A stretch of DNA of 64,000 bases from Hyphochytrium catenoides (GCA_900088475.1 FLMG01000941.1:372001-436000), one strand, 5' to 3'; positions 1 through 64,000 are shown, counted from the stretch's first letter. Made by a program: numbers and translations. Notes: generated by a model from the sequence alone, not told the origin.

Positions 1-3000
1 AATCCGCCCACCAGCCATAGGAGAGAAGATTCCAGCAGGAGGAGGAGTGGTGGAAGGAGCTGGAGCGGCAGCGGGCGAGGATGACCATGTCAAGCAGGAG
101 AAGAAGCTCCAGCATATCTTGTCCGGAAAGGCAGAGGTAGCGGACCTCATATTGTCCCCTCTTGCTCTCTGTACCTCCAGGCAGAGGAAAGAGCAAGTCC
201 TGCTTCTTCAAGAGAATATTCGAGCTCTCAAGTCATCATTCAACGCCAAGTTCAAGGACCTGCTTGATGTCAGAAAGCAGAAGTTGGAAGAAATATCCGA
301 GAAGAATCTCCGTCTGCGAGAGATCTGCAATGATCTGGGAACCTGTTCAGATCTAGGGATCTCAGAGATGGTGACTGACGGGGGAGGGTCCAGGCGAGAG
401 AAAGGGACAGAGGAAGAGAGGGAGAGAAACAAGAGAGTAACGGCGGGTAGCCGACTCTTTGTCTTCGGTCCAGGAGAGTTAACCTCAGAGCCTTATGAAT
501 CTGAGGAGAAGAGAAAGAGAAGAGAGATTGAGAGGAGTAAGCATGCGTCTAATGCCCGGGCTGGGGCCACTGAGGGAGACAAGGATCCACTTCACCGGTG
601 AGTCTTTCCCTCTTCTCTGCTGCCCGGTGCAAGCCGAATGCCAACTCTCCCCTGCAGACTCCCAACAGCTCCCTATCCAGTAGCTGAGGGGCTTCTTAGT
701 GCGTTCTTCATCAGCTCCGCCTTCCCAATTATAGCACCTTAATTGCTTTTGATCTTCTCGTGGTAGTGAGTGTCCCCTGCCTGCGTCTTACTTTATCTGT
801 CTCGGCAGGTGTTAGGCCTGACATTGCTCATAAGTCGTCGGTTTGTCTGTCTGATCTCTGTCCCACGTGGACCGTTTTGCCTTCTTCTTTCTCTCCTCTT
901 CTTCATAGTGCCTTGATCACCATGATGGATGGCACCCTTGAAGCAAAGAAGGGCCTTGCCTCTCTTCAAGAGGTCGTAGAGACGCCACAGTGGATGAAAG
1001 AGAAGACGATCGACCAGATGACGGACGACGAAAGGAGAGAGTTCGAAGCGCACAATGTCAAGCTGAAGGCTATCGAGGAGGAGAGAGAGCAGTTGAAAAA
1101 GGTCATGAAGCTGCTCTTTTCCCTCATGGGGCACCGCGTTTCTTGGCATATTCTACACCTTTCCTGTTCGCGCGATTCCTCTACTTGTGCTCCAATGCTC
1201 CGATACGCACTCAGCTAACCAAGTCTCTCGATCATCCCAACCTGTCATCGTGCTCCCGTCTAGACTCTAGAGGCCGAGGCGAAGAAGCTGAAGCAAGAGA
1301 TGCAGGACACAGTCCGCTCGGTGGATAACGCTATCGAACTGTTGAAGGAAGAGAGGTTCAACGTCCAGTACCACGTCCAGCTCCAGGTGAGAGAAGAACG
1401 ATCAACAACTGAACAAATATTTCCGCTTATTCATCTCATTAATGGCGGTCTACCAGGAGTTCTACTGCGCCCGACTAGCTCGAAGTCTGGCAGAGAGAGA
1501 GATAAAGGCAGAGAGCACAGAAAAGCGCAAGGAGAAGAAGAAAGAGCTCCTGGAGAAGCTAAACTTCATAGCAAAGACAAAGACATGGATGCTGGAGACT
1601 TATGAGAGCGCTAACAAGGACCTCCAGGTCAGCTCGAGGGGCTCTTAGGCGTTCCCCATGTAGCCTTATCCCCTGTCTTTTTCTCTTCCTTTGTCTCTTT
1701 GCAGAAGCTCATGTTCTCTCCACTCCTCTCTCTGCGAGACTCCTTGTGCATCTTGGTCTCCGCCGTTGGCTGGCTCTGACCTTTCCTACTGACTCGGCTT
1801 GTCTGACAGAAACTGGTTGAGGAGGATAGAGCTCTAGAGAGGTCCTTCCGGCGAGACCTTCAAGCGGCGAGCAGAGAGCTCCTGGACCAGAGTGCCGTCG
1901 CTATCTTGCACACTCTCTATAAAAGAAGAGAGAGTGAAGATGAGCAAGGAGAGGAAGTCCAGCAGCAGAAGTGGGTACAATCGCCTTGGCACTCATCATC
2001 CCATTCCATCCTCCTCAACATCTGCGTGTCTCCTTCTCTGTTCTCCACCGAGCTTCTCGTCCTATATCCCCGCTTTGTGTTCCCTTCTCTTACTACCGAT
2101 TGCTCGTCATCAGGATAAGAGAGTCCCGAAAGGCGTCTCTGAACTCCTTTGTGAAGTCACTAAGCAAAGAAGAAAGGCCTAACTCCGCTCAGAGCTCTGA
2201 GGTCAGTGACTTGGCTCTTCTGTGTTGCTACACTCGGCGTTCTCTTCCTTTGCCAATGCGCATTCGTTCTCTTTCTCTTTCCTCCTATTTCTCTCTCTTA
2301 TATTCTCCCTCTCTCTTTCCGCTTCCTCTTTCTCTTATCCCTGGTCTATATGTTGGTATATAATCTTTTTCTCTGCCTGCCATTTCCGTCATGCAACAGA
2401 GCCAGATGATGGCGGAGAGAGATATCTTGGGATCCATGCGCCGCTCTTCTAATCTCTATAAACCAGCGTATTTGGACCCCGTCACCAGTCTGCCAGAGGG
2501 ATTCTCGGTAGCAGAGGCTTTCTCTTCGCTCTTTCTGTCTTCTCCTTCTCTGTCATCATCTCTCTCATCCCGCTCATGGGCTCCTTTGTTATCTTTAATG
2601 GCCTGTCTGGTCGTCTTCTTCGTCTCGATTCTGGTCTTGGGTCCTCTCAGCAGCCGTCGCTGCTCTAGCTCTTGAGCTTTCTACACTGCTGACCATTGCC
2701 ACGAATGCTGATCTTTATTTGCCTTTGCTCTGACATCTAGACTCCAATTTACTCATTGGAACGTCCTTGTAGCTTCTCACTCTCTTTGTTTTTGCTTGTC
2801 ATGGGATGGATGCTTTTACCTGTTACGTATCTCATCGCTCCTCGCTGGCTTGCCTAAGGTTGGAGAAGACGTGTGGATTCGCCTCAACGAGCTTCGGCTG
2901 CAAAAGATAAAGAAGGAGAACAAAGTACACAGATTGTCTGTTCGCCTTCAGGAGCTAGGGACCAGATTGAAAGCTCTAGAGACTGTGGAGTCGGACATCT

Positions 3001-4760
3001 ATCGGGAGATGGGAAGAGTGGAGAAGCGAATGGAAGAGGATGAGAGGAACTATCATCTTCTTGAGATGTGAGTGGCAGGAGGAAAGAGAGAGAGACAGAG
3101 AGAGACAGAGAAGAGAGAGAAGAAGAGGAAGGGAGAGAGAGAGGTCTGACGCCGCTTCTTAAATACTTTGGTGCACCTTCACCGTTCGGTGTGAGGGCGT
3201 CTCTGCGTCTGTTTCCACGTCCACACGTGGCTTTCTTTTTCTAGACAGGCTCTTCCCATCATAGTCCCAACAAGTTGTGGCACAGCATCTCTTCTCTCGG
3301 CCGCTGTCACTTCTCAACTACGTCTCGTTCTATACCTGCACTTGCTCACCTCTCTACCTTGATGTCATACATCTCTTGCCTATCTGTTTAGCCTCTCCGC
3401 ATGAGGACGATTGCACTCTTTTTCTCTCACTCTCCATATGTATTTAACTCATCTGCGTGTTTACAACCACATAGAGACTCAACGGTGATTGTGAAGCTCA
3501 CGCAAGGTCAGGAGGAGAGCGCAGGCAGTGAAGCATCTCTCTCCTCGCTGGGTCTCGAGGATTCTGTGCTCTTGCATCGGAACACTATTGAAATGCTTAA
3601 TGAGGGCATAAAGAGCCGTGGTCTAGACAAGGTGGAGAGGAGGCCCCTGCAGATCTTACATCTCTCCTCCTCACCTCTACTACCTTCTTCCCGATGGTTC
3701 TCTCCAGCTATCGCGACTTCAGCTTATCTCACCTGTGCGCTCAGTCTCCAGGGCCACTACGACTAGGAGAAAAACTGACACGTTGCCTTTGAGTCTGCTT
3801 ACCTTCTCACTATCTTCCATCGTCCAAGCCGCGTGCAAGTCTCTCTGATCTCTTTTTTACCGGGCTATAATATTCTTGCTTATAACTCTGGCTCCAACTC
3901 TGCGTTTAGGTTCAGATACTCAAGACAATCAAAGACTTTAGGAAGAGCATCAATGCAATGCTGTGGGAGAACGAACTGCTCCACATGCGAGCGCAGCATT
4001 CTGCAGAGGAATTCGTGGATATACATCTGCTTTGGACTACCAAGAAGCTCCAGCAGCATCTTCTTCAGGAGCAGAAAGAGGATGAAGATGGCGGAAAGAG
4101 AGAGGTTGAAACGAAGAGAAAGGAGGAGAGGCTAAACAAGGAGCGAGAGAAGAATAAGAAGGAAGTCCTGAAAGTGAGGAAAGCACTAGACAAGCTCAAC
4201 GGCGAGATTCAGGACAGACTCCGAGGCAACCAGAAGCTGGAGCAGCAGGTAACGTAGAGCTCTGGGATGGCTTTGCTTCTCTCTCTCCTCGGTTCCTCTA
4301 GGACTTCAGAGTAGCTCGTTACGCTATGCCGTCCCGTCAGCTGCTCAATCATCTACATGCCCCTCGACTGCGAGACTTATTGTCCGTGTTACCTCTTCCG
4401 TTCTTCTCTTCTCTCACGGCTTCCATTTCTCATTCTTCATCTTATGTGCCAACTAACTCTCTTTGCTCGTTCCTCTTCCGTATCTTGCCTATCGCTCTCC
4501 AACATTGTCTCACTCGATCATCCCAGCTGCTGTCCCTTGCGCAGGCGGTAAAGGGGAGGGAAGAAGCTCTGAAGACTCGAAGTCAAGACTCCAAAGACGA
4601 GCGGCAGACGGCTCAAGATAAGCTAAAAGCTATTGCCCAGCGGCGAAGACTTCTGAATGTTGCTCGCTCACAGACGCAGCAGATTGAAGAGCTAAAAGCG
4701 GAGCTAGAGAGAGTCAAGATGAGGAACTTCCCAGACTTTGGGAAAATGGGTTTCCATTAG
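1..4760 (+). CDS. CFAP43: Cilia- and flagella-associated protein 43 (WDR96), 3' part, multi-exon
   Basis: In-frame GT-AG exons: <1-597, 909-1101, 1264-1386, 1457-1627, 1810-1970, 2114-2201, 2400-2507, 2859-3067, 3475-3631, 3910-4248, 4527-4760. Peptides RALITMMDGTLE, LEAEAKKL, EEDRALERSFRRD, VKLTQGQEE and QIEELKAELERVKMRNFP match the CFAP43 coiled-coil C-terminus as I recall it. The 5' end lies outside the window. Confidence 0.85.
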
Positions 4761-5192
4761 GTCCAAACAATGGGAAAGAGAGACGTAGGACAGAGGGAGA
4801 GCGTCAGCTCGATGAAAAGGAAGAAGGACAGAGAAGCCATCTTCTCTGTTGAAAGAAGGGAGATATATCTCTTAAGGATAAATAAAGGCGCTATCGTGTG
4901 TACGGGCAACAGAGAGCTCGGAGAAAGAGAGAGAGACAGAGAGAAAGAAAGAGAGAGACACAGAGAGAGAGAGAGGACGCTGCTCTATCTATCATCTATA
5001 AACACTTCCGGTTCTCTGCCTCTCCTCTTNNNNNNNNNNNNNNNNNNNNNNNNNNNNNNNNNNNTCTCTCCCTTTCTCCCGCCCGCATATTCCTTGTGAT
5101 GGCTCACGAGCTCCACTAAAGGCCAAACAAACAATGGGTCTGATCATATTCCTCTGTCGCTGTCTCACTTCTTCTCTTGTGACCTGTGTTCC

Positions 5193-6576
5193 TTACTCCA
5201 TGGCCCTGTCTGCCACATGGCAGGCTAGGGCAACCCCTTGGAAGTGATACAGATCTGCTTCCCCGCGCTTGACGGGCACATCTACCGGCATTATGTCAGG
5301 GAGAAAGAAGGTGGAGAAAGAGCCTTCTTCATCTCCATGGGCTGTGGGCTCTGAGACTGCTGTCAGAGCTCTATAAAGAGGACAAGGGAACGTTTCCTTC
5401 ATGTCGCTCTCTTTCCTTTCTATCTCAATGCTTTCGGGGCGGAGCATCAGAGGCGGGAAGTCCTAATAGAAAGACTGAGCGTCAGCATCTGAATGGAGCA
5501 CAGAAGGAGGAACTTGACTAGAAGAGAGAGAAGAGAGAAAGTAGAAGAAGAGCGGCGATGAAGAAATGGGAATGAAAGATAGAGAGAGAAGAGGACGAGA
5601 GATAAAGACAACTCTTTCAAGGACCTTTCAAGGTGAGACTAGACCAAAGTGGCCCACGATAGGCTGGGGAAGAAGTCAGACTTACCGAGGAGATTCGTCC
5701 GCCATTGGGAAGCTGGGACAAGACTCCTTTGGCAGGCTCCCATTGAGCGCCACAGAGCTTCAACCCAGTGAGGATGACGTTGTCAGGGTATAGAGAGGAA
5801 AGAGAGGAAGAAGAGGAGACTTCTCCATCCATGACGCGGCTCACGATGTGGATGTTTTCTATGGGAACACGATGCTTCTTGGCATAGTCGCTACTCAGCG
5901 AAGAGAGAAAGAGAGAAGGATTGAAGAGAGAGAGCGGAGAGATCGTCCTCGGCAGCTCGTAAGTAGAATACCAGCGCTCCAGCAGCTCACAGGAGAGATG
6001 CATTTCTGTGAGCCAGAGACGCAGAGTTCTCGCTTCTCCCTTAGACCGAGTGGTGGAAGAGAAAGAAGTTGAAAGGAGCCAGCCCTCCGGTACCCTATTG
6101 GCAAGAAGAGAGAGTCTGTCATCGTCATTCTCTCCTGTCCAGGAGTTCTCTCCCTTAAGCTCGTTCTTCAACGCCGCAAGAGAGTTAGACAGATGACCCA
6201 GCACCTGGTTATAACGTGCGAGCTGCGCTTCGAAGAAAGAGAAGAGGGCCCCGTCTTCTCCTTCATCCTCTTCTTTCTTTCCTGTCCTTCTCTTACTCAT
6301 CTTGAAAGAGGTTGGCGAGCCACCGCCGCCGTCCGCAATAATAACAGGGCGGACGCGGTTCTAAGAAGAGAAAGGAAACCGTGAGGGAACAGACAGATCG
6401 GAGAACAGATGGCTTCCACAGATTTATACGGAGATATGGACTAGGGAACAAAGGAACAAGAAAGGGAGAGACGGCCACAGAGGGAGATCAAGAGAAGCCA
6501 GAGGACGGAATGAGGTGAGATATGGACAGGTAAGAGTCAGAACAAGAGAGAGGATAGACGAGAGAAGAGAGAGAGT

Positions 6577-6608
<32 letters not shown>

Positions 6609-9600
6609 AAAGAGAGAGAGAGAGAGAGGCACAGAGAGAGACAAAGAGAATGCTTAGCAGCCAGATGTATCGTAACCGCCAAGAGAGACAAGGAAAGAAG
6701 AGAGACACTAATAGGAGAAAGAGAGAGGAAAACAGGGAGAGAGAGGGACACTGAAGGGGCGGCAGCAAATGAGAGAAGATGCATGATCAGAAAGATAATA
6801 GGAAAGAAGATAACAGGGAAGCGAGAGACAGGCAGCTGACCTCAATCTCCGTGATTATTGCGGTTAGACGCTTGTTCTCCTCCTGCCACTGCTCTTCCGC
6901 GCTTCTCTCTGCCGGAGAGAAAGAAGGAAGAAGGAACTGCACACTCTTCCTGAGAGCTCGTCGCGTGCGCAGCTTCTTCTCTTCTCGCCGGCGCTTCTTA
7001 ACGAGCTCTCCCTCTGAAAGGAAAGGAAGAGAAGAGAGGAGCACCGAGGAACCCCCACCGGTGCCCGTTCTCTCCCCTAACAAGGAAGAGGAAGCAAGAG
7101 AACGAGGACCTGAAGCAGGAAGATTGAAAGAAATGGCGCTTTTCAGCAGTGTCTCTTCCAACTCTGTCTGTGCCCTCTCTCCATAGATCTGCTGCAGAAG
7201 CATTCCTCGGAGAGTCTCCCAAGGAAATCTCTCTTTGTCTGTCTCTCTATCTCCCTTTCCTCTCCTCAATTCTTCTACGAGATCTAGAGCCATTATAGCC
7301 TCAGCAACTCCTCCGAGCGGCTGTCTCTCCTGCAAGAAGAGAGAGAGAGAGACAACGCCTCTCTTTGCCCTTTCATGAGAAGAAAGAGACTCTGCTTGCC
7401 ATGAAGACGTGTGCTTCTCCTTGTCCTTTCCTCTGCCTCCTCTGCTTCTGGCACGCACTAGACCTTGTGATTGCTCGAGCAGTAAATAGCGTGTATTCTC
7501 TCTCTGTCGCTCCGCAAAGAAGGCGTCGGACGGAGAGAGAAAGAAGACCTTGAAGCCCGTTCCTTCTGTCCTGGCTCCGTTATCTTCTACCTTCTTTTCT
7601 ACTCCTTCCGCATGGCCCTGCTGCTCTTCCCTCCTTGCTCTGGCCATTATCTGCCTCAGCCTTTCCAAGGTCCACTGACTCCGGACGAGTATCCAGTTGC
7701 CTCTTTCTTTTGCCCTCTTAAAGTCCCGCTCGAGGTCTTTCTCTCCTTCTAACGAAGAAGACGAAGGACATAAGGTGACACTTCTTGCGGCACGTTTGGC
7801 CCAGTGCGCCACCACGTTCAGTGGTTCCTCTCCAAGCTGGGATGGAAGGAGAACGACAACGTTAGAACTGTCATTGGGAGCTCTGGGCGGAGGAAGAGAG
7901 AGAGAGCTGCTTGCTCTCGCTATAGTGTCTTCCTCTTCAGCGAGTGAGAGTCCAAAGTCTTCCTCTATCATATAAAGCAGCTCCGCAGCCAGAAGGTCCT
8001 CTCTCAAGCTCTTGAGAACCATCAGCCGCACACCTCGTCCTAGGTTCTCAAGGTATGGAGGCAAGGAGTGAGCATCTCTTCCATCTGCAACAGGAGATGG
8101 TGACGGAGAAGAGAGCCATCCCGTCCAGACGTCCGGGTGAGCCTCCACGTCTCTCACTAGGCCTTCAATCACCTCAACGCCTCCGTCTACCTCTCTTAGC
8201 GCCTCTTCCAGATGATGCCACTTGGAGGCAAGGATAGCTGAAGGAAGGGGAGAGACAGCTGTGCTATCCTGTTTCTCCTTTCCACCCGCTTCGTCCGCTC
8301 TCGTTCGTCCCAAGAGCAGCCAATGCATCTCACCATCTTTGATCTCTTCTGCCTCTGCAAGATGCAAGAGAGCAACGGCAAGCAACAGGGAGAGTCTCTT
8401 CTCTTCCGTCAGGCCTGTGCTTGCCTCTCTATAGACATCTCTGAATATCTCTTTCCTCAGCCTCCGGACAGACTCCGTGGCTGCGGGCGCACTGTCATGG
8501 CCAGTAGCGTCTTTCTCGGGCATGGAATACCCATTACCGGCCATATGAGCACCCGGATTGGCCTTAGGGATGGCGCTAGCAGCTCTGGCTAGGGCAACGG
8601 CCACGCCCTCGGCCGGCCAGTGATATGCTGAGTCAGACAGAGAGAGGCAAGAAACCGCGCGGAAGAGAAGAGAGATAGCAGTTGCCACCGGGAGATAGTG
8701 CTCTCTCATCTTTAAAAGCTCTGAGAGAGCTTCCTGCCGCTCTGTCAATCGTTGGACGACCGGACCTCGAGAGTGCTGAGGGACGGAACAAGAAGTGAGA
8801 CTACCAGGCAAAGTAAGACAAAAGACAGACAATCAGAGAAGAGAAGCGTGGAGAACAAACAAAGGATGATCGTCGATGCCCGTCCAGCGAGAGCTGACGC
8901 AAGTCTTCTTCTCTCATCCCCATTGTCTCTTAGAAAACCAGGCGGCCTCCTAGCGTCCTCTAGGCAGTGGCAGGCAAAGAGAGAACAGGAGCAGTCGGAG
9001 CGACCACCATAGACAGAAGTCTCTAAGAGTCTTACCTTTATCTCTGACACGCGGATTAACAGCTCATCTGAGTCCAGAACTGTCCCACCGGCCGTGCTGA
9101 GCATCTCAAGCAGCTCTTTCTCTCCATTCTCCAGCCGAGAGGATTCTGCATGGACCTGAAACCTCGCTCCAGCCATTTGCTCCTCGACGTCTGGTTCACA
9201 CACGCGAAGGAGAAGCGAGAGAGATCTCTCTTTCATGCTGGTGACAGAGAGAGCGAAGCTGATGGCCGTAGTATGTCGTCGGAGAAGAGGAGCCAGGGGC
9301 GGATCATGGCGATGTGAGATCAAGAAGAGCTTGAAGGCCGGATCATACTCGATCTCCGCGTCACCAAGCTTCAGAACACTGCGTCCAGCCTGAGGTTGTC
9401 CGCAGGAGATAAAGAGCAGGCATTGGGAAGGAGAGAGAAGAGACAAAGAAGAGATTAACTAGGGTCAGCCATCGGGCCGGGCAAGAGAATAGAGAGAATA
9501 GGTTTAGACTCCACACGATAGACAAGAAGACGAATGACGGTTCTGACAAGCTGAAAGATGAGGGAAAGACGACAAGGGAGAGCTGACGATGAAGAGAAGA

Positions 9601-9680
9601 GAAAGGTAAAGAGGGAAAGAGCGAGGATGGTGGGGGGGAGAGAGAGAGAGAGAGAAAAAGAGAGAGGGAGAGAAAGAGAA

Positions 9681-9712
<32 letters not shown>

Positions 9713-12700
9713 GAGGTAGGAGGAAGATAGAAAAAACACAGAGAGAGAAAAGGAAGAGAAAAAAAAGAGAGAGACAACAGAGAGACAGGGAGACTCCGTT
9801 GAGATAGGGAGCAGATGCCGAAGACCAGAGCCAAGGAAAGACAGAGAGAGGAGCGAGAGACAGCGGAGAAGTAGAGCGAGAAAGGGAACTTGAAGACGTC
9901 AAAGCGAACCATTCCCTAAGGACATTCTCTCTGCTGCCGAGCTCTTTCATTACCTTTCTCTTCAAGAGAGACTTCCGCATCAGAGGTTCGAGGATGGGAT
10001 CGAGCTCTTCAGGCACATTGTCAATGACTAAGACCTTCCCAGTCTTCACTGACTGCTCCACAGCTTTCATCAGCTCCTCACGTTCTGCCCCATGGTCCAC
10101 ACAGTCAACAGCGCCGCTTCCTGTGGGCTGCAAGGCTGTCACCCATTGCAAGGCTTGGTCATGAGGATCCAGCAGGAGAGGCCACTTGGATGACGAGGAA
10201 GAGAGACGATGTAGACAGAGCACTTCGACAGAGATCTCATCAGCAGCAGAGCCGTTCCTCTCCCAGCTTTTCACTATCTCTCTATCTTCCGGAGAGAGAA
10301 GGAAGAGACAGCTCCCTTCCGCTTCTGAGGAATAGGGAACGTCTTGCTCCTTCAGACTTTGAATCCATCCTTGAAGGAGAAGCCGCCGTCTCTCGTGTGG
10401 AAGAGAGGCAGAGAGAGACACAAGGGAAGCGGCAAGAAGAGAGTCTCCCACTGTGGCGTGTTGCCCAGCTGTGAGAGCCTTTGCGCTAGTTTCCCAGGTC
10501 GCCAGATCGTCCTGAAGGAGTTCTACCAGGGCTTTGGCTCGCTTTAGCTTCATGCCTCCCTCGCCTATGGCCATCCGCATGCTTTCAATGGCCCTCTCTC
10601 CCTCTTGATGTCTCTCTCTCAACGACTCTATGCGGACTTCTAAGGCACTAACCTGCGACCTTCGCTTGTTCAACTCTTTCTTTGCCCCTTCGTGCTCACT
10701 CAGAAGCTTTTGCAGCCGCATTCCTTGTGGCATCTTCCCCAAGCGGGCAGAGACGTACTTATGAGCAGTCTGGAGCCAGAGGAAGATTGGAAGCGCGGCA
10801 GAAGAGACACCTTGGACGCTATCGAGCGAGAGGTCTTTCTGACTGAGTATGGCCGTCACGCGGTTGATTGTGACAGCATCTAGCGTCTTGGCAGACGCTC
10901 CGGTCGGCGTCTTTGACGATAGAAGAACAGAAGCCTCACCGGCAGCATGAGAGGAAGAAGATTCAGACTGCCGAGCGCCAGCAAAGGCTCTGAGAGAGGC
11001 GACAAACGCATCTGGACGGCTCAGCATCTCCTTTGCTCCCTCCCAGTCAGACCAGGGCGAGTGCTGGAGAAGGATGCGAATAGCTTCTATCAGCAGCTTG
11101 AGAGAGAGAGGCGGCGGATCGTGAGCTGCGCCCAACTCTATCACATCTGCAGGAGACAGAGACTCTATCTTCTGCACTGCGGCTTCCAAGGAGGGAAGAA
11201 CGCTGTCTGCTTCCAGCTTTGCGTCTTTCTCTGCGACCTCAATCCTCTTGACATCTCCAGCTAAGATTGCCTCTTGCACAGCTACCTCTTCCTTGGCTCT
11301 GGAGAGTTGTCTCTCAACTTCCCCCACTGTCTCTTGAGCTTTTCTCATTGTCTGTTCCTCGTCCGCTATTGCTCTCTGGAAGCCGTCCAGCTCCTCTTGA
11401 AGGCCACGGACCCGCTCTGCAGCTCTCTGCAGCGTAGCGATGGCTCTCTTGACAAGGTTGAGACGCTCATCGACAGCCGTCCTTCTGTTGGACAGAATGC
11501 TAGCGACTGAAGACAAAAGCTCTATGAAAGTGGCGGGAGAGACGTGTGAGAGGGAGAGATCTCCTCTCTCTCCGGGTCGCTTTCTCCTGAATAAGTGCTG
11601 TTGCACGGCTTCTTCCCTGGCTCTTTGATAGATTCTCTGGCAGGTGATGGCCAGACAGCGCCTTATCTCTTCACAGGGAAGATCTAAGTCTTGAAGGTAC
11701 TTCTCTGCTACCGCCTGCACGGCCTGAGAGCTCCAGCCTGGGAACCAGAGGACGGAACCAGTCCTTTCAAGCCACGGCAACTCAGTGGGGAGAGACGCCC
11801 ACTGATCGTCTCTCTTTCTCTTATTTGTCTTCTCTCCATCGCTGTTTCCTGCCTCTTCTGCTGTGGCCAATACGACGCTTCTAACGTCCACAGAGACCGT
11901 GAGAGCGATGTGCAGTCTTTCTTGCAGTCTTCTGCAGAACAGACGCTCTGTCTGTGCCCGCGGCTCCGCTTGATGCCCTTCGTGCTGCACATTGCCCATC
12001 TCCGCTAATATCTCTTCTGCTTCTTCCCCAGAGAACAAGCCTCCGTAGATATCTCTAGAAGAGATTAGACGGTGGAGAACAGCTCTACGCGCTCTGTATT
12101 CCTCCTCCAAGCCGATCGTAGGAACAATGACAAGCGCCTCAATGCCTCGGCTCCCTACTAGCCGTGCGGCATGCTTCAAATGAGAGGAAAAGAGAGACAG
12201 AGAGTCGCAGTCTGAGAGGTCAAAGACTACCTGACCCTCTATGAGCCCAGCAAGACGAGCTGCAGTGCGCTTCCCACTGGATGATGGCCCAAGGAGAAGA
12301 ACATGGGCGCCTGGCTGGCGCAGGAGGCGCATGAGGCCCAGGATCTGAGGCACAGTCTCTGGCAAGAAGAGATAGTCTAGCGGCTGAGCGGTAGGGAGAA
12401 GGGACGATAGACTCGAGGAAGAAGCAGGTGGAGGAGCAGATAAAGAAGCAGCTGAAGAGCTCGTGGCGAGAGCTGCGCAATAGTTATTATACTGTGCGAG
12501 CACTGCCTGCAGTGCCGTGCAGACCTTTGGCAAAGAGCTAAGAGCCACATACTCTCGCCCGTTCTTCCCCTGGCCTATCATCCCTCCTCCAGTCCCAGGC
12601 GTCTGCCAGCTCACAGGGACAGCTCCATACGGAACTGGCTGTGCATCTCCCTCCAGGTGAGGAGAGTTGAGCAGCTGGAACTCTGTCCTTCGAGCTCGCA

Positions 12701-15700
12701 AGATGGCTCTGAACTTCTGCCGGTCATCCTCGTCCGTTAAGGGATCTTGGAAAACACGGCAGATTTCGTGGATCCAGAGCTGCTCGAACTCTGTCCGCGT
12801 GGTGCAGGACTGAGGATCAGCCATAGCGATGCCCTGGAAAATCCTGTTGAGGTCACGAAGAGAGAAGAGATAGTGTGGCTTCGCTGGCGAGGGAACAAAG
12901 GCCTTGACTAGGGCTTGATAGAGGGAGAGCGTCGCGCTGGCAAAGTGATCTTTCAAGGAGCGAATGTCAATGTTGAAGCTCTGCGTCGCAGCTCCGAGGA
13001 GAGAGGAAGATATGAGGAGTTGCGTCCCTTCTTCCTCCTGAGAAAGCACAAAGAGGACCGAAAAGTGACGCGCGAGACGGAGATCTATGTCCTTTCTTGG
13101 CCGCTGCCCTCGGGCTCCACCTTCCTGCGCACAGAGAGAGTGACAGGTATCTCCAGCAACAACGAACGAGCAGCCTGTAAGCTCTTTCCTGGACTGCTGC
13201 TGAAGGTCATACAGTGCAGACTGCTCGACGAGCTGTCTCAGGAGCTCCAAAGGGCGGTGGATGCCTTGAGAGCTCTCCATCGCCATGTGAAGATCATCCA
13301 CGAAGATCATCGCTGCCTTTTTCCCTGCGGCAGGGACGAGCTTTTGAGAGCCTTTCTTCTCTAGATGTCCCTCGATACTGCGCTGTAGATCACTGCTGAG
13401 CGCTCGCCCAGCCACGCTGAGGACGGTAGGAGACGCCCAAGAGCGGGAGTTAGAGCTGGAATATAGAGCGTGCTCGACTGTCATTGTCTTAGCGGTTGCC
13501 GCGCCGCCTGCGAGGAAGACAGGGAAGCCGCCCGCTAGCAGTGTCTCGATGAGGAAGGAATGCCTGGTCACGCTGATGGTCGGGACCAGTAGTCGAGAGA
13601 GAGAAGAGTTCAAGAGTCCGTCGTCTCCCGCCAGGGAAGAAAGAGAAGAAAGAGAAGGAAGCTTCCAGGGGACGAACTCCAAGGTGTTCTCGTCTAGAGC
13701 AAAGTCATAGAGGCTCCAACTGGCTGAGGAAGAAGGAAAAGCTGCCTCTTCAAAGACCAACTTGCTCAGCTTCTCTCTCAAAAAGTTGTTGAAGGCTTTT
13801 CTCCTGCTGGCAGAGAGAATGACAGAGCCAAAGGACCCAACGACGGCAAAGAGAAAGACCTTGGCGATCTTCTGCGTCTCTCTTTCTTTCTCTCCTCGGC
13901 CGCCGGCCTCTTCTCCCGCACCAACGAGAGCCTTTCTCGCCTTCCAGAGGGCAGCAAAAAGCCTACAAAGGCTGTCTACCAGGCTAAGTGCGGACAAGTG
14001 CAGAGCAATATCGTCTCGTGTGGCCTGGAAATAGTCCAGAAGAGGCTGCAGGTACTCGCCAAAGAGCTTGCGTAAGGATTCCTGCTGGACAGCGGTAGAA
14101 AGAGAGGCAAAGTCTCTCTTCAGCCAGAGATCCACTAGGTCCCAGGGAGTGATGAGGTCAGAAGGGACGTAGACGATAGCTAAACGACTGAGAAGAGAAG
14201 GAGAAGCGGCGTGTAGATCCGTGCTTTCAAAGAGAAAACGGAGATCCGAAGGGAGAGAGAGACGATGGAAGTTAGGGAGAGACAGAGCATTCTCTTGGTC
14301 AAGGCTGGTCTCTAACGGTTCCACCCAGGACGAGTCAATGTTCCCATCGCATACTATCCATCGGCTCTCTTCTCCGCTGGTGGGAGCTTTGGCCTGGCGT
14401 ATGAAGAGAGAGAGAAGGCCGTCTCCCCAGTGGCCAGTGTCTCTCTTCACTTCCCCATACAATTGACTCATAGACAGAGTCTGCGGATAAAGAATCTCGG
14501 AGCGGATCTTCTTTGGTCTTCCCATTCTGAACGAAGAGGATGAAGGAGAGAGTGGCGGAGGATGCGCAGCTGGAGAAGAGGAATGAGAGGGAGAGCCCGA
14601 GGACGTGGTAGAGTTGATGGAAGAGCGCCGCTGCTGCTGTTGGAGTGCTGTCAGGGAGTCTCTCAACGTTTTCCAGAGCTGACTCTTCCCGCTGGCTGGG
14701 CTGCCAATGATTGCCACTCCTGTGCGGCTCTTCACTGCCTCGTAGAGACGGAGCAGCATCTTGAGAAACGCAGGAGAGAGAGAGAGATGCTCTCTCTCCA
14801 AGAGACTCTTTGATGCCGTTTCCACCTGAGGGAAAGGGAAGAAGGACGTAGGTGTGGAGGAGGGAGAGAGAGAAGGGATAGAAGAGAACCGCGAGGAATC
14901 TCCTGCTGCTCTTTCTCCCTCTTTTCCGTCCTGAGAGAGAGGAAGAGTCACCTGGAAGATCTCAGTCAGTAGCTTGTCAATGACGTGCAGCTCCTCCTTG
15001 TTGATGAGTTGAGAAGAGAGGACTTCTCTCGCCGCCATCGCGATGAGCTCTGGCTCTTTCAGGCGATGTGCACCGCCGCCTCCTTCTCCTTCTGCTCCGC
15101 CTCCGCCAGCCAGCTTTAAATCTGCCGCTCGGTGAAGTATCGCTGTCAGGCACCGGAGATTGGCCCCTCCTCTGCCCAGCATATGGGAGGCAGGAGAGAG
15201 AGAACAAGAAGAGAGAGAGAGGACCGCAAGTCTCTCCTGACAAAGGCGAGAGAAGGCAGAAAGCTTAGCTGAGAGAGCCTTAGCCTTCGTGAACCCTGCA
15301 CAGAGGAGCGACGCTTCACAGATGACTGCAGTGTCTGGATGCATCATAGCTACAGGTCGGAGAGAGCCAAGCAAAGCAGCAGGAAGCTGCAGTCGCCCCG
15401 GGAAAGCGTCTCTTTCTCTCTCTCCCTTTCCGTCCAAACGAAAGGTTCCTATCACTTGATGCTCCAGGCTAATGGGCACGTCGACGCCCATCAGCATTGC
15501 TGTCTTCTGCCCTGTAAATCGAGCAAGTCTAAGGCTTGCAAGCTGCTCTCCAAGAAGAGAGAGAGAGAGAGCGCTTAACCTTTGCATCTCATCGAGACAC
15601 AGCCAGGCTCCAGACTGCGCGGCACCTCTTAGGAGACGAGAGAGAAGCTCCCCGTCAAGAGAGGAGGAACAAGACGCAACGAGAGAGAAACTGCCTAACG

Positions 15701-18700
15701 TTCGAGCTAACTCGCGGACCGTCTCTGTCTTCCCACATCCTGAGGGTCCACACAGGGCTGCCCCTGCATAATTATGAAAGGAGGCTGTCAGGTTGAGCCA
15801 GCACCGGACTGTGAGAGGCGTGATAGCCAGGCGAGACGCGGCCCCAACGTACTCATAGCCATAGTTCAGCAAGGCCACGCCCTGCCTGGCTACGCATTCT
15901 TCTCTCTCTGCGCTCCAGCCAAAGCGGAGCTGCTGCTGCCAAACGAAGCTGGACAGCGAGAGAGGTTCAGCATCTTTCTCCTCGGTTCCTTGTCTCAAGA
16001 GAGCCTCTAGAACTTCTCTTTCATGCAGCTGTTGAGTCAGCAATCTCTCCATTAGGCGGCGCTGTAGGCTAGGCAAAGATAAGGCATGACTCTGAAGCAT
16101 CACGGAGAGCCCTTCAAGCTCCTTGACAAGCCTTGCTAGTTGCTCTTTGAGGCCTTTGGAGGGCATAGAGCTGGCCAACGTAGCCTCCACGCTTGCTGTC
16201 CAGCCTAACTGCAGCACTGTGGTCAGCACCTGGGCTGGATAGTGTTGATATTGCTGCTGGAGCCACTCTCTGGCGCTCGTTTGACTGCCGAGTAGCTCAG
16301 TCACCGCACCTTTCATCAGCTTCTGAAGAGAGCTCTTCACAATCAATTCTAGGCCTTTCAACCACTCTTCGAGGTTTCCTCGCAGCTTCATTGGCTTCAG
16401 AAGGGGAAGTCTCTCCCCTTCCAAGCTGACAACCCCATGAAGATCTGTAACACTTCTCTCAGGACCAAAGTCCAGGGCTGAGAGGCTGATGAAGCATTTC
16501 TGCAAGTGTCCGACCATGGCCTGAGGCATCCTAGGCTGTGCCACAAGGTCCAGCAGCTCTTCGTCAGAAAGGAAGAAGAGACGGGGAAAGCCCGTTCGTT
16601 TGGCTTCTAAGTAATCGTCAAGGGCCTTCCAGACCTCCTGCAGCTGCTGCTTGCACGTTCGTAGGACCTCCCTAAGCTTTGCATTGCCTGCTGCCCCTAG
16701 CACTGAAGGATTCTCTCTCGTTCTCCGCATGATGGACTTATACTCGCCGTCCACCGTGGAGAAGAGCTTGGCGGTCGCTGGCAATTGTCTCTGAATGTCA
16801 GAGGTGGAGAAGATGCCTTCTAGCTGTCCCCAGTCTTTCTGACAGGCCCGCCAGTCGCTCAATGTCTCTCTACAAGCTAAAAGAGACTGCTGAAGCTGCT
16901 CCACACGTGTGCGGATGTGCCGAATGTACTTGGAGCTCAACAGAGAGCTCAAAGTCATCAGCGCATCCTCCAGTCGTGCTGCCATCTCCTCTGTCCCAAC
17001 GAGAGCAAAGATGTCCTTGGACTCCTTATGAGGAGCGAGCTGGAACTCTTGGGCTGCCCAGGTCTGCTCCAGCTCTCGCAGAGTCTCCTGAAGTACATGC
17101 TCTTGCTTGGCATTCGCAGCTATCTCCGCCAGCAAGGCCGCCTGTGCCGTCACATTCCTCTGGAGAAGCGCATCAACCTTCAATTGTCGGCTGTCATCAA
17201 AGCTCAGTCCAGCCACGCCTTGGATCTCTATCCAATGCTGAGGCTTCAGATACTCAGTCCTTAGATCCCTTAGAAGAGGGACAATGGGCCGGAACTCGTC
17301 CAGAGAGAACTTCAGCTGCGCCAGCACAGCGTTGCCGGGAAGACCAATAGCTGCAGCCTGACAGACCTCTCCATAGGTGTCCAGCTCCTTCTGTGTCCAC
17401 TCGAGGTCAACTTCTGGCAGAGTGAGCTCTAGAAGGTACGCACGTTGTCTATGCCAGGCTTCAGAGCCTGTCCAAAGCCGAAGCTTCAGCTCTAAGTCTT
17501 TCTCCGTGTCAGTGAGGCTCTCATCGTCTGACTGAGAAAGGCCTAGCTCTGTCTCGAAGTAATGGAGCTGCGTCGCGCGCTTTCTGATACTTTCCACCAC
17601 TGTTCTCTGCTCGTGAAGGTACCTGAGTACCTCCGCAGGCGTGTGACGGACGTCCACCTCTCTCACGATTGCGTTGTCTAATCTCTCTCTAACGGCCACG
17701 ATCTGCTTCTTCAAGCTCTGGATCTCAGCTTCTACTTCGTCTCTAAAGCGCTTGGTATCTTCCTCATTGTGTCCTTCTGCTAGCTCGACGTTGGTCTCTA
17801 ATGTGTTCATCTCCTCGGTCACCATGATGAGCAGCGCCTGTTCCTCGTCAGGCACAGCCCACTGCTGGCTTGCCATAATCTTTGCCGCTGCGTCCACCTT
17901 CTCCTGTCTAGCCTTCAGTGCTGGCAAAGACTCTATCACCTTCGCACAGGTCTGCTTCTTATGGACAAAGTCCTCAGCGTTCGTGGGAGAGCCAGTGACG
18001 ATGGGCAGAAGCCTCGCGAGCTCATCCAACAGACTCTGTCCGTGGTGGCGGATGAGCTGAGGAAGAAAGTCCTGAAGGGCTTGCAGGCAGTGAGAAGGGC
18101 TTGGAAAGAGGATACTACGCAGTCTCGCGGTGTCAACCAGAAAGAGACCCACGATAGACCGCTGGGGAATGCCTGCAAAGCGCGTCACCTGCTCCTTATA
18201 CTTAGCTATGAGCTCCTCGATCTCTGAGAGCTCAATGTCCTGCAAGCGGCTTGTCAGCGTCTGCACGAAGCGCAGATTCTCCTGGTAGAGATCTCTAAAA
18301 GGAGAGAGACGCTCTAAGAACTGCTCAATGTCCCCATAGCCCGCCTTTAAACCGGAGAAGATGGCCTCCACCGCCTCTTCGACCTTCTCGTTTGCCAGCA
18401 GGTCGTCCACACCGTCTCTCTTGTCTCTCTGCTGGCCCTGCGCTTCCTCAGCCGAGAGGAAAGGTACAGAGCTCCGCGGTAAGGCATAGTCCGCGAACAT
18501 CTCATGGCCCAACATTTTCTGCGGAGCACGGACGACGCGTAGGGCAGAGGTTAGCGTGGCTCTAACACGCTCTTGGAGCTCTTCGAAAGACGGGAGAATG
18601 GAGAATTTTCCTCCGCCTTCGAAGGAGAGAAAGACAGCCTCTACGCCTAAGTAAGCGCTTGTTGTCGCGTTTTGGCCTCCTCTGCCATGGGAAGAGCCCT

Positions 18701-21394
18701 TGGACCGAGCTGTTCTTTCTCCTCCTCCTGCTGCTAATGCAGCAGCTGCTGCCGCTGCAGCTGCCCTAGTAGAGGCAGAGGCAAAGCTAGACGATAATCC
18801 TCTCGCTCCTGCTGCTCCTGCTGCTGCTTTCTCCTCAATGACAGGGATCTCCCCTTTCGCATTGACAATCTTAGAAAAATCCCAGAGAGACACAAGGGCA
18901 AGATCCTGAAGCGCGTCGTCCATAAGGAAGTCTGAGAGCTGCAAGAAGTTTGTCAGACGCTGACATTCATTCCTTAGCGCTGCTTTCTCCATGAAGGTCA
19001 TCTTCTGGTCAGCATTGATCTGGGATTGTCTCAGGAAAGAGTCAATAACCTCATCGAAAGCAGCTCTGAGGATTGTACGGGCCGTTGCGCTGAACTGGCT
19101 GACAGTGGAGGTCATGGCAAGCTGCAACTCTTCTTGTTGGGCGCAGAAGCCCTCAAGGCTAAGAGTCAAGCCCTGTTCAAGCTTGACGATCCTTAGCTTG
19201 AGAGCGTTGAGACAGAGCTGGCGAAGATGGTGGAGTGCCTTGCGTAGGGAAGGGTGGAAGAGAAAGAGATTCTTCTCTAAGGAGAGAGAGGCATTGGACC
19301 GCTTGGCATGGATCACGCTCCAGCGCCAGACTTTGAAGACCTTCCAAGGAAGGTAGTTCCTGAAGAAGCGGATCTGAAGGAATGAGGAACAGGATGACGA
19401 GGGACAAGGGAGGGTTCAGCGACAGAAGTAATGACGAGATTGCGGTGCGATGGAGGTAGGGGGCAAACAGATAAAGCAAAAGGCCACGCCGGGTGCCAGA
19501 GAGAGAGAGACAGAGAGGAGGAATGAGAGAGACAAAAGAGAGAAGANNNNNNNNNNNNNNNNNNNNNNNNNNNNNNNNNNNNNNNNNNNNNNNNNNNNNN
19601 NNNNNNNNNNNNNNNNNNNNNAAGGGAGAGGGCGAGCGGCAGAACAGGAACAAAGGAGTGTACGAAAGCAAATCCAAGCACATTCAAGATGATGGCGGGT
19701 ATAACGTGAGAATAGTAGGGATCTCTCAAATCCCCACTCTCTTTGAGGCAAGGTCTTCCTCTCTCTTTCTCTTTTTTACTCTCTCTTCTTTACTCTCTCT
19801 CTCTCTCTCTTCACGTTCAAGCTTGCCTTCTTTCTTGTCTCAGAAAACTAGCTCTGAAGGCCCGCTCTTACCTTTCTGATGCGGTTAAAGTAGATGAACT
19901 CTTTCTCCCACCGGCCAAGCGGCGTGTACTCTGTTGCTCCTCGGTGAAAGTGCGTCATTCCTTGGCTACTTAGCGTGTAATAGTCACCAGGGTCCGCCTA
20001 GGAACAGCGAGACAGAGTGAGCAAGAGATGGCCGGAAGAGGGGGAAGAGACAGAAGAGAAGAGAAGAGAAGAGAGAGCGAGAGAGAGGTAGTGAGGACCA
20101 AGAGCAAGGCGAGACCTCGGGTGGGAGAGACACCCAAAGATGGTAGCAAAGAGATGAAGAGGCTAGAAAAGAGATATGAGGAGGACGGTCAGATGAGACA
20201 GAAGGAGATGAGAAAAGGATGAAGCAGAAGCTGTGACATTATATCTCTAAAAAAGGAAGAAGTGTGAGGAACTAGAGAACAACCAAGAGAGAGAGAGAGA
20301 CAGAGAGGTGAGCAAAGAAAGTATTGACGCAAAGTCGGACGTCATTAGACACTAGCAGAGACATATGAACCCTCGATGAAGAAGAGGGAGAGGCGGGAGA
20401 GAGAGAGCAGAGGGAGAGGAAGAGGAAGAAAGAGAGAGACACAGGGAGAGACAGAGACGAGCGAAAGAAAGCGTGAGAGAAAAGAGAGAAGGGCAGAGAG
20501 AGAGAGAGATGGGATCACTCTCGCACATCATCATGAGAGACAATCTCAAGGTCATAGACAGAGCCGTTCGTCCTCTTTCGGAGGTAGAAGAATCCGCCTG
20601 CGGCTAGTGTCCGATGATGCACTTCCTTGAGACAGAGCGATGCTCCAAAGGTTCCGAGCGGGCCACTCATCTCTCGACTGGAAGCCAAGTTTCCCGATGA
20701 TTCTCTGCCTATTGAGCGCGAGCAGGAGAGACCAGAACGATGTCAGATGAGATAAGAATGGAGAGGCAAGGGTGTCGACTAGAGAGAGAGAGGGAGAAGA
20801 GAGGAAAGAGAGACACAACACGGAGAGACAGTGGGGGAGAGAGAGAAGACAGCAAGGAGAACAATAATAGCGGCAGAGACAGAAGAGACATACAAGAAGC
20901 AGGAGAGACAGACAGAAGGCGTGGATGGTAAGTCAGGGACAAAAATAAGGAAACAGAGCATGAAAGAGACTGAGAATGATGGAGAAATCTCGCTTAAGAA
21001 ACCCAGCGTCATGCACTGAGACATCTACTACTGTTTTACCGCGTGGCGAGAGAAGAGGCAAGCTCAGCGAGGAGCGGCGATGCTTCTCAGAATTCTTCTT
21101 CTTTGCCTCTTGCGGTCTCGAGGCATCTCTGACCACCTGAAGCTTCTCTTGTCCTTCTTTCTCCCTCTCATTCCCGGCAGGCAACTTTCCTCCCACGAGG
21201 GTGGGATCCGTCCGGCGTGGAGAAGAAGCCTTTATGAGATGTTTTCTCTCATCTGTCTTCGCCCTGGGTCCGATTGGGTTAGCAGAGAAGTACATTCGGC
21301 CCATGAGCATTGCATGGTTGCTGAGCTGCGTCTCTCCCTCTCTCTCTTCCAACTGATCCATCTCACTGCGAGTGTCATCGTCCTCCGCCTCCAT
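5193..21394 (-). CDS. Axonemal inner-arm dynein heavy chain, DNAH6-like, divergent (~4,440 aa)
   Basis: Exons (minus): 21394-21040, 20708-20527, 19997-19872, 19373-9954, 9389-9036, 8775-6841, 6360-5686, 5462-5193, all in phase (13,317 nt). N-terminal DYYTLSSQGMTHF...W..EFIYF...IRFFRNYLPWKVFKVW is DNAH6-like; linker FPRLFFLSDEELL; YGYEYVG..RLAITPLT; P-loops GPSGCGKT, GSPASGKS, GGAATAKT, GPSSSGKR; stalk coiled coil; C-terminal CPLYR. The true start may lie in further exons up to ~22100. Confidence 0.9.
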
Positions 21395-21773
21395 CAGTCT
21401 CTTGCAGGAGAAGGACGAGGAGATGAACGATGAGGTGCTTTTCTCTTTTCTATATATCGTGTTCTGAAGCCATTTGTCTGAGATCCGCCTCTCTTGTCTA
21501 AGGTAGGGAGACAGAGAAGAGCAGGGAAACTAATAGAGGCATCATGATGGTTGTCAGCTCTGTCTCCTGGTCTTTCTATTGCTCAGTCACTTTATTCTCT
21601 GTCTCTCTCTGGTTAGTCTTCGCTGTCTCTTTCCCTTCGTCACAGCCGGTCCTTTCTCTTCTTTCTCCTTGCTCTCCCTCTCTCTCTCTTTCTCNNNNNN
21701 NNNNNNNNNNNNNNNNNNNNNNNNNNNNNNNNNNNNNNNNNNNNNNNNNNNNNNNNNNNNNNNNNNNCTCTCG

Positions 21774-21807
<34 letters not shown>

Positions 21808-22556
21808 TGCTTGTGCCCTTGGAACCTCAGCGGCGGCGTTTGGCGGCGACTGAAACGAAACGGTACAAGGATTCTAAATCAGCACACCCTGAGCTCCTAT
21901 TCGTAATATATGTTAAAGGATTACAAATCCAAATGACCAGTGATGTGTATATTTCAAGGATTCGAAAAGGCTGAAAGCTTTCATTTGGAAGGCTCTTTAC
22001 TACCTTGCGATGAATTTTCCTATACCTTTCCTCAATGATTTCAATACTTTCACCTTCGCAAACCTTCCTTTTTCTGATGTTGACCATCATCCCCTCAACT
22101 TGAGTACTGCGAGACAGAGAAGGATCGAGAGACAAGCGAACGAAGGAAGAGTCAGCGATAGACAGAAAGAGAGCTTTCTGTAAAAGACTGAGAGAGTTAG
22201 ACAGAGATGAAAGAGGTAGAAAGGAACAGAGACAGAGAAAATAGGAAAGACGGGGAGACACACAGAGAAAGATAGACAGTGTCCTAGGAACTCCTAAAAC
22301 TCTGCAGTTGGAGCGGCGGCAGGCGTGACATGGATGATGATGCTTGATTGATCGCCTTCAACCTCTCGCATGCTGCCCTCGAACAATGACCATCGCCCCT
22401 GCTTCGTCACCGCGCTCATCGCAAGCTTCACTTCTCCCCTTGCATTGCGTGCTTTCCCGCCTGATCAGCATCTAGTAGCAGACTCGTCTTCACAAAGAAC
22501 GCAGCAGAGATTAAACGAATAACAAGCTTCACGCAATCCATCCGAGAAGAGATCCG

Positions 22557-25500
22557 ATGACGCTCCAAGTCTCTCCAAAGGCAGCACCGTCTGGCTTCGC
22601 TGCTGACGCTCAGAGCTCTACCAAAGCCTCTCGTCCCCGTGATCCCGAGGCCCAGAGCGCCATCAGCAGATTCCAAGAGTTTCTAAGAATCAAGTCCATT
22701 AGCGGGCTTGGACCCCAGGGATCCTACAAGGAGGTCAAGTCCTGCGGCCTATCTGTCGCTTCAGCATCTACCTACCAACGTCCACTCTGTCTTAATTGGT
22801 TATAACTCTCTTCCTTTCTTTCCTCATTCTTCTCTCTATGCTTCGATGCAAGCTTGCTTACACTGATCCTCTCTTCAGGCCGCGGATTGGCTGCTAAACT
22901 ATGCGAAGACCGGTAACATGCGGCTATTTGAACTTTATGCGCTTCCTTCCTATGCTTCGTCTCTCGCTGGTGACCGAGTCTCTGCCTTCTTATTTCAATC
23001 TCTCTCTCTTCCCTCCTTCTCCCTTCGTCTCTCTTTTCTCCTATTGTTTCTTCACTCCGTCATTCTCTTCCTACCTTTTGAGGCTCTAGTGGCCTGAGGA
23101 AGGCTTACGTTCTAACTTGATATTTCTCTGTTCTCTGCTGGATGACCATACTGTCTGGGATAGTGCTCGATCTGCCCACGCAAGTAGTCGAAATAGTGCC
23201 CAACAAGCCCATCGTTCTTGTAAGGCATCACTTGCCTCTCTTCTCCTATCCCTATCATATGCGGGGCTTCCTCTCAATAGTTCTTCCCCAAATCTCTTTA
23301 TCAAGTTTCTATTTCTTTCTCTCATTCTCTCTCCTCCCTTCCTCTCCCGCAGTCTCTCTCTCTCTTGGGCAACTATCCAGTTGTGACTCCGTCTTTACTG
23401 TCTTCCTCTTTCTTTCATAGATAAAGTGGAAAGGATTGCAGCCAGAGCTGCCGTCCATCCTGCTGAACTCTCACTATGACGTAGTGCCTGTGGTAGAGGA
23501 AAGCTGGGACGTCGACCCTTTCGCGGTAAGACGAACGAAGGGGCGAACGAAGGCGAGGGACATAGATAACCACCTGAAGTCGGGGCTCCAGGGGCACTTA
23601 TCTTTAACAGGAAGAGAAGGACTGACAGTGGCATGATTTGGGCTCAAGACAAGAAAGAGAGGTTGTCGAGCCAGCAGACAAAAGAAAGAGTAGGGACTTT
23701 CTATAAAAGAGAAAAGAGCAATCGACGAACGAGAGAAAAAGCTCCCAAAGACGTGACCAGGCGTCTAACGGAGAACATCAAGATGGTACACATGAGCTTG
23801 GGCGGAAAAGATTGTTTGCTCATGCGTGGACCCTTATTGCTAAAGCGCTAGCCGTGTCTTCTCTTTCCCTTCCTCTTTGTCGTGCTTTGTTGCTTCTAGG
23901 GCGTGAGAACTGATGACGGGAAGATCTACGGCCGTGGCGCCCAAGACATGAAGTGCGTTTGCATCCAATATTTGGAGGCCATTGCCAAGTTGAAAAGAGA
24001 GGGCTTTACTCCAGTCAGGAACCTCTATCTTTCCTTCGTTCCTGACGAAGAGATAGGCGGCGTAGATGGAATGAAGCGGTTCACGGAGAGTGAAGCTTGG
24101 AAGGAGCTTCTTCCCATAGGAATCGCCCTTGATGAAGGACTTGCCAACCCCGCTAATGCTTACACTGTCTTCTATGGCGAGAGGACACCCTGGTGGCTCC
24201 TAGTGAAGGCGACTGGCAATGCTGGGCATGGAAGCCGTTTTATCCCCGATACCGCAGTCTCGAAGCTAATGTCGATATGCAACAAGGTATGCTTTCATAC
24301 TTGCTAGAGGAATCACATTGCTTCACAAGCCTTCTCTCTCGCTCCGTCCCCTTCCAAGATTGAATTATGGCAATGTCAGCTGTGCTTGTATATATGGGCC
24401 CTGACACTGAGGCATATGTGGCTGGCTTGATGGTCATTTAGCGACATTTTCTCTCTCTTGCAGACACCTCGCTGCAGCTGTCGATATAAATCTTCTGTTA
24501 TCACTGCCATTATGTAAGGAAGAAGACGCTGACATTTATCTGCGCTTGCCCAATGTTCTCTTCTCCTGTTAAGGCCCTGAAGTTCCGAGAGGAGCAGGAA
24601 AAAGCTCTGGGGCACAGCGGAGGCTGCTCCCATGCCCAGGCTAAGAAGCTAGGAGACGTGACCACGTTGAACTTGACGATGTTACGTGCGGGAGTTACGA
24701 CAGATGCGGGACAAACTTGGGCACTGAATGTTGTGCCAACCACTGCAGAGGCGGGGTTCGATGTGAGAATCTCTCCCTCAATGGAGACGGCCGAGTTCAG
24801 AGTACGTAACGCTGGCTGAACTGGTCTCATGGTCTCTTTTGGACGTCTTCTTGGGCCCTTTCTGAAGCGTTGGCGGTTGAGGAGGGTGGTCGAGCTCCTT
24901 GTATCTGTCCTTCTGGCCATCCGTCACTCACCGCATTTGCGATGCTATCTCTATCTCTACACGTCCGCTGACGGCTGTCTCGGTAGGCTCTCTTAGACAG
25001 CTGGTGCCAGGCTGACGCGGGAGTGACCTGGTCCTTCGCCGAATGGACCTCTCCCTTGGAGGAGCACTACCTGACCTCTCTGGACAGAGAAAAGAATCCT
25101 TGGTGGGGGATCTTTTTGGACGTGTGCAAGGTAGCTGAAGACGCGCTTACTGGATCTGTCTCTTCGTTCATAGACCTCGATGGAGTGTACGCATACTATA
25201 TTTCTTGACTCCTCCTCAAGTTGCCGCCGTTTGGCGTGAGGACTCTTTATCTTGACCAACACCATTCTAAACCTCTGTTTGCACCTCTTTCCTACGACTA
25301 TTTTGTGTTGTTGACGTGTCGTCTGCAGGGAGCAGGAGTGAATGTTGAGCCAGAGATCTTCCCAGCAGGTACCGATAGCAGATTCCTTCGGGAGTTGCAG
25401 ATACCGGCCCTTGGCTTCTCTCCTATGAGGAACACTCCAATCCTTCTGCACGATCACAATGAGTATCTGCACGAGGATATCTTCCTAGAAGGCATCGGCA

Positions 25501-25562
25501 TTTTGAAGTCTCTGATAGAGGCTTTTGCTAGCACAGATCGGCTTCCGACAGAGAGACACTAG
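22557..25562 (+). CDS. ACY1: Aminoacylase-1 (M20 metallopeptidase family), 8 exons
   Basis: Exons approx. 22557-22732, 22879-22912, 23164-23219, 23421-23525, 23900-24286, 24574-24801, 24987-25130, 25329-25562. Motifs SILLNSHYDVVP, IYGRGAQDMKC, FVPDEEIGG, ALDEGLA, GHGSRF, IFPAGTDSRFLR, LLHDHNE. Confidence 0.95.
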
Positions 25563-25886
25563 ACGTTTACACTGCGTTTTCTCATAAGCCGTATAAGTAA
25601 ATGTAGATCTGGTTGTTTTCGCGAAGAGGCAGAGAGGATAGCACCTCTATGCTTGACAGATGAGCTATCGGTCATCCGCAGCCGTCTCCTCTCCCTTCCG
25701 TGCGGTCTGTAGTGTCCTGCCTTGTGCCTATGAGGAGCCACCGCGGCGACTCAGCCCTTGCGCGGCGACTCACACTTGAAGGGCAGGGACCCACAACTTT
25801 GCGTGTCTTCTTCTGCCTCTCTTGCTTTTCTAAATAATGAAGGACAGAGACTGGGAATGCTATGTAGGGGTGATACGAAGGACAGT

Positions 25887-27045
25887 CTACTCTTTGCGAA
25901 GCTTGCGGTGACGGAGAAACTGTCGGCTGGTTGATAGCGACAAAGCAGGATAGCGCGACCCGAAGAGTCCAATAGAGACCATCAGATAACCGCAAATCAG
26001 AAGAGACCACACCTGAAGCGCGAAGCGAGGGTTTGAGCGCGTGAGCTTGTATGAGAGAAGCAAAAGGAAGGCGGCTTAGGGAGGACTAGGAAGCAAGGTG
26101 AATCACGAGAGAGAAGACCAAACCAGACGTATGCGTTAGACAAGGCTGAAGATCGATAGATTTTGCGGGCAAAGAGGATCCACAGGAGTTCACCTCGAGC
26201 ACTATAGAGATCAAGTTCCTCAAGATCTGCTCTGTAGTGGGCTTGCTGCTAGTGAACTGACCCACGATGCAAAGTCCTTCTTCAACACATTGTAGGTGGG
26301 CGTACTGCTGCACAGTGTCCGTAGTGTCCAGCACTATGATGGCTAGTACGCCCAAAGCGTATAGCCAGCGAATGAGGGTGTGCATGTTGGTCACTAGAGC
26401 GAGAGAGAAGATGAAGATAGACAGAATAGGACGAAGAAGAGACGCGAAGATATCTCCATCGTAGAGAGTAGGAGCAGAGTTGCCGACTGATTGTCCACTC
26501 AGATCGAATAAAAGATAAACCTCCAGGATAATTAGAAGAATGGCGACGACCCGGATGAGCTTGATGTTCCTGGTAAAGCGGCATCAGACAGGTAGAAGAA
26601 AAAGCCGTCAGCAGGAAAGCAAGAAGACAACGCTACCAGGCGAGAGAGAGAGAAACGAGAGAGAAAGCACGGAGAAGGAGGTAAGAGACAGAGAGCACTA
26701 AAGGCTTTCCCCCTTTAGAGTTCCCTCCATACCCTGAGTGTTATGCTCAAAGGTAAGACGGAGAAGAAGCCTTTGTTAAGCATTTCTGACCCTTTCCTCT
26801 CTAAACCATTCTGACCTCCTCTTAGCGGGAGGCCTTCGTCTTCGCTCGACTAACCTGATAATAAGGTCTAACTCTGCATCCTGATGCTGGGAACCCTTCG
26901 CAGCCATGACTCTGTGGTAGACTAGCATGATAAGAAAAACAAGATAAAATCCTCCGATGCCCATGGCATAAGCAGTCAGGATTTGCAGCGATATGCTTAG
27001 AAAATCGGGGATGAGATCCCCGTCACCTTCCTCCACCATTGGCAT
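25887..27045 (-). CDS. Uncharacterised multi-pass membrane protein (~243 aa, about 5 hydrophobic helices)
   Basis: Three GT-AG exons 27045-26816, 26569-26194, 26012-25887 join in frame (732 nt). Hydrophobic segments: LQILTAYAMGIGGFYLVFLIMLVY, LIRVVAILLIILEVYLLF, ILSIFIFSLALV, WLYALGVLAIIVL, VWSLLICGYLMVSIGLF. Confidence 0.7.
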
Positions 27046-28042
27046 TTGCCCTCGGTCCTCCTCGAGAACCTTAGACCAGATAAAAGAGAACAGAGGAGCA
27101 AAATCCGTCAAAACGAGACGTTAGACTGGGCGATTAGGACCAGCGTCCTCAAGCTCGGAGGAGGAGCTCTTCGAACCCATCATTGCTGACGGCATATGGA
27201 TTTTCTTGCACGTCCGTTCGATATCAACGCAGTGAGTTAGGTTACGAATATGTCGATGGGCTATCGACCGCAGGAAGGAGGCATTGGTTAGATGCACTCC
27301 ATCGCGGCATAGGCTGTCTTCGAGTCTGCCAATGCTTATGGAGTCAATGTTCTGGAGCTTCGACTCTGGTTCCTGGAGCTTCAACTCTGGAGCCTGGAAT
27401 CTTGAGTTCGGGATGGAGTCTGGCGCCGGTTTGGCGATGACGAAGATGGCCTTTCGAACCATCAAATTCGGAGATTTTCTTTATCCTCGGGTCATAGGGA
27501 TAAAACATAGGATCCCCTAGGAGGGTAAATGCTAACTCTGGGCTCGAGGTCAACCACTATTTTCCGTCATAACCGGGCCTGCCATTCGGGTTATAATCTC
27601 TTAGCGCGTCACTTACTACGGCTGTTTACTCGAGTAAATAGTCCCGGGTCTTCGAGTGTTGATGGTGGAGAAAAGTGCTAAGGTGAGAGAGCTCAGGCCA
27701 TGAAGAGACAGAGAGAACACGAATCTTTGTCGGTGGGAGAGGAGACAGAAATAGACTATAATCACAATTAGACTTACTGTGAAACAGAGTAGTAAGTAAT
27801 GAAGACAGAGTCCAGTGAGATAAAGATAGCGGGAGACAGAGTAGAAGAATCAGGGTGGTGTCAGAAAGCACCTGACGGCCCAGGAGTGACAAGCTCAAGA
27901 ATTCTTGCTCTTTGAAGCTCTGCAAAAATCTCTGTCTGGTGGTCTCCTTTCTCTTCCGTCCGTGAGAGCTTGGAAGAGAGAAAGAAGTGCGACACGAGAG
28001 ACAGGGTGCCGGAAGGGAGAAGAATAGAGCATCAGCAGAAGC

Positions 28043-29122
28043 ATGATGTTAGAAGGACAACAACGGACAATGATGGGCTCTGCTAGTCCCTCTTCTCTCC
28101 ACAGGGAACTGCAGATTGCAGCGATGACGAAGACGCGAGACACTCACCTCATGTCTCGCTTATCATCATCCACTCCCTTCTCCTCTTCTGCTGCCATTGT
28201 GGCCTGTAGCCCGCGTTCTGCTGCTCCAAATTCTGAGTCCCCCGTGGCGAAAATTGTCATCGGAGGTGGGCTGACACTGGTCTTTGAATTCTTCATTGGA
28301 CATCCACTAGAGTTTACAAAGATCGGCAAACAGACGACCAACCTGCCTTATCCTCGAGTCATCAGCAACATTATCAGCAAGAAGGGCTTTGTCGGCATCT
28401 GGGATGGCTTCTTCCCCTGGGGTGCAGTGCAATCTCTAGCTAAGGGGGCCGTCTTTGGGGGTGCTCACGCCTTCACCAGGAAAGCTCTGGCACCTTATGT
28501 TCAAAAGGGCTACATCTCTGATGGCACCTCGCAGGTTATTTCAGGAGGAATAGGAGGCGGCTTTCAGGGCTTTGTTCTTAGCCCTACACTGCTGTTGAAG
28601 ACTCGTGTCATGACGGATCCGGTCTTCCGTAAGGACATGACAATGCTCCAGACTTCAGTCAAGGCAACGACGGTGGGAATGAGAGTCATCAAAGAGGAAG
28701 GCGTGAGAGCGCTCATGAAGGGAAGTGGCATGTTTGCTTTCAAGAGAGTGCTTGACTGGTCTTCTCGCTTCTACTTCTCCGTCTGGACGGAGAATATCCT
28801 TTATAAACGACATGACAAGCATAGGAAGCTCACTGTCGGACAACAGACGACCGCCTCTCTTATCGGAGGTACCTTCAGCGCTGTGTTGACCATTCCTTTC
28901 GACGTTATGGTCTCTCAGATTCAGCAGACAGCCAAAGCGGGGCAGAAAGTCAGCGTTATTGGGCTACTGAAGGAGCAGACCGGGAGCGCAGGTGGCATGA
29001 AGAGCACGCTTGAGTTTGTAACACGGGGTTTCGTTCCTAGATTGGCGCATGTGGCACTCACAACGGCGCTACTAAAGACTGCGTCCAGCGCTGTCTATGA
29101 TATGTATCAAGACTCACAGTAA
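28043..29122 (+). CDS. Mitochondrial carrier (SLC25), YHM2-like citrate/oxoglutarate carrier, intronless
   Basis: Three carrier repeats with Px[DE]xx[KR]-type signatures (HPLEFTK, SPTLLLKTR, IPFDVMVSQ); GFFPWGAVQSLAKGAVF resembles Yhm2 GLIPWAWIEASTKGAVL. Start codon uncertain (28043 or 28151). AATAAA at ~29130. Confidence 0.85.
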   Translation: MMLEGQQRTMMGSASPSSLHRELQIAAMTKTRDTHLMSRLSSSTPFSSSAAIVACSPRSAAPNSESPVAKIVIGGGLTLVFEFFIGHPLEFTKIGKQTTNLPYPRVISNIISKKGFVGIWDGFFPWGAVQSLAKGAVFGGAHAFTRKALAPYVQKGYISDGTSQVISGGIGGGFQGFVLSPTLLLKTRVMTDPVFRKDMTMLQTSVKATTVGMRVIKEEGVRALMKGSGMFAFKRVLDWSSRFYFSVWTENILYKRHDKHRKLTVGQQTTASLIGGTFSAVLTIPFDVMVSQIQQTAKAGQKVSVIGLLKEQTGSAGGMKSTLEFVTRGFVPRLAHVALTTALLKTASSAVYDMYQDSQ

Positions 29123-29173
29123 AGCATAAAATAAAGTACGAATAGCTTGCTGCTTGTGCGTCTCTCTTTCTTT

Positions 29174-29279
29174 GTCTCTCTGTCTATTTGTTTCTCTACT
29201 CCTAGCGCTGTGCTGGCCTTGTGCTGTCTCTTTCATAGTCTCTCTGTCTATTTGTTTCTCTACTCCTAGCGCTGTGCTG
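29174..29279 (+). repeat. Direct repeat of about 42 bp, two copies
   Basis: GTCTCTCTGTCTATTTGTTTCTCTACTCCTAGCGCTGTGCTG starts at 29174 and again at 29238. Confidence 0.9.
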
Positions 29280-29567
29280 TCTGGCCCATCCTATCCTTTT
29301 ATAGGGTAAGGTATTTTGCAATCTCTCTGCTTCAATGGATTTGACCGCTTTTTTTAGTGGTTCGACCTGTACTCGTCTTCTCTCCTACTTCTGCTGGTGA
29401 TGCTGTCATGGCCACGCAGTCGTCAATGTTCCCTATCTATCAGTCAACAGCCAGTCTCCGTCATTCCTCTTGTCAGGGGGAAGAGGAAGTAGAGGCCCAT
29501 GGCTTTCCTTTTCCATTCCCGCCTCTCCTCTCGTTAGGTCTCTCTGCTGCCTGTAGAGCTAGGGACC

Positions 29568-31845
29568 TCACATAAAGTCATCATATTCGTCGTATTCGAA
29601 GGCCCCCGTCTCTGCAGCGTTAAAGGCATCGCCTCTCTCAATCTTGGTGAACCCGCCCTTCCCGGCTGGGCCCTTCTTCTTCTTGCCCTTGGGCTTCGCC
29701 TTGGCCATCTTGTCGTTCTGGATTACCTGATATAACAGAAAAGGCAATTTGCTTAGGATCCTTAAACCACGCCAAGAGTTGAGAAGCGGGGTAGGTACAG
29801 ATCCTCGGCACCACCAAGAAGTGAAGCATCAGTGGAGGACATCAGTAATAGTGAGGAGAGGAAGGGACTAAACGTCCGCGGGCCAAAGCTAACACATACA
29901 ACTTGTTCCTTACATTCAGAACTGTCACTACGTCTTTAATGTCATCCACCGTAAGGCTTCCTTCCACCTACATGCCACGCCATGAGAAGCTTCGTGAGAA
30001 GAAAGGAGGTCTCCCAGAGGCAACTGTCTCAAACGTCCAATAAGATAAGCTTAGGACGAGGAAGGGAGTGGAAGGAACCCATACGGGAGGAAAGCACTCG
30101 CAGCAAGGAATACGAGTCTACCTTTCGGATGAGCTCCTTCAGAAAATCCATAATAAATCGCTGGTTCTGCAGATAAAAGAGAGACTCTGTAAGTCCGCTG
30201 AAGGGTGGATGGTGCATGCAAGAAGGGCAGCTCACGGCACAGCGATGGCGCAAGGTGAAGGCAAAACAGAGCTTAAGCAGTATCTAACGACATAGAGAAA
30301 GAGGAGATGATAGCGAAAAAAGCCCGAGATCATAGCTAAATTATCCAGTTGTTTGACTAGCAGTGTTCGATCTGACACGAGCAGAAGACTTGAACACCCA
30401 TGGAAGAGTAAAGAAGAGAATTGAGCAAGAGAGACAACGACGCAACCAGAACTTCGACGCCCAGTACTCACCCCCTTAGTCAGCTTAGATGCCAGCAGCT
30501 CTGCAACCTTCTCATAGTCCGCAAGCGACACCATACGAAGCTTTGTGATGGCCACCTCCAGCTCCTCTCCCGGAACATTTTCTTCCTCTGAAGGCATAGA
30601 AAGAGACATAAGGATGTCAACAAATTTGCCAAGCGTAGATCTAAAACAAGGCAGACGTCCCGCCACCGGTGGCTTGCACGAGCAGTGAAAATTGATAATA
30701 GAGCAAACTACTGAGACAAACCGTTCCAACCGTTCACTGTCCTCCGTGCTCACCTTTCGTAGGCTTGGCTGCAAAGAGATCTTGAGCGCTGTCTAAGTCT
30801 GCTTCCTCTGCTAGCCGTTTCTCTCTTGCGCGTCTATCTTCCACACTCTCTTCCGCCTTTTGCTCCTTTGAATGTAAAACAGACGGTACTATGAGGGTCA
30901 CGAGCGAACTTGATGGAAGAAACGACGACGGGATGGGAGAGCTGCTCACCTCCAGTCTCCGCTTTGCGATGGCTTCTTCCTGTTTACGCTTCAACTCCGC
31001 CTCCTTCTGTTTCATCTTCTTGATCTATGGATTAAGAGCAAGTAAATCAGATACAGCCAGCGCTAAGCGGGTGAAGAGGATGAGGTCAAAAGGAAGAAGC
31101 CCAAAGCCCTGAGACACGATACGCCTGATAGAGAAGAGAGAGAGAGATGTAGTGCGCTAAGAACACAGCAAAGAAGAAGAGGCAAGGACGAAGCTTAGAG
31201 AACAGGACTGAGGAGGAGGCTGAGGAGGAAGCAGATCCCACCTGCTTGGGCTTTAGGGGACCTGCAGAAGCTTTGGGAGCCTCCTGGACCTCTTCCTCCT
31301 CTTCCTCATCCTCCCAAGAGGCAGGAACCTTCACTTCCTCCTTTGTAAGACTGGGGGTTGGTAAAGAACAATGTCAGTTCCTCTCTCAAGCATAGTTTAA
31401 CCTTTCGATGCCTTTCTTTATCGCAAAGAAACGCTGGCCTGGCGTCTCTCAACAGACAGGACTCCTCCTCTCTGTCTCTTCCCTCTCTCCTCACTTCAAA
31501 GTCTTTTAGCTTTCCTCTCCCAGCAGGCTCGGTCTCTTCTTATCCCTCGCTCCCTCTCATGATTCAAGGGTCTCGTCCCCATTCTATCTAGGGAACGTAC
31601 ACTGGCACCTCGAAGCCATCGTCGTCTGCAGTGCAAAAGCGATGGAGGAAGGAAAACATCGTGTTAGCCCGAGAAAGATTGACAACAAATCGAAGAAAGA
31701 GAGACACCGACTGATCGCCAACTGGACGAGTCACGAATAGGAGAGAGACAGAGAAAAGAATAAGATAAAAAGAAACAAAAGGCATAGAGCGGAGCTGGGG
31801 CACTTTCTTCATAGGAAGAAGGCAAGACTAACCCCAAGAATCCAT
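29568..31845 (-). CDS. EIF3J: Eukaryotic translation initiation factor 3 subunit J, about 9 exons
   Basis: Spliced peptide MDSW/DDDGFEVP/VLTKEEVKVPASWEDEEEEEE...RRAREKRLAEEADLDSAQDLF...FLKELIRK...FEYDEYDDFM*. The acidic SWED N-terminus, EEADL..A.DLF and terminal DDFM are eIF3j hallmarks. Confidence 0.92.
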
Positions 31846-32331
31846 CTTTGCAAAGGCTTTGTCCGCTCTCTCCTTCTCGACTCTTAAGTCTCCCTTCTTT
31901 TGTCACTGCTCTGATAAGGGTTATTCAGCTACTGCTGATGCCTGAATCTTCCAATAACTCTTGACCGAGCAACGGAGGAGAAGCTCAATTGAGATTGCTA
32001 CCGCTTGTCGTCGATGCTCCCTAGCCACGGCGTTTGCTTTTGCACTCCGCTTTGTTTGAGAGCCAACCAATGCCAAGGCGCGGGCAAGGAAGCTGATGGG
32101 CAAGACAGGCTGAAGCGAGACAGAGCGGGCGGCAAGTCTTCAGAAGGCAACAGACGGCTGCGATGTGGGCAGACGGCACTTGTTAGAGTCTGACGGGCAC
32201 CAATGTAGAGACCGCAAGGGCGATGAGCTCCAAGAGGATGATGAGAAAGCCACAGAGAGGAAGAGGATGGAGCATGCGAGACATAGACAACAGAGGCATG
32301 AAAGCCGCTTGTAAAAAGCTGGAGGACAGGA

Positions 32332-32333
<2 letters not shown>

Positions 32334-32373
<40 letters not shown>

Positions 32374-32431
32374 CACGAGAAAGAGTGAGTGTGTGTCAGA
32401 GAGAGAAAGAGAGAAAGAGAGAGAGAGAGAG

Positions 32432-32479
<48 letters not shown>

Positions 32480-32501
32480 AAGAGAGAGACAAAGAGAGAG
32501 A
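32334..32501 (+). repeat. (GA)n microsatellite tract, one of many (also ~6555-6640, 9640-9715, 36355-36450, 41760-41792, 51610-51770)
   Basis: Directly visible dinucleotide repeats; all four N-gaps in the window (~5030, 19547, 21695, 51691) fall in such tracts. Confidence 0.95.
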
Positions 32502-32642
32502 GAGGAGTCAGAAGCTGATCACTCCCTCAGCCCTCAGTTTTGGCCTGACCACTCGCTCTCACACTCTTCACTCTTTACCGGCATAATAATCCAGAATATC
32601 TTGCTCAGGTTCTAAATGAAAGCATTACATTGAGAATAGTAT

Positions 32643-32712
32643 AGTACTCCGGAGTAATATTGTTGTGCGACGTTGCGCGCTGTACAGCGTGTATGCGTTA
32701 CCGTTAACAGTA
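32643..32712. promoter_or_regulatory. Palindrome cluster in the divergent eIF3j / oxidoreductase intergenic region
   Basis: TACTCCGGAGTA (32645-32656), CGCTGTACAGCG (32678-32689) and near-palindrome TACCGTTAACAGTA (32699-32712). Regulatory role is inferred. Confidence 0.4.
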
Positions 32713-33945
32713 GCGGTGGTCCCATTGCAAGGACTCAATTCGGCTCGGCAGAAACCATAGATCTATTCAGGGCCACCTTGTCTTCAAACCCCTAGTCTTT
32801 GAAATTCTCTATGTCTCAAGGAAAGGAAAGTGGTTCCTTAGACAGGTTGAATATATAATCTATGGATAAGACAGGTGGGACTCTGGTGTGGAAGGTCCAT
32901 CATCATTCTCGGCTGTGCAGGTGCAAAAGCTCAAAGCTCTTTCGATAAGATCTTCATCATCCCTCATCAGAGATTTATTTATAAAGAGTGGCGCCAGGAG
33001 GTCAGCGGCCGCTCCGCTCATCAACAGCAGAGCTGAGAGGAAGAGACGGAAGGGGACCCTGCCTCGCTTCTCCCAGGAGCAGCTGGCAGCAGCAGCTGCT
33101 GAGAGGAAAGAGGAAAACCAAGCGTGAGAGAGAGGGAGAGACTTCGTCGAGGAGGAACAGACAAGGTCCAGTCCTTCCTATTACCTAGTTCCTAGCGACT
33201 GCCTTTCTGGTTAAACCTTAGACCGATCGTACGGCTTCTTCTTCCTTCGCGGGCCCCCCCCCCACCCGCCCACCCGGCCAACCCTAACCTTCTCGTGCTG
33301 CCTGCTGCGGGCGCCGAACGAGGAGTCTGATCTTGCAGGTGGTGGGAGATCTCCTCACTAAATCCATGTGCTCCCTACCTGCTTGCCTATCTGATGCCCC
33401 CTTCTTCTTTACCCTCTTACGCGGCATCCCTAGCCTTTTCCCTTACACTACTACTGCTGCCCTCTGCGGACTCAGGATCGGACGCTGTAGCAGTCCTCCC
33501 TGCTGCTGCTGCTGTCTGGGAAATAAGTAACCCTTGCAGCCAGAGAGCATCTTTTCCGCGGCGTGTGGAGCAACCCGGCCGCCAGTCAACAACTGGATAA
33601 TAGTTTCCGCTGACATAAAGCAAAGATTCTACTTTGAAGCTCGTTTTTGGGCCAAGGCTGTGGCGCCAGCATCACAGCTCAAGGCGGATCCAAAGGTTAT
33701 GATTAGTCCTTGTTCCTTTTGTGATTTTCCTTAGTAGGGGAGAATTGCCAGCCTCGTGCCGTTCAACCGGTCTTTGCTCTCCATCCAAGCTCTCCGCAAG
33801 CAGCAACGCGCTCTCTTTGTTGCCGGTTGCGCAGTGTTTTCTATTCGGGTCTCATCGTTGCTTTGTCATCTCTCCTGCTGCCTGTTCGACCACCCTTCCC
33901 ATCGCTCTGCTTCTCCCTTCGTGGCTGTTCTTGTCAGCAGGTATC

Positions 33946-35298
33946 ATGAACGACAAAGATAGCAACCGCGGATACGTTTACGATGTCGTCATCGTGGGTG
34001 GAAGCTTCGCTGGACTAAGCGCCGCACTCATACTGGCGCGGTGCAACCGGCACGTCCTGGTTGTCGACGAGTCCGGCTCCTCTGGCGAGACGTCCAGGAA
34101 CTATGCGGCCAAGATAGTCCACGGCTTTCTCACGCACGTGGATCCCACATCTCCCAAAGACCTGCTGGCCCGGGGAAAGAGGCAAATCTCTGCCTATCCG
34201 AATGTCCAGTTCATGACAGGGTTGGCCGTGAAAGTCTGCAAGGCTCAGATGGAGATAGAGAGAGTCGATGCTACGGAGGAGCTGGAGAGGAGACTGTCTT
34301 CTGAAGGAAGGCCAGAGGCGAGAACAACTTCCGCGGGAGAGGAAATGCGTCTGCGTAAGCCATTCTTTATGTGCAAGATGAGAGATCTTCTAACTCAGCC
34401 AGGCGAGAACGACGCGTGGAATGGCCCGAGGGATGATAAAACAAAGGACGAGAAGAGCAAAGTAGCGTCAGGAGAGGGAGAAGAGAAAGTTATTATTCAC
34501 AATGGCTTCGAGGTGAACGTTGTAGCTGGGGAAAGATCTGGCGCCCAGACAAAGGCAGAGGACAGCGGCGACAAGGAAGCAAAGGAGGAGCGCTACGAAG
34601 TGTACACGCGCAAAGTCATCTTCGCTACGGGCGTCAAGGATGTTCTCCCTACTGAGATTCCAAAGTTTGACCAGTTTTACGGCAATGGCGTGTGGCATTG
34701 CCCTGTATGTGACGCTTTTGGTTATATTAACGAGCCAGTGGGCGTTTATGGGACGGACGACGCGGCGGAGGAAGCAGCGCAGATGGCCTATGAGATCCTT
34801 ATTTGGACCAATAACGTGACTCTCTTCACGAATGGGATGACAGAGCTGTCGGAGAAGGTCCAAAATATGTTGAGACGCCGTCCAGAGATTCGAGTGATAT
34901 ATTCCAAGATTATAGACTTGATCGGCGACGAGGAAGAGGGCGAAGTGAAACAGGATGGAAAGGAGAGTCAACTCAAAAAGGTCGTCGTAGAAGACAGACT
35001 GGACGACGGCTCAACTACCTGGGAGGCCATTCCTTGTCACGCTCTCTTCTTCAGCACAGGGAGAGTCCAGGCACCTACGATAGACTATGAGAAGCTGGGC
35101 TGCAAGCTGGACAAGAAGGGCGACATCGAGTGCCTTGAAACAGGGACTTGCAAGGGCGTGGAGGGACTTTATTTCGCTGGGAACGCTACTACGCGAAGGC
35201 TAATGATGGTGGCTAGTGCGGTGGGAAATGGGGCGACGGTAGGCTTTCAGGCCAACACTGACCTCATGCATGAGGACATTGAAGAAGAGATGAAGTGA
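33946..35298 (+). CDS. FAD-dependent pyridine nucleotide-disulfide oxidoreductase, thioredoxin-reductase fold, intronless CDS
   Basis: YDVVIVGGSFAGLSAAL (FAD Rossmann), RN...HGFLT, IFATGVKD, GVWHCPVCD (CxxC), VEGLYFAGNA. ATG at 33946 follows a pyrimidine-rich CAG acceptor at 33940, so the upstream part of ORF 33721 is probably a 5'-UTR intron. Confidence 0.9.
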   Translation: MNDKDSNRGYVYDVVIVGGSFAGLSAALILARCNRHVLVVDESGSSGETSRNYAAKIVHGFLTHVDPTSPKDLLARGKRQISAYPNVQFMTGLAVKVCKAQMEIERVDATEELERRLSSEGRPEARTTSAGEEMRLRKPFFMCKMRDLLTQPGENDAWNGPRDDKTKDEKSKVASGEGEEKVIIHNGFEVNVVAGERSGAQTKAEDSGDKEAKEERYEVYTRKVIFATGVKDVLPTEIPKFDQFYGNGVWHCPVCDAFGYINEPVGVYGTDDAAEEAAQMAYEILIWTNNVTLFTNGMTELSEKVQNMLRRRPEIRVIYSKIIDLIGDEEEGEVKQDGKESQLKKVVVEDRLDDGSTTWEAIPCHALFFSTGRVQAPTIDYEKLGCKLDKKGDIECLETGTCKGVEGLYFAGNATTRRLMMVASAVGNGATVGFQANTDLMHEDIEEEMK

Positions 35299-37215
35299 CG
35301 GTGGTCTTTCTCTCCGTTCTCTCCCCCGGGCGAGTCACCTCTCACTCGTTTCTCCGTCTTCAATGGCTCATATCCACTATGGCACACCTTACTGTTCTGA
35401 TTATCTTGTCCCTACCAAACCCTCCTACGCCTATGGTTCTTCCTTTCTCTGTCTCATCCTCTTCTCCTCGATCCCTCACTTCCTGCGTCTACTTTCCTGG
35501 TGTGACGCTCTGAATGTCATCCTCCTTAATCCTCTTTACCCTCTTTCTCGCTCTCTTTCTCTTCGTTTGGAGGATGACACACGATTAGCCTCCGGCTCCT
35601 GCGCTTCTTTCTCGTGGAGTCAGTAGGAGGATAGAGAGATAGCCTGTACCACTTTACAACGTCTTTGATAATGGGAATAGGCTTTCCTTCCTCTCAACTA
35701 ATGACCTCCCTTCACCAAGCTGTGCACCAGGATACGGCACTACCCGCACCTCGACAAGTACTCCGGAGTAAGCGCCGGTCTCGGCCAAGGAATATAAGAC
35801 TATCAGAGCCGGGGAAAAGAATCTAAATGCCCTTGCAACCTATTCAAAGAAGAGAACGTCTTTCTCAGTCATGGTCCTTTCATTGGGTCCAGCATCTTTC
35901 TTTAAACGTTGTCAGACCTCTGTCCACTAGCATCTCACTCAGCTCGATTCCACCACTGCTCTCTCTATCAGCAGCCCTTGCCTATAGTTCTATCGACCCT
36001 GTCCCTTCCTCTTCTTCCCTACCTAGTCAGCTTCATTCACCACATACAGCAGATCTACTCTTCCTCTCTCTCTCTTCTCCCAGTCAATGCTCAGGACTCT
36101 CTTCTCTCTCTCTCTTGGTCCATCTGTTTCCCCGGGGGTCGATGTTCCTGGAGCCCAAGTCATAACAAAGCTAAGCAAAGCAAGCAGCTCCCAATTACGG
36201 TCCGTTACCGAATGAAAGATTCAGTAATGAAAAACACAGCTTTCTTTTCAGGGCCATTAAATACTAAGAGTGGGAGCAGCATGAAATGTTTCACTACGTC
36301 GTCCTGCAAAAAAAAGGTCTTTCCCTTCCCCTTCTGTTTCTCTCTGTCTCTTTTTCGCTCTCTCTCTCTCTCACACACACTCTTTCTCTCTCTTTTTCTC
36401 TCTTTCTCTTTCTCTCTCTCTCTCACACTCTTACTCTCTCTCTCACACTCTCTCTGCCCCTCCCTCCCTCCCCCTCTCTTCCATTTTTTGTCTCTCCAGT
36501 CTCTGTCTTCCGTGCCTTTCACCTCTCTCTCGCTCTCTCTTCACGCCAATAGCGCGCTGCTCCTCTTCTTCCTTCCTCTTCTCTTCGGTCACTCTTACAT
36601 TGCCTGACGCTTCTTCATCGAAGAGAGGAGCGGCGTTCCTTCTTCTTCTTGGCCTCTACCCTGCCTCTTCACATTCTCTTCTTGTCTTCTGTGCTACTTT
36701 CGTCATGGACATCTGAACTCTCAACCTCCTCTCGCTTCTTCTTCTGATGGGCTGAAACCCCCACGACGTCTGACAGGGCTTGGAGGCCTGCCAGTCAGCC
36801 GGACGGTGGTACTTTCCCATCTCGACCCTGGCCGGTCGATGGAGTGGCTGTTAGGAAGCCATTGGCTTGCCAGCAATCTGTCTCAACTGAGAGATTCTGC
36901 CACTGCTTTCTCATATCTATTATCTATCGAGTACATCTCTCACCAACTCTTTCTCTTCACAATATAGCTTTAGCCCCCCTCTCTCTCTCTCTACCTGCAT
37001 AGTACTCACGTCCCCTCGTCGGTCTCGTCCACCTCTGAGGATTCAACCTCTTAGCATCTCGTTGCCACTTTCTCTGAACTGTGCGTAGGGGCGGAGACCG
37101 TATGGGACGTCGATAGGAAGAAGGGCTGATCATCTCTATCAACTCTCCTCGCCTCCTCTTCTTCACTCTTTCTCTCTCTCTCTCTCTCTCTCATTCTGAA
37201 CCCTTAGTGATCACA

Positions 37216-38592
37216 ATGGCTTCGTCCCCGATATCTGAGCGGCTTAAGAAGTATCGCATGCATGACCTTAAGCATAGAGAAGAGCAGATCGGTTGGCCGC
37301 CTGGAGAGAAAGAAGGCGAGACGCCGGCAGAGCGCCCGCAGTCCCCGGCGAGAAGACTGCCCAAGCCCTCCTCCGATGCACCTCCCTCCTTCCCCCGACT
37401 TACTGAGTCCTGCTTGGGAACGATCTCATCTAACCTTGGCGTCTATGAGCGACCTCTGCAAGAGACCGTCGGGCCCGAACTGTGGACTCGATTGTCCCCC
37501 AAAGTTCCTCTAGATCTTAGCATTGCGCTGGCAATACCTCGAATAAGTGATGAAGAATACTGGAGGAGAAGAGTGAAGCGCTTCTCCCCTTCCGCTGATT
37601 ATCCAAATGAAGGAGCAGGAGACACCTGGAAGCAAAAGTGCATAGAATATAACTTACGGACAGCCGTCGAAGCAATCCAGTCCAAGGCCTCCGAGGAAGA
37701 TATTGAGGCTGTCCTCTCTCTGGCCAGAGTAGCAAGTCCCTACGTCACAACTCTAACGGTCAGACAGGCAGGACACAATCTTGACGTCGGTAAGCTGTGC
37801 TTGTTGCTCCAGAATCTCGAGATCCTTAGACTTACGTACGGGCCTGGAAAGCTTGGTATGGGCTTCGATAAATCACTCTTTGGGATCAAAAGCACGGAAG
37901 TTGAGTCTCTATCTTCCTTTGTCTCTCAAAGCCACACCTTGAAAGTGCTGGATCTTAGCTCCAACCTCCTTGACGACCAGATGGTAGAGACACTAGTGTT
38001 GGGGTTGGAGACAGCCGGTCAGCTGATGGAGCTTAACCTTTCCCACAATAGAATAGGAGATGCGGGCGCCACTTCTCTTTCTCGACTCCTTTCTCGCTCC
38101 TCTTCGTTGGAAGCCCTCTCCCTCGCAGATAATTTGGTCAAAGAAGATGGGGCTTGTTCTATAAGTGAAGCTCTGGCCTCCAACCAGAGTCTCCGTCTCT
38201 TAGATCTGCGCCTTAATCGGTTGGGAGATAGTGGAGGAGCCACGCTCCTCCTATCTCTGCGCGTCAACAGGACACTTCGGGTACTGAACCTTAGCTGCAA
38301 CAGTCTGGGGAGTGAAGCCACTGACGCCATGGTAGAGCTAATGAGGTGCAAGGCTGGGGAAGGAGAGAGCGGACAGGAGCCCTCTAATTATGGCGGTCTA
38401 GCCATAGAACAACTTGATCTTTCTGGAAATCTCTTTGACGAAGAGGAGCTGCCTGTTCTCTTGGAGTTCATCACCTTCTGTCCCGAACTGAAGGCCTGCG
38501 ACTTGAGACAAAACTCCTTTCCGGCAGAGGCCGAGGGTGCCGCTGCGATTGTTTGCCTACTGGAGGAAAGGTCATCGCCAAACTGGCGGTAG
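37216..38592 (+). CDS. DRC5: Dynein regulatory complex subunit 5 (TCTE1), LRR protein, intronless CDS
   Basis: LDLSIALAIPRISDEEYWRRR, WKQKCIEYNL, LTYGPGKLGMGFDKSLFG, then ribonuclease-inhibitor-type LRRs (LDLSSNLLDD, LNLSHNRIGDAG, LDLRLNRLGDSG). Confidence 0.85.
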   Translation: MASSPISERLKKYRMHDLKHREEQIGWPPGEKEGETPAERPQSPARRLPKPSSDAPPSFPRLTESCLGTISSNLGVYERPLQETVGPELWTRLSPKVPLDLSIALAIPRISDEEYWRRRVKRFSPSADYPNEGAGDTWKQKCIEYNLRTAVEAIQSKASEEDIEAVLSLARVASPYVTTLTVRQAGHNLDVGKLCLLLQNLEILRLTYGPGKLGMGFDKSLFGIKSTEVESLSSFVSQSHTLKVLDLSSNLLDDQMVETLVLGLETAGQLMELNLSHNRIGDAGATSLSRLLSRSSSLEALSLADNLVKEDGACSISEALASNQSLRLLDLRLNRLGDSGGATLLLSLRVNRTLRVLNLSCNSLGSEATDAMVELMRCKAGEGESGQEPSNYGGLAIEQLDLSGNLFDEEELPVLLEFITFCPELKACDLRQNSFPAEAEGAAAIVCLLEERSSPNWR

Positions 38593-38909
38593 AGGGGACA
38601 GGCTGAGGGGAATAGACAACGGAGAATGTGCCTATCTCTAACAGTATAAGTGGATGGAAGCTGTCACTGATGATGCTTCTCTCCTCGTTGGCAGCAACAT
38701 ATTGTACTGCAGGCGGCGCCGCTGCTGGCTCCTCTATTCTATTTGCCTCTTCTTTGTCTCCCTTGTCTCTGGTGGGGTTCTTCTTGGCTAACCGCAAGCT
38801 CAGGGAAGCTCCATAAGTTAGACCAAGTAGGATAGGAGACCAGGTAATAAAGCACAGGCCGCGCAGAGAAGCTGAGCAGCAAAGATGTTAAGACTTTAAA
38901 CGGGTCATC

Positions 38910-39850
38910 TCAATGTGAGCTTGAAGCTGCAATAAAGCGCAGTCCGATGTAGTTGATAGACACTTCTTCCGGGCCCTTCGCCTCTTGTCCAGCGGTACCG
39001 CTATGAGGGAATGTGGAGGTCTCACGCTCATCTCTTGGGAGAGAAGGGGAAGGGGAGCGAGAGACAATGGCCAGGCATCTCTTTTTCTTTACGATTTGGC
39101 TGACACGACAGGCTCCCATAAGCTCCAGCATATCCACTTCGTCCGAGGCTCTCACCACTGAGAGGACCGCCTCAGCGTGGCAAACTAGGGGATCCTCTGA
39201 ACAAAAGGCACATATAGGGCAAAGGTCAGGAGGCGGGAAGAAAGTTGCACCCGGAAAGAGGCAGGAATCACTCTTAACGAAACCCCAAGGAATATATGAC
39301 ATTCGTTGAGCCCAGATAATAAATAGGATAAACATAGGGAACGAAAAAGGCAAGAAGGCCAAGAGTTTGCAAAATAATCGGCCAGAGAAGAGCAGTCATC
39401 ACGGATCTCTTTCTTACGTCGATAGACGAGGAAGTCCCCACCAAACTTAGTGGCAGGAGTAATAAAAAAGCCTCTCCTTTGAAGGTCTGTCCATACGAGA
39501 GCACAGTCCCTCTCGTGCTCATCCATCTCTAGGAGACTGGGAGAAGGCACTGTGCAGGTCTTGATACGGCACATACTCGCTGTGCCAGCAGCATCCACGT
39601 TCTGGGCCTTGGCAAGCTCCTGGGCCTTTGCAGACGCCGTTACATTGTCAGCCAAAGGCATAGCATGAACCCGTTAATGTCCTGGTGTCCGTACCTCCTC
39701 GGTGGTAAGAAGTGCTGGGAGATATTTACGATTCTCCTTACTCCTATTGCCAGACGGCACGGCGCCAACCAGATGGGGGACGATCTTAAACTCATTTCTC
39801 AGTTTCAAAGCATCCTCAGAGGAGGTAACAAAGGCATATCCCGGCTCCAT
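38910..39850 (-). CDS. SEN34: tRNA-splicing endonuclease catalytic subunit Sen34
   Basis: Exons approx. 39850-39695, 39625-39418, 39196-38910. VWTDLQRRGFFITPATKFGGDFLVYR/QDPLVCHA and RVSQIVKKK carry the catalytic Tyr/His/Lys; N-terminal EDALKLRNEFKIVPHLVG and LPALLTTEE are Sen34-type. Confidence 0.85.
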
Positions 39851-41757
39851 CGTTAGCACGGCTAAGCAACCCAGGCTTGCGTTAGCAGTCCATTGGCACT
39901 CACTTGTACATGTAGATGAGCCCTATCTATCAATCTCTAAAAAAGCTGCAGCTTCTTCATGGCATGTGGCATTTGCGAGGACTCAGGATGGAGCTTCAAA
40001 GCTTCAGAAAGAAAAATCTTCAGATGCATCTTTCACATCGTGCAGCTCAACCTATTGTATTCGCTATATAGTAATGGTGAACAGTAAGCCACAATCGCGC
40101 CTATAATATTATCATATTATCATCGAATGAGAAAAATACTGTAACAAGATGTGACAGCTCTATCTAATGCCTAGAAACTGTAGATAAGAGGGTTAGCTGT
40201 AAGTCTCCTTCCAAGGATTGACGCATTCGGGTTGTTATAAATGTATAATGTTTCTGTAGCTGTACTTGGTCAAGGACTCACAGCTCACAGCCATTCTGAA
40301 GACTTGGTAGTCGCTCTTGTGCTGTAGCACTAAGTGGTTCCAAGTAACTTACAAAGGAAGCCTTTCAAGTACCTGTACAAGTAACTGTACCACTTCGGCT
40401 AAGTAACTACTTGCTCTCAAGACACTCATACTTATAAGAGTTACAAGAACTGCACAATGCTTTTCAAAAAGGTCTGTCAAAGTGATGCTGGCTTGACTAC
40501 TGTGTAACGCTTCATCCTTGGACAGTTGTACAAGTACATCGTGATCAATCTTGAGGCTAAAGTAGTTCGTACTCGTAGCAGAAAAAGCAATTTCCTGGGG
40601 CTTAGTTTCTAGAGGTTTCTCCAACTAGTAGAGTAGGTTCTAAGTAAATAAAAGTACGAGTAGAAACAATTTCTTCCCATCGTGGCAGTCGCAACCTTTG
40701 GCTGTGCCTGCTCCTACACATCCTCTTATAAAATTGCTGCTGCAGAGTCGCAGCCTTTGGTTGGACACTACTTTTGACTCGAATGGCGATTCTCTCAGTC
40801 TCTTCCCTGTTGTGACTCTTCACAATCATTCTTATGAGTTCCCCACCTCTCAGTTCTTAACCACCCCGTATCTCTTGAACCTTCTGTCTCTTCTGATTGT
40901 TAGAGGTTCTGATCATCCGTATCTTTTTTCGATGCGCTCTGTCTGGCGTGTTCCAGCCTCACCACAACCTTCAACCTTGACCTTCAACCCAGGATGGGTG
41001 GGAGGGCTAGGTGATAATTACAGTTAGCAGTGTTTACCAGGATGGGTGGAGGGGGCGAGCCACACAAAACTGTACCTTTACAAGAAGCTTTCAATAGAAT
41101 TCAAAGAGCCCTAATCACAGGTTGAACTAGTAGTATTTCTATATTTTTCATGAAGGAAATAAAAAGGAGTTTTTGGCCTCAGGAAAGGGGGAGACAAGGC
41201 GATCCGTCACTTTCGGTTGTGACGAGGTGGTGAGCCATACTGTTCCCCTGTGTTATCTTTCTTCGTAGCAACAGTTGGTCGGTCGTCGGTCCGTGCCAGT
41301 GTTGAATTACGGTCTTTCTCAGTTCCTCACCCTGCTGATGCCGCACCCAAACAAACGTCAAGTCTTGGGGCCGAGGGCCCTCCCCCAGCTTAGCAGTAGC
41401 TTTATGACAGTAGAGTCCTCGGCCTTCCGGGGTGAGGGTCTCGCTGGCTGTCTGACCAAAGGTAACACGTGATGCACGGCTTGGGAGGTGCACGAGAGGT
41501 AGAGAGGTGATGTGATGTGAAGCGACATTTGCGGTGGCAAAAGACCGTTCTTCCCTCCACCTTTGGCCCTCATGCTAAGATGATACTGATTTCTCTGTCC
41601 TCTCTGTTCCCTTTATAGCCTCACAATTTCTCCATTCAGTCAGTCCCACACAACCTTGCCCTTCTTTGCTTCCTGTCTCGCGAAAGGGCAGAAGCACGCG
41701 GAACCGAGTGGGAAAAAAAGTCAACTTTCCGAACCCCTTCTTTTCCCCTCTCACTTT

Positions 41758-41797
<40 letters not shown>

Positions 41798-42590
41798 GTC
41801 TGCTTCCCTTTCACAAGAAGGTCTATCTCTGTGATTGTGTGGACAATGGACAACCACTGGGGGCTTTCCCCACACCAGCTCAGCGACGTCTTCCCAAATA
41901 AAAATGAAAGCCTTTAGTTGGTGAGTAGCGTCTCTGTCTGATGGTGCTGGAGTCTGGCCCTCGTCAAAGGGTATAACTCTTCGTGCCTCACGAACCGCTG
42001 CGCCGACGGGAAAAAAGTGTATTACTACAGTCATTAACAGGCTCCAAATACCTCGGAATTGCTGGCGTATTACTATCCGAGAAATGAAGCGACATAATTA
42101 CGAGGAGAACACTTGTTCACTATTATTATGGCTACGAAAGCTTTTAGCATAGAACATCCCTGCCTAGTAATCTGACATATCGTATTATTACGCCGCGGGC
42201 GCGGACTTTGCCGATAAGAATTGACCAGAATTCTGAGTGCCCCATCCGTCCCCGTATAAACCTACCGCATTGCGGGCAAGGGTGGGTGGGGTCTCAATCC
42301 TTGCGCTCAAGAATCGTCACTGCTTTCAGATTTTTATCCCCATAGAAAGTGCGTTCACTTCTGATCAGTGCCGCCAGAATCAGAGATTTGGAGTCTCGGT
42401 CATTGCGTCTTCACGACGGTTCGCATCCACCAAGCTATTGGGATTCACTTTGGGTCTATCTCTACAACGCTATTCCAAGGCCACCCGCCACTCGTAGCTT
42501 GTTCGGGGCCATCTATACAAATCAAGGCTAGCAAGCTTCCGGAGGTCAAGAAGCGGTCCATTTCTCAGTGTCTCACATCGGCTCCTCAAG

Positions 42591-43679
42591 ATGCCCGTGC
42601 TCCTCCCCCTTCAAACTAAAATTGAGGCCAGTCCAATGACCCTCTCTGGCGTAAACCGCCGTCTTTATGGCGAAGAGGATCATACCTTCACAATTTCAAG
42701 AAGCGCTGCCGTCCATCGTAGCAGCGGCGTTGATGCTGTAGCTGCTGCGGCAGCAGTAGTGTCCACCGCCACCGTTGAGAATGGAACTTTAGATGTCTTA
42801 GAGGCCAGCTCATTGCTGCTCTCAATGTCCAAGCAAGCACGAGTTGGACCTAAGAAGGAGAAGAAACAGTCAGTATCTCATCCAAAGCCTAGCCCAGTAT
42901 CTGCTAAGAAAGGCAAGAAGAAGGCTCCACCCCGGCCTCCAGTTGACGATGAGCTGACTGACGATGAGGACATGGGTTTGGAAGAGCTCCAGCGAGCTTC
43001 ACGCTTCCCTAATCTTGAGGTAGACACCAGCGAGTACGAAGATGACAAGGTGCGCCAGCGTACAACTATTTCTCCGCGCTTCGAAAAGACGACAGCTCGC
43101 CGGCCGCTGCAGAAACCCATCACTCTTGAAGAACTGAAGTTGCACTTTAACAAGCCAATAGTAGATGTTGCAAAAGAGTTCGGCGTGTGCATCACGCTTA
43201 TGAAGAAAATTTGCAGAAAGAATGGTATCAAGCGGTGGCCTCATCGGCTGATCCGCAGTCTAGACAAGAGGATTCAGAACGCGGAGATCAGTCTGCAGAC
43301 TGCCACGGGCTCAGAGCATCAACGCTGTCAGGAGCAATTGATAATGTTGAAGAGGAAGCTCGAGGCGGTCTTTGAGAACCCGAACATCAAGATGAAGGAG
43401 ACTGAATTAGACGCGCTAGAGTACCATCCCCTACCTTCTCCCAAAGGAGCACCTGCTAGGTTGCCTTCGACGCCAAGTGCCTCTACACCTAGTCCGTCTC
43501 CTACTCCAGCCGCCATGCCACCAGCGCCTCAACTCTCGCAAAGTGCATTGGCTGTCTCTCCAGGGACCACTGCGGCGGCGAACGTCCCGCTAGGAGCTGC
43601 TCAAGGTGGCCATTCAGTGTCTATATCATCCATTCTGTCTCCTGCTCCTATTTCCCCAGTGGTGAAGATAGACAACTAG
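42591..43679 (+). CDS. RWP-RK domain transcription factor, intronless
   Basis: ITLEELKLHFNKPIVDVAKEFGVCITLMKKICRKNGIKRWPHRLIRSL followed by a coiled coil; low-complexity flanks. Confidence 0.92.
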   Translation: MPVLLPLQTKIEASPMTLSGVNRRLYGEEDHTFTISRSAAVHRSSGVDAVAAAAAVVSTATVENGTLDVLEASSLLLSMSKQARVGPKKEKKQSVSHPKPSPVSAKKGKKKAPPRPPVDDELTDDEDMGLEELQRASRFPNLEVDTSEYEDDKVRQRTTISPRFEKTTARRPLQKPITLEELKLHFNKPIVDVAKEFGVCITLMKKICRKNGIKRWPHRLIRSLDKRIQNAEISLQTATGSEHQRCQEQLIMLKRKLEAVFENPNIKMKETELDALEYHPLPSPKGAPARLPSTPSASTPSPSPTPAAMPPAPQLSQSALAVSPGTTAAANVPLGAAQGGHSVSISSILSPAPISPVVKIDN

Positions 43680-44289
43680 ACCATGTTAGGCTTAGGAGGA
43701 CTTACAGCTTGCGGAGGGTTCTTAGTTGACCTCCATAAGCGTAAGTTCGCAAGAATAAAGTATTTAGTTGGCGGCGGCGCGCGGGGGCGCGCGCGAGAGA
43801 GAGAGAGAAGAGAGACGAAGTACCTCTCGAAAGAATAGGCTATCACTATATATATCGGGAGCTTTCTCTTCCCATCATCAGGCCTTCTTTATTCCATACA
43901 AATATACAGATGACAACCCCTTTCACATATATTCCCTGAAAGCAAGCTCTCGCTTGGCTCTCTGGAGGTCGCTATTGTTCTGCTTTTGGACGTGGTTCCT
44001 GCACTCCATCATCCCTCACGATTTGGCTGCTCTGCTGACTCCAGCGTCCGCCTTAGATATGCCCCTTCTTTCTCGCTTGATCTCAGACTGACTCTCACCC
44101 TTATAATACTCTAGCATTGTTCCTTCATCAAGTCTGGCTTTCGTTTGGAGCGCAGCGATGGCATGCCCAAACAAAGTTAGCCAAACCGATGTCAGAAGGG
44201 GACCAGCTTTCTCTCCTTTGTCACTTCTTTTCTCGTCTGTTTCTCCTCCCTCCGATCCTTAGCTTTATCTCCTAGCCGTTGCTTATGCC

Positions 44290-47200
44290 TCACGCCACGG
44301 GACCGACGGTTGAGGAGAGGGTCATCTCGCAAGAGTTGACCTTCTTGGCAAATCTCAGCGAGCAGAGAGACTCTGTGTAGATCGGCAGGATTGAAGTCAA
44401 TAGACGTTAAGGGCAGCCCAAGGCAGAGAGGCACCCTAACCCCCAGTTCACTGCCATGTATAACTTCCTTGTTCCTGCGACTGTCGACATACGTCACTTC
44501 CTTCTCCAAAGCCCACGTCTTCGGATTCCCAATGCTCCCTAGTCGCCGGAGGCGCGCCCTCCTTCTTGCGGCTTGCCGAGCTGCCTTCTCTCTGTGTGTC
44601 TCTCTCTTTCTCTCTCTGTCTTTCCAAGGATCTGCCTCTCCCTCTCTTTTCCTTCTTTTTCTCTTTCCCTTACTCTGGCTCTCATTTCGGCCGCCGCTTC
44701 ATCGCGCGCTCTACTCTGTTTCGCTTACCATGACGATTGTCAATCACAGGCGACAGGTTGCATATCATCAACGTCTTGCAATCACCTCCAAGTGCCGGTT
44801 GCAGCAGGTAGGTCAGCTTGGAGTCACGGAACGGCACATGCTTTTCCTGAACGGAACGACAATATTCGACGGGGTGAGCCATGTTGACGAAGAACAAAGA
44901 GACAGAGAATATTGAGAAATGCCGAGAAGATCAAGGAATGGACTGGAGAGAGTCCAGGAAGAGTGAAAGTTTGCTTTGGCAAGGGTCATATAAATCTCTC
45001 CAAGATCCACCTTATTGGCGATAGCCTGTATCACTGTTCCTAGCGTGGACAGGCTCTTGTTGATGCTCTGCGCCTCCTTGAGCATTACGGCGTCCGATGA
45101 GCTGCCTGAGACAGACAGGCGCTCCGAACCCTGCACGTTATGATGGAGGTAAGCAGGAGGACCAAGGCGAGTACAGAGAAAGCTTGGTCAAAGACGCTTT
45201 CACAACGCAGGGCAGTGGAAGAAAGAGGAGTGACAGCTTCGTACCGCCAGATCCACCAGGTGAACGAGTCCACTTCTTTGTACTGATGTGTGGCTGTTGG
45301 TCATCTCAATCCTACAGGCCATCATGTGAAGAGTTCAAGGGTAAGACGCGATCGGGAGCGAAGCCGGATATGCTAGATTTTTGAAAAGGTTAACGCTAGA
45401 TGACGATGAGCCATGAGCCAGATACTAGCTCGACACTGAAAATGAGGCAGCACGGAAGTCCGTGCCGCTGAAGCCCTTCTATTCGTTGACCCGCTAGAGG
45501 AACAGCGATACGAGACAAGAAGAGAGATCGTTTTTACCTCAGGGTGAAGACAAGGTGACTTCTGGAGGATTTATCGTTGACCTTTGTCTTCTTGGTTGCT
45601 CTTCTAAGGTTGGCTATGGACAGAAGAGCGAACACATCCTGCTCTGTGCTGACTGGTCTTCTCTCGACGCCAACGACTGTAGGATCTCCTTTGTAGTCCA
45701 ACTTGATCTCAGGTCTGGGCTTAGGACTCTGGATAAAGATTGACAGGGCATGCGAATGGCGGGAGGAAAACAGCAGTCAATATTGGAGAAAGGACTAGAT
45801 TGGATAACTCCCAGGCACGTGGGACTTAGCAAAGTCAAGGACTCAGCCAAATTTTGCTAATGTTCCGGTCAACCGGATAGAGACTGAAGGGGAGAGCAAG
45901 TCTAGAGGCTGACCTCCGCGAGAAGATCGTTAATCTGTTCGTTGTAGATTTCCAAGATCTCCACGGTGACCACAGTGCTCCAGCCGTTCTCCGCTTCTGC
46001 AGCCATGGAGGCAAATATGTGCTGCACGGAGCGACCTAACAGATGGGCAGTGGCAAAAAGAAAGAGGTGCAAGAAGACGGAACAAACGGCAGGTTAATAA
46101 ACTTGAAGGTGGACGAGGAGGAGTATCGCTGCTACATAAAGCGCAAGCGCATAGGCAGTAAGCGAAAGTGACGCTGTAATCTGCTGGGCAGCATGAGGAC
46201 TGAAGAGGGAGGAAGAGAGATAGCTTTCTAGGACGAAAGGAAAAGGAGAGAAGGATAGAAAGAGTCTAAAAGTAATTGGATCTGGAGAGGTTTAACCCGG
46301 AGAGAGCTGTTATAGCAAGCGTTAGTTCCTACCAATGACTCCCAGTGAGGGATTGTTCAGTGTCCCAGCAGCGATATCTCCTTGCATTGTGTACGTCTTT
46401 CCCGAACCTGAAGCCCACCAGAAGCAAGAGTACTAAGCAATGGGTGCCAAAGAGCAAGAGAGGCTGCTAAAGCAGGAGGATAACTTCATGGAATGTCCCA
46501 CAATTGCTGTGCGCCATAGAAGCCATAGAGATCGAGGAGGGAGTAATGCAGGGAAAGACGGAGACAAGCACAGGGTCCAGACGGGCGGAGAAGAAAAAGG
46601 CGGCGCTTCGTAGTGTCATAACACGAGAGAAGGAACAGAGAAAGAGACGGATGACGCAGTTGAAAGGTCTTCTTCCTTCGTTTTTCGACCCAGCGTGGGC
46701 TCACCTGTCTGTCCATAGGCGAAGATGCAAACTCGATAGCCATCAATAGCCGATTGAACCAGGGCCGATACCTCAGTGAAGAGCTCCTCCTGGCTGGCAG
46801 ACGGACCAAACACCCGATCGAAGGCGAAAGCCCATTTTCTGCTTCTTTCTAGGCGTCTACTGACATGCTCAGTGGGGATGTCGAAGAGCTCAATCTCTCG
46901 TGCCTCATAGTGCTTGTCAGGAAACGAGAATAGCTAATGAAGGGAGAGAAGAGAGAGGTAAGTGAACAGTGTCGGACAGGGGTGTCCCCAAGGACAAAGA
47001 GAGGCAGAGAGTAGCGATAGGCGATAGACTATACCGCATATTCCTTGGTGTTGGCGTCGTAGGAGAGTTTCTCGCCGTTCGATTCATGGGGCAACGTGGG
47101 TCGGAGCCGAACGAAGACTCTGATGTTACCTTTCAGCTCCATCACCTGGCAGAGAATGTCAGAATCATAAGGACACCATTGGGTCAAGGAAGAAGTCCAT

Positions 47201-50200
47201 AAAAAAGATACAAAGTGAAGGCCAAGAAAGACGGATCCGGGAAGGCTTCAAGCGCAGCAACTTCTTCAACGTTTGCTTGAGGGGAGGTATCGAGAGAGGC
47301 CAATAGCGAAAGATCGCAGAAAAGAAAGAGAGCGAGTGGCAGGCTCTTAACCTTATTATGGAGTTTCCTTCTGACTGTCTCAAGCCTGAGTATCTTCGCC
47401 TGTAGATCAGCGATGACTAGCTCTTTGTCCAATAAAGCTGTGGCTGCATTGGCCTTCTCTTCCTGCAATTGGGCCTAAGAAAAGACTTGTCAGGGACAAA
47501 ACTTTCGTGCAGAAAGGAGGAGGCGATGTCCGAGGAGGGAGGCTGCACATAAAGGGCATGAGAAAGGGATCCAATAGAAGAATGTCCCCCATCTCCATGA
47601 CTGAGTAAGAAAGTACATATGTCCCTAGCTGCGCACGACAGCACAGCCCTCACGAGCCTCTCATCCTTCTCCGCCCACCAATTTTTCTCCTCGACTCTAA
47701 TCTGCCCTCTGCGGCCCTATCCAGCATATCCATCTCATCTCCGTAACGCTCTTCTGTGTGTGTCTCTCTCTCTTACTCTGTCCCACTTACTCGCTCCCTG
47801 TACATTTCTCTATTCTAGTCTCACCTTGACCAGCGCCAGCTCCGCCACTCTGGCCTCTAAACCTGCACTTCTCTGTCCCATTTCTTCCTGAAGCTGCTGC
47901 ACCATGAGCTGATGTCTCTCTCTGGCAGCTTGCAGCTCTTTCTCTAATCGCTCCACCTACGAAAGAGGGAGAGAGGGGACACAAGACAGAGGAAGGTGAG
48001 CAACAGCGACGCATGGATAAGAAGGCGGCGGGGCTATTCGAACGAAAGGAAGAGGTACAGGAGTAAAGCGCAGGTACTGCGAAAGAGAGGTAGTGAAGAG
48101 GAAAGTGAGAGAACCCGTTACCTTGACATTACTCTCTTTGGATCTCTCCAGGGCAGCGCTGACTTCTTCTCTATTTGAACTGAGGGATAGCTCTAGACGG
48201 CGGCTAAGGGTCAGCAGCTGCTGCTCTCTCGCTCTCGTCTCCGACAGCTCGGAGTTTAGCTCTGATACAGCCTTCAGGTGGCTGTCCTTTTCTCTCTGTT
48301 GCCGAAGAGTAAGGGAACAACGGAGCGAGGTGGGGCAGAGGTAGAAGTGTAGCAAAGCAAGGGTGAGAGACAGCACGTAAGGTCTAAGCTGAGGAACGGA
48401 ACCCTTCCAATCGGCTGAGATAGGAGGGGAGACAGAGCCAGAGAGGCAAGAGACAAATTGGTGCTTTGATGTTTCCGACAGATAGATCAGAAAAAGGTGA
48501 TTCCTGAAGGACGAGGAGGGAGGAAGGACCAGTTCTCTGGCTTACCATGAGGTCCTGTATGAGTCCTGCTTGTTTGATCAGCTCGGCATTCAGTTCTTTA
48601 TGCTCCTTTCTCCGGCTGTCATCCTCCATCCTCCTTCTCGCCTCCTCAGCTTCCTTCTCTTGTTTTCTCCGGTCTTCCTCCCTCTCTTTCCTCTCCAGAG
48701 TTTCTCTCAGCTGAAGAACATCTCTGGCTGCCTCATTTCCTGCCCTAGCCTGTGCTTCAGTGAGGGTCAGTTTCTCCGTGAGAACACCAACTTCTCTTTC
48801 TGAAGCGCAGAGTCGAGAGGTCAAGTCCTTGATCATGGCGTGGCCCTCTTGCAATTCGGCTTCCTTCCTCTTTAGAACACTCTCTTTCTCTCTTTCGGCG
48901 CGTTCTCTCTCCCTCTCCGCGACCTGGGAAGTCCGGACAGCTTCCTTCAGAGAGTCTCTCTCTTGAGTGAGGGCTTCGATCTGTTGTCGCAGCTGTACAA
49001 CGACGTCCTGCTGTAGCTCTCTTTTCTTTTGAACCATCTGCTCACTAATTTCTCTTTCGTTTTCTCTCCTGCTTTTCTCTTCATAAAGCTCCTGGAGTAC
49101 GGCAGCGGTCTTGGCAGAGGACTCCTGCATGGCTCTGTCTAGGTTTAGGATATGGGCTTCTCGCTCTTTCACTTGAAGAGAGAGATACCGAACCTTTTCT
49201 TCCGCAAGCGTGACCATTCTGGCAGCGTCCTTTTGGCGCTTGTCTGCCTCCAAGAGTTCCTTCTCTATGGCAAACTGAGCACGGAGCACATCCTCTTCTG
49301 CCCTCATTTTCAAGCTTTCAATCATCTCTCTTTCCTCTTCTCTTTCCTTCAGCCTGAGGCCGTCTCTCTCTTCTCTTTCTCTCTGGAGCTCAAGCACCGT
49401 GTGGAGAAGGTCATCAACCTTGTCGTTACTCTCTTTCAATTGCAGATTGAGGAGTGACACCTCCTCTCTGCTCTCACTTAAACACGTGGCCAGGCTCTCT
49501 GCATTCTCTTCTGCTTCTATGAGCTGACCCAGGGCTTTTGCTAATTCCTGACCAAATGAGAGAGTCAGTAAATAGCTGACAAAAGAACCAGGGCCGAGAA
49601 TGGTATTACGGACAAGGGAAGATGACAGCAACAGCAAGAAACGGAAAGAGAGAGGAAAGAAAGGAAAGAAAGAGATAGACACAGAGTGGGAGAGAGAGAG
49701 GGGGGTATGGAAGAGAAATAAGACACGAAAAGAGAAGCGTGAGAAGAAGAGAAGGAGAGTATGTCTCACTTCCTTCGTCTTCTGAAGAGGATCGTCGTGG
49801 CTCTCCGTCGCATGAGTCTCTCCAAGCTGCTGTGGACCTCCAGCTACAAGAGGAGGGGAAGACGGAAGAGACGCAGAGGAGAGAGGAGTGGGGAGGAGAG
49901 GAGGAGAGTGGGGGCTAGAAGAGGAGATGGAAGGGGTTGACGGCAAGTCTAAGACAATCGGTTGACTAGTTCCGTTGGACCATTTGCTTCGGACGCGCTG
50001 AGGTCCAGCGCCGAGGCCGTCTCTGTCTTCAAGTGCCACCTGGCGCGACTCTTGGTGCCTTCTCTCCTCCTCCTCCTCTTCCCGCTGGTTTTCTCCCGGA
50101 TGTTCCTCTTCCTAGAAATGACGAGAGACTCATTGCCTACCACGCTCATCTGTTAGGGAAGAATGGAACAGCACTTACCGGTCCAGGCTCCTTTGAGTCC

Positions 50201-51075
50201 CTTCTCTCCCCATTCCCTCTCTCCTTGCCATTACGACGAGGAGGAGAAAAGCTCAAGCTGAACATCTTCTTTGGAGGGCCCTGAGCTACGGCCTCCTCCT
50301 TCTGCCTGCGCGGTGGCGAGAACTGCATGATGAACATTTTCTTGTCTGCTTCTTTATCGCCTTCTCTGTCTTTAGCAGCTTCTTGCTGGGCCTTGAAGGC
50401 TTCGGATGGCCTGAAGTTTACTCTCGCTCTCACTTCTGAAGGCGCATCCGTCCCCGGGCGCTGTTTTTGACAGGCAGAAGTGACAGATGGAGCTCTAGAG
50501 ACGCGAGAGGCAGGAGGAACAGCCCGAGAAGTAGATCCGAGACTGCCCTTCGGAACTCTTCCTGCAGCTTTTTTGGCCTTGAACGCCTGCAGCTTTGCCT
50601 CTCTGCTAGCTTGATCTGCTGCTTCTCGTCCTGATCCGACCGCTACAGCTGAAGTTTGCATGGCCTGAGATGGAACAGAGAAACTCTTCTTGATCTCTCC
50701 CTGTCTTGGAGCATGGCCAGGACCAGGTCTGCTCACGGTAAAGGAGTTTTCTGATTCTTTTGGGACATTCTCTTTCTCCTTTATGGAGTCCAGGACTCGC
50801 TTGCTGCCGTTGCTCGTAAGAGAGTGACGGCTTTCCATGCTCTGCAGCATTCCTTCAGCTTTCTGCACAAAGCTTTGTACGGATTGCGGAGCTTCAAAGT
50901 TTGGACCGTCCTCCATTCTAGGAGGCTTCTCGGGGCCTATCGCAGCCTGCTGCTCGCTCTCCTGCTGGTTACCGAACCAGCTGCTGAAGAGCCCCAAGAC
51001 ATTACCTTTGCCTGGGGCATAGAATGAAGGCCGCACTGGCTGGCCAGTACCGTGGCTGTCAAGACTCTCGCTCAT
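44290..51075 (-). CDS. Kinesin-14 (C-terminal motor, KIFC1/Kar3-like), about 15 exons
   Basis: Disordered tail (51075-50179), coiled coil (~49547-47352), neck [106 protein letters not shown]; stop at 44290-44292. Confidence 0.93.
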
Positions 51076-52700
51076 TTTCTTCGGGTTAGGGACTGGAAAG
51101 GATGCAGACCAGGAGAGATCGCACGTTGATCATACCCTGGACGGAGACGACAGAGAGAAGGAATCCTTGGGCTATTCGGCAAGGGATGATAATGGCCAGC
51201 TCTCAGACGTCACAATCTGGAGCTGCTAATCTCAAGATTCACCTACGCTGAGCCCTTTCATCTGAGCAGCCAGCCTTCCTTGCCTGGTGCTCTCTTTCTC
51301 CCTTCTACTCTACCCTCCCTATGGTGTGTGCCTTGCCCCACTCCTGCCCTCTCACTCAGTGTCCTCTCGTTCTTCTCCTCCCGATTGAGCCTGTCTTCTC
51401 TTCATCATACAAGAAGTCTCTTCATCGCCAAGCGGCCGGGTCTGCAGCTCTAGGAAATGAATGAGCGTTCGTCTTTCGTTGCTTTGGCCCAGCGCTGACC
51501 AAAGTGAGAGGAAACACTTTATAACTCAAGAGAGAGGTGAGAGTGCGAGAAAGAGAGTTGTAGGAGATATAAGAGAGAGAAAGAGAGTGAAGAAAGAGAG
51601 GAAGAGAGTAGGAGACACAGAGAGAGAAAGAGAGAGAGACAAAGAGACAGAGAGAGAGAGAGAGACAAAGAGACAGAGAGAGAGAGAGAGNNNNNNNNNN
51701 NNNNNNNNNNNNNNNNNNNNNNNNNNNNNNNNNNNNNNNNNNGAGAGAGAGAGAGAGACAGAGAGAGGGAGGAGAGAGGGCCTTTACCAGACCATCCCAA
51801 AGAATTTGAAAAGATTTAGAGCCGTTAACGCACCTTCTTGTGTTCTGTTTCCGTTAGCGTCAATCGTTACACCTCCAGCAGTGACCATGAACGAACTACA
51901 TCCAAAGCCTTAAATAAAGAGATTGTACCCTTTGAAGAGACCGGGGGTAACAGGTACAACGCACCCATAAATCGTTCCTACACTCTGTACCCTTCTCTTG
52001 TTGAAGCTCCATCATGCATCCGTTTCCCGTCTGCACTTCACCCACACAACCCTGCATAATACCAGGACCATTAGTTCTATACGCTCTTTCCAAGATCAGC
52101 GGCCACAGACGAGCGGAAGGCTACTCTTGGCCTGGCGGTCAACGGTGCCAATAATGCAAGGTATCATACGTGTGAGGCAGGCTTTTTCTGCTGGGACTTA
52201 TGACTCGTGTGCTCCATTATTGTGCTTTGATGGTAGAGGCTTACCATGAAGCAGCCCAAATATTCCATTTATGCGGGGTTGGTGAGCATGCTAAGATTGT
52301 CTCGAAGTTTGCAAAAAGCCTCAAGGAAAGGTAGATGGACTGGGTGCAAAGGAGACGATATGGGTCAAGAGAATATAGACTAGAAGCTCTAGTGAGAAAG
52401 CAAGATTTGATGAAACAAGGGAGGCATGCCCGCTGAAGCATGATAATGAATGCTGCAGAGTTGTGAACCAAAGAGATGCCACACGAGCGAGCGAGCCCAG
52501 CTAGGGTCTCGATATAAAGAAGAGCACTTCTTCCTTTATTACAGCAGGAGAAGGAACCCCAGACTGCCCAACCTGACGCCATCGCTATCATCGAAACGTA
52601 TAAAGAACCCTAAACACGGATAGGGCCAAAGTGTTTGCCACACCTCTACGATTCACGTAGCAGTTGCTATCAGTACTCTAACGTTTGAAGGGCTCATCAT

Positions 52701-52747
52701 TTCGAGCCTACGTATCGCTTCGAGCCTACGTATCGCTTCGAGCCTAC
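52701..52747 (+). repeat. 18-bp tandem repeat, 2.6 copies
   Basis: TTCGAGCCTACGTATCGC x2 plus TTCGAGCCTAC. Confidence 0.92.
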
Positions 52748-52806
52748 CTTCCGCAGGTCCTCTATAATCAAGCAAGCTCTCAGTCTCGCTCCGTGAAGTC
52801 CCAGCG

Positions 52807-53573
52807 CTACGAAGATCCTCCAATTACGACGGCCCACTCCCTAACCCTCCAATCGCGCACCAATCCATTCTTCACATATGGGTCGGCCTGATCGGCATCA
52901 CCAAGTCGTCCCACAATCAAGAAGTAGGATAGTTCGCATTAGGACACTAATATGAAAGAAGGCAAGATGAAGAACAGTGGGGAACGGGAGACTCATGGGT
53001 TGTACAAAACTAGGAGCGTGCGAAGCAAAGTAGCTGAGGTCAGGGAGCCATACATCAGTAGGGATATTGGAATAACAGCGATGTACACACAGTTGTCGAT
53101 TGAAGTAGCGCTCGGATTCCTGCCTACCTTTGCAAAGGCCTCCACTGACTCTTTATCTGCAGTTCTAAATATTAGGAGTGCGGCGTCTGTTGGATCCATA
53201 AAGGCACCACCCAGTAGGAGGTCTCCTCGTTTTAGGTAGTCATTAGCATGAGAAAGATGAGCGGGCCTGAATGGCCCTCGCTTGTCCAGAATCCCCTCTA
53301 CATAGTCATACTGAGAAGCAAAGAGAGCAGATGGTTAGGATAGAAAGACTGAAGGCGTTGACTAAAAGCTCCTGAGAGCGGGATAACCTGAAGAGCCCAG
53401 TACTTCCGTTTGTGGCCATCATCCGCTGTACTACCAAGTCGCCTTGTTTGCGTGAAGTGACTAAGTCCTTGCCTCACAGTCCGAGAAAGATCCTGAGTCG
53501 AAGCGTCTATTGGTGGTGCTGTCCGGCACAAAGTTCTACCAAGTGCCGATGTCCGATTAGCTAGTGATGCCAT
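52807..53573 (-). CDS. YciI-family protein with N-terminal extension, 3 exons
   Basis: Exons 53573-53388, 53310-53128, 52887-52807 give ...KYWALQ/YDYVEGILDKRGPFRPAHLSHANDYLKRGDLLLGGAFMDPTDAALLIFRTADKESVEAFAK/ADPYVKNGLVRDWRVREWAVVIGGSS*, with the YciI R..H and DPY motifs. Confidence 0.9.
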
Positions 53574-54278
53574 CTCATCCAGTACGTCCGGTCCGATCAC
53601 ATCTAATGTCTCTTCATGTGCTAGGTCCTTTATGTTTTGACGTTGAGACGGCTACATTCGACTGCTCGAAGAGGCTAAGACAACATGGACCGTTCTGCAC
53701 TCAGCTTGCTTGGGTTGTGCTGCTTCTGAAGATCAGAAACACAAGCTGGTTGCAACATGATTTTCGAGTCATAACCGAGTAAATGTATCTGTGGACGATG
53801 GTTTCAACTGCCGTATGGACCCACATTTACCCGGGCTCTGACTCGGGTTAATGACCTCCAAGTAAAGATTGGCAAAAGATCTCACACATACAGCCTCTTG
53901 ATGGAAGAGACAGGTGGCAGCTCGCTTGAGGATAGCGGTGTGCCCTTCTGACTATTCCTAGTAGGACCTGTGGTACTATTCCACTGCCTGCCTCTCATGC
54001 TCACAAGCGGAATTCCAGAGTAAGCTTTCTTTTGTTGCTAGGTAGCAGAAGTGTAGACTGGGTTGATTAGTTCTATAGGTTTACCTATGGCTTGGAAGAT
54101 AACGATTGTCTGCCTTCGAAAGAGTCAAAGGGAAAACCTAGGAACTAAAAGGAGTGTAGCTTAACTTTCCTATGAGTTCGACAAGTTTATCACACAGGCG
54201 CAGGCGGGAGGGTCACACATCAGAGTGTTTGATAGATAATAGTGATTAACCTTCTATTGTAGGATTTTGTACAAAAAT

Positions 54279-54878
<600 letters not shown>

Positions 54879-55761
54879 TCACACCACGATGGGTTGGCCT
54901 TCATTTACTGATAGAATAGACTGGCGCATCATATGTCAACCGTCTAAAGGTCTGAAACGCGGCATATGAAATTGTGAGGGATACCTCCGTTCGAGGTGTG
55001 TGACACGTCCAACGCGTTCTAATTTAATGTTAGGTGATCTGCTAATACAACCCTAGGGAAAGCACACCTTTTGATGGTCGATGAGGCTCGGGTAGCATTT
55101 GAATTAGCAAGATAGCCGTTAGCGGCTGGATGCGGGAGGTTCAAGCGGTAGGGGCCGTTACATGCGACACTTGGCTGGGAATTGGACTCGTGCTGCTTCT
55201 GCAGACGGGAAGGGCTTAGAGACAGAGGGAACAGAGCATCATAGTGCAGAGATAAACAGGACCGAAGGCAGTGCGAACAGAGAGAGAGAGAGACAAAGGG
55301 CAAGGATAGAGAGAGAGAGGCAGCAGCGAACAGATGAGAGGGCACACTCTCTCTGCAGACGTCTTCATACTCCCTAGAACTATTACAGGTACGGAGCCAC
55401 ATAGAAAAGTCTGGAAGCTCGCATACGAGAGTAATAATAGATCGGACGAGGAGAGGGAACTAAAGGCCCATTTCAGTCTAGGAGTCATTAGCCGAGGCAC
55501 CGGCTCTCTTTTTAGCGGTTCAACAAGAGTATCGCCTTGAAGACTCACCTTCCTTACATTTCTTGCTCTCCTCGCTTGCCCATCACACTCCTCCTCCACC
55601 GATAGATCGATTGACGCCAGAACAGATCGAACCTTCTATGCATATTGGTAAACGATTGAGATCCCTGGTGCACCACTTACATATGACCTAAGATTAGCGG
55701 TCCATGAAGGGCCGGCGAAAATAAAGAGCCGATATATAAGATGTGTGCCTTGAATAGACTA

Positions 55762-58700
55762 TTATACGCATGCCTGAGGCCCTAAGACCTCTTGCAAATC
55801 TTTTCTCTTGGCTACGGCGGCCACCACGGGCTCGTACTCCTGCCATAATTCTGAGTATAAATCTGCCAGCTTCACCTTCACTGCGTCCTTCGATAGCCCC
55901 TCAAACTCCTCCTTAGACCTTTTGAGCAGGCGCCGTTTGACCTTTGACTGAAAGTTAGGGTCCAACAGAAGTAAAAGTTAAGTAGAGAGAGAACGAGAAG
56001 TGAGGGACAGAGAAAGCTAGACATCGAGTGGAGAACTCCAGAGGTAAAAGAGAAAAGCCAACAGGGAAAAGGTATAGTCGCTGCTTGAGGAGGGCCCAAA
56101 TTCTACAACCAGCCTCTACCCGCCGCTAACCTTTAGTCTAAAGTCCGTCTGCATCTTTTCTTGGCCCTTGAAGACCACAGCGAGGGCCCTCATTAGCTCC
56201 AGAGTCCTTTGTCCTTGTGATTTTGTTATCTTCAATCTCTGCGTCCAGTTGTTAAGAAGATAAAGCAAAGAGAATTAGTGAGATGTAATAGGAAGGAGAT
56301 CGTCCGCAACGCTCAAAGTCATCTTACTTTGTGCAGTTCCTCCGCCCTTTCTGAGGACAGGTCGAACTCCTCGTGTCCTAGCTGGTGCAAAAAGCTAAGG
56401 TCTTGAAGGGCCATTGCCCGCTGGAGGTCTGTTAAGTCTCGGAGCTGAAGGGCCATTTAGCAGAAGGTGGGATGGCGGGGAGTGAGAGTCCAGTAGGGAA
56501 AAAAGACGAAAAGAGAGACAAAAGCCCAGGTGGAATAGGCGGAGAGGAAGTTATTTTTCCAAAGCTATATCTCCGAGCCTACCCTCACGAAGCCTGGGCA
56601 CGGGTCCTCAACCGTCACCTCGTACACCAGCTGCCGCTTGAGAGCATCTTCATACACTGCTTGTAAGAGCTCTCCGCCGTGCCCTGTTCGTACGCAGAGA
56701 GAGTGACGGCGGTAAGAGGATGGAAGGACAAAAGGGGAGCGTTGGAAGAAATGGAAACCACCAGTGAGAAGTGTCACTTGTTAGCGAGGCCCAAAGCAAG
56801 TCTATCAACAGACTCAGAACAAGCTTTAGACCTTTGGAACAAATTGGAGACAGTGCAAGCGGATGATAGGAGGAAGTAAATGCAAGAGCTGTGTGGGAGT
56901 GAGAAGTAATAAGTGATCTACGCAGTCAGGCCTTCTCTCCTTGGTAATCAGCTCAACCTCGTTCTCCTCTTGCTCGATGCCTTCCTTACCTTGTCTCTGG
57001 AACGGGGGAAGCACCAGCGCCTGACAGATCCTCATGCTCTCTGATTGTACGGCAGGCTGGCCGTTCCTATAGGGAGTAGAGAAGGTAAAGACCGTCACAT
57101 AGCCTGCGATACAGAAGGAAGGAGGCTCCCCTTCCTTGTATCTATCTGTCTCAGCAGAGCTTCTCTCGAGCTCGTCCTTGCAACCACTTCTCTTTCCATC
57201 CTTTGCGTCCTTGCAGGCCCCTGGTTCAGCGGTGGGTTCGGACTGGAGGAGAGTGGGGCCACAAGCGTATAAATAGTAGACCTCCCATCTCGGATCTTGC
57301 AGATCGATGGGATCGGCGCCTTGCCAAGGAATAGAGCAACTAGGGTTAAGGAAAGCGATTCGCCTAGATTAGAGGAGGCAACCAGCCAGATATCTGACAA
57401 GAGAACTTCAGCGATAGAGTGTCAAGAATGACTACTTAACAGGCGAAAGTGACAGCGAATGCAAAGAAGAAAGGTTGCAAGCTCATGCTACTGAGAAAAT
57501 GGCAAGATTGAAGCAAGAGAAAGACATAGTAGAGCTGAACGTCGAAAAAGACAGACATGTAGGTGAAACGTGACTCAGTAATAGAAGAGTCACTTTGCTA
57601 TCTACCTTCAATAAACCAGTAAGAGAGAGTTTGCAGTCGCTCATGGATGGGCAGTGTAGAAGAATCAGAGACCTTGCTTCGATATATCTGGAAGGAGAGA
57701 GAAGAGGATGGCGAAGGAAGGAAGCTGGTCGGAGATCCGGACCTCTGGCTGCCGGGAGCCTCCCTGCAGTACGACTTAACTAGAGTTCCCACCGGGCGCC
57801 GGATATGAATTGACTCGTTCACTTCTTCCTCACTTTCTTTCGTTTCTAATGGCTCTAATCGAGGCTCCGAACCCTTTATGAACTTGGCGTCAGAAGGCAG
57901 AGCACTTTTAAGCGCTTCTTCTAGATCGGGAGGAGAACGCCTAGACAGGTGACAGGCCAGAGAACACAAAAATAAGACTTTAAGTTGCCTCACTCTGCAG
58001 TTGCAAGAAAGACCAGTAAGGGGGCTATAGACAAGCGATTCATAACCACAAAAGGCGTTACAGAAGAGAGAACTCGGAACGAAGCAACCGACAGAACATC
58101 GAGCCAAAGCAGGAAAGAGGCAATGCTGCTATTCATTCACAGGCCTCGTCCACTCACTCAGCCGCTGCCTCTTTACTGCCGCTATAGCTGATGGAATAGG
58201 CGCAAGAGCCGTCCAGCCCGTCCACGAACAAGTTGATTTTCGGGTTGATGTAGCCACGTATCTGCTGCTCAGTACCGAAAAATTGGTAGGAGAGGTCAGG
58301 GTGGAAGGAGAAACGGGTCCATCGGCCTCCAGGATGAGGAGCGCCGCCCACGTCTTTTCATTCAATTCATTGTCGCCCAAAAGGGTTAATAACGGACCAT
58401 TAGCGAGCAGCACGGAGAGAAGTGAGCGATAGCTTCTGAGAACGAGAAGCAGGAAGACCTTAAGAAGCTGGGTGGCAACTCAGACAGAGAGGCATAGGGG
58501 GGACAACTGCCAGACTCGGGCAAGACCGACGGAAACAAGACACTGGGATGTCTGACAATGCTGTTTACGTGCAAGGACAGATATGAGCTAAACCTTTAGC
58601 TAGCGAGAAACTCAAAGATATTGACTTTGGGGTTGCAGACGGAGTATCTTAGCAACTTTTAGACCTGACCAGATATATAGACAAGACAGTAGAGTCTATC

Positions 58701-58866
58701 GATCATAGCTGGACTTACTCAAATGAATAGTGATGGCATCATTGGAGCTGGTCACCCATTCGTCTTCTTCCTCAGTTACTCCTTCAGTCTTTTGTGGGTA
58801 AGCTGTCAATAGGGTGTCATTCCCCTGTCCAGGGTCTAACTTCGCTCTCTTCCAGTCCTGTTGCAT
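55762..58866 (-). CDS. HAT1: Histone acetyltransferase type B catalytic subunit, about 8 exons
   Basis: EWVTSSNDAITIHL, FHPDLSYQFFGTEQQIRGY, HERLQTLSYWFIEG/ADPIDLQDPRWEVY, RICQALVLPPFQRQ/GHG (motif A), EVTVEDPCPGF/LRDLTDL, FRLK/VKRRL. Confidence 0.93.
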
Positions 58867-59660
58867 ACTTCCTCAGACTCGACAGCACTAGCTGGGGGAT
58901 CGGCTATGGTTCCTCTTTCACTCTTCGGAGCTTTATCTCCTCACGCCTTGAGACTTAGTCTCCCTCTGCAAGGTGGGGTGGCCTTTCACATCCCTCTATA
59001 GGCTGCCCCGCAGGCGAAGCAGGTGAAGCAGCAGGTCTCTAAGACCAAGAGCGAGCACCAGCTAAACAACAACTATCTAGGAAAGGAGAGAGTGATCGCC
59101 GTGTGCTCGCCGCTGTTTGCACTAACTTTCTGAGCTTCGGAATGCATGCTTCCCGCGAGATTTGCCCGTCATCCTTAATCTATCCATATCTTGTCGAGGA
59201 TAGAGTTTACTCTAAGCGTTAATATCCGTAATCACGACAAGCATAGTTAGTTTTTGTCAAGCAAGACAGAGTATCTAAGAGATGAGGGTGGAAGGAAGAG
59301 ATCCTTACAATAGCTTAAGCTTGCTAGGGTAATAGAACAAGACAGAGTGGCCAGGGCTGAAACAGAGCGGAGATAGAAATGGAGGTGGAAGAGAAGCTTC
59401 TTCTCAGCTTCTGTGCAACACAAACTGCCCTGCTCTTCTTGGTCTTCAGAAGTCTCCGTCAACAGATAATGTGTATGAAGCTACAGCTTCTTGCGCCACC
59501 GGCTCTCAAGATCATTAGGACCTGGTGCCGTTGATGCTCAACCTTGTTAGGCGCATTAGTCTATCTGCTGTCTGCGTGTGGCGGCTGGGGCTTATCTGAG
59601 TTTAGAGGATAGAGCAGCGGGAAGTGGCAGAAGGCCTAGAGATAGGGGAAGAGAGCAGGG

Positions 59661-61566
59661 ATGTCCACTCCGGAGGTGATCTTGTGCGATGACAGTCTGC
59701 ACCCAGCGGCACTGGGCTCCCTTGTTTCTCTTGGAACCTTTGATGAATTAGCGCATCATCCTGCAGCTATCGATGTCGACCCCGAAAGACAGCTTCAGGA
59801 GGCGCTAGAATCCAAGACCCAAGGAAATAGGTATGATTGGCTTCATCACTTGCAAAGCCTCCTGTGTCTTTTATTCAAAGTATAGGCTCTGTCGGTTGGC
59901 GTGCCTGGTCTTTCTTCCTTCCCCTCGCCAGCTGAGCATTTGGCCTCTTGACAGTCTATTCGCGAAAGGAGAGTACCGAGAAGCGTTCGGAATGTACTCT
60001 TTGGCGCTGAAGGTGTGCCCAGCAGACTCGAAGTATGCCAATGACAGAGTACGTGGCTCCTTCATCTGCGTATCTATCTTTGCTCTCCTGTGGACTTCTA
60101 TATCACTATAGTTCCTGACTATCAGCCTTCGCCCTTGCTCTCCCCGCTCTCTCGTTCTCTGTCTTCTCTCGCATTATGACTCTATTGCTGCCCTTTCCCT
60201 CTATCTGTTCCTGTTATGTGATGCTTTCAACTCTCAGGAATCTTGTCTAACCTTTGAGCTTTCTCTTCTTTCCATGGGGCCTATGGAAGGCTGTATTTCA
60301 CTGCAATCGAGCGGCATGCTCGCTGCATCTGGTAAGGCGGAAGTTGGAAACCTCGCTGTGTACTGCTCCTAATTTCTTCATGGCCCTCATCAGATCGATG
60401 TCTCTCTTTCCAGCGTAGATCCTGCTGCTTGTCGGGGCAACGTGTCTTGCTATCGCTCCAACCCCCTCTTTCTTGTCCTTCCTCGTCCTGTGTTTGCCAC
60501 AGTTCTTCCGCTATTGATCCTCCTCGTAGTACGTTGACTCTCCTCCCCATGCTATATAAACTGTCCTAACCTAAAGGGTGAACCAGGGCGACCTTGAGGA
60601 CGCAAGGGACGATTGTGATGCTGCTATTGAGCTGAACCCTAAATACCTAAAGGTAATGATGCTTTTTGCGCTTCTGTGCCTCGTCCCATCCGCTTCCGAT
60701 ACCTCAAAAGGAGATGAGTTCAAGGAGACCAGGGAGTTTAGTTATGTCATCTTATGCTGGATAATTGTTTGGTCGTGGTCTCTGAACTTGGCTTTGAGTT
60801 CTGTGTTCCGCTGTCTCGTAGGCACTCCGGTCCCTATCTTCAAGATTTGCTCTTCTCGTTTTCTCTTCATGTCGTCTTTGTGGCTTAGCTTTGGAGCTTC
60901 CCTCGACTTAAGTTTCTTCCTCGACATTGCCCAGGCACTTCTTCGGAGAGCGCAGCTTAATGAGAAATTAGATAACCTGGACGATGCGCTTAGAGATTTG
61001 AATTCTTCGTTGGAGATCGATCCTTCGCTACACAGCGCCAGAAGAGATGCGCATAGACTGGATAGCATTATTAAAGAGAGGAATGAGAAGCTGAAGGCCG
61101 AGATGTTAGGTAAGAAGCGTCAAGCGGCGGACTATGCACATTTTTTTCTATCCTGGAGTCCACGGTGACTCTCACCGTCCCTCCAAAAATTACGGTGCCC
61201 ACATCGTCAGCTGTGAACTCCAAAGCAGCAAAGTTATGGCAGCCCTGTCAAGCTCGCTGAGTCTTCACAAGCTTTCTGACTTTTTCTGATCGCTTTCCCT
61301 ACCACGAAGCGCGCCTATATCTCCCTTTCCTTGGGCGCTTTTAGTCACCTACTTCTTGGTCTTGTCTTCTTGTTCCTCGCCAACAGTCTAAGTATGTCTC
61401 TGTCAATTGGGTTGTCTTGGTGGTTCATGTTGCAGGAAAACTCAAAGATTTAGGGAACACAATCTTAGGAAAGTTTGGCATGAGCACTGACAACTTCAAG
61501 ATGGTGCAGGACCCTGGGTCAGGGTCATATAACATTCAGTTTGTACAGAACCCGAAGGGCGCGTAA
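59661..61566 (+). CDS. TTC1: Tetratricopeptide repeat protein 1, 6 exons
   Basis: Exons approx. 59661-59830, 59954-60048, 60290-60331, 60586-60652, 60935-61109, 61436-61566. TPRs (KTQGN/SLFAKGEY, FHCNRAAC, AIELNPKYLK/ALLRRA) and the TTC1 tail KLKDLGNTILGKFGMSTDNFKMVQDPGSGSYNIQFVQN. Confidence 0.92.
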
Positions 61567-61922
61567 AGAAGATTGTAATAAAGAGAAAGAAATTGAGATG
61601 AGAAGGAGAGCTTGCGAAAGGGCCAATGGGCGGGAAAGAATATAGAAGCGGATGCAAGGATTGCGTGATAGCGAACGAGGATAAGAGAGGCGGAGCTGTT
61701 CCGCCAGAGGAGGAGATTGAGTATAAGGATGAGGGCTCCGAACGAAACGTTAACTAGCAGCTCAACGGGAACAGTCCAACTTGTGTTAGGATATGGTACA
61801 GCGAGAAGGTGATCCAAGTAAGAAGGAACTATGACAATGTACTCTCTCGGTCTAGTGAACGGCTAGAGGACAAAAGAAAGGTGGAGAGAAGCACCAAAAA
61901 TGCGAGGTAGAGTGGTTACACC

Positions 61923-63945
61923 CTAGGAGTGGCTTGAGCCTGCGTTTGGCCGCCGAACAGTCCAAAGATGCTCTGAGTCTTTTGAATGGACCTCAGCTTT
62001 AGCCACTGGTGCGGTACCTCTTCCTCCCCTGCCTCCTCTTCCACTGCGAGCTGAAGGTTGATCATAACTCCCAGGTCCGTAGTCCCTTCCTCCCCGGCCC
62101 CGTGCGGGCTTCCATTGGTGTCCCCTACCTCTCCTTTCTCCCATTCTCTGCTGGTGATAGTCAGGTTGCGACTGGACGTATGAGCTCTGTCCATGCGATG
62201 CATAAGCTTGTAGGCCGCCCGCCTCTGGGCCTTGGAAGTGGGCTTGAGCCAGTCCTGTCCCTCGACTCCCATGGTATTCCGTACCGGACTTGGGAAACCC
62301 GCTGCCGCCGGTGCGTTCCGCCCATCTTCCGTCACGCTCCACCTGCCACTTCCGCGTTCCTTCATATCCGGCCCGAGACTGCAATGCGCCCCCTCGGCGG
62401 CCTCTGCCTCTCCCTCTTCCTCGGAAGCCACCACCATAGTGCTGGCTAGAATGCTTTTCATGCCCTCCATAGCTTACTTGGGGACGATGCTCGCCAGGGG
62501 GAGCGCTTTGCCCCATGGGCGTATTTCTTTGGTCTATTCTCTTCTCGGTTCCCTCTTGCAAATGGTGGTGCTTGTTTCCCAGCTCTAACTTTCCTCTTCC
62601 TCCTTTCCTTTCCCTTGGCTCTCCCCAGCCCCCTCCTGGACCTAAGGCGTCCTTTTGCTTGCTAGGTTGGATCTCTATTGTGCAGAGGAGTAAGCGAAAG
62701 AAGTCAAAAGACCAGCAGTAAAGAATGCAGTGGCTGTGAAGATGAAGAAAGAGTAGATAACAACCAAGATGCATTGGTTCAGCATGCTTCTCGGGCTGCC
62801 AGGCAGTCTGAGGGACAGGACATTAAGGAGAGTAGCCACTACTATGACCGAGTAGTACAATATCACTGAAGGAAGATAGCTTGAAGGGGAGGGAAGCTAA
62901 ACGGCCCTTGAGGAGCTTTGATGGATGTGTTGCACTTGCCTTCCCCCCACCCGGGGCGTTCCTTCTCCACTCCGACCTGCTCCGACGGCAGAGCGGACCG
63001 CGAGCCATGTCCAGCCATAGCTACTAACAGAATGGCCGTAAGAAGGGCAAACCAAACGAGGGAGAAGGACAGAGTGAGGAGAACAAGGAACCTCGGCTTG
63101 ATTGAAACAGCGACGATAAGGAAGTGTGCAAACAGTCGCAGGGCTGTTCCATGGCAGGGCAGAGACGAGGGTGATAGCGGGGCAAGTCATGTGAGAGAAT
63201 CCTGCTAAGTGTCTCTTACCCGGCTGCTCTGGTGTTGCTCTTTTTCCGCCCCTTCCTCCGCCTCTTCGACCATCTATCACACAGAGCGTCAGAGTCCGAT
63301 GTGGAGCCAATGTCTTGTTTGTTGTGTCGTCTCTTACCATTCGGCGTCCCTTGATTAAATTTCTCCTTCTTTTTCTTCATCTTTTCTTGTTTCTTCGCTT
63401 TCTTCTTCTCAGCAGGGTCCTCGTACTCCTCCAACAGCTCGTCTAAGCTGCTGCTTCGGCTCAGCACTTCGTAAGCTCTCATAAACTCCTCGGTAAGGCG
63501 CTGTGAAATAAATCCTAGTGAGCTAGAAGCGATAGATGACCGAGCTTTTAAGGTCTACCCATATCGTTCTGTCGTCTTCACAAGCGAGGCTCCTTTTGAC
63601 CACTTTTCCCTAATCCATGTCCGTGCGTTCTCTCACCTCCTGCCCCTTATCAGTCAAAGAGGCCCCTAAGTCATGGCTCGTCTCCATAGGATCTTGAATA
63701 CTTAGTCGCCACAGCTTTGGCTTTTCCCAAGCCTCAGTCTTTTTGAGCAGCGCCGTGCTGTTGGTGTTTACGACGTAGTCGAACATATTGAAGACGTGAC
63801 AGAAGTAATGGAAAAAGCCTAAGAGCAAGTCGGCGCTACATCTTTTGTCAGGAAGACTCTGCGCCTGTGATGAGACGTAGTGAGAGAGATACTGGCGGGC
63901 TCGAGATACGTCGGAGCAGAACGTGACATCATGCCCACTTGAATC
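61923..63945 (-). CDS. Cid1/TUTase-type non-canonical nucleotidyltransferase, 3' part (PAP-associated domain plus RGG-rich tail)
   Basis: Exon 63945-63637: GHDVTFCSD...ADLLLGFFHYF...FDYVVN...LSIQDPMETSHDLG; exon 63500-63220: RLTEEFMRAYEVL plus a Lys-rich segment; last exon ~62662-61923 is Gly/Arg-rich. The catalytic domain lies beyond the window end. Confidence 0.75.
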
Positions 63946-64000
63946 CTGAAGAGAGAGAGAGAATAACGAGCACCGTGCTGAGCCTTAGTTGTCAGGTGGC

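Follow-up and report, generated by a model that had tools for sequence, protein, structure and literature searches.

The window, a 64,000-nucleotide stretch of the Hyphochytrium catenoides assembly (FLMG01000941.1:372001-436000), carries on its minus strand, at positions 5193-20527, an intact DNAH6-class gene, split into several exons, for a dynein heavy chain. The mapped exons, and the intron that holds an assembly gap, are listed here from the 5' end of the gene.

Exon B: inside the open stretch 20518-20742, ending at 20527 before a GTGAGA donor, minus strand; N-terminal tail motif ...GGFFYLRKRTNGSVYDLEIVSHDD
Exon C: 19872-19997, minus strand; 42 tail codons (ADPGDYYTLS...FNRIRK), TAG acceptor, GTAAGA donor, phase 0, stop-free
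Intron C-D: 19374-19871, minus strand; encloses the assembly gap 19547-19621, whose flanks are C+T-rich low-complexity sequence
Exon D: 9954-19373, minus strand; 3,140 codons with most of the tail, the linker, AAA1-AAA4, the stalk and microtubule-binding domain (MTBD) and the first half of AAA5
Exon E: 9036-9389, minus strand; 118 codons, second half of AAA5 (Pfam AAA_9, 1.8e-20), CAG acceptor, GTAAGA donor
Exon F: 6841-8775, minus strand; 645 codons, AAA5 extension and AAA6, very diverged
Exon G: 5686-6360, minus strand; 225 codons, C-terminal domain (Pfam Dynein_C, 4.9e-24), TAG acceptor, GTAAGT donor
Exon H: 5193-5462, minus strand; 89 codons and the stop, C-terminal end FPCPLYRA...QGVALACHV

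Exons C-H are each flanked by AG and GT, lie in phase 0 and contain no internal stop, giving ~4,260 stop-free codons. In exon D, where Pfam recognizes DHC_N2, AAA_6, AAA_7, AAA_8, AAA_9 and the lid domains, the coding frame has no stop, against 3.7-5 stops per 100 codons in the other two. The two ends of the gene are anchored by homology: the exon B stretch is matched by a profile HMM of relatives' N-termini (E 6e-13) and corresponds by tblastn to residues 139-216 of the Phytophthora capsici protein P0249, and the end of exon H aligns to the YxCPxYKT...RGxALLC end conserved in the reference proteins. Exon C is matched by four reference proteins in tblastn, and across the junction from exon C to exon D four references continue without a missing residue (P0001 316/316, P0249 248/246, P0101 279/278, P0100 262/261). 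A coding-type GC1/GC2/GC3 periodicity is present in all motor segments and absent from the introns, and all indels are in frame. Exons B-H together cover residues 134-4080 of the P. capsici orthologue. The first-pass annotation had proposed a frame of ~4,440 codons, of which ~4,330 are backed by homology; its first exon, 21394-20933, has no such support because the N-termini of the relatives are not conserved, and the first exon was not located by homology search.

The Pfam domains follow the canonical order (DHC_N2, 1e-99; AAA_6, 1e-57; AAA_7, 3e-34; AAA_8, 1.5e-15; AAA_9, 9.5e-17 and 1.8e-20; then Dynein_C, 4.9e-24), and the best matches among PDB chains are of the DNAH6 class (908-913 bits), with DNAH2 at 742 and DNAH1 at 739 bits. 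In phylogenetic trees, the window protein falls inside the stramenopile/SAR DNAH6-class clade with support of 98-100, and in the tree of tail and linker the type-A orthologues of Phytophthora and Aphanomyces are its sister group (SH-aLRT 94). Together with the stop-free frame and the canonical splice sites, these matches and trees bear out the earlier description of an intact DNAH6-class gene. This class is the DHC9 of Kollmar, or IAD5, a single-headed inner-arm dynein, and the organism is an oomycete-related stramenopile. One tree grouped the protein with the metagenomic chain P0116; we rejected this grouping as long-branch attraction, since the two are only 29% identical and the tail and linker put P0116 in type B and the window protein in type A. 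The nearest sequences are P. capsici P0249 and P0097 and Aphanomyces euteiches P0098, at 33-40% identity. Nothing above 40% identity was found by word searches (with linker and AAA1, and with the tail alone), by an exhaustive HMMER search of 1.84 billion representatives or by a metagenome locus scan.

To see where along the chain the divergence lies, we compared branch lengths domain by domain with those of the P. capsici orthologue. The ratio is 1.2-1.4 for the tail, 6.9 for the linker and 6.8 for the C-terminal domain, and across the remaining motor domains it is 18.6 for the AAA1 large domain, 29 for the AAA1 small domain, 4.7 for AAA2, 4.6 for AAA3, 15 for AAA4, 15 for the stalk and MTBD, 10-12 for AAA5 and 9.5 for AAA6. 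Overall, the motor domains have evolved at ~5-29 times the rate of the orthologue, a figure in which branch lengths are inflated by alignment error at 20-30% identity; per-domain identity gives the same pattern. The tail is 31% identical to the oomycete type-A orthologues over its full length, compared with 18-31% for pairs of canonical orthologues. At 293 of the 624 positions that are invariant in ten reference DNAH6-class proteins, the window protein has a different residue, and the share of these positions that is kept rises from 35% in AAA6, 36% in AAA4 and 38% in the AAA1 small domain to 62% in the AAA1 large domain and 79% in the linker. The first-pass claim that the tail stays near consensus while the motor diverges thus agrees with the rates, with the tail at an ordinary level and the whole ring strongly accelerated. 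Canonical AAA1 motifs are present in every one of the closest relatives that two very large protein searches yielded, and none of the orthologues has the changes of the window protein, which implies that these changes are not common to known motile dyneins.

AAA1, the main nucleotide site under discussion, is built from the following segments, the last of which is contributed by AAA2.

Walker A, GPSGCGKT: 15726-15749, minus strand; Lys and Thr kept
ASCS motif: 15677-15666, minus strand; present as listed in the first-pass annotation
Walker B, LDEMQRL: 15576-15596, minus strand; Asp and Glu kept, Asn of DEFNR replaced by Gln
Sensor-I strand and loop, GTFRLDGKGERERDAFPGR: 15393-15449, minus strand; no Asn, Pro lost, Tyr replaced by Phe, 9-residue insertion at 15440-15414
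Small-domain sensor-II region, SHMLGRGGANLRCLTAIL: 15135-15188, minus strand; replaces HYDFG(L/M)RAVKSVL, with His and Arg aligned and a 4-residue insertion between them
AAA2 'SRC'-type arginine-finger segment, ASPSLLSRLAIVY: 14169-14207, minus strand; Arg kept

All of the motif changes listed in the first-pass annotation are present. The Walker A pattern GxxGxGK[ST] is retained, as is the hhhhDE of Walker B (WLCLDE). The change of FDEFNRI to LDEMQRL reads as had been stated, except that its Leu is not a change, because the closest canonical relatives share it. The loss of the sensor-I Asn is agreed upon by three independent alignments, with no Asn in QVIGTFRLDGKGERERDAFPGR or in the whole 22-residue span around strand β4. 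Among 265 aligned dyneins, 245 keep this Asn, the exceptions being mainly DNHD1, DNAHX-like or low-quality entries. In an AlphaFold2 model, the last residue of strand β4 is the Arg of GTFR, and the pLDDT of the insertion is below 50; the model and its Foldseek match show only that AAA1-AAA2 is compatible with the fold and are not independent evidence, because they depend on a dynein alignment. HYDFGMR, which had been described as gone, is disrupted by the 4-residue insertion while its His and Arg still align (SHMLGRGGANLR); the candidate sensor-II Arg, in NLRCLTAIL, aligns after the insertion, and a predicted helix starts just before it. The arginine finger from AAA2 also remains, SPSLLSRL retaining the Arg of SPATVSRC.

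In the 265-sequence alignment, five of the six scored catalytic positions of AAA1 are kept, counting the candidate sensor-II Arg, and only the sensor-I Asn is lost. The term 'motor-degenerate' overstates the case for AAA1, which retains these five positions and the AAA2 arginine finger. In absolute terms, the AAA1 large domain is the least diverged domain of the ring (branch 1.7, against 5.6 for AAA6), suggesting that the nucleotide site still matters. From these residues, AAA1 likely binds ATP, and we infer that it may have lost ATP hydrolysis. AAA1 could nevertheless still turn over ATP, for an Asp or Arg of the remodeled loop might assume the role of sensor I.

The rest of the motor is altered at many sites, of which those with defined coordinates are given here.

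AAA2 motif WVEPLETSLDQEN: 14327-14289, minus strand; present
AAA3 Walker A, GGAATAKT: 13485-13508, minus strand; Gly before Lys replaced by Ala
AAA3 sensor-I segment: 13089-13151, minus strand; a longer, unrelated loop in place of the conserved PPGGGRN
AAA4 Walker A, GPSSSGKRT: 12264-12290, minus strand; Gly-Lys kept
MTBD insertion: 10896-10982, minus strand; 29 residues, with the basic residues of the E(V/I)K.F.KPP helix replaced (ELGAAHDPP)

Downstream of its Walker A, AAA4 reads VIVPT instead of FLFTD, so the Asp of Walker B is lost. The stalk and MTBD between AAA4 and AAA5 align colinearly and keep the landmarks DPPP..LIEAIRILL, DWEGAK and VSSAALPIFLW, whereas the Pfam MT model, which scores 8.6e-53 in the P. 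capsici orthologue, has no match in the window protein; the Dynein_heavy and AAA_lid_11 models have none in it either. In exon F, ISLGQGQG, NCHLA, YGGRVTD and PE.FG.H.NA are all altered. AAA6 had been called barely recognizable, and it indeed lacks a Pfam match, but it aligns colinearly at ~21-28% identity, and exon F matches residues 3196-3749 of P0249 at 22% identity (E 7e-07). The protein has 19 insertions of at least 8 residues, all in frame and one of them in the MTBD.

Building on the gene structure, class, motif states and per-domain rates observed here, we favor, with a probability of roughly 55%, the reading that the gene encodes an inner-arm dynein of the DNAH6 class whose head docks to the axoneme and binds ATP but moves poorly or not at all. 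Since the tail is under ordinary constraint, light-chain binding and docking at the inner-arm site of the doublet microtubule most likely persist. The motor ring would stay folded, with a protected reading frame, but appears to be freed from a large part of the constraint under which a working motor evolves. At AAA1, where the nucleotide-binding residues and the catalytic base are kept and the sensor-I Asn and the Pro/Tyr loop are lost with a 9-residue insertion, the head would bind ATP, and hydrolysis or phosphate release would be slow or absent. The AAA3 P-loop and the AAA4 Walker B are impaired, and the MTBD has lost basic residues and acquired an insertion of 29 residues. With the motor accelerated and a key ATP-burning residue lost, the motor is probably weak or non-moving, and the head may serve as a structural or regulatory element rather than as a force generator.

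We weighed this reading against three others. A rather unlikely one, though the strongest of the three, is that the protein is an active motor with retuned kinetics, in which another loop residue replaces the sensor-I Asn and the fast evolution is adaptive, for example to one of the two dissimilar flagella or to one zone of the axoneme. The retention of Walker A and B, the candidate sensor-II Arg and the arginine finger, the 62% of otherwise invariant positions kept in the AAA1 large domain, and the preserved frame and coding periodicity are all consistent with it, and Kollmar read orphan dyneins as having new force-production characteristics (Kollmar 2016, PMC5100056). Against it stand the sensor-I Asn, kept by 245 of the 265 dyneins sampled, and the fact that the changes hit AAA3, AAA4, the MTBD, AAA6 and the C-terminal domain simultaneously; changes across so many motor parts at once look like general relaxation and not like the tuning of a single property. 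A further reading is a redundant paralogue in decay, un- or barely expressed, that has yet to acquire a disabling mutation; it is in keeping with the loss of otherwise invariant residues throughout the motor, with changes common to no relative, with a first exon and promoter that were not located and with a search for RNA sequencing runs that listed none. We consider this unlikely: the motor has accumulated 2-5 substitutions per site, enough for a neutral sequence to hold many stops and frameshifts, whereas here ~4,260 codons are stop-free, each of the 19 long insertions preserves the frame and the mapped splice sites are canonical throughout. The tail, moreover, is constrained at a normal rate, and the ring domains differ ~3-fold in divergence, against the neutral expectation.

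It is very improbable that mis-assembly, unspliced in-frame introns or frameshifts imitate divergence in an ordinary DNAH6 gene. The scaffold does contain N gaps and plentiful low-complexity sequence rich in C+T; several insertions, with their high content of Ser, Pro and Leu, resemble translated intron, and a few contain possible in-frame GT..AG pairs. The gap is intronic, however, and the divergence extends beyond the insertions to substitutions at the 293 invariant columns. We also rejected two specific forms of this explanation: the insertions at the AAA1 sensor I and lid are not unspliced introns, because they offer no in-frame GT..AG pair, and no other frame yields the canonical AAA1 motifs.

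The favored reading, a docked head with little or no motility, can be set beside several known systems. With the canonical DNAH6 class (DHC9-alpha, IAD5; Chlamydomonas DHC7/dynein g; human DNAH6), the window protein shares colinearity from tail to C-terminus and a tail conserved at the ordinary level; it differs in its 5-29-fold longer motor branch, the lost sensor-I Asn, the altered AAA3 P-loop and AAA4 Walker B, and the 19 insertions. The orphan dyneins described by Kollmar retain their tails while their motors diverge, and the orphan or new classes DHC10-17 combine an ancestral tail with a highly diverged motor, classes 14-16 being confined to oomycetes (PMC5100056). Like them, the window protein comes from an intact gene, pairs a strongly diverged motor with a tail that aligns to an ancient class, and presumably docks to the axoneme through that tail; unlike theirs, its motor still clusters with the parent class, DHC9, in trees.

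DNAHX is a non-motile heavy chain in which the sensor-I loop is altered and AAA1 is ATP-locked (preprint, PMC11785096). The window protein resembles it in the kept Walker B, the altered sensor-I loop, with replacement of the conserved Pro and Tyr, and the motor insertions, including in the stalk and MTBD, and a non-motile, ATP-bound head is proposed for both; the likeness would concern a possible working mode and not family membership. DNAHX descends from the outer-arm alpha chain, reportedly does not occur in protists and forms a two-headed complex; in it, the Walker A Thr has become Val and the sensor-II Arg has become Lys (PMC11785096). The window protein belongs instead to the single-headed DNAH6 class in a stramenopile, keeps the Thr and the candidate Arg, and lacks the sensor-I Asn itself. 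We raise only tentatively, and with some doubt, the idea that an inner-arm counterpart of animal DNAHX evolved independently in a protist, its head docking normally yet being locked or almost inert. The parallel with DNAHX and the orphan dyneins makes a structural or docking role plausible.

Degenerate AAA1 motifs in intact genes also occur in DNHD1 and vertebrate DNAH14, neither of which groups with the window protein. Of the six AAA1 residues, DNHD1 lacks three to six, and its similarity is only distant (E 1e-24 to 1e-45); DNAH14 is a fast-evolving, vertebrate-specific sister of DNAH6 in which Walker B is altered in some mammalian copies. An Aphanomyces heavy chain (P0168/P0285, annotated 'dynein heavy chain linker domain-containing protein') is an oomycete protein derived from the DNAH6 class and combines a conserved tail and linker with a degenerate AAA1. 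It belongs to the type-B stramenopile paralogue clade as sister to an Achlya protein, has lost five of the six AAA1 residues, is 27% identical to the window protein and shows none of its specific changes.

Dyneins with a decayed motor and a normal tail have already been catalogued (Kollmar 2016), and the gene described here adds a DNAH6-class case from a protist; DNAHX, non-motile by cryo-EM, is an animal subfamily (PMC11785096). The gene makes a gradient of constraint measurable, from a normal tail through a partly kept AAA1 nucleotide site to a strongly relaxed AAA4, MTBD and AAA6, and this gradient indicates which parts of a dynein are still needed without force production. If the protein is present in flagella, 'dead' dynein heads would have arisen convergently outside animals and in the inner arm, and the protein would be a test case for the loss of sensor I with the Walker motifs intact.

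A dynein heavy chain gene runs on the minus strand from ~20,740 to 5,193 of the window, with Pfam matches in the expected order (DHC_N2, AAA_6, AAA_7, AAA_8, AAA_9, lid domains, Dynein_C). The AAA_6 match in the predicted product (the window protein) spans profile positions 1-205 of 327 only, and the models MT (stalk), Dynein_heavy (AAA6), and AAA_lid_11, which match the nearest orthologue strongly, had no match in it. Exons were modeled by tblastn with several reference proteins, after which the junctions were inspected; exons C to H are phase 0, AG/GT-flanked, and free of internal stops.

3' end at 20527, minus strand: exon B, tblastn homology
19997-19872, minus strand: exon C
19373-9954, minus strand: exon D, 3,140 codons
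9389-9036, minus strand: exon E
8775-6841, minus strand: exon F
6360-5686, minus strand: exon G
5462-5193, minus strand: exon H, stop included

The Phytophthora capsici orthologue (P0249) has 4,080 residues, and separate alignments of the exons to it account for residues 134-4080 with no gap; in the searches and in folding the exons were likewise analysed one by one, not as a joined protein. The homology-supported length is ~4,330 codons, and the first exon proposed in the first-pass annotation, 21394-20933, has no such support, since the relatives show no conservation over their first ~130 residues. The five introns, mapped from the exon boundaries, are all phase 0 and 223-564 bases long.

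19374-19871, minus strand: intron C-D
9390-9953, minus strand: intron
8776-9035, minus strand: intron
6361-6840, minus strand: intron
5463-5685, minus strand: intron

An N gap (19547-19621) falls within intron C-D, and four reference proteins pass directly from exon C to exon D with every residue accounted for; the gap therefore leaves the reading frame untouched, and at most a tiny exon could formally lie within its unread sequence. C+T makes up 72-79% of the coding strand in three of the five introns, which also contain long CT microsatellites, and low-complexity sequence of the same kind borders the gap, which suggests that assembly gaps are located at such repeats. Four neighboring ORFs were also seen.

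28043-29122, plus strand: mitochondrial carrier
33721-35298, plus strand: pyridine-nucleotide-disulphide oxidoreductase-like flavoprotein
37207-38592, plus strand: LRR protein
42591-43679, plus strand: RWP-RK domain protein

The initial assignment as DNAH6-like holds. The best solved-structure matches are DNAH6-class (Chlamydomonas 8glv_Fm and human 8j07_g5, 908-913 bits, vs 742 bits for DNAH2 and 739 bits for DNAH1), and PMSF trees place the window protein within the SAR DNAH6-class clade (98-100*). In Kollmar's nomenclature, DNAH6 is DHC9-alpha, or IAD5, with Chlamydomonas DHC7 (dynein g) (PMC5100056). Relatives were sought by word index among 5.8 billion proteins, by exhaustive HMMER with the linker and AAA1 among 1.84 billion cluster representatives, with the tail alone, and in a metagenome locus scan; none above 40% identity was found. 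The nearest protein is that of P. capsici (40%), with an Aphanomyces euteiches protein annotated as dynein heavy chain 6 at 37%, and an Achlya hypogyna protein and a mammalian DNAH6 both at 35%. All of these are canonical in AAA1 (GPAGTGKTE, (L/F)DEFNR, TMNPG, HYD(F/Y)G(L/M)R), and therefore the changes in the window protein are not common to known motile dyneins, a possibility the first-pass annotation had raised against itself; no orthologue with these AAA1 changes occurs in the libraries searched.

The terminal branch of the window protein is 2.6-3.6 substitutions per site in the PMSF trees, vs a median of ~0.6. Its pairing in the first tree with P0116, a long-branch metagenomic chain, was rejected: identity between them is only 29%, and a tree from the more slowly evolving tail and linker splits them apart. 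In that tree, oomycete type-A orthologues form the sister group of the window protein (SH-aLRT 94), within a 98* clade that takes in labyrinthulomycetes, and the type-B clade, the other stramenopile DNAH6-class paralogue group, holds P0116 and a degenerate Aphanomyces chain. P0116 is itself another unstudied degenerate heavy chain, full-length (4,261 aa, ENA contigs 18-40 kb) and DNAH6-class; its Walker B reads DD for DE, and SCDFG stands in place of HYDFG. The Aphanomyces chain (P0168/P0285, A. euteiches and A. cochlioides) derives from the DNAH6 class and groups as sister to the protein from Achlya; of its six catalytic AAA1 residues, five are lost (KMTAEG). Its only annotation is 'linker domain-containing protein', at ~1,720 residues, which probably reflects a truncated gene model.

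For each domain, with the topology fixed, the branch leading to the window protein was divided by the one leading to P. capsici, both starting at the node they share; another branch-length computation gave similar ratios.

Table. Rate ratio by domain.
Tail: 1.4
Linker: 6.9
AAA1 large: 18.6
AAA1 small: 29
AAA2: 4.7
AAA3: 4.6
AAA4: 15
Stalk/MTBD: 15
AAA5: 10-12
AAA6: 9.5
C-terminal domain: 6.8

The motor is thus accelerated (4.6-29) and the tail is not, in line with the earlier remark that the tail stays closer to consensus. With P0249 the tail shares 31% identity, on par with canonical orthologues among themselves, and ring-domain identity is a third to half of the normal level. Ten reference proteins, spanning animals to oomycetes, have 624 invariant positions in common, and the window protein retains 331 of these (linker 79%, AAA1 large 62%, AAA1 small 38%, AAA4 36%, AAA6 35%).

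All of the motor substitutions listed at first pass are present in the DNA where they had been placed, and the label 'motor-degenerate' suits AAA1 only in part. An alignment of 265 dynein AAA1 regions, drawn from the matches of two large searches, was scored at six catalytic positions, and 223 sequences keep them all. Only the sensor-I Asn is missing from the window protein, a loss that had been correctly noted: the sensor-I strand and loop, QVIGTFRLDGKGERERDAFPGR, contains no Asn, has lost the Pro, has Phe for Tyr, and carries nine inserted residues. Walker A Lys and Thr (GPSGCGKT), Walker B Asp and Glu (LDE), and the AAA2 'SRC'-type arginine finger (SPSLLSRL) are kept. HYDFGMR, described as gone, is altered, but a candidate sensor-II Arg still aligns with that of HYDFGxR after a four-residue insertion (SHMLGRGGANLR). 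In an AlphaFold2 model (35-sequence alignment, mean pLDDT 77), strand beta4 ends at the Arg of GTFR and the sensor-I insertion is modeled with low confidence; Foldseek matches this model to dynein AAA1-AAA2, which indicates compatibility only, since both depend on the dynein alignment. Elsewhere, the AAA3 P-loop (GGAATAKT) has Ala for the Gly before Lys, a longer loop stands where the AAA3 PPGGGRN motif would be, and AAA4 Walker B has lost its Asp. In the microtubule-binding domain, the basic residues are missing from the first helix and a 29-residue insertion has been gained; insertions of at least eight residues number 19 in the protein.

That these features are an artefact is scarcely credible: no other frame of the locus encodes the canonical AAA1 motifs, and the AAA1 insertions cannot be introns because they contain no in-frame GT..AG pair. 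A silent, decaying paralogue is also improbable. The true frame has zero stops in ~4,260 codons (exons C-H), while exons D and F read in either of the remaining frames have 3.3-5 per 100 codons, the long indels are all in frame, and the mapped splice sites are all canonical. The GC1-high/GC2-low/GC3-high coding periodicity is present in every motor segment and absent from introns, and ring-domain divergence is uneven, spanning ~3-fold (AAA1 large 1.7, AAA6 5.6 substitutions per site). Together these argue against a freely decaying pseudogene, as the first-pass annotation had held, and the sequence suggests that the fold and the AAA1 nucleotide pocket still matter.

The same annotation had proposed a slow or ATPase-impaired heavy chain kept for a structural or docking role, or an inner-arm paralogue under relaxed selection; the intact gene, normal tail, and fast-evolving motor agree with it, but AAA1 has lost just one of its six scored residues and the arginine finger is intact. 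Such conservation would be compatible with an active, retuned motor, a reading we regard as rather unlikely. By analogy with the precedents below, we favor, with a probability of roughly 55%, an inner-arm head that would be docked, bind ATP but turn it over poorly, and bind microtubules weakly.

The closest mechanistic precedent for such a docked head is DNAHX (preprint PMC11785096). It retains Walker B; its sensor-I loop, taken by the authors as the phosphate-release 'backdoor', has substitutions at the conserved Pro and Tyr; and its insertions, some in the stalk/MTBD, go with an ATP-bound, permanently pre-powerstroke, non-motile head (preprint PMC11785096). Our word-index search also returned large 'DNAH5/8-like' echinoderm, hemichordate, and nemertean proteins (P0061, P0070, P0074, P0075, P0077, P0081), in several of which Lys, Gln, or Thr replaces the sensor-II Arg; most of the six are also without the other canonical AAA1 motifs, and they appear to fit the DNAHX subfamily as described in PMC11785096. 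A normal tail combined with a diverged motor also characterizes the dynein classes that Kollmar described as 'orphan' or new, among them classes 14-16, which are confined to oomycetes, and docking at sites specified by the tails was inferred for them (PMC5100056). The window protein is likewise tail-normal and motor-diverged, and it is a new, lineage-specific representative of a type of protein that has been described before.
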